Shown: piece by piece, positions 1 to 44,170 of the stretch
How the letters are laid out: every line of letters begins with the position of its first letter
How positions within the stretch are numbered: the first letter of the stretch is position 1
Source of the DNA: Nemertoderma westbladi
Taxonomy: Eukaryota > Animalia > Xenacoelomorpha
DNA length: 44,170 bases
Assembly: GCA_032718475.1 (NCBI GenBank)
Contig: JAUCBJ010001909.1
Coordinates: 1-44,170, forward strand
Direction: 5' to 3'
Made by a program: the position numbers and the translations under genes
The notes under the pieces: model-generated
Told to the model about the DNA's origin: nothing
The model's input: the letters and a program-made list of their open reading frames with translations, nothing else
Databases searched by the model: none

Positions 1-189
1 AAGTACAAGTATAAGTACAAGCACAAGTACAAGTACAAGTACAAGTACAAGTACAAGTACAAGTACAAGTACAAGTACATGGAGAACTTCAAGTTCAAGT
101 ACAAGTACAAGTTCAAGTTCAAGTACAAGTACAAGTACAAGTACAAGTACAAGTACAAGTACAAGTACAATTACAAGTACAAGCACAAG
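1..189. repeat. (AAGTAC)n hexanucleotide microsatellite with AAGTTC/AAGCAC variants; runs off the window start
   Basis: Directly visible tandem AAGTAC units, interrupted once at about 80-90. Confidence 0.95.
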
Positions 190-2918
190 TGCCCGTACCA
201 ATAACCGATATTGATATTGTAATCGGCATTGAAACCAATGGCATTGCATAACATAGCATATATAATAATAAATTTCGAATAAGGTTATTCTTCATACTGA
301 TTCTTAGTTATTGGTATGAATAGATAGATCAATTTACAGTGAATCTAAAGAACTTTAAACCAGCATTTTTCATCCACGAGAACCCAAGATACAGCTATCA
401 CAATATACCCACGTCTCACACTATGCATATTATCTACTAAGAAATAGTATCCATCCCTTCCCCTTATTAATTAATTGTACAATAGGAATAGTGTTTTACA
501 CCACCATGCGGCACAGTACGAATTGACTTCGGCCGCTAGAGACGCTACAGAATGACGGCCGGGGGGGGTGCCCGCTAGAGACATTTCCAATTTATATGCT
601 AAGGACTGGCCCTTACCATGGTATTGCCATAGTTACTCCATGATATTCAATGGAGCGATATTGCAAAAAAAACATAATGTCAATACACCAATACCCATTG
701 GCTGACTTACACTCATTTTTAAAAGACACTTTCACAAAAATTTCTTTGATTTTCAAAAATGTCTTTCACACATTTCTCGAGTAAGTAATCTACCAAAATT
801 AATAACTTCAATTCCAAAACATTTCTGCTGTTAATTAAGTGAAAATATCAAGCATTTCTTTACGTCCTGTTGCTTGTCCTTTTTTTCATCTAAATAAGGG
901 CTACAAAGCGAGAATCACTTCATCATTCAGAATCGCAAAGCAAAATTAAAACCACTTCTCATACAGTTACTATAGTTGATGGGCTAGCCAAGGACCTTTG
1001 TGACAGCACTGGTGTCCGCCATTGAATTCAATACAAAACACATATTCATAGGTCCGTCCTGTAGAACTAATCAACCAACCAATATGTCAATACGCCATTG
1101 TTCTCTGTTGAGCTGTTCTCATATCATCCTAATCAGGCCTATGTGACCGTAGCGTACTTGTTTCAGTCTGCATTCAGCTTGGTGCTCGCGGTATTTATTC
1201 AAAGGCAGGGGCCAGACATTCCATATAATTACTTTATATTGTGTTGTCAATAACAGTAATACTGCTGTGTTTTTTGGTTGTTAAGTCGCTTTACAATAAT
1301 TAATGGCCATTTCCAATCGATTATATTAAAGTGTTACGGGACCATAGGGACGACTCCATCCATTGTTATTACAGGTAAATTTATTATAATAATCCCGTAC
1401 ATAATAATATTCATTAGTATACGTAGCTAGACTTACTACAATAATGGTTTAACTTACTAATTTATTTAATTTACTCAGGTTGTTATATCAGATCAGTGTA
1501 TGTTCGTGGCTCGGGATTTCAACCACTTGGTGCGCCACTACCGGAAACACGGTGTGACGCTATCAACCAAAAACGGACCTAGGTCCCATTACGACCACCT
1601 GTATCGCAAGGGGATTGCCTGTTGTACGAGAATTGCAATAAAGGTAAAACTTAACGTTGTCTCGATTGCCTACAAATAACACACATGGGGCGTTTCTTGT
1701 TGCTTCTCGCTTCGGCTTCAAACATCCCAAATAAAGCTGCTTGTTAAATTAATTATTGGTATAATAACACATGATTTAGCAAAGAGTAAGTGAACAGAAC
1801 ACCTAAAGTGATGGGGTGTTTCCCTCCTGAGGTGTGAGGTGTTCAACATTAATGAATGCCTATAATTAATTCAACTCAATTTCCAAGAAATGTGTGACTT
1901 TGTTTGATATTGAGAAGGAAAAAACGACCGTATTGAGGGTTGGCTTCTAGTGTAATTAATTCCATTAAATTATGCGTTCGGTTTCTAGGCAGGTTATTTT
2001 TCTATGATTGTAGGAGTATTTAGAGTAAATAGTCATAATGTTAAATATATTATTAATAATGAATGTGGTATCCCTATAGACAGATTAATACCGGACACAG
2101 TAAATAAAGTTATGAGATGTTCCTGTGCCGTCAGATAGTGAACAGTAAAATCATATTTGCAGGGAACTTTCAAATATTATAGAGAGTGAGTTGAAAGTGC
2201 CCGGTTTTATAATTTTATTTATAAGTGATTAATTTCAGTGATAATTGAGGAATTTTAATTGTAAGTGATTAACTTTAGTGATTATTTTAGTGATAAAGCT
2301 ATTAAATTTAGTGAAAATGATTGTAAATAATGATTATTGCATTAAATTTAGTGAAAAAATGATTTTCTTTAGTGATGGTAAACTAAAGTGCCTTTGATTA
2401 TGTTATATGTTCCAACCTTTGACATACGGCAGGAAGCATGTGATTGGTTAATTTTAGTAGTAGCAAGCCAGGAAATATTGTACAGCGATTAATTACCACC
2501 AATTCTTGTTTGTAGCTTTTCTAGATACAGTAGTCAGATATTTTTTCGTAAAGTTCATCGAAAGACATGTGAGTGTAATTCTTAGAATTTCTTCAAAAGA
2601 ATCTTCTCTCTGCTGTCTGTATAATTTTGCCATAATACCTCGTAATTATCTTGACATTAGGATGAACCTAATAATGCCTTTGTTGATTGACCCTTTTCTC
2701 ACCTCCGTTTAATCACTTTATAGAATAATGGAGGTTTATGTTGGTTCACTCAATATATAAAAACGAATTTTAATGACTTCACAAATCCCTTCGCCTAATA
2801 AATGGCGTAAGACGCATCTTATATTTCTACACTTTTAACGTACGGACTCAGACAAAACCTGTAAACTATTTACTTGTCGCTTTCAAGAGAAACTCCAGTG
2901 GAGAACCAACGGTCCGTA

Positions 2919-3917
2919 GTGTAATGTTAAGTAGTAGGCTAGTCAGGTGTAATGTTAAGTAGTAGGCTAGTCAGGTGTAATGTTAAGTAGTAGGCTAGTC
3001 AGGTGTAATGTTAAGTAGTAGGCTAGTCAGGTGTAATGTTAAGTAGTAGGCTAGTCAGGTGTAATGTTAAGTAGTAGGCTAGTCAGGTGTAATGTTAAGT
3101 AGTAGGCTAGTCAGGTGTAATGTTAAGTAGTAGGCTAGTCAGGTGTAATGTTAAGTAGTAGGCTAGTCAGGTGTAATGTTAAGTAGTAGGCTAGTCAGGT
3201 GTAATGTTAAGTAGTAGGCTAGTCAGGTGTAATGTTAAGTAGTAGGCTAGTCAGGTGTAATGTTAAGTAGTAGGCTAGTCAGGTGTAATGTTAAGTAGTA
3301 GGCTAGTCAGGTGTAATGTTAAGTAGTAGGCTAGTCAGGTGTAATGTTAAGTAGTAGGCTAGTCAGGTGTAATGTTAAGTAGTAGGCTAGTCAGGTGTAA
3401 TGTTAAGTAGTAGGCTAGTCAGGTGTAATGTTAAGTAGTAGGCTAGTCAGGTGTAATGTTAAGTAGTAGGCTAGTCAGGTGTAATGTTAAGTAGTAGGCT
3501 AGTCAGGTGTAATGTTAAGTAGTAGGCTAGTCAGGTGTAATGTTAAGTAGTAGGCTAGTCAGGTGTAATGTTAAGTAGTAGGCTAGTCAGGTGTAATGTT
3601 AAGTAGTAGGCTAGTCAGGTGTAATGTTAAGTAGTAGGCTAGTCAGGTGTAATGTTAAGTAGTAGGCTAGTCAGGTGTAATGTTAAGTAGTAGGCTAGTC
3701 AGGTGTAATGTTAAGTAGTAGGCTAGTCAGGTGTAATGTTAAGTAGTAGGCTAGTCAGGTGTAATGTTAAGTAGTAGGCTAGTCAGGTGTAATGTTAAGT
3801 AGTAGGCTAGTCAGGTGTAATGTTAAGTAGTAGGCTAGTCAGGTGTAATGTTAAGTAGTAGGCTAGTCAGGTGTAATGTTAAGTAGTAGGCTAGTCAGGT
3901 GTAATGTTAAGTAGTAG
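2919..3917. repeat. 28-bp minisatellite GTGTAATGTTAAGTAGTAGGCTAGTCAG, about 35.7 copies
   Basis: Head-to-tail units with no spacers; no variant unit seen by eye. Confidence 0.97.
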
Positions 3918-4608
3918 TCATTCAACTGTATAACGTCTTGGGCGTTTTGTCATGTAATTTATTTTATACATCGTTATAATCAAATTCAATTGTAAATTTA
4001 AAGCTTAGTAGGTTAACTATTAACAGCTGTCGATTAAAAACTTACAAAACCAGAAAACTTGACCAGGATGCCAGCCGGGTGCAAACAGCTGTTGGGTAGA
4101 CTCAATTGAACATTTCACAAACTTTCATATGAGACATTATATTGGTTGTTTCCGATGATTTTATTAGACTAATTAATTAATTAGTGTTCATTATTTCATT
4201 GATCTAATACGCAGTAAGACCCTTTCGCAGAGTAAACTGCTCTTTGGGCCGTTTCCCAGGTTGCGGATATGGATAACATTTCAGACATCGCAGTAACTGT
4301 GATTGTGATTTAATACAAATTAATTAATTGTTGCGGGGTGAGTGACGGTGAATTAAATACAGTATTATATACTGTAATATAACAATATGTATTTTTTTTA
4401 CCACATGGGCCATAGGGCTTCGGCCATTTCTACCTGGCCGAAACCCATATCTTCTAAGGACCGCAGGTAATCCCAGACCCAGCCTAGCTAGGCGCAGACT
4501 ACTTTAATGGGGATAAAAATGTCTATTACACTTGCATATATTTATTTGATTTTTGGAGCAGTATGATTTTCAAGATGTTGATTTCAAACTCTGCTACCCA
4601 CCCTTTAA

Positions 4609-5335
4609 GGGGGGGGGGGGGGGGGGGGGGGGGGGGGTACACCATTTTCGGACAACTCTTCGATTTATCCCTCTCAGCGTTTCAAAATTGTTTGGTTTTG
4701 GCTAAAATTTGGCATACAGGTGCCTAAGATGCTATTATTATTATATTATTATTATATTATTATTATGATTATATAGGTCAGAAAATTTTTTTTTTCGCTA
4801 TTTAATATTAAAGTGAATACTAGTTTAAAACCCTAAGGCTTTTACAGTTTTGAATTTAATCACATGAAAGTTTTTTTATATGATAGATCAAAGATGGGGC
4901 AACATAAATATCAGGCTAAATTTTGCGAATATAATTCTGAACCGCTAGGTGGCGCTGCAAATTTTTGCTAATTTTTTAGGTTTGTTATAAATAGTATTAA
5001 ATTTTATTACCAAGAAATTTCAAAATGTTGTCTGATACTTTTATGCTTTTTTACACCCACAGAAATTTCCAGACTAATTACTCTAAAATTATAGAAGTAG
5101 TAGGGTTTTGAAGTTGACAATTTCATAAAAAAAATATTTGGAGATAAACGACCTTTCATTATAGTAATTTTAATAGGTCTCCCTAAATGGAAATTGTTAT
5201 AACTTGAAAACTAAAAGAGCTATTAAATAGCGGTTTTCAGATATGAAAACACCATTTAATCGTGCATTATAATAGATCATAAAAATAATTTCGACATATT
5301 TTGAACCAAAATGGTGACCCCCCCCCCCCCCCCCC
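4609..5335. mobile_element. Non-autonomous DNA transposon (Kolobok-like MITE) with G-run/C-run termini and TTAA target duplication
   Basis: TTAA (4605-4608) | G-run-TACACCATTTTCGGACAA ... TTGAACCAAAATGGTGA-C-run | TTAA (5336-5339). Imperfect TIRs starting with purines plus a TTAA TSD fit Kolobok better than piggyBac (CCY ends). Confidence 0.65.
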
Positions 5336-6331
5336 TTAACAGTATCTTACAAATTATATATGTAACGCAGCTTGTTTTTTATTAATTAAGGGGACTATTA
5401 ATTACCCCAAATCTATTTTTTATGTATTTTTATAGCTACTATTCTTAAAATTTAACACAATGATCTGTGATCTTTTACTATAAAAACTGGGTATGCATAA
5501 CTTCGTAAACCTGTTTGTTCGAAAAATATGGCACTTTTTGTGCAGGTCGGTGTTTTTCAAATTGTATAAATTATGAGGCTTTTATATGTAAAATATCATG
5601 TTTCTGGGTTGAAGTTCTCTGAACAAGAATTTGGCAAAATGGACCTACGATATATAGCTATCTTCTATGAAAATTTCTGCACAAAATTATTGTTTTTGAA
5701 AAATTAATGGGTGTTTTAGAACTTTCGGGATGTGTTTTGGTAATCAAATATTTTATGATGGACAAAGTGTAGCAGTTACAAAATCGGTTCTAGAAGATCC
5801 AAATGGCCATGTTTTACTAAACCAATACTCACGATTGTAGTCCTAAAAAATGTAACCAAATTGGTGCTGAACATTTTGGTATATGTTTGATGACAATTGA
5901 GTAAAAAATAAAATAGTAGTAGCGAATTTAGTGCGGAAAGAAAGTCAAAATCGACAAACTTAGAAAAAGGTTGTTTTATTCAGAGAGTCATGTATATCAG
6001 CCATAAATATACTGAATTGTTGAAAAGTTCTGTTTTGTGGTTAACCTACAGACACATAACTTTTCGTAAATCTGCTAGGTGGCGTACGCTATTTTTCACA
6101 CGAGTTTCTAGATTCCGAAAATCGCATTTTAAACCAATAATGTTAGCACATGTGGGGAATCGTAGTAATTTGTGACGAGAAGTGTTGTTAATTCCGCTAA
6201 ATGTTAGCAGAAGTATCATTTCCCACGAGCACCCCCACAACCCCCACGAACACAATCGAACACAGTCGATAGTAGAAGGAGCACAAAAAAGGTTTAACTT
6301 CCAAAAATTAGAGACATTTTAATACAAGATA

Positions 6332-6337
6332 TTTATT
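6332..6337 (-). terminator. Candidate polyadenylation signal (AATAAA) of THOC2
   Basis: TTTATT on + strand about 230 nt past the THOC2 stop; an ATTAAA variant lies at 6318-6323. Confidence 0.45.
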
Positions 6338-6563
6338 ATTTATAGACAACAGGGAACCACTAATTCACATTTAGGGCTATAAGTTACCAGTCCACTTAAA
6401 GATGATAATAAAATCTGCGAGATTGAGCGGCTTCCTCTCACATTATTGCCACATTGGTGATCCAGTTTAACCCGAGTCCAGTTTGACATCCATCGTTGCG
6501 GGGGAAACTAACGCGTTGTCAAGACAACCAGTACGTGTCACCATGCCAACTTATCCCCTTCGA

Positions 6564-7289
6564 TCAACTATTCTTCAATCTCTTATGCCCGAGTCTCTCC
6601 TCCCTCCGTTGTAAGCGCTCCTCTTTACTCCGTTTATCCCCCCCGTGTTCCCCCTCCCTCCTACCCCTCTTACTGCCCCCTTCGCCCCCTCCGCCAACCG
6701 CCTCCTCCCGCCCCCCACCCTTCCGATGCTCCTTGCCCCCTCCTCCCTCCCCCCGGCTGTGGTGAACCTGCGGCGAGCCGACCCCCTCCACCCGCCTCCG
6801 TTTGTGCTCGTACTCCACATCGGAACCGTGCGGCTTCCTCGACGGTTTCACGTCGCCGTTCGCTACAATCCGATCCCCTCCGCTCCGCTCCGAACCCCCT
6901 GACTTCCCTTCTTTTCTTTCCCGCTTCGAAGACTCGCTAGTTTTAGAGCGTTGCGTAGTAACGCCACTACTCCTAACCTTGGCGACCGTCGCTGCTCCGT
7001 TTACAACATTACTTTGCGTTGCCGGGGGATCCTTCTTATGGAACTCATGCTCTTGTAACCAGGATTTCTTCCTGAGTCTGAGTTGTCCGACGTAGGAGAG
7101 TGCGAATGCGTACAGATCAGGTCGTCTCTCCTTCTCTTCCCCCAAGAGTTTCTCTAATCGCCGATCCAAGGCCTGGCCCAGGTTGCTCAGCATCGGATAA
7201 TGGGGTATCACTTTGTTGAGCACTATTAGAGTGTTCCGTATTTGGGTGTAGTCGCCGGACTCCAAACAAATTATCAAGGATTTCGTCAC
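6564..7289 (-). CDS. THOC2: THOC2 coding exon 10 (terminal)
   Basis: VTKSLIICLESGDYTQIRNTLIVLNKVIPHYP...EEKERRPDLYAFALSYVGQL resembles the THOC2 C-terminal conserved block, then a basic low-complexity tail. Acceptor tactacAG at 7290-7291; TGA at 6564-6566. Confidence 0.93.
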   Translation of the reverse strand: MTKSLIICLESGDYTQIRNTLIVLNKVIPHYPMLSNLGQALDRRLEKLLGEEKERRPDLYAFALSYVGQLRLRKKSWLQEHEFHKKDPPATQSNVVNGAATVAKVRSSGVTTQRSKTSESSKRERKEGKSGGSERSGGDRIVANGDVKPSRKPHGSDVEYEHKRRRVEGVGSPQVHHSRGEGGGGKEHRKGGGREEAVGGGGEGGSKRGRREGEHGGDKRSKEERLQRREERLGHKRLKNS

Positions 7290-7582
7290 CTGTAGTAATA
7301 TGAATTTAATGAGTAACGCAAATAAACCTCAGAGGCCCCTCTCTCTTGGCTGTTACTTGTAAGATATGGACGTTGCTACACTAACTCCCAATGGTAATCT
7401 CTACATAATTATAAAACCCATCTCTATAGCAGCCTAGACGAATAAAATGACAAACTAAAAGGTAAAAAAACGTAAAACATGTTTTCACAATATTATCTCT
7501 ATTCTACTAGATCATATTACCTGTTATACTTTCTATATAATATTTAGTTATATAAGTAGTGCAGAACAGCTGTAGTACATTC

Positions 7583-9305
7583 TAGGGGTGCGACAGAGCT
7601 AAAATTTCATCCGGAGCCGGAGCCCGGAGGTTTCTCCGGGTTACAATATGAGCTCCGACCGGAGACGGAGCCGGAGCCGGAGGTTTGGTGATTGATAATT
7701 CAAGTGTATTATTATAGTAGACATAGACAGATATGCGTCCATTAAACAGGGGAGGGGGGGGGGGGGATTTGATGCAAATTCTTACCGGTACTCAATTATC
7801 AATTAAGGGAAATGAGCAGTTTGCAGTCGCATGCTATTCTTTTCTAATCAAAACAATAAACTATATTCAATAGAACAGGTTACAATTATATTTTTGGGAG
7901 TAATTTGCAGTTATTTGCGTCGATTTTCCCCCTGGAGAGGGATGCATTTTGATTGCGTACAAAGACTCTCTTATCTGGTGTTCAATGGGCTAAAATATAC
8001 TGTATTGTTTTAGACTTTTCAGTTCACACTTATTACACAAACTCTGTTATTTTTATATTTCTTACGACTAGGCTATCAGTAACTTCGGTTTGTTGTCAAC
8101 TTATCATCGACACTATTTTATGGGACATTGTGTAATTAATTTCCAGGAGTTGGTGCAGTATTCATTATAATATAATGAATACTGCACCAACTCCTGGAAA
8201 TTAATATTTGTTTTAAATATTTGTTTAAAATAATTATTTTATTTAAATTTGAAAAAAAAAATTTCGCTTACATTTTTTTTTTAAATATTTCTTTAACAAC
8301 CATAGTTCATGAACAATATTAGTTTCAAAGTGTTAAAAGTTGTATAAAAAGCCGAATAACATTGAGCTGCCTCACTATATAGTAAGAATTGCTATGATAT
8401 TATTAATATTTTCCATTTTTTTTAATAATCGCTTATTATAACCGCTATTAATAAAATTTTTTTTGCTACCCGATTCACCTTCACATAAATCGGTATAACT
8501 TTTTTTTGGAAATAGATATTGAGACACAGTTTTTTTTGTTAAAATCTCTGGAAAATTCTGCATCTCATAGGCCTAATAACTCAAAATCGACCCCCGGTGA
8601 CATAAGGTCCCTTTTCTCGTGGCCAGCCACATATTGTCATTGATAAACGCTAAAACATGTACCACCTACGTAACGTACGTAGGCTGGCTGGCATAAACCG
8701 GATATCTAAAATAATATTTAGTAATTTGGATATATCACAACAGTTTAGAGGGTCCTCGGGCTCTATTTACATTATTGAATCAGGAACTTAAATACAATCT
8801 CCGCACACAAATATTGTATAACTACTAAAATTATTATTACATCAATTTAATAAAGTTCTATAATATAATATAGTTCTAGAATTATAAGTATTTAAACTGA
8901 TTATTTTATACAAATGAACAGTACCAGCCTGTTGGGGATGGGTCAGTGGAATTGAGGTTCTGGAGACGAACGAAACGATAGTGTGACGTATTTAAGATTT
9001 TTTAATTAGGGAAGAATATTAATTGAATTAACTGAATCATTTCAATGTTTTTGTTCAAACATTTAAACAATTTCACAAAGGGGGTGGGAGGTTATCAGGA
9101 AACTTAAAAAAAACAAGCTGTAAATTACTTACTGAGTTATTATGTTAATTACTATGATATTTACATTATTCACACATCAGAAAAACTTATTATTTTAATT
9201 CGAATTTAAACAATATAAGCTCCGGATTGGCTCCGGGTTAATTTACCCGGAGCCGGAACCAGAGCCGGAACTAGAAAATTGGCCCGGAGCTCTGTCGCAT
9301 CCCTA
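7583..9305. mobile_element. Non-autonomous hAT (Ac-like) DNA transposon
   Basis: 18-bp TIRs TAGGGGTGCGACAGAGCT / AGCTCTGTCGCATCCCTA (one mismatch). 8-bp TSD GTACATTC (7575-7582) / GTCCATTC (9306-9313). Clustered subterminal CCGGAG repeats at both ends; no transposase ORF. Confidence 0.85.
8135..8205. repeat. Perfect 35-bp inverted repeat with 1-nt spacer
   Basis: ATTAATTTCCAGGAGTTGGTGCAGTATTCATTATA-A-TATAATGAATACTGCACCAACTCCTGGAAATTAAT. Confidence 0.95.
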
Positions 9306-9528
9306 GTCCATTCTACTTAGTATCCCGTATGAGAAAATAACACGAAAATATCAGAATAACACGTTCGTTCCATAGCAAAAAATACAAATCCCAACTCTAA
9401 TAAAATTATTTATTACAAGGGAAAAAACGTAGAACTTTTTTTCAATATTCTCTCGACACTTTATTAACCTCGCTGGGACTCTGGGAAGGCCTCGAGAATA
9501 GTGAAAAAAAGTTATACTTTTTCCCATG

Positions 9529-11269
9529 TGTATTGATTTTGTGTCGGTACTTAATTTGCTATTAACAATAATTGCTTAATAATAGTAGAATTTTTAGTAA
9601 ATGGAAATATTTGCCATGATTTATATTATCTTACTTATGAATAGGAAGAGAAGTATATTTTTAAGAAACACCGAAGGATAATTTTATTTTTATCGGTATT
9701 AAGCCGTTCCTTTACTTTCGTGGCTCGCCCCACCATGTTATCTCAGATTTAATAAAATATTCAGTGCAATTTCTATATTGACCGCTGGAAGGCGTTGCCT
9801 TTGCTCTATTGATGGGACCTAAACTCGCACTGATTCATGTCTTTAGAGGAGAAATACTAATATGTTAGGACAGGACCGGCAGATAACAATGTTATGATCA
9901 AATTTATTGTTTGGCCCTTCATTGTTGGATGTTTGCCACCTTTGCTTCACTAACATATGAATGCATAGGTTGCTAAGGGATACATACTAGTTAAGCTTAA
10001 ATGTGATTCGATATAACGTGATTAGGTGTCAACGTTGCGGTATAAAAGGGCCCACCCCCTCTTTTGCAATAAATTAGTAAATTAGTAAATTAGTAAATTA
10101 GTAAATTAGTAAATTAAAGTATTCACAAATAGAATTTACAATCTTATATTACCTGTATTTCGTTCGTGTTTGGAAGTAATTATTATGTGAATTTAAGTAT
10201 CAGATTATACTATCTTGAGTTCTAACTTCAATTAGATCTTATTTTCAACAATGTTATCGGTTAAAACATTTACAACATGATGAGCTAAGCGTCATTTACG
10301 TGGGCCGGAAGGTTGGGAAACATGGATACAAGCGGCTGAACAACCATAGTCGCACGGATACTAATAGTCAAGGGAAGTCAGGTTAGAGTATCATTACGAG
10401 TAAATGGGAGAAACATTTGTCAGGTGTAGGTCATCAACTTTAGCTGTCTTACATTTCACCAGCCTTACAAAATTTAGGATACCCGTATGAAAATTGAACA
10501 ATCCGCACAGCGAAGCAAAAACACGCACAACGCAACAGCAGAAAATAAGCCAATAGTTATTTATAGGTAAATAATTCTATACCTCAGTTTAGCGTAGCCT
10601 TGGCAAGATATTATAGGAGCTCAATTCGTGGTAGCTATGCGTGAGCCGACATTTGATTGGTTGTTGGGTTCCAGGCAGCATCAGTTGAGTTCCTTTGTTA
10701 CTGTGCAGGGTGGTGTAGAATTAATTTGTTTACTTATACATAATTTTGTGTTCTGGAATGTCATATTCTGGAATGTTGGAATATATTCTGCTGTGCATGA
10801 CTGACAGACTGTTAGGGATTATTCTATATTAGGTGGAAATTAGTTATTTGCCACTATACAACTAACTTGCGCTATGGACAATTTAGGCACTGTATCCTAG
10901 CTGACAAGGACAATTAGACAATTCTTGCCGAGATATTTGCAATTTTTAGAATTACGGTAAGTCTTATGTAAATTTAGAAAAACAGTTTGGCGTGAATTTG
11001 TTATCCATTTATTGTTACTGTTACATATTCAGCAATTGCTGTTCATATGGGAAATGTTTTTATAAAAACCTGAAATATTTATTGAACTCGAAATTATCAA
11101 TAGATTATCCTAGAAAATACACAGTCTGGGGAGGCTGTTTAGTAGATCAGATAAGGACCCGCTATAGCGGTAAATTATATTCTTGTGGAGATCTCGACCC
11201 GGGAATCGTTGATTAGTGTTTCACATATAGATCTGCCTGGTCGGGGATTCTTATGCAGATAGTTTTACA
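9529..11269 (+). repeat. 5' LTR (1741 bp)
   Basis: Starts TGTATTG and ends TTTTACA; direct repeat of 22213-23961. Contains TATAAAAG (10041), TATTTATA/TCAGTT (10558/10584) and a (TTAGTAAA)5 array. Confidence 0.96.
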
Positions 11270-12110
11270 TTCAATTTTCATAAATTGCAATTTGTTTCTA
11301 GGATAATTTATATTAGTAACGTTCAAACGTTATTAAGAAAATACTATTTGTACCTTTTCGGCCCAGTCAATTTTATATTTCTGGTTAGTTAAAATATTTG
11401 ATAATATTAAATTAAAATAATAGTAGGAATTTAAATTGATTACAAGTATAAATAAATTAGGGCACCGGATTAATTCTACGTACAACTTGCAGGTACTCTG
11501 ACAAGATTTACAATTGAATCTGGGATTGCTGAAATCCACGAGTTTGGTACATTGGTGAGCATCCACAACGGGAGAAAGTTTCTCAAGGATGACGTCACGG
11601 ATTGGTACGCGGGAGGGACGGACTGCTCTTCTTGGGGTTAGTTGTACAGTTTTCACCTTTGTATTTGTGAGACAACGTAGAAATATTTCGGCTGCAATAT
11701 TTTTAAATATTAATTTGACATTTAACTTGACATTATGGTATCCGTTGATCAAATTGTGTATCCATTCCCAGTGCCCGAAGGTTCACGAATTATAAAATAT
11801 TTATATTTCAAATAATTTACCGAATTTGTTTGGTAATATTATTGATATTTGCTGTTTTATTGTGCTAACGAAAATCTGTGATTAGAACTACCGTTCTAGA
11901 AGATAATTTGTGTCGAATTAATTCACAAAATTTATTATAGTTTGTAAATTTTGTAAAATTATTTTAATATTAATAATTACTATAAAGTGCTATTAACTGG
12001 TTAATTTAGTTACCGTTCGATAAAGCACCGACCTGAAGGTTATGACAACCGACTTTCTGAACTTTATAATTTAATTACTGAAATTGACATAAACATTTAT
12101 TAAATTAATT

Positions 12111-15100
12111 ATGAGTATACCCCCAAATACTGGACCTCCTGTAACGGATGATTATGACACTGCCGACGAACAAAGTCAGAGATTAAATAATACATCGCCA
12201 GACCCGATTGTTATGTCGGATCAAGGTAAGTCTGTAGACGACCCTGCAGTTTCAAGTATCCCAGATGCTACGGTGCAAGACCAGACAGAAGCTATGATTA
12301 ACGATGAAATCCCTGACGCTGTCAGCGAGGTAAGTAACTCAATACACGGCCCATCTATCAGTAAGCGTGCTGGAGGACATATGGCAAGTATAACCCGATA
12401 TACCAACCAAGTTTCTCAGCTATTACTAGACGAAAGCCAAGCTCTACACCGATGTACTCTTGTAACAATTCAAGATAATTATAACGAACTAATACGGAAG
12501 CATGTTGTCGAACTGGAGAGCCTTGTCGTCGAAGCTAAAAAACACGGTGAAAGGCGTACTCTAACACAGTTGTTTGAAAAACTGAAGGAATCTAGAGCTA
12601 ATATAATTAGGTTATGTGAACATTTTCATAAAATTCGAGTGGATAAAGGATTACAACTACTCGACGAATCAGCTTCCCAAGTAGATCCAAAGGATGACGA
12701 AGATGAAATCGAACAAGCGACTCTGAATTTTATTGACAAACTCACTCAATATTTACTCGAACAAGGAGTTATACTTCCTGGTTTACCATTACCAACCACT
12801 GCCAGTGTAAATGTAATTCCACAACGAATTGGAGCACGTGATATTTTGTTGCTGGGTTATGATGTGGAGCAGGCACATTCGAAGGTAGGTGGAGTATACA
12901 GTAATGTGTCAATAACCGAATCCCAAAGGATTGCTGCAAGGAATTTAGTGGAACAACAAAGACAATTACGAGAAGAACAAAAAAGGATTGCAACAGATGA
13001 AGTTTTACGTACACAAACTGCAGCCGCAGAAGCTGAATTACGTATGCTGAATTTAGAAATCGCCAAGTTGGATCGGGAGAAGGTTGCGTATAAGGCGACC
13101 GCGGATGCAGTAGCAGAAGCAGAGCGAATCAATCAGAAACGCTTAGAGCGAGATCGTGCTCTAAAATTACAGCGCATTTACCTCAATGCCGAAAGGTTAA
13201 AACGTGCTGGAATTGAAGCAGAAAAACAAGCTAATCTCGAGGCCAGACGGAATGAAATCGAAGCAGAACAGCGGCAACGTGTTGAAGCCCTTGAAGCTCA
13301 ACGGAAACAGGATTTATTAGAGAAGGAACAGCATCGCATACAAGCAGAACAGGAAAACCTAGAAGCTATCGCTCGCACACGGCGAGCAAACTCACTTCTA
13401 GATAGAATTGATCGTGTAGCATCATCTGTACGGAAGCACAATGCAGCTCAAGATCCGGATGACCCTGTAAGTAGGTTACATTTATTATCAGCTTTTAATG
13501 CGCGATTCCCAGGAGATGAATTGAGTACCCCTAATCCAGAAACACAAGCAGCAGTAAATGAAGAAGGTCTTGAGCAAAATGACGTCATACATGTACCAGT
13601 TAGAGCGGAGCCTGTGATTTCAGTCACACCTTATTTAGTAAAAGACAAAACATTAAACCTACGTGAGTTAGAGCTTTCAAGTTCACACCAACCAAGGATT
13701 TCATTAATTCCTAACCGAGGTGAGAAGGCAACTCGAAGAGAAAGTAAATACCATAATGAAATTAAACTTACTGCAGGTAGAGTTAGACAACATCCAACCG
13801 ATTGTGATTACCATTCACAGCAAGCAGGTCAGCTATCCAACAGAGGGAGGATTAATTTACCTGTAATTTGTGATCAATCAATAGAAAATTTCAGGGACCA
13901 AAATACATACCCAAATGGATGGGGTTATACAAATAGGAATAGTCAATATCGACCAAATATTGATACACCTGTAGTAGAAACTAAGGTGACAATGGAACAA
14001 TTAAAGGAGACTCTGAGGGAGTTCACTGAACCGGTGTTGCAACGAGTTCAAGAAGTTAGTGACAAGGTTGCGCGATCTGAAGACCGAAATGCAAAATTTA
14101 ATCGATTTCAATATAACACGGACTCCATGGATGGAGAAGCTTACACTCAACAAACCTGGCCTGGCAGGCCACATCCTTTTCAACATTATAATAACGATAG
14201 TGATCAAGGAAATGAAAAGGAAATAAGAACAGGTAAGTATTCTAAGCCAAGGAAAGATAAAACATTATTGCGCATGTCAACACAGAAGCCAGAAACATTA
14301 GAGACGATTCCAGTAACGGCTGATATGGTGACAGAGATTTCTCGATGGGCGGCACGCCAGGGATTACCACCTCAGAAACCTCCCCGTTTTTCAGGAGACC
14401 CAAAACACTGGAGGACCTTTAAGGAGTATATTGAGTCACAGATTATTGCTAAGGACTTTACAGCAACTGAGAAATTTCATTATCTTTTACAGTTATTAGA
14501 TAAGGAACCTCGTGGTTTAGCTTATTCATTTACCGGCAATCCTCGAGCATTTGTGCATTCATGGGAACGATTAAGTGATATCTATGGTAACAAAACTAAG
14601 ATGGCGATGTCTATAGTGGAAGAGTTAGGAAATGGCGGACCAATCACAAGCCCATATGAGTTGCTAAAGCTCGCAGATTCCATACAAAATGCAATCCATA
14701 TCCTTCCCACTGTAGGTTGTGAAGGTTATGGAGACCGTCCTGATGTACTTAAGGATATAATAAGGCGATTAGATTTGAGACACCGACAGAAATGGAGAAA
14801 ACTAGAAAGCAAGATAGAGGACCGAGGTCAAACATTACGGTTGAGCCATCTCTATGAATTAATCTCCCGCGAGGCCCTTGCTGAACTCAGATCGAATTAT
14901 TCCGAAGAATACCTGCAGGTAGAGAGACGTCCAGTTGGAAAACCAAAGACCACTTTTACTCCCGAACGATCAAAGTTCACTTTTAATTCGGTAGCTGATG
15001 CAATTTCTTCAAAACCAGATAAGAAGGTACCTGCACCTATTGGAATAACGTTAGAGCGGCAAGAACTGGCATCAGACTTCCGAGGTTGTCAATATTGTTT

Positions 15101-18100
15101 CCAGAAAGGTAAGAGTTATCAGGACCATAAACTCCAACATTGTACTAGTTTCACCAGATTGAATATAGACCAGCGGCGTCTGGCGATTAGATCCCTGGAT
15201 GCTTGTTGGAAGTGCTTGGAAAAAGGACACAAACGTCGAGATTGCCCGAACACACTTAATAAGGGTTGTAACAATTGTGGTAGGTTACATCACCAGTTAT
15301 TACATACAAAACAACATACACCTACAAAGCAGTTTCGTGCTGATCACCCAACATTAGTGTTGAAAAACACCAACACCATGAGACGCAATGTGACATTCAC
15401 AGGTATCGGAACAGACACTATCAGCGAGCAATCAGGTTCTTCAGATGGAGAAACGAGAACTGATACGGTGATTTCCGAAACAGCGAGTGGCCCAAACCCT
15501 AGTATAACTCTGCTAACACAAACTCAGTCAGCAGGTTTTAGTGTGGTGCCGGTGCGTATTCACGGTGAACTTGGCACGAAATGTATATACGCCATACTTG
15601 ATCCAGCGTCCACAAATAGTTACATAGATAAACAAGTTGCTAGCGTTGTTACGGATGTCCAGCAAGGTAAATGTATGGAATATCATATTAGTTCGATACA
15701 TGGGAGACAAGCTGTGCCTGTAACAAAAATCAAAATCACCTTAGACTCTTTGCTTCCAAGACACCTCCATACTCAAGCTGAGAGGGATATGTTACCTTTG
15801 GAAAATCTGACATTCCATGCAATGGAACATTTTATCAACCTTTTAGGCCCGGTCCCAGCTCCATTTCCAGAAGAGCGTGAGTATTTCTGTTCTCTGGGAA
15901 TACCTGAGTGTAAGGTTAATTATCGCAATATAGCTATGCTTATTGGATTAGACCAATTCAATATACATCAAATCTGGGAAACACGTCCAGCTATACCAAC
16001 ACCAGGTAAGCCATATGCTAGTCGTAGTGTAATAGGGTGGTATACTAGAGCACCAATACACCACGATCCTGGTGAAGACGACGGAACTACTGATGAAACT
16101 TATATTTCAAAGGCTAGAGATTATTTTTCGATATTGCCTAGTAACCAAGAATTGTCCTTTACAACATTACAGTGTGACAATGATTCACGTTGTGACAATG
16201 AATCACATTGTGACAATGACACACGTTGTGACAATGACTCGCATTGTGACAATGACACACGTTGTGACAATGACTCACGTTGTGACAATGACACACTTTA
16301 TGACAGTCACTCACAATCTGACAGTGGTTCACAGTCTGACAAGGACTCACAGTCTGATAGTGACTCTAAATTTGACAAGGATTCAAATTCTGATAATGAC
16401 TCACAGTGTGACAATGATTCACAGTATGACAGAGAATTACAGTACAGTGCAGCAGAAAATGACAGTATATTGGACGAAATTTTTAGTGCCTCTGATGACA
16501 CTGTTTCTGATGGTGATCATGATCATGATGGTATGACTTTAGAGTCCAGTCTACAACAATTGAACGAGCCGTATATTGCAGAGATCCTACCCATTTCTAC
16601 AAATTTATTAATACAAACTCGAGTCACTTCCATAGAAACCATTAAAAACCCAGCTTCATGTATAACTGAGCTAGAACAAGCATACGAATTTTTAGATATT
16701 GACAATGAAATGAATAGAAGGGTGATGAAGTGGTTAGAACAGGACACTGTGGAACCGGACAGCTATGACGTAGCCATGTCGGAGAATGAAAGACGGTCAA
16801 TAGAAATTATGGAAAAGACTATTAGACAACTTCCAAATGGACATTATGAAGTTGGAATGCTTTGGCGTGATGATGTACCTAAGTTAATTAATAATAGACC
16901 ATTAGCTCTACGTCGTTTACAATCTATTAGAGAGCGCCTTCTACGCAATCAAGTGGTACATGATCAATATCGTGCCCAAATTGATAATTACATAGAAAAA
17001 GGGTATGCAGTAAAAATGGAGCACCCTGACGTTATCAGTGACCAGACTTACTACCTCCCGCACCACTACGTAACTCACCCCAACAAGCCTGGAAGAGTGA
17101 GAGTAGTATGTGATTGTCAGGTAAAATACCGCGGGATGTCACTAAACTCACAGCTAATGGATGGTCCAAATCTTAATAACTATTTAATAGGAATTCTAAT
17201 GAGATTTCGACAACGGAGCATTGCCTTTACTTGCGATATTGAGGCAATGTTCCATCAAGTGTATGCATTGAAACGAGATACTGACAGTCTTCGGTTTTTG
17301 TGGTATCAGAATAAGGATTTGTCTGGCGAACCCTCTACTTATCAGATGTTGGTGAGGACATTTGGTGTAAGGGATAGTCCAAATGGCGCTCTTTTTGCAT
17401 TAAAACAAACAGCTATACGACAAGCTGATAGTTTTGACAAGGAGATTGTTGATACAGTGAAAAAGGACTTCTATACTGATGATGGCCTTAAGTCATGTGA
17501 TACAGAATGTCGAGCGATTGAGGTAGCACACGGACTTCAAAACTGTCTAGCCAATGGGGGTTTTCACCTTACAAAATTTATCTCTAATTCGACGGCCTTG
17601 ATTGCTTCATTTCCTGAAAAGGATCGTGGGAGCGGAGCGATTGAACTAGAATTCGAACCGATACCAGTTTCGAAGGTTCTTGGGTTGTCATGGGATCCGA
17701 ATAATGACAGTTTCAAAATCCGTGTGAGAATTGAGCCAAATGATGCAACATTAACGAAACGCATCTGTCTGTCAAAGATGAGTCGGTTATTTGATCCGTT
17801 ATGTTTTGTCAGCCCTATCATTTTACAGGCACGTATCGAATTACGTAAAATATGGCAAGCTGGATTAGAATGGGATGAACCAATACACACAGAACACGCT
17901 GATCAGTGGAATAAATGGGAACATCAACTACCCGCACTTGAGACACTAGAATTGCCGAGAGTCTATTTTCCAAAGCAAATAGCGTTTCCTACATTATTAC
18001 AATTACACTGTTTTTGTGATGCTAGTTGCAACGGACTTGGAGTCGTCGCATATTTCCGCAGAGAAACTCATCCCGGGCATTTTGAAACATCATTTGTAAC

Positions 18101-20507
18101 ATCGAAGGCGAAAACTATGCCAAACAAATTTATGACGATACCACGAGCTGAACTTCAAGCAGCTACGATCGCTATTGGAGTTGCAAAATTAATTAAACGC
18201 GAAATCGAAAGTGACATAACTGTGACCTATTGGACAGATGCGACATTAGTGTTAACCTATATAAACCATGATGACATTCAATTCAAAACTTTTGTTGCTA
18301 ACAGACGCGCACAAATTCTAGAATATTCCATTAAAGAAGATTGGAGGCATTGTCCAGGTACAGTCAACCCAGCAGATATCGCCTCAAGGGGGATGATGCC
18401 TCAGGACTTTTGCAAACCCGAAGTGCAGAAATTTTGGTTACGTGGCCCAGAGTTCCTGAGTAAATCCATAGAATTATGGCCCCCATTATTCGATTGTAAG
18501 TTAGGAATTCTTCCAGCAGAGGCAGAAGTTAAGGTTGAGAAAATCCGTAAATCAAGTCCAGAAATTCAAGTTTCATCAGTTCAATCACTAGGAGTTGACA
18601 TGGAGCGGATAGGTGATGACAAATTGGATTTCAATGATCAACCGACAACATTAGTTACGACTCGATCAATGACAAAGGCCAAGTTGGGTCCAGTTATACC
18701 AAACTCCGTCTATCAACAAAAACCAAATGAAGAAGAACTTACTAGGAAGATGGACCATATTGAACTAAAACAAGTGGATCCAACCAATACAAATATAATA
18801 AAGGAGGTAAATATCAGGAATAATGTGCCTGTTTTCAAATCGACATCTCATGAAACAAGTTCTAAGTTGGAAACTCGTAAACCCAGTAGCGAACACCGAA
18901 ATAGTTGTGAGGTGAACAAGTTTCCAGATCGATTTAAACCACCTGAGAGGTCGCAATCAATTGCGAAATCACCAGACGACTCCGCAAGATTTGTTTATGA
19001 TAGAATAATTAATATGACGTCATCATTTATAGATATATGCCGTAAGGTAGCCTGGATAAGACAATGTATCGCTAATCTGCGTGGGCGTGGAGGCCTATCA
19101 AGACATTTGTCTATAGGAGAGACAGATAGAGCAGAGTTCGATATTATTCAACATTACCAGCTCAGACATTTCTTGAGAGAATATCAACTTATCACTGAAA
19201 AGAAGGCTGTGACGTCATCGTCGCTTGTAAAGTGGAGTCCTACTATATATAATGGTCTTATTTGTCATAAATCGAGACTACAAGCCGCTGACATTTCTTA
19301 CAATTTCCTCTACCCAATCATAATACCACCTCACTTTGAATTACAACGTGCTTTGATTTTAGACGCACATATAAAACTGAAACATGCTGGTCGAGCACAC
19401 TGTCTGTCTTTTCTAAGAAATCGTTTTGTTCTTATAAAACCTAGCAAAGCACTGACATCCGTAATGAGTAATTGCATAACTTGTAAAACACTACACACTA
19501 GACTAGAAAAGCAAGAAATGAGCAACCTACCTCTAGCACGTGTGCAAGCACACCAGCCGCCATTTACCAATACTGGCGTCGATTGTTTTGGACCTTTTCA
19601 AGCCAAACGTGGTCGTGTAATGATAAAAAGGTGGGGTGCAATATTTACCTGTACCGCGAGTAGAGCCATACATATTGAACGTGTATCTGATATGACAACT
19701 AATGCTTTTATTTTAGCTCTTCGCAGATTTATAGCGAGACGTGGTTTAGTACGCGCATTCTATTCTGATCGAGGTTCTAACTTCGTTGGTGCAGACAATG
19801 AGTTAAAGCGGGCTTTAAACAGTATAGACTATGACCAGGTAATAACTGAACTGTCACCGAAACACATTGAATGGAACTTTAACGTCACTGACAGTCCATG
19901 GAGAGGAGGTATTTGGGAACGAATGATCCGTTCTATTAAACTCGCTATTCACAAAACCATTCCAATGAATAAAACACTCAATGATGATCAATTAATAACA
20001 TTATTCGCCGAGATCGAATCCGTGCTAAATTCTCGTCCTATAGCCCTAGCTGTCGATAGTGACGATAATGCGATCACATTAACTCCAAATCACCTTTTGA
20101 TGCAGTCACCAGCACCTTTAGTACCTGCTTCAATCCCAGCTGATAGCGACCTGTACAGCACCAAGAGCTGGAAAGTTACTCAGTTACTTGCTAGCAGATT
20201 CTGGGAGATTTGGCAGAAGTTCTATTTACCTTCTATATCAACCCGTACAAGGTGGTATAACAGCACACGTAATTTAAGGGAAGGTGACTTTGTGTTATTA
20301 GCGGAGAAAAATCTAAAGAAACATTACTGGCTAACTGGAATAATTACAAAGGTAAATCCAGACACAGACGGAATAGTTAGAACTGTCACAGTAAAAACCA
20401 TTGACAGACGAGTGATTGACCGACCAGTCCAACAGTTAGTATTGTTGGAAGAGTTTCGAGACAAGACAAGAGCTTATAAAATCTCTACAGTCTCGACATT
20501 GTCTTAA
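12111..20507 (+). CDS. BEL/Pao gag-pol polyprotein, 2798 aa, uninterrupted
   Basis: DUF1759-like gag (PPRFSGDPKHWRTF); three Zn knuckles (CQYC..H..C, CWKCLEKGHKRRDC, CNNCGRLHHQLLH); protease AILDPAS; RT (YYLPHHYV, DIEAMFHQV, FYTDD); Pao RNase H (FCDAS, IPRAELQA, WTDA, NPADIASRG); integrase HHCC plus GVDCFGP / SDRGSNF / WERMIRSIK. Confidence 0.97.
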   Translation: MSIPPNTGPPVTDDYDTADEQSQRLNNTSPDPIVMSDQGKSVDDPAVSSIPDATVQDQTEAMINDEIPDAVSEVSNSIHGPSISKRAGGHMASITRYTNQVSQLLLDESQALHRCTLVTIQDNYNELIRKHVVELESLVVEAKKHGERRTLTQLFEKLKESRANIIRLCEHFHKIRVDKGLQLLDESASQVDPKDDEDEIEQATLNFIDKLTQYLLEQGVILPGLPLPTTASVNVIPQRIGARDILLLGYDVEQAHSKVGGVYSNVSITESQRIAARNLVEQQRQLREEQKRIATDEVLRTQTAAAEAELRMLNLEIAKLDREKVAYKATADAVAEAERINQKRLERDRALKLQRIYLNAERLKRAGIEAEKQANLEARRNEIEAEQRQRVEALEAQRKQDLLEKEQHRIQAEQENLEAIARTRRANSLLDRIDRVASSVRKHNAAQDPDDPVSRLHLLSAFNARFPGDELSTPNPETQAAVNEEGLEQNDVIHVPVRAEPVISVTPYLVKDKTLNLRELELSSSHQPRISLIPNRGEKATRRESKYHNEIKLTAGRVRQHPTDCDYHSQQAGQLSNRGRINLPVICDQSIENFRDQNTYPNGWGYTNRNSQYRPNIDTPVVETKVTMEQLKETLREFTEPVLQRVQEVSDKVARSEDRNAKFNRFQYNTDSMDGEAYTQQTWPGRPHPFQHYNNDSDQGNEKEIRTGKYSKPRKDKTLLRMSTQKPETLETIPVTADMVTEISRWAARQGLPPQKPPRFSGDPKHWRTFKEYIESQIIAKDFTATEKFHYLLQLLDKEPRGLAYSFTGNPRAFVHSWERLSDIYGNKTKMAMSIVEELGNGGPITSPYELLKLADSIQNAIHILPTVGCEGYGDRPDVLKDIIRRLDLRHRQKWRKLESKIEDRGQTLRLSHLYELISREALAELRSNYSEEYLQVERRPVGKPKTTFTPERSKFTFNSVADAISSKPDKKVPAPIGITLERQELASDFRGCQYCFQKGKSYQDHKLQHCTSFTRLNIDQRRLAIRSLDACWKCLEKGHKRRDCPNTLNKGCNNCGRLHHQLLHTKQHTPTKQFRADHPTLVLKNTNTMRRNVTFTGIGTDTISEQSGSSDGETRTDTVISETASGPNPSITLLTQTQSAGFSVVPVRIHGELGTKCIYAILDPASTNSYIDKQVASVVTDVQQGKCMEYHISSIHGRQAVPVTKIKITLDSLLPRHLHTQAERDMLPLENLTFHAMEHFINLLGPVPAPFPEEREYFCSLGIPECKVNYRNIAMLIGLDQFNIHQIWETRPAIPTPGKPYASRSVIGWYTRAPIHHDPGEDDGTTDETYISKARDYFSILPSNQELSFTTLQCDNDSRCDNESHCDNDTRCDNDSHCDNDTRCDNDSRCDNDTLYDSHSQSDSGSQSDKDSQSDSDSKFDKDSNSDNDSQCDNDSQYDRELQYSAAENDSILDEIFSASDDTVSDGDHDHDGMTLESSLQQLNEPYIAEILPISTNLLIQTRVTSIETIKNPASCITELEQAYEFLDIDNEMNRRVMKWLEQDTVEPDSYDVAMSENERRSIEIMEKTIRQLPNGHYEVGMLWRDDVPKLINNRPLALRRLQSIRERLLRNQVVHDQYRAQIDNYIEKGYAVKMEHPDVISDQTYYLPHHYVTHPNKPGRVRVVCDCQVKYRGMSLNSQLMDGPNLNNYLIGILMRFRQRSIAFTCDIEAMFHQVYALKRDTDSLRFLWYQNKDLSGEPSTYQMLVRTFGVRDSPNGALFALKQTAIRQADSFDKEIVDTVKKDFYTDDGLKSCDTECRAIEVAHGLQNCLANGGFHLTKFISNSTALIASFPEKDRGSGAIELEFEPIPVSKVLGLSWDPNNDSFKIRVRIEPNDATLTKRICLSKMSRLFDPLCFVSPIILQARIELRKIWQAGLEWDEPIHTEHADQWNKWEHQLPALETLELPRVYFPKQIAFPTLLQLHCFCDASCNGLGVVAYFRRETHPGHFETSFVTSKAKTMPNKFMTIPRAELQAATIAIGVAKLIKREIESDITVTYWTDATLVLTYINHDDIQFKTFVANRRAQILEYSIKEDWRHCPGTVNPADIASRGMMPQDFCKPEVQKFWLRGPEFLSKSIELWPPLFDCKLGILPAEAEVKVEKIRKSSPEIQVSSVQSLGVDMERIGDDKLDFNDQPTTLVTTRSMTKAKLGPVIPNSVYQQKPNEEELTRKMDHIELKQVDPTNTNIIKEVNIRNNVPVFKSTSHETSSKLETRKPSSEHRNSCEVNKFPDRFKPPERSQSIAKSPDDSARFVYDRIINMTSSFIDICRKVAWIRQCIANLRGRGGLSRHLSIGETDRAEFDIIQHYQLRHFLREYQLITEKKAVTSSSLVKWSPTIYNGLICHKSRLQAADISYNFLYPIIIPPHFELQRALILDAHIKLKHAGRAHCLSFLRNRFVLIKPSKALTSVMSNCITCKTLHTRLEKQEMSNLPLARVQAHQPPFTNTGVDCFGPFQAKRGRVMIKRWGAIFTCTASRAIHIERVSDMTTNAFILALRRFIARRGLVRAFYSDRGSNFVGADNELKRALNSIDYDQVITELSPKHIEWNFNVTDSPWRGGIWERMIRSIKLAIHKTIPMNKTLNDDQLITLFAEIESVLNSRPIALAVDSDDNAITLTPNHLLMQSPAPLVPASIPADSDLYSTKSWKVTQLLASRFWEIWQKFYLPSISTRTRWYNSTRNLREGDFVLLAEKNLKKHYWLTGIITKVNPDTDGIVRTVTVKTIDRRVIDRPVQQLVLLEEFRDKTRAYKISTVSTLS
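16173..16442 (+). repeat. In-frame 18-bp tandem repeat (15 units) encoding (CDNDxR/H)n then (SDxDSQ)n between protease and RT
   Basis: TGTGACAATGAyTCACGT units decaying into TCTGACAGTGACTCACAG units with the 18-bp register kept. Confidence 0.9.
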
Positions 20508-22205
20508 AATATAAACGTTTAGGGCCTATCGAAATTCCATTGTTAATATGAACTCATTTCGTTCATAGGAGCGGATTATTGCCATTGAATGGAATTTCGA
20601 ACTAAGTTTCATTGTAGGCCTACGAAATAAAGTAAGAGTTGTAAATAATTATATTTCCTTTCACACATTGGATTGTCTTATGTAAAATATAAAAATAAGT
20701 CGTAATATTATAACATGGGAATTTCCAAAGGAGACCATAATGACGAGTTGTGTAAATTTTGTTTTTAGAAATAATAAAAAATAATAATCGAGAAGGACCT
20801 GTCTCACACGTACATTGGTACTACTGTCCAGCTGTCCTGGGGAGAGCATATCGTCTAGCGTACGTTGGACTAGCAAATCCCAGAATCAATTTATTGACGA
20901 ATTTCCCATTTTTCCGACAAACTTTGTGACAAATTAATTGACATCATTTATATTTTTTTTAAATGCAAAAATGTTTGTCTGTCCATTTAATTATAACAAT
21001 TTGTTATTTGGAGCGCAAATATTTTCAAAATTTAGACAGCTAGAAGGCATTGACTGAGCATGGCGGGTGTGGACCCTAGATGCTCTGGTGAACTCAAAGC
21101 CTTTCCTACCTAGACTAATCAGACTCTTTTAAGTTTCACAGAAGCTATAGAAGACTATGGTGCATTGACAATTATTTCGTTACCGCTACGCTACTACCGT
21201 TACGATCGTTAGAAAACCACAACCAACCAATCTATTGGGCGCAGAAGAGGTCTAAGGTTCTCACTTTCTGGAATGTTTCCTTCTGGTGGCCCAACCTTCC
21301 GCAGTACGTATGACGGATAAAGTTGAACATGTGACCGACGTGTCACATTTACGCGTTAAACCAGGATTAGGGTACGGTATCATAACCAGAGATGACCAGC
21401 GTATGCAATTCCAAATCCATGCCGTGAAGTTTGTCGTGATTGGCCCCGTCGAGGTCCAGTTAATATTCCGCTCAAACAGGACATTCCGAGACAATTTGTT
21501 AATAACGAAACTCGGCATACTTTCAACTAATTTACAATGCCCTTGATAATCCTGAAGACCACTATACAAGATTCGTTCTGTATGTGGTATCCCGTGACCT
21601 ATGATATCGATGCGCGCGCGTTTATTACAACTTATAATAATACTTATAATTATTTGTATTATAGTTTATTTTCAATCCATGAATTTACCTATGTTCTGAC
21701 CTCTAGGTAATTAATTGTATTTTATGATTATTTTAGTTTTGCTCGCGAGGGTGAATTATAACTAAGATGTAATTATAAATCTAACAATCTGAATTTTTCC
21801 CATATTTTTAACAATATTATGTAAGCAAAATGCATTGCTAATGAATGTAATTAACAAGAGTTATGGCATACTATTTCAACCAGTTTTGCAATATTTAACT
21901 ATTAATTAGTACATTAACCGAGGTGATTTGTAAACCTATGAGTGTATTAATAATTATATGATAATTGAATCGAAGTTTAAGTTAGTTTTATTCGATATTT
22001 TCTGCTCTATGATTCGATTGTTTACCTATATAATAATTGCTAACACTGCAATGGAAGTGTATTTGTGTATATTATGTTCACTCGAAGGAAGTGTTATGTA
22101 AGATTTTATACTTGTTTATTTCGATATTAGTTAGTTTATTTGTAAGGTGATACGGTGAACACGGTACTGGAGGTTATTCGTTGTTATAGTAACACGACGT
22201 AACCT

Positions 22206-22212
22206 GGAGCGG
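22206..22212 (+). promoter_or_regulatory. Short polypurine-tract-like plus-strand primer site (GGAGCGG)
   Basis: Purine-rich run abutting the TGT of the 3' LTR; short and interrupted by a C. Confidence 0.55.
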
Positions 22213-23961
22213 TGTATTGATTTTGTGTCGGTACTTAATTTGCTATTAACAATAATTGCTTAATAATAGTAGAATTTTTAGTAAATGGAAATATTTGCCA
22301 TGATTTATATTATCTTACTTATGAATAGGAAGAGAAGTATATTTTTAAGAAACACCGAAGGATAATTTTATTTTTATCGGTATTAAGCCGTTCCTTTACT
22401 TTCGTGGCTCGCCCCACCATGTTATCTCAGATTTAATAAAATATTCAGTGCAATTTCTATATTGACCGCTGGAAGGCGTTGCCTTTGCTCTATTGATGGG
22501 ACCTAAACTCGCACTGATTCATGTCTTTAGAGGAGAAATACTAATATGTTAGGACAGGACCGGCAGATAACAATGTTATGATCAAATTTATTGTTTGGCC
22601 CTTCATTGTTGGATGTTTGCCACCTTTGCTTCACTAACATATGAATGCATAGGTTGCTAAGGGATACATACTAGTTAAGCTTAAATGTGATTCGATATAA
22701 CGTGATTAGGTGTCAACGTTGCGGTATAAAAGGGCCCACCCCCTCTTTTGCAATAAATTAGTAAATTAGTAAATTAGTAAATTAGTAAATTAGTAAATTA
22801 GTAAATTAAAGTATTCACAAATAGAATTTACAATCTTATATTACCTGTATTTCGTTCGTGTTTGGAAGTAATTATTATGTGAATTTAAGTATCAGATTAT
22901 ACTATCTTGAGTTCTAACTTCAATTAGATCTTATTTTCAACAATGTTATCGGTTAAAACATTTACAACATGATGAGCTAAGCGTCATTTACGTGGGCCGG
23001 AAGGTTGGGAAACATGGATACAAGCGGCTGAACAACCATAGTCGCACGGATACTAATAGTCAAGGGAAGTCAGGTTAGAGTATCATTACGAGTAAATGGG
23101 AGAAACATTTGTCAGGTGTAGGTCATCAACTTTAGCTGTCTTACATTTCACCAGCCTTACAAAATTTAGGATACCCGTATGAAAATTGAACAATCCGCAC
23201 AGCGAAGCAAAAACACGCACAACGCAACAGCAGAAAATAAGCCAATAGTTATTTATAGGTAAATAATTCTATACCTCAGTTTAGCGTAGCCTTGGCAAGA
23301 TATTATAGGAGCTCAATTCGTGGTAGCTATGCGTGAGCCGACATTTGATTGGTTGTTGGGTTCCAGGCAGCATCAGTTGAGTTCCTTTGTTACTGTGCAG
23401 GGTGGTGTAGAATTAATTTGTTTACTTATACATAATTTTGTGTTCTGGAATGTCATATTCTGGAATGTTGGAATATATTCTGCTGTGCATGACTGACAGA
23501 CTGTTAGGGATTATTCTATATTAGGTGGAAATTAGTTATTTGCCACTATACAATTAACTTGCGCTATGGACAATTTAGGCACTGTATCCTAGCTGACAAG
23601 GACAATTAGACAATTCTTGCCGAGATATTTGCAATTTTTAGAATTACGGTAAGTCTTATGTAAATTTAGAAAAACAGTTTGGCGTGAATTTGTTATCCAT
23701 TTATTGTTACTGTTACATATTCAGCAATTGCTGTTCATATGGGAAATGTTTTTATAAAAACCTGAAATATTTATTGAACTCGAAATTATCAATAGATTAT
23801 CCTAGAAAATACACAGTCTGGGGAGGCTGTTTAGTAGATCAGATAAGGACCCGCTATAGCGGTAAATTATATTCTTGTGGAGATCTCGACCCGGGAATCG
23901 TTGATTAGTGTTTCACATATAGATCTGCCTGGTCGGGGATTCTTATGCAGATAGTTTTACA
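22213..23961 (+). repeat. 3' LTR (1749 bp)
   Basis: Copy of the 5' LTR. Differences noticed by eye: one extra TTAGTAAA unit and C10862 vs T23554. Confidence 0.96.
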
Positions 23962-24026
23962 CCATGTAATAATTATAATTTATTATAATATTGATTTAGG
24001 TATTATAGTTCTCAATCTCTTTTTAC

Positions 24027-24155
24027 CTTAAAGTGCCACTTATGGCAGACGTGTCGGAAGTTTTCGTAGTCTAGATGGTCGGCTTTATTGGCTGATGTTG
24101 TGTTGCTGCTGGTTGTGCGGAGAACTGTGACGAAACCAGGGAAAGTGAAGCATTC
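24027..24155 (-). CDS. THOC2: THOC2 coding exon 9 (129 nt, not in the ORF track)
   Basis: Manual translation ECFTFPGFVTVLRTTSSNTTSANKADHLDYENFRHVCHKWHFK resembles the THOC2 ECGNYPGF...LDYENFRHVVHKWH block; cccAG acceptor and GTAAAA donor, phase 0/0. Confidence 0.93.
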
Positions 24156-24270
24156 CTGGGGGTAAAATAAATTGTATTAATGGGGGTAAAATAAAGTGAG
24201 TTTCAGAAATAAAAAATAAACAAGTGTTTTTTATTGGCGTCTGTAAAGTATCCGTTTATAATAATGCTAA

Positions 24271-26957
24271 TGGGTTAGATAGACAAGAGAGGAGCCTTAA
24301 TGTCGGTCGCCTTTTGGGTTAGATAGACAAGAGAGGGGCCTTAATGTCGGTCGCCTTTTGGGTTAGATAGACAAGAGAGGAGCCTTAATGTCGGTCGCCT
24401 TTTGGGTTAGATAGACAAGAGAGGGGCCTTAATGTCGGTCGCCTTTTGGGTTAGATAGACAAGAGAGGAGCCTTAATGTCGGTAGCCTTTTGGGTTAGAT
24501 AGACAAGAGAGGAGCCTTAATGTCGGTCGCCTTTTGAGTTAGATAGACAAGAGAGGAGCCTTAATGTCGGTCGCCTTTTGGGTTAGATAGACAAGAGAGG
24601 AGCCTTAATGTCGGTCGCCTTTTGGGTTAGATAGACAAGAGAGGAGCCTTAATGTCGGTCGCCTTTTGGGTTAGATAGACAAGAGAGGAGCCTTAATGTC
24701 GGTCGCCTTTTGGGTTAGATAGACAAGAGAGGAGCCTTAATGTCGGTCGCCTTTTGGGTTAGATAGACAAGAGAGGAGCCTTAATGTCGGTCGCCTTTTG
24801 GGTTAGATAGACAAGAGAGGAGCCTTAATGTCGGTCGCCTTTTGGGTTAGATAGACAAGAGAGGAGCCTTAATGTCGGTCGCCTTTTGGGTTAGATAGAC
24901 AAGAGAGGAGCCTTAATGTCGGTCGCCTTTTGGGTTAGATAGACAAGAGAGGAGCCTTAATGTCGGTCGCCTTTTGGGTTAGATAGACAAGAGAGGAGCC
25001 TTAATGTCGGTCGCCTTTTGGGTTAGATAGACAAGAGAGGAGCCGTAATGTCGGTCGCCTTTTGGGTTAGATAGACAAGAGAGGAGCCTTAATTTCGCCT
25101 TTTGGGTTAGATAGACAAGAGAGGAGTCTTAATGTCGGTCGCCTTTTGGGTTAGATAGACAAGAGAGGAGCCTTAATGTCGGTCGCCTTTTGGGTTAGAT
25201 AGACAAGAGAGGAGCCTTAATGTCGGTCGCCTTTTGGGTTAGATAGACAAGAGAGGAGCCTTAATGTCGGTCGCCTTTTGGGTTAGATAGACAAGAGAGG
25301 AGCCGTAATGTCGGTCGCTTTTTGGGTTAGATAGACAAGAGAGGAGCCTTAATGTCGGTCGCCTTTTGGGTTAGATAGACAAGAAAGGAGCCTTAATGTC
25401 GGTCGCCTTTTGGGTTAGATAGACAAGAGAGGAGCCTTAATGTCGGTCGCCTTTTGGGTTAGATAGACAAGAAAGGAGCCTTAATGTCGGTCGCCTTTTG
25501 GGTTAGATAGACAAGAGAGGAGCCTTAATGTCGGTCGCATTTTGGGTTAGATAGACAAGAGAGGAGCCTTAATGTCGGTCGCCTTTTTGGTTAGATAGAC
25601 AAGAGAGGAGCCTTAATGTCGGTCGCCTTTTAATGTCGGTCGCCTTTTGGGTTAGATAGACAAGAGAGGAGCCGTAATGTCGGTCGCTTTTTGGGTTAGA
25701 TAGACAAGAGAGGAGCCTTAATGTCGGTCGCCTTTTGGGTTAGATAGACAAGAAAGGAGCCTTAATGTCGGTCGCCTTTTGGGTTAGATAGACAAGAGAG
25801 GAGCCTTAATGTCGGTCGCCTTTTGGGTTAGATAGACAAGAAAGGAGCCTTAATGTCGGTCGCCTTTTGGGTTAGATAGACAAGAGAGGAGCCTTAATGT
25901 CGGTCGCATTTTGGGTTAGATAGACAAGAGAGGAGCCTTAATGTCGGTCGCCTTTTTGGTTAGATAGACAAGAGAGGAGCCTTAATGTCGGTCGCCTTTT
26001 GGGTTAGATAGACAAGAGAGGAGCCTTAATGTCGGTCGCCTTTTGGGTTAGATAGACAAGAGAGGAGCCTTAATGTCGGTCGCCTTTTGGGTTAGATAGA
26101 CAAGAGAGGAGCCTTAATGTCGGTCGCCTTTTGGGTTAGATAGACAAGAGAGGAGCCGTAATGTCGGTCGCCTTTTGGGTTAGATAGACAAGAGAGGAGC
26201 CTTAATGTCGGTCGCCTTTTGGGTTAGATAGACAAGAAAGGAGCCTTAATGTCGGTCGCCTTTTGGGTTAGATAGACAAGAGAGGAGCCTTAATGTCGGT
26301 CGCCTTTTGGGTTAGATAGACAAGAGAGGAGCCGTAATGTCGGTCGCCTTTTGGGTTAGATAGACAAGAGAGGAGCCTTAATGTCGGTCGCCTTTTGGGT
26401 TAGATAGACAAGAGAGGAGCCTTAATGTCGGTCGCATTTTGGGTTAGATAGACAAGAGAGGAGCCTTAATGTCGGTCGCCTTTTGGGTTAGATAGACAAG
26501 AGAGGAGCCGTAATGTCGGTCGCCTTTTGGGTTAGATAGACAAGAGAGGAGCCTTAATGTCGGTCGCCTTTTGGGTTAGATAGACAAGAGAGGAGCCTTA
26601 ATGTCGGTCGCCTTTTGGGTTAGATAGACAAGAGAGGAGCCTTAATGTCGGTCGCCTTTTGGGTTTGATAGACAAGAGAGGAGCCGTAATGTCGGTCGCC
26701 TTTTGGGTTAGATAGACAAGAGAGGAGCCTTAATGTCGGTAGCCTTTTGGGTTAGATAGACAAGAGAGGAGCCTTAATGTCGGTCGCATTTTGGGTTAGA
26801 TAGACAAGAGAGGAGCCGTAATGTCGGTCGCCTTTTGGGTTAGATAGACAAGAGAGGAGCCTTAATGTCGGTCGCCTTTTTGGTTAGATAGACAAGAGAG
26901 GGGTCTTAATGTCGCCTTTTTGGTTAGATTGACAAGAGAGGAGTCTTAATGTCGCCT
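24271..26957. repeat. 44-bp minisatellite TGGGTTAGATAGACAAGAGAGGAGCCTTAATGTCGGTCGCCTTT, about 61 copies, in THOC2 intron 8
   Basis: Head-to-tail units with scattered single-base variants and no unique spacers. Confidence 0.97.
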
Positions 26958-27338
26958 CCGATGTAATTTTTTCGCGTATAACATTATAATTAACAATCAC
27001 GCATTTATAGTTAATTAAAAAGTAAAAAGTGATCGGTGAATGTGAGACACGAAAAGGCAGCAACCGAAGGCTCTTCTCTCTTGGCAGTTACCAATAAGAC
27101 AAGACGGGCGGAACGCCACACTAATTCACAAGGTTCCATAACTAACCAACCCTTGCTTTGTTACCATTGTAAGCACTAATATCTAAAAGGTCTGGCTTTG
27201 GGACACAACAGTGAGACATTTCGACAGCAACTTTAGTCAGATTTGAACTTGGGCAGCCAAACACTATTGTTTGGAAGCAGTTGAGGCTTCGTATCCACTG
27301 GGACTCTACATTATCCTATAAAACTCTAGTTTATTAAC

Positions 27339-27678
27339 CTTCTCATAGACCGCTCGGTCGCCATGCCAACGCATCACGCGTGCTAGCATCGAGGCCAGGA
27401 ACCGGCCGTAACGGGAGGCTTCGTTCTCCGTACACGAGGCAACCGTGTAGGTGACCTCGGAGAAAACCCGGTCGTAGCAGAGGAGCGTCGAGAAGTTGGG
27501 CGTCTTGAGGTTGTGGATGATGTCGATGAACTCGGAGCAGTAGAGGGCGTCGAGGGCGGTGAAGGTGCAGCGAGGGAACAAGCAGAGCTGGAGGAACTGG
27601 GTGATCGCTTCGTTCTTAGTGGATTTGGATTGGAACCAGTTATCCCGTTGGTGTTTCAGACACGCCATCACCATCAAC
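27339..27678 (-). CDS. THOC2: THOC2 coding exon 8
   Basis: [22 protein letters not shown]...[14 protein letters not shown]...[15 protein letters not shown] (Tho2 domain); tttcAG acceptor at 27679-27680, donor after YEK. Confidence 0.95.
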
Positions 27679-28453
27679 CTGAAAACAATGCTATTTATCC
27701 GAGAAGGGATTTACGCGAGAAGGCGATTCTAATAGAGTTGAAACAGAGACCTGATTTTCTTAATCGCGGTGAACCAGAGACCTACCCGGAGAATTATTTT
27801 GGAAAATACCGGAGACCAGAGCCAGAGACTTTGATTATTTTTGTACTTATAATTTGGTTTTGGCGCAAACAGACCGTACATATGAACTGAGATCTATTTA
27901 TGGTTGAATTACAGTAAATAAAAGTAATAAAAATAAGGTACTAAGTGTGTTTTGTTCACAACCCCCCTCGAATTTTTTATACTGGCTAGTTTTTGTTACT
28001 TTTTTTAAAAAATGTTCTAGAACATTTAATCTATTCATTTAATATAAAGATTTTGTTCTACAACAAATATTTTTTTTCTAGAACAAATATTTTTTGTTCT
28101 GTACTTGTATACTTAAAACTTGGTCTACATACTTGGTCATTTACGAATATAGTTAGTTCACAGGTGCAGTACTCTATTCGACCCTATTGCAAGTCTCGTT
28201 ACGCTCGTTCTCTTTCATTTGGTCGCCGGAATATGTAGCCTACAACAAGGTCAAAAGAGCTCTACATGTAAACTTTATGGTTTATGGCTCAAATTAAGCA
28301 CCCTTATCCTTAAATAAGATAAGAACCCTCTTTAGGTGGAAAATTTACTTAAAATGAAACGCACCTTAAATGAAACCAAACTGTTCGCCTAGAGTTTGCG
28401 TTTGGGTTAATTCCCAACAAAGTTTCGTCTTAGTGATAGTAAGTAGGACTCAC

Positions 28454-28800
28454 CTATGATCTTGTTGCTTTTTCTCCTCGGCTGTCAGTTTATCGATTAA
28501 AGCTACGCATCTCTCTTTCTCTTTCTTCTTCTTACTGGAGCTGAAGTCCACAGCGTTTTCAGCCTCTTTTATTGCCGTCTGGAGTTTGAGTACCTCCTTC
28601 GCGTACGCCTCTACCGGTACACTTAGATCGTACATGGACAGACTCCAGAAGGTGGCGTAGAACAGCGGGCTGATGTCGTCCCAGATCCGGAGTTGGTGCA
28701 GGTTGGTGGCCACGTCCACTACCGGCAGCATCACGGACTCGTACGCGCGGATGTACAGCTGTTGGGTGGTCGGGATCTGAGACAGAGACTCGGTCTGGGC
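28454..28800 (-). CDS. THOC2: THOC2 coding exon 7
   Basis: WDDISPLFYATFWSLSMYDL...KKKKEKERC; ctccAG acceptor at 28801-28802, GTGAGT donor in phase 2 matching exon 8. Confidence 0.92.
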
Positions 28801-30188
28801 CTGGAGGAGGGCATGTATCAATGGGGTGTGTCAACAGCATAAAACTAATATTTTTTCGACTAGTTATAAAGCTATTATTATATAAAAATAAATCTTAGTG
28901 TTCTTAAATGCAACTTTCAAAATAAACTTTCCTACTACTACGGTATTTGCGAAAAATATCGAGACTTTGAAAACATCGCACGTGTAAAAATATCGAGTGT
29001 TTATTGTTATATCAAGAATTTGTATTTTTGAGTTTTGAGATTTTTGTTGCTGCGCGATTAATGTAGTCGCAGTGCTACTAACAATAATCCTATCGGCTGA
29101 CCTGGACAATAAACTATTACCGCCAGGGTTTATGCGGTGGCTTTAATATACAGTCAGTATGGCACCAAATCGATGGGGAGTTTGAGAAATTGAAAAAGAT
29201 GCGGAAAAAGATTGAAAAAAAAAGGTTTCGTACTGGCGAATAACGCATTCCTATTCTCAAAATTGCTAACAATCAATCTCTCCCTCAGAGAGAATTCCTG
29301 CAATAACCTGCTCCCTCTAGTACAGAGAAGAGACAGAGTCTACAAGGGTCCCGTCAGTCTACGTAATGTAGACGGCTTTAGAAGGAAGGAGATAGTCGAA
29401 AGATTGCAGTTTTTACTTGGAAGGAAATTTATTCAGAGATCCTCAGGTCGTTATTATTTATATAATTTATAATATTATATTCAAATTTAGACCGTAAACG
29501 ATATATATACTAATTACTAATACATATTATTACTAATATTTTTTTAGATTTCCCCTTAAACGTGTTTTGTAGCGCTTATTTCTCTATCATAACTTATACT
29601 AATTCGTTTATTGTTTTGGTTAGATTCAGCCTTCCTGTAACCTGGGCTTTTAGTGAAAACCTGGTAAATTTTTCACCAACTTGGGGTAAACTGCAAAGTG
29701 AAATATAACAGCAGAACATCTGGTACACTTCACATTCTGCCGTCCCAAGTCAAAACAATCCCGGTTGTCGCATAAACATTCTACTTCCAGCTCGTAGAAA
29801 ATAATTGGCTATATTACAATATAGACGATCTATAAAAATAGTTGTTAATTCAGATTGGTTGTCGATACCAGCTGTTGCGACGCCAGCTATAAAATTCCAA
29901 GAAAGATAGAAGATAGGAGGTACCAGGAGTAACCAATTTAATAAGAAAATCGTATTTTATAGATTCATTTGTGTAAGTGGTGTAGCATGTGGATGATTTC
30001 TGTTTGAGCTTTAGTTTATTGTTATGGTTACAAAACATGCCACTGAAAGCTGCTCCTTTCCATTAATTGATCAGTTAATATTGAGTGAGATCAGATATTA
30101 TCAGATTTACGTCTAGTTCCCCTTCTCTGTCCCATAATAACCAAATATAACAGATTCAACTAAATAATTAACTCACAATAATACGGAC

Positions 30189-30941
30189 TTTTTCCTCGCG
30201 GCACAGATGCTGAAACTGCTGCTGCACTAGATGGGAGTACATGGGTCGGCAAAGATGGAAGGCGGCGTCGGGGGAGATGAAACAATGGGAGCAAAGCTGG
30301 TCCAGGGGTGGGAGACGCTGGGTGTAATCGTCGATACCGAGTTGGTTGGACAGGAAGTCCCCGAACTGAACCAGAGTGTCCTGACACATATCGTACAGAC
30401 GACCCACAAGTTTAAGATGTCTATCGGCGTCTCTGTAGACTACGTGGTCCCGTTGCTGGGCCAACAGGAGCATCAAAGGCACTGCTAAGTTATTCTCTAC
30501 TAAAGAGTCTTTGAGGCGAGTTGAAGATTTCTTTGTGTTGCGTATTTGTCCGAAGTATCCCCCCTCCGCTCGTAGACACTCCCCCCCGCCGAGCGCGGCC
30601 AGCTGATCCGAGGTCATCTCCTCGGAGATCTCGATGCCGGACATCTTGCAGACCACGTCGCGCACGATGATGAGGTCGCTCGATTTCCCGGTTTTGATCT
30701 GATTGGCCACGTACTGGAGGAGGCCGCCGAGGTCGATGTTGTATTTGCGGAAGGCCGCAGCGCAGAAGGCCGATAGACTCTGCAGCCACTCGGAGATGCT
30801 CATCTGGCCGAACTTTGTGCGCTCCTTGGCGGGATTTGCGAGCTGCTCGAGGATGCAGAAGGAGAGAACGTCGTAGGAGAGGCTGGTGAGGAACTTAAGG
30901 GAGTCGACGACTGGAAGAATAAAGTTGTCGAACTTCTGAAC
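30189..30941 (-). CDS. THOC2: THOC2 coding exon 6 (alternative in-frame donor would extend it to 30177)
   Basis: [26 protein letters not shown]...WLQSLSAFC...[15 protein letters not shown]; tttAG acceptor at 30942-30943. Confidence 0.92.
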
Positions 30942-32152
30942 CTAAAGAATAAAATAAAATTATAAACATCCACAACAACAACAACTTTAAACATAACTAA
31001 ATTTCGTGGTTTGGAAGTCAATTAATTAACCTTATGTTAACCATAGAACTTTATCCTAATTCTAAATTAAACTCTTTATTTTAATAAAGTAAACAAAGTA
31101 GTTTATTTCACTGTTGAACAAAAAGCACTCATCATCCTGTGGCTTTATCAACTGTTCTGAAATATTATAAACTATATTTATTCTCACTGTTAACAAAGAC
31201 AGTTAGACTATTTAATCAACCTTCGTAAATATATTGATATTTTGTGGAAACATAATAAATTAATTTGCACCCATTTTTAAAAGTCATATTGTTCTCTGAG
31301 AAAAGAGCTTTCGAATGAGCCCAAAACGAACTTCTTACGATCACTAGAACTGGAGATTACACATTTTAAAGATCTCCAATGACCGATAAGTCTATTCCGT
31401 GTAATCCCGCAAAGACCACGGAGTCGCTTATTCGAGTCCCGTCTTTATTCCGGAGACTTGAAGTTGTCTTATAAACTGATCAGTAGGTCCAATAATCATA
31501 AAAAAATACCTTATCAATTAAAATTTTGTGCTCTTTCTCGTTGAGACATCCAATTGGCACCACTGAGCACAGAAAATGGCAGAAATTGAAAGCAAACCCC
31601 AAACTTCATCGCCTTTACCGATATCGCGATATATCGGAGCCAGTATCTTCTATCCCAGATATCTCGAAAACTAAGCAAGATATGGGAAAACGGTTTCCAT
31701 ATTTGGATTCAACATGAAATTCTGCATCAGATTGGATATGTTTCAAAAATTCAATTTTTTGGTCAGAAAATGCGTTACCCCCCCCCCCCTAAGTTAAGAT
31801 TTATAAAGTAAAGTATCGCAAAGAAAATCATATTTTATATAGACTTATAAGTTTGCTAACAAAAGCAAAGCTTATTAAATAAATAACCAACACCCCCCCC
31901 CCCCCCCCCCCCCAACCTGTTTAGTGTTCAAAATACATGAACAATCAATAAATGGATAGATCGTTTTTCGTTTGCTTAAGTAAAATGACGTCATCATTAT
32001 ACACAAATAATTGTAAAATATATAGTAAGCTCAAGTTTTTATTTATAATGATAATGAATGCACGAAAAATGTGAAAAACAGTTGAGGCGCCGTATCCGTT
32101 CGGACACTGTAACACCCCGTCACTAGGTTGCAGTCAGTTATTATAGTGTAGT

Positions 32153-32600
32153 TGTAATATGCTTGGCTTGTAATGTGCTTGGCCTGTAATGTGCTTCGCT
32201 TGTAATGTGCTTGGCTTGTAATGTGCTTGGCTTGTAATGTGCTTCGCTTGTAATGTGCTTGGCTTGTAATGTGCTTCGCTTGTAATGTGCTTGGCTTGTA
32301 ATGTGCTTCGCTTGTAATGTGCTTGGCTTGTAATGTGCTTGGCCTGTAATGTGCTTGGCTTGTAATGTGTTTGGCTTGTAATGTGCTTGGCCTGTAATGT
32401 GCTTGGCTTGTAATGTGCTTGGCTTGTAATGTTCTTGGCTTGTAATGTGCTTGGCCTGTAATGTGCTTGGCCTGTAATGTGCTTGGCTTGTAATGTGCTT
32501 GGCTTGTAATGTGCTTGGCTTGTAATGTGCTTGGCCTGTAATGTGCTTGGCTTGTAATGTGCTTGGCTTGTAATGTGCTTGGCTTGTAATGTGCTTGGCT
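32153..32600. repeat. 16-bp minisatellite TGTAATGTGCTTGGCT, 28 copies, in THOC2 intron 5
   Basis: Tandem units with GGCC/CGCT variants. Confidence 0.95.
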
Positions 32601-32767
32601 CATCGTGTTAGTTTGGATTGATATTACTAACTAAATTCTAAATTTCGATTTAATTATTTATTTATAACAAAATAATAAAAAGGTGTAATAAAATTTTTAA
32701 TATATTTGCGTTTTGTTAACTGGATAATAGAATTAATCAAGAATTTATAATTCTACGGTTTTCCTAC

Positions 32768-33154
32768 CTGCGATAGAACGTAGTCGAACACTATAGGAGG
32801 GTTGGAATGGGAGAGTTTCCCTAGAAGTCGTCCGGACTGCTTCACGTTGTCCTTGGTAATCCGTTTCATTATATACTTGGTGCGTTCGGTTACCGCCGCC
32901 CGTTTCTTTACGAGGAATATGTGCGTCGAGTAGGATTGGTTCTTCCATAAACCGTAGAGTCGGTAACGACAGCGGTAGGGGAAGTGCCGGATCAGTTGCC
33001 AGAGTTCCTCGGAGAGGAACGCGTTCCCGTCCAGAAGGGAGAGAGAGGGGAGTAGGACCTCGTCCAGGAGGACCATGATGGAGCGGAACACATTGTCGTC
33101 AATATCGTTGGGCAGATGAAGGGCCTTGACAGCTGACTGACAAACTCGAGTTAC
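32768..33154 (-). CDS. THOC2: THOC2 coding exon 5
   Basis: VLLPSLSLLDGNAFLSEELW...YRLYGLWK...KYIMKRITKDNVKQSGRLLGKLSHSNP; aAG acceptor at 33155-33156, GTAGGA donor. Confidence 0.93.
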
Positions 33155-33563
33155 CTTTATAAATAATTTATAAACCAAAACTTCTAAGAGAAATGAAATT
33201 CACTAACTGCATTCAACGTTATAACTATTTATATTTTTTGTGTGAACAGTCTTTCAGTGTTTGAGCCTGGAGTGTATTTATGTAGCGAGCGAGCGCAGCG
33301 AGGGCCGTTTACATAAACACACGAGGGTCATATACAAGTATTATGTGAATTCCATTATCACTATTTTCTTGATTTAGATTTTATACAGTTATATTACAAC
33401 TTAAATAATATTACAAAAAAATTTAAATAGTTAAAATGTGATCTACATAATATAGACCTTAATCGATAGATAACATGTTCTAGAACATTTAAAAATAGTA
33501 GCAAAAACTAGCTAGTTTAAAAAAATTTATGTTCTTAAATAAAATTTTCTAGAACAAAAAATG

Positions 33564-33715
33564 TGTTCTAGAACATTAATATTATTATTAGTTGATATAG
33601 ATAACAACATGTTCTAGAACATTAATATTATTATTAGTTGATATAGATAACAACATGTTCTAGAACATTAATATTATTATTAGTTGATATAGATAACAAC
33701 ATGTTCTAGAACATT
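33564..33715. repeat. 46-bp tandem repeat (3.3 copies) containing the palindrome ATGTTCTAGAACAT
   Basis: TGTTCTAGAACA starts at 33564, 33610, 33656 and 33702. Confidence 0.85.
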
Positions 33716-33892
33716 TTGCTGACATGTAATATTAATAATTCATATTATAAATGCTTATATATAGGTAGTATAAAAAATCTGGTCTATGGGAGGGTCTGGG
33801 AAGCCAAGGTAGTAACGCCATAATCTATAAAATCACTGATTTAAATCAATACAATGCCACGGAAACGGGAGTTAATGACGTAATGATCTCAC

Positions 33893-34204
33893 CTTAATCA
33901 TGAGTAGGGGGTCGGAGCTGAGATGGGGCCCGAGGTAGAGGAGCAGGGGAACCATTCGGGTCGGAATGTCGGAGAAGTTCCGACAGGGTTGAATGGGGTC
34001 GGCGTTACTGGGAGGAGTCGGATGTTTGGCGCCCCGTGGGACGCACTGCTCCGAGTAGAGGGGCTCGACGAGGGAGTGGGCCAGACGACAGAGCCCGCGC
34101 TGTATGGCGGGCCGCTCGCTGGCCGAGTAGGGCGGCAGCCGGTCCAGGATGCATTGGGCGTGGGCCCAGTCGCCCAGGGCGAGAAGGGCTGCACACAGAA
34201 CAAC
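33893..34204 (-). CDS. THOC2: THOC2 coding exon 4
   Basis: LLALGDWAHAQCILDRLPPY...YLGPHLSSDPLLMIK; tttcAG acceptor, GTGAGA donor. Confidence 0.93.
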
Positions 34205-35303
34205 CTGAAATAGAAAATATAATAAATTTAGTGAATCAAAACGTATCTGAAGGTCCAATTATTCCGGGCAACAGTAGAGCCTGTACTGCTACGACACGAG
34301 ATCCCTTACCATAGTACATAGACCAGGGTGCTGCGCAGAACTTGGTACTAAATACAATGTTCCCTTAGTAAACGAGGCAGAGGAGTAAACGCACAATATC
34401 GAGTGATCGATAATTGACAAAACCCAGCACCTACCTGCAGACACTACTACGGATGATTTCCCTGGCACTGCCGACGTAGAACTGATCATTCTGTACGTGA
34501 TCTTGTTTTATATTAATTAATAATGTTTCAAATATGTTGAAAATAATTTTCAAATAATTTAAAATTTGGCTTTGCCATGAACTTTCTGAAGACAAGCAAT
34601 TCGACTTTCCGTCTGTCACATTTTTAATTAATTAATTATCGCCACGGGGGTCTATATAGATAACACAGATGAATTAGATATTTACTTTGTTGATGGTGAA
34701 CTATTAATAGCGGTTTTGCGTTGTGTGATAGGCCGATGATGAGGTCGAATAACATAAAACTGCGAAACAATATGTTGTATATATACCAAAGTGAAATCTA
34801 TTCAAGTAATCGCGGATCGAGGTGATGAAATGTTAATTCTAAGTGGCGATAAAGATGAAGAACACCACATTGACTGGGTAGATAAGGACGAGGTGGAGTT
34901 GGACCCAGGAAGTGGCACAATAGTCGGTCGTATACCTGGTGCACTTCCGGTGATCGGTGTCGGAACTCTTGTTTAGTCATTGTGTACAGCTGAATTAATT
35001 AAGTATTAACATTTAGTATTAATAACATAATTTTGCAAATTTACCTTTTTTTATTAACTATACTGGGTATTTTTTGTGACGTGACGTTCAAAGGGGGAGG
35101 GGGGGTTACAAAATTCGTGACAGAGTGTGACATAGGGTAGGGGGGGGGGGGGGGGGGGGGTCTAAAATCGTAAAAATAGGCGTATCATTTGTGTACAGCC
35201 CCATCCGCAACGCATACAAAGAGATTTGTTAGAGTGAAGAATCACTATAGATAAATGGTGAGCCAAGTGAGAGTGTTTAACATCACTGATGAGACTATTA
35301 TAC

Positions 35304-35502
35304 CTTATGGTGCGGGTCTGGGCCGGAGTAGCTGGCGCTGGGCATCTCGACGGCGTCCGAGGATTCCTTCTCCGCCAGGGTCGCCGTGGTGATGCGACGG
35401 GCCGCCTGTCTGGACGCGATCATCGCCGCCTTGTGGGACTCTTTAATCTCGTCGTCCGTCGGTTTCAGATGTTCGTATATAAAATCCAACGTTATCGTGC
35501 CG
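35304..35502 (-). CDS. THOC2: THOC2 coding exon 3
   Basis: GTITLDFIYEHLKPTDDEI...ARRIT resembles THOC2 LDDLYVHLLPAD; tttcAG acceptor phase 2, GTATAA donor phase 0. Confidence 0.88.
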
Positions 35503-35570
35503 CTGAAACAGTTGGAGGCGACGAAGAATAAATTAAAATATTTTAAATAAGGTCACGATAAGACGTTTTT

Positions 35571-36191
35571 CCCACTAGACACACTTCTGGTGGTCGTATG
35601 AGGACGATTTATGGCTTGTTAGAAGCGCAATCATTGATTTAGTCGGGGTAGGTGAGACTAAAACTCGAAAAAGTTTATATTTCTGAGGGGCATGCCATTT
35701 TTTCATGCCATTTTTTCATAATTTACACGATTTGCGATGTTATCGGTTTTTATTTGAGCTATGTGACTTATGTGACTGGATATTGACGTTGACGTTGATG
35801 TGACAGCCTACATTGTCCATTACAAACCGAGACTTTGTGTTCATCGCTATGCATTCTTTATCAAGTCGCAAAGCGCCACTAAAAACCTGCCGAAAATCTA
35901 CATTATGGCAACTTTTATTTACTTTCTTACACTTTTTAGTCTCTCCTCCCCCCACTGAATCGATTATTGCGCTTCGAATAAGCTATAAATCGTCCTCATG
36001 ATTTTTATTTGGGGATTTTGGGGTCATTATGAAACAGGATGATAAGGGCAACCAGATTTAAGGGTATCAACTTATCCCCAAAATTACAACGATATTGGAA
36101 GGCGATAGATAACCATACAGCTCTTTGGTGAACTAAAGCTAATTATTGGGCAGGAATACAGTACCGGTACTCCAGAAGTGTGTCTAGTGGG
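35571..36191. mobile_element. MITE with perfect 20-bp TIRs (CCCACTAGACACACTTCTGG), containing a nested foldback element at 35598-35999
   Basis: Outer TIRs 35571-35590 and 36172-36191; inner imperfect inverted repeats ATGAGGACGATTTAT... / ...ATAAATCGTCCTCAT extending about 80 bp. No clean TSD. Confidence 0.75.
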
Positions 36192-36537
36192 ATAACTAAG
36201 ATCGTATTATTTATTACCGGTACCATTAAAAATAATGGTAACAGTTCCGTAGCACTAAATTTGTACAGCATAAATCATTGTTACCATGGCAATATAACAG
36301 AGTTCTAGAACAAAATATAAATATTATACCGGTACACTATTCTAGAACATAAATAAAATAAAAAATACAATGTTCTAGAACATACGGAACTCTTGCCAAA
36401 ATAATTACTGATAATAAATAATTAATAAAAAACTGAATTTACAAGTTTTTGTTGCAAAATTGTCAAAAATTTATAGAAAATAAAAAATAGATTTCCATCG
36501 ATTATTGATTTTGGTCGAACAAATAATTATTACCTAC

Positions 36538-36835
36538 CGGTGTATCAATGTCGCCGTAACTTTATAGAGATTATCCGAGGCCTCAGTGGCGGCGCATTGG
36601 AACTTAAACCCGATTATTTGGTGGAGGGTCTCCGGGTCCCCGTTGATGTAGCCCTCCAGGATCGAGGCGAAGTATTCCCCGCGGTCGAGGTTGCACTCAA
36701 AGACCTCCAGGATGATGTCGATAACCCGGTTGGGGTCCAGACAGAAGCGCCCGATGAGGGCCTGGATGTGGCTGACGATGTGATGGAGGTTGAAACGGTC
36801 GTAGCGTTCCTGAGATAGTTCCACGATCAGTTTGG
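36538..36835 (-). CDS. THOC2: THOC2 coding exon 2
   Basis: AKLIVELSQ...IQALIGRFCLDPNRVIDIILEVFEC...IIGFKFQ; phase-1 acceptor completes EENEGY-A-KL. Confidence 0.94.
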
Positions 36836-37603
36836 CTAAAAGGATAATACATTATCGATTAGGCCTAGGCCTGGCGAATGGAACGAATGAAACCCTTGGA
36901 ACCACGCCGATAAGTTAAAATTTACACATTATACTGTTGCACCAGATACTTTCTGTTACCGGCCGGATCGGTAATCTGATAAAATGTTCTAGAATTTAGA
37001 GTTTATTTATTAAATATAATAAAATAGCCTCGCTCTGGTCAGGTGCAAAACTAAGTACCTTTCCAATGCTCAATTCTCAGCTATTTTACGACGAAATCCA
37101 TATTGTGTTACATATTTGGAATGTATCGTAAATGGCATTTAGAGGGTATATAAACCGTCACAGTGCCTCTTATTCAAACCAAAACAATAAACGTATCAGT
37201 ACCGGTATTGTATGATTCAATTTCGTAATTAAGGTAAATGGAGCAGGATACAGTGATAGGCGAGACCTAAGCTAAACGAAACTGGATTTCGCGATTAAGG
37301 GAAATGAACAGGTTACAGTGGGCGGTGTTTCATAACCAAAACAATACAGTAAATATAGATTTCGTAATAAGGGAAAGGAACCCTATATTTTCTAACTAAA
37401 GTCGATTCGGACCTATATAACAATAACGTCCGAAATTCCGCTAAATTTTTTAGATTATGACATTTTAGATTGTGAGTCAGTCTAGTAATTTATAAGCTTA
37501 CGTGGGATAAACATTACTGTTAATTTACCACTAGGCAGTATAGGCACTCATTCATTTATGGCTGTACTATTAGTATACGCATACGGTATAGTCGGTACCG
37601 GTA

Positions 37604-38118
37604 CCCGTGTAACAGAGAATTTTCACTCCCCATACAAAATCACCCCCCCCCCCCCGGTTATAATTCCCTAGTTATTCTCACTCCCGGGGTGTATTTTCCC
37701 TAGTGTATTTTAACCCCCTCGCCCTTAGGGGAATACTCACCACCCCTACCGGTAGCTACATTTATCAATTTTCCCTCTACAGCTCTACCCAAAATATTGG
37801 AATTTAAAATATCATGGGGGTAAGAAAACACTGGAGGGGGGTTAAATTTAAGAATACGCTGAGGGGGGTTAAATTTAAGAATACACTCAGGGGGGTTAAA
37901 TTTCACAAAAAAATCACCCAGAGTAGTTTCACCGCCGGTTAAAATACACTAGGCCTACAGGCCTAGTGAATTCTAGCCGGGGGGTGAAAATACACTAGTG
38001 CTGTAGTGAATTCTAGCCGGGGGGTGAAAATACACTAGTGCTGTAGTGAATTCTAGCCGGGGGGTGAAAATACACAAGTGAATTTTAACCGGGGGGTGGA
38101 AATTCTCTGCTACACCGG
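37604..38118. mobile_element. MITE with imperfect TIRs and an internal 40-bp tandem repeat (37964 to about 38097)
   Basis: CCCGTGTAACAGAGAATTTTCAC ... GTGGAAATTCTCTGCTACACCGG; internal TAGTGAATTCTAGCCGGGGGGTGAAAATACACTAGTGCTG x3. Confidence 0.7.
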
Positions 38119-38254
38119 GAAATTATCCAGTACCGTGATACAGTGCTAGAGTGTCCTGCTATGTGTGTGAGGTATCGGCATATTGAATAGTTAGGCCATA
38201 TATAACATATATATATAAAATATACATAAAATAAACATAACGAAGAAAACTTAC

Positions 38255-38762
38255 CATAACCTTCGTTCTCTTCCCTCAAAAGGTTAAATTTCTGTTGTCT
38301 ATAAAACAGTTTAGTTTTCAACTTGACATATTTCTGACTGTAGGTCTGCTGACTACGAATCAAACCTACTGATTCTAAAGTTTCCATATCTAGTCTCTCC
38401 TTGAGAAACGCCTCTGGTAGACAATGAAGACTCAGTCTCACCAGGTCTAGCAGCGCATCCCGACGAGACTTATTTTGACTCGCCATAGACAACGTCTCAA
38501 TGTCTACAATTGATATAACATCAACAATTAGTGATGCGAGTTCTGTTTTCAATTGCCCGACTTCACCTAATGCTTTAACAACGCTATCTATGTTAACAGA
38601 TCCTTCTAGAGCAAGGAATACTAAATCAAAGACGGCTCTTTTTAGTGATTTCTTTGTAATCGAAGTGAGTACCATGTCTGTATCTTCATTCTCAAGTTTG
38701 CGACAATAGCGAACAAAATCAGACCGCCCTCCATGGTCCCAAAGTTTCGCAATATCAGTCAT
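38255..38762 (-). CDS. THOC2: THOC2 coding exon 1 (ATG at 38762-38760)
   Basis: MTDIAKLWDHGGRSDF...LKERLDMETLESVGLI...KTKLFYRQQKFNLLREENEGY is the THOC2 N-terminal signature; GTAAGT donor. The ten exons sum to 3999 nt, which is in frame. Confidence 0.93.
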
Positions 38763-39001
38763 TGTGGTTTTTACCTGTCCTCCCACTTTACCTTCTTCTT
38801 GTTGAGTCTTTTATGTTGTCGTCTATATGCACACATACCCTGAGAGCTGAAACAGATACAGAGATACCGGTATTACGGTCTGGTGATTAGATATGAAATG
38901 ATATTGCAGTTTGACAGTTTCAGGTCAGCAGGTTGTATTGTAAAGTCTACTCGCTACTGAGCTAACGTCTGACCGTACAGCCGTACCCGTACCAGGCTGC
39001 A

Positions 39002-39406
39002 GGCAGTAGGGAACATCAACATACCCTTAAATAAGCTCCAAAAGTGGGTTCTTATTTAAGGAAAATGGCTCTTATTTAGGGGTTTTTGGGCCTTTTTTGG
39101 AGGTTTTTTCGATATAATATGCAATAACTTGTTTCAGGAAAAAATACCGCATAATTTTATTTCACAATGTAAAAGTTTGGTCTTTCTTGAACATAATGCA
39201 AAAAAACAGAAAACATTTCACCGTCCGGTTTTTTTTCTACAAGCATTTTAAAATTACATCAAAAATACGACCAGTTCCTAAATAAGGGGGATTTTTTAAA
39301 TTTACCTTATTTAAGACATAGAAATTGATACCGGTACTAAAAGTCCCTAAATAAGAAATTTTTGACCTGGGTTTCTTATTTAGGAATTTGAACACTCCTT
39401 ACTGCC
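39002..39406. mobile_element. Probable MITE upstream of THOC2 with repeated CTTATTTA(A/G)G motifs
   Basis: GGCAGTAGGGA...TCAA / TTGA...TCCTTACTGCC imperfect TIRs; CTTATTTAAG / CCTAAATAAG motif repeated in both orientations. Confidence 0.45.
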
Positions 39407-40097
39407 TTAAATTAATTAAATATTCCTTATTCCTTTATCCTTACAGTAGGCAGTCAGACAGTACACCAGTAGGTGTTACACTTCTTTCATAATTATTTCA
39501 TTTGTCACTCTATATAATGCTAATCCAATTAAGCTCCCTTATCTTGCAATATCCTGTCCAGGTTGCAGGTTAGGCAGTTACGAGGTCATAACTGTCATAA
39601 GCAGATAAGGGCTGAAGGAGTAATGGGCTGGGAGACCAGACAATTATAAGCAGATAAGATACATTTATATAAGGAATATTTAATTTAATTTATTTCATAT
39701 ATGACTGTATGAGGAATATTTAATTTATTGAAGGAGTTTGTAGATTTTGGAATGAAATTCAGTCAAGTGAAATGCCCCGATCAGGAAATATGGTAAAATG
39801 GCCCGATCGGGCAAGTATCCTTTCCCGATCGAGAAAGTTTGAGCATTTTTACACTTGCAGACTTGCGCATTCAGTAACTATTTTGCGCAGCTTTACACGA
39901 CATCTAGCAGAACGATCAGGATTTACTTTATTGTATTATTTTACTTTGATGAAAAATAATTGTTCAGCTGGCAATTACAATATTTCCCGATCAGGCAATT
40001 TTGAAATAGTTAACTTTCCCAATCCAGCAATCTCAGTAAGTTAAGTACCTACGGCCGTACGGTAGGTACTTCAAACCGGTACTGAATTTTAGTAGAT

Positions 40098-41024
40098 ATG
40101 GAGGATATGGATTCGTTGGAGGCTATTGTTGGAGTCGGAGAAAGTCACGAGGAGGGTAATTCCCGAGCATTAACATTAACATTAACAGGGGCAATTGTCG
40201 AAATTCTAAATGTTGTATCGGAATCAATAGTACCGGAACCACCTTGCGAAATTGATACTGACAACGATGAAGTTCTAATTCCGGCTTGTAAGTTACACAC
40301 CATACAAAAACTATCCGACGCGGAAGTACGGGAGATTGGGGATAAAAAGGAGAAAGAACATTTGTCCAAATTGAGATGTAGAGTAAATCAAGAACGATCT
40401 ACATGTAAAGAAAATAGAATTGGCTCTAAATCCAGTAATATTGGTCAATCGGAGCATCATCATGTTGGCAAAATGCCAATGGGAAAATTTGAAAATCAAC
40501 AGCTCCATCAGTTCGTGTCAAAATTTAAATCTGTGGAGGAGAAGCGAATAGAACGGTTTACTGCACTTTCTCCCGTGGGCGATGGGATGATAACGGTTTT
40601 AGTGAGACAGAACCGTAAGAACTCGAATGAAAGTACACTGGAAGTACTAGGCGGTAAGGGGAGCAACAAAGATTGCCAAAAGTTGCAAGAAATAGTCAAA
40701 TCACTCGAGAATGGCACCATACTGGTAACTTCCCCTGACACATCAACCGGATCAAGCAGCAGCAGTGGCGGTACACCAGAATTACAACATCTTGATAATC
40801 TTTCCCTGGAAAAGGAAGTAGTAGAAATGCCTCAACGAGAGTTAGTGACGGATCGTAAATGCGCAACGTGTGGTGTAATTTATGATAGCCCAGAGGACAA
40901 GCGCTTCAATTCGGTTTGGATTGGTTGCCAAAGATGCGAATACTGGTTGCATGAGAAATGCACCGGGTGGTTTGGGTTAACCCCAGCTGTTAGCTTATCC
41001 AATTCCGCTAACACAAACCCATAG
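40098..41024 (+). pseudogene. 308-aa ORF ending in an incomplete PHD-type zinc finger; probably a transposase C-terminal remnant or a terminal exon
   Basis: CATC...WIGCQRCEYWLHEKC (40860-40961) is C4-H-C of a PHD finger; the final CxxC is missing. No catalytic DDE core recognised. Confidence 0.5.
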
Positions 41025-41221
41025 AGTGAGCCATAAAGCAATATTGGGAGCACGAGGTTGATTACCAATCAACCTCGTGTCAGCCCAGTAAACGGGGACA
41101 ATAGGCCCCAAAGGAGACACAAACAATAAGGGTCAGGGGCCAAACCCCTAACAGAGAGAGAACAACAGGGGCAACGGGAAACACACCAGGGAAGGTGAAA
41201 GGGCGAGAAGTGGGATATTAG

Positions 41222-41308
41222 CCAATGGGGGGACAGCATCGACTAGGTACAGTAATATGGCCAACTGTGCAGTACATATATTACCTGTTGGTGCTTCCCT
41301 ATTCAGTT
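41222..41308 (+). promoter_or_regulatory. LTR promoter: CCAAT (41222), TATA-like CATATATT (about 41275-41282), initiator TCAGTT with +1 at A41305
   Basis: Canonical spacing of about -83, -28 and +1. Confidence 0.6.
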
Positions 41309-41615
41309 TAGTTTACTCAGTCAGATCAGTAGGGTGGAACGGGGACTTCTGTCACCGTCCGCTACCGCCATCATACTTATCTACCGGTAACCGTGTCATC
41401 CATTTCAACTGTGCTATATCAGACTATTATACCTTTATACATATTACCGAACATCAGAACTCTTTTACCTTTCACACACGGCGGGGACGCGTAGATAGAA
41501 AACCCAACGGATAAACCGGGATCCGTAGATCCCGTCACAGTGACAGAAGTCCCCGTTCCACCCTACTGATCTGACTGAGTAAACTAAACTTTCATCAAAA
41601 GATTCATCAATCTCA

Positions 41616-44170
41616 TTGAATCAAAATAATAACCCAAATTCGAACCTACAAAATAATTTAAATAACGCGATTACGCAAAATAATCCAAATAATTTAAATA
41701 ATGATCCAAGCCCGAATTTACAAAATAACTCAGATAGCGTAGTCGCGCAGAATAATACAAATGGTTTCGTTCCAAGCGAGCAAATCAATTCTGTTTCCAA
41801 TATGGGTGCTATTAACGTAAACACGTCGGACGTGTATAGCCAGGCAGATGAGGGCCTGGTAGGCCACGTAGTTGGTAGGCAGGGAGCAGAGGGCCTGGTA
41901 GGCCATGTAGTTGGTAGGCAGGGAGCAGAGGGCCTGGTAGGCCACGTAGTTGGTAGGCAGGGAGTAGAGGGCCTGGAAGGCCACGCAATAGCAGGAGGAG
42001 AAGCGGGGGTGAATAGACCCGACCGCGGTAGGGTTGATGTGTCGACTAGAGAGGTATATAGTAGCGGGGTGAGAGGTAGCGAAGTAAAATGTAGCGAGTG
42101 GGGGGGGGGGGGGGGGGGGGGGGGCTACAAGGGCCCCACAACGGAAAGTTAGCGGCGAGTGGGGGGGGGGGGCTACGAGGGCCCCACAACAGAGAGTTAG
42201 CGGCGAGAGGGGGGGGCAGAGAGGGTCCCACAGCCGTCAGCGGACAATGCGCGGGCCGAAATAGGTAAACCGCAACAACCGGCGACGGAAAGTAATAGGG
42301 GGATTGCGGATATCCCCAGCGGCGTGCGACCGAGCAGAGAGAGACGGGTTGACGTCGCGAGAGGGCGGACGAAGCGTCGAGCCCGATCAGAGGAAGGAAG
42401 AAGAACAGTGGGGTTTAACCGGGAGGTCGACGAGAGATCTCACGAGCGGGAATATTCCACTGATAGGAGAAGAAAGGAAGACAGTAGTAGAAGTATCGCC
42501 GCGAACGATAGAAGAGCAAGGACGGATAGCGAGCCGTCGATAGTCGAGATGAGAACGGAGAGTCAGTGGGGTCGGACTCCGGGAGATTGCCGTCGCCCCG
42601 GAGAGATGCGACCCGGCGAGGCGCACTACGCACAGAGAGAGGGGTACGCGATGTACCGGTACGAAGATGAGAACAGTAGAGAGGGAGGTCAAAGAGAAAC
42701 TTTCCGACGGAATATACCTACCGATCGAGAACACGGTAGCCGCGGGGAGGATTATTCGAGAAGAATAAACTTCGATCCCGAACAACACATGCAGACTGTA
42801 GGACATACTGTAGGCCTTACTGCACATACCGTAGGCCATACTGAGAGAGGCAATGTAGGCGATAGGATAGCGTGGACAACGGGATTAAACCCGGAAGTCG
42901 CGGAATACATACCGGCGGGTAGGCCAGAAGCTGATAGGCCTATACCGGTACCAGCACAGCAGTATGACTACAGCATGCAGGGACATAACATATACCCAGG
43001 GGAGGGGGGAATTATTGCGGATAGGTGCATGGGCCCCAACATATTAACATCAACCCCAGTACCAAACATACCGGTGGGGGGGGGGGACAGGGTGACATTC
43101 CCCCATCACAATATCAACAATATACCCCGATAGGAGCAAGAACAACGAGACCCTTGGATGAGAATAAGTCGTGTGACACAGAAATATGGAGGGGGCCGCT
43201 ACCCCCGATGACATACCCAAGTCAGAGAAGATCGAGAAATAGGACGGACGAACCGCACCAGACAGGGGAAACTATACAGCACCCGTCGAATCCATTGGAA
43301 GCGCAGGCGATGGGGATGGCCACGTTGATCGATGCGTTGAAAACGAGGATCGAGCTACCACCAGTGGAACCATTCAAATTCGATGGAAGTAGGCCGGAAG
43401 AATATCTACAGTTTCGGCGCATGTATAGTAACGAAATACTAACAAAAAACTTGACGCAGGCGGAGTGCCTAAAGTATCTACAAGTGTACACGGGAGGCCC
43501 AGCATACGACATCGTGAGGCAATATCAAGGAATAGAGGGCGGCTTCACGACAGCATGGCGGGCACTGGATAGGGAATACGGGCACCCGGCCAAGATCATC
43601 AGGCAGACGCTGAGGGGCATAACATCGGGTGGCCTGCAGGATAATCCCGTTAGCATTAAGACGTTCGCTAACAAAGTCGAAAAGGCGCTAATCGTGCTGA
43701 AGACGCTAGACGCGCCGTACGAGCTCAATGCGTCCAACAACATCACCACGATAGCGCAGGCACTACCAAACTGGCTGCGCAACAAGTGGAGAATAATCGC
43801 CTTCTCTACTCGAGATAAGAAGGGTGCGGAACCGGGTTTGGAAGAAATGTCAAACTTCTTAAACTACGAGGCTGAACTAATAACTGACCCAGTCTATAGC
43901 GAAGACAGCCTGGGAAAGGGACCGAAGACAGACTACCATAGACCGAAACCAGAGCACAACACATCGAACGCATTACCGAAACTTAGGCAATCATTGCCAT
44001 ATGCAGCGACGCAGGGGACTGCAAGTCCACAGCTAGCCGAGAATAAGACAACATCATGGAACGGACAGGGAAATAATAATAACACGAATAAACATAACCC
44101 CAGTACGTCCAATCGGCAAAACCCAAACAATAAGAATAGTAGGGACTTTGGCACGAACGCAACTGCGATA
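41616..44170 (+). CDS. BEL/Pao gag of the second element, frameshifted at three G homopolymers, incomplete at the window end
   Basis: The open frame from about 43085 to the end reads ELPPVEPFKFDGSRPEEYLQFRRMY...LKYLQVYTGGPA...AWRALDREYG...LPNWLRNKW...DPVYS (DUF1759-like gag). Upstream ORFs 41616-42152 and 42324-43133 join it across G runs. Includes a 39-bp repeat (EGLVGHVVGRQGA x3.5, about 41850-41985). Confidence 0.8.

Follow-up and report, generated by a model that had tools for sequence, protein, structure and literature searches.

How does a BEL/Pao retrotransposon begin reverse transcription when the position of its primer-binding site (PBS) is taken up by a long complement of its own long terminal repeat (LTR)? 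The question is raised by an element, here called element B, near the end of a 44,170-nt stretch of Nemertoderma westbladi DNA (contig JAUCBJ010001909.1; hereafter the window), in which positions 41305-41355 (arm 1) and 41540-41590 (arm 2) are exact reverse complements at 51/51 positions, with mismatches directly outside (41304/41591) and inside (41356/41539) that end the pairing on both sides. A first-pass annotation of the sequence had pointed out this self-complementarity and had placed arm 2 in the PBS position without the TGG that starts a tRNA-type PBS. Both observations hold, TGG being absent throughout 41351-41761. The two arms form the longest exact inverted repeat in the window, the next being 35 nt, and shuffling the LTR of element B 3000 times gave a complement of more than 11 nt at the PBS position in 0/3000 cases. 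The predicted RNA fold of 41305-41600 reaches -132 kcal/mol (z -14.9), and the predicted duplex of the arms, which would lie on the predicted capped RNA end, is put at -100 kcal/mol. ARAGORN finds zero tRNA genes within the window, and thus no self-encoded tRNA primer, while an Rfam search of 40500-42500 gave two matches, both at chance level. We lean, with some reserve, towards reading the repeat as a fossil of self-priming, left behind when the RNA primer of the element was copied too far in this one copy or a small sub-lineage.

The 5' LTR of element B (40988-41539, plus strand, TGT...ACA, 552 bp) was delimited from assembly depth and from the geometry of related elements. Its start was set at the TGT at 40988 because summed contig depth steps from 0-103 before to 781-119,074 after this point (at 40987-41027), where coverage goes from that of a single copy to several hundred or thousand times as much, and because contigs of run X5 have loose ends before 40988. 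For the end, the first-pass annotation had offered the ACA at 41539 or at 41545; the former is most likely, since it puts a GT at the very start of the PBS (offset 0), where one is also found in the relatives L018, L074, L079, L084, and L099, and the paired stretch ends with AC, as theirs do, with 41545 as the alternative. Directly before this end lies a predicted 7-bp U5 hairpin (41517-41534). The 3' LTR and the target duplication fall beyond the window, and pol lies beyond 44170. The Gag region of this copy is split into three plus-strand frames, namely, a low-complexity N-terminal frame (41583-42152), a second frame (42201-43133), and a capsid-region frame (43025-44170) that holds DUF1759 (E 2.3e-11) and continues past the window edge. 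This domain, along with a best match to the fetched BEL/Pao polyproteins at E 7e-27, supports the assignment of element B to BEL/Pao, as had been claimed from the start. Its exact place among the relatives is left unfixed, because Gag is 22-31% identical to the relative set and pol is outside the window; to the Gag of element A, a second BEL/Pao family in the window, it is 24% identical (E 5e-12). A search for longer proteins with the Gag of element B gave a match in none of 1415 candidates, which is weak evidence. The family is both high-copy and diverse. No GTAAG donor occurs in its LTR, and element B would be an intron-less form like element A, L079, and L032. The insertion interrupts a low-copy ORF (40086-41024, with 40086-40987 ahead of the LTR, plus strand) that ends in a PHD-finger-like motif (weak domain match, E 0.019) and is possibly a transposon-derived gene.

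According to the ICTV, the Belpaoviridae carry an 18-nt PBS for tRNA-Arg or tRNA-Gly, and their replication is called poorly understood (PMC8742986). Element B is like this family (genus Semotivirus) in its DUF1759 Gag and TGT..ACA LTR, and element A also in its gag-pol order, LTR pair, and 5-bp duplication, whereas the 18-nt tRNA PBS is missing in both, no TGG following either LTR. We would count this absence against the generalization, or against the fit of these elements to it, and not against a kinship that is based on proteins. Element A (9529-23961) is young and unbroken and lies in an intron of the host gene THOC2, on the opposite strand. Its 1.74-kb LTRs (9529-11269 and 22213-23961, plus strand) are 99.5% identical and are flanked by a 5-bp target duplication (9524-9528 and 23962-23966), and its single gag-pol frame of 2804 codons (12093-20507, plus strand) contains DUF1759, Peptidase_A17, Integrase_H2C2 (weak), and DUF5641, which fits the BEL/Pao gag-pol order. 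The PBS position of element A (11270-11282) is complementary, from the first post-LTR base onwards, to 13 nt inside the LTR (10486-10498) that form a candidate self-primer. Only 7/3000 shuffles reach 13 nt, and among 881 leader positions of the element only one other does so. A splice-built primer was also considered for element A and dropped in favor of the contiguous 13 nt, its best split giving 7 nt. Two further features of this element are a second 13-nt LTR complement, in which 11295-11307 pairs with 11104-11116, and a polyprotein with about 750 residues ahead of DUF1759 and six-residue repeat units (CDNDSR-like) between protease and RT.

Relatives were retrieved through element A and not through element B, using as query an alignment of the RT-RNase H of element A with 41 of 120 listed homologues. 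This gave 101 loci, 80 from metagenomes (the best 80 of 564) and 21 from contigs of metagenome-assembled genomes (MAGs), while viral contigs gave no BEL/Pao loci. The 5'-LTR end could be set in 21/101, where a second copy of the LTR ends within the contig, and the other 80 were dropped; in L055, L074, and L089, the LTR ends were shifted by hand (by 1, 1, and 5 nt) before the search. A complement could be contiguous or split by any GT..AG intron, and was taken as positive when at most 10/200 shuffles matched it. By this measure, 15/21 readable relatives carry a significant self-complement, of which 13 are firm and two doubtful (L051 has a TGG at offset 1 and a weak donor, and the 3' LTR of L089 is cut short). 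The complements are 9-15 nt long, with 15 nt as the longest split and 12 nt as the longest contiguous one; 0/21 exceed 15 nt, and the matches listed from a blastn self-comparison of all 101 include no long inverted repeat in a PBS position. Significant complements are lacking in the remaining 6/21 (L012, L018, L044, L067, L071, and L084), with L018 (15/200 shuffles) and L071 (17/200) borderline. GTAAG donors are used in 9/14 split solutions as against 31/1175 GT sites overall (2.6%; P 1e-11, the loci not being independent), the acceptors in these nine follow pyrimidine tracts, and the nine loci represent seven groups at 70% RT identity. The RT tree behind this grouping is a quick one with element A on a long branch, and was used only to group near-identical loci. 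Between related families, the paired letters differ while the pairing is kept. One relative, L044, has a canonical tRNA-Met PBS (405-420; motif for comparison from PMC3587641) and short LTRs of 171 bp, and the quick tree places it outside the main group with self-complements. Priming from the element's own RNA, which the first-pass annotation had proposed from element B, gains support from the 13 nt of element A and from the relatives, and at the level of the BEL/Pao lineage we hold it to be very probable. That an animal BEL/Pao clade has given up tRNA priming, with the host spliceosome mostly assembling the primer, also seems likely to us. Two observations on the loci themselves may be recorded here. 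L035 and L036, on one contig, show a BEL/Pao unit in exact tandem repetition (6138 nt), which may be a circular one-LTR form, a tandem array, or an assembly artefact. L081-L101, whose BEL/Pao pol matches come from bacterial and archaeal MAG contigs and in several cases have an LTR pair, are most likely host DNA that was wrongly binned.

Self-priming is known from Tf1, whose primer consists of the first 11 nt of its own mRNA and is released by RNase H. For the Tf1/sushi group of Ty3/gypsy chromoviruses, it is treated in the available text of PMC4600332, PMC10085805, and PMC11042837. As far as the first two of these go, element B is like Tf1, Tf2, Tj1, and the wider group in having a PBS right after the 5' LTR that pairs with the element's own LTR RNA, with no tRNA and with a neighboring U5 hairpin. 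It is not a member of the group, whose proteins are those of Ty3/gypsy chromoviruses, whereas the Gag here is of the BEL/Pao kind; moreover, unlike in Tf1, the usual pairing here seems to be internal, 9-15 nt long, and intron-split in relatives, while this copy has 51 nt. Near the PBS of element B, where the three-duplex "pretzel" of Tf1 was sought, fold prediction gives only the U5 hairpin and a 2-3-bp extension. Tf1 cDNA is reported, in the available part of PMC11042837, to end 3' with a DNA copy of the full PBS. Self-priming has also been predicted for plant Tcn1 (gypsy) and for TAR, Houba, and Osr-1 (copia) in the accessible text of PMC6317226. These are plant elements of other superfamilies, and that text describes no intron-built or 51-nt form; its criterion is an LTR complement of 10 nt or more that starts 0-5 nt after the LTR, against which element B has 51 nt and element A 13 nt. 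In the searchable text of three BEL/Pao surveys (PMC554778, PMC3118150, PMC6238403), the term "tRNA" is absent and "primer" is absent or used only for PCR primers, and the available portions of PMC3601003 and PMC8220671 hold nothing on BEL/Pao priming. We found no report of self-priming in BEL/Pao in the literature; subscription journals, Repbase reports, and supplements may contain one.

What sets this copy apart is the length of its repeat and the place where it stops. Arm 1 opens at the A of a TCAGTT (41303-41308), a predicted initiator whose TCAGT occurs three times in the LTR, 28-30 nt downstream of a TATA-like stretch (41275-41283). The first-pass annotation had described it as an initiator 28 nt below the TATA-like box. 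Its position stands, but other readings than "initiator" are possible, as TCAG at 41303-41306 resembles a splice acceptor more strongly than any other site in the LTR and could be one. Two X5 contigs with different upstream sequence have an A-run about 24-30 nt upstream of the site matching 41305 (agreement 0.73), a weak hint that points the same way as the promoter reading. Because the copy ends on the A of one TCAGT in three, at this distance below a TATA-like stretch, its template would have been the 5' end of a transcript.

Other copies of the family can be followed in assembled contigs of four DNA runs, including X1, X2, X3, and X5, from three studies, which were compared over 40700-41900; X1 and X3 are one sample, and the best-matching run may be the window's own source. 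In X2, one contig is identical to 41216-41339 at a depth of 1596, against about 33 for a single copy (about 48x), and covers the opening 35 nt of arm 1 (41305-41339) without a break. If a 51-nt arm 2 were common, the assembly graph should branch at this point, and the unbroken contig, going by the way contigs are constructed, therefore argues against it. Among the contigs listed, three from X2 match the window up to 41548 and then diverge, so that 41540-41548 would be the core PBS common to other copies. They still contain the 7-nt word found at 41557-41563 of arm 2, shifted by 3 nt, and pairing in this variant may thus exceed 9 nt. Contigs of X1, X2, and X3 depart from the window before 41619, and none of the contigs listed crosses the 41590/41591 junction in either state; the junction pattern also had 0 matches in metagenome and viral contigs. 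Depth over the outer part of arm 2 (bin 41561-41601) is 0 in X5, with 114 and 11 in the flanking bins, and a local low in X2, with 630 against 24,644 and 2,470. At 10,954 in X1, 3,398 in X3, and 630 in X2, it is well above single copy, which may come from arm-1 contigs placed on arm 2. By its depth, the stretch that separates the arms belongs to the ordinary high-copy LTR, and the depth profile lends no support to a MITE or to both arms lying inside the LTR, readings that the first-pass annotation had raised against its own proposal. Taken together, a length of 51 nt is probably not typical of the family, because other copies diverge after the first 9 nt of arm 2 and because a selected frame behind it lacks a start codon; the data lean against a norm without settling it.

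This frame, beginning at 41583, runs for 73 codons without a stop and has its earliest ATG at 41802, and its upstream in-frame stop sits within arm 2 (230/5000 shuffles leave any frame open in this region). Forty of 92 family differences were listed, 29 of them in this frame. The 22 listed for 41657-41801 all lie upstream of the first ATG; 14/22 are third-position and synonymous in frame 41583, with 0 stops, compared with 3 and 4 synonymous in the other two frames. Judging by this pattern, the frame is under selection though it has no start codon. Of 13 relatives that have a long frame, 10 carry its ATG at most 80 nt from the LTR end, so that a 51-nt overwrite could remove a start codon. On the simplest reading, the leader and probably also the start codon of Gag would have been lost when arm 2 was written over them; alternatively, Gag of element B may start at a non-AUG codon.

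The repeat as a fossil would be explained as follows. Transcription is predicted to begin at 41305, and a short PBS (at least 41540-41548) would pair, beside the U5 hairpin, with a stretch ending at 41355, where the candidate primer 3' end is ..AC as in relatives. The element's RNase H would cut after 41355, by analogy with Tf1, and the capped 51-nt fragment would prime the minus strand. Plus-strand synthesis, which would usually keep the short PBS only, would once have run on along the attached RNA as far as its first base, and the over-copied strand would have rejoined the template at 41591, overwriting what lay between. The usual primer would be an internal pairing of 9-15 nt on a longer 5' fragment, completed in many relatives by splicing of an LTR intron. 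That an over-copy of this kind is the source of the 51-nt length we judge fairly probable.

The same arms would also be expected if family B, or an active sub-family, routinely primed with its whole 51-nt capped 5' end and recopied arm 2 in each cycle, within a wider animal clade that is not tRNA-primed and whose primer is mostly assembled by the spliceosome. In favor of this, the 51/51 match stops precisely at the predicted initiator; further support comes from a promoter and first 35 nt of arm 1 that are identical to the type at about 48x single-copy depth, the depth of 630-10,954 in the outer arm-2 bin of three runs, and the further 7-nt word of the X2 variant. Against it stand the unbranched X2 contig and the zero depth in X5, and a -100 kcal/mol duplex at a capped RNA end should impede scanning and invite RNAi. 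A primer of 45-51 nt with the PBS recopied every cycle had been the proposal of the first-pass annotation. Its self-priming part is supported, but routine use of so long a primer is less likely than an over-copy that happened once or in a minor sub-lineage, because relatives pair over 9-15 nt with none of the 21 above 15, other copies diverge after 41548, and the selected Gag frame has no start and a stop before it, inside arm 2; overall, we think it unlikely.

A template switch could also have produced arm 2, by a jump onto the plus-sense 5' end of a co-packaged or spliced RNA through a short self-complementary PBS, with the stop at 41305 marking either the RNA end or the AG end of an exon plus microhomology. 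The sequence product would be the same, and the acceptor-like 41303-41306 keeps this account alive, 41306 being the strongest such site in the LTR and 41249 a possible donor whose exon ends in AG. However, the match extends into no upstream exon, and no splice-split extension of the arm 2 match was found beyond 41590; in either form, we regard the switch as improbable. As it still requires a self-complementary PBS, it would alter the reading of the fossil only, and self-priming would stay. Another view is that the element is primed by a tRNA 3' end or tRNA half, the repeat being a local inversion or a small mobile insert unrelated to priming. The ICTV description of Belpaoviridae as tRNA-primed (PMC8742986) and the tRNA-Met PBS of L044 are in its favor. 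Yet the stretch around arm 2 has no TGG, arm 2 opens right at the LTR end and shows the same GT/AC geometry as the relatives, the first 9 nt of arm 2 are common to other copies and the sequence between the arms is ordinary LTR, and element A and most relatives show a self-complement instead, all of which make this view very improbable.

If the self-priming reading is true, priming of the Tf1 type extends to a third LTR superfamily, and the internal, often splice-completed pairing ties reverse transcription to RNA processing. Such elements would, we infer, also be out of reach of silencing by tRNA fragments. This copy gives both a predicted 5' end (41305) and a predicted 3' end (41355) of the primer, which goes beyond what short PBS matches give. 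A self-primed PBS would also explain how LTR annotation that is based on the PBS can miss such elements.

The remainder of the window holds exons of the host gene THOC2 on the minus strand (6564-7328, 30168-30941, and 38085-38810; domains Tho2, Thoc2, and THOC2_N). Its start codon appears near 38760, which places element B ahead of the THOC2 coding sequence. Units of 44 nt and 56 nt, 97-100% identical, are repeated in tandem from 24121 to about 27000 and over 2919-3917, and a perfect 35-bp palindrome with a 1-nt loop is found at 8135-8205. Imperfect inverted repeats at 35570-36192, 27973-33524, and 37647-38103 resemble the ends of non-autonomous DNA transposons.
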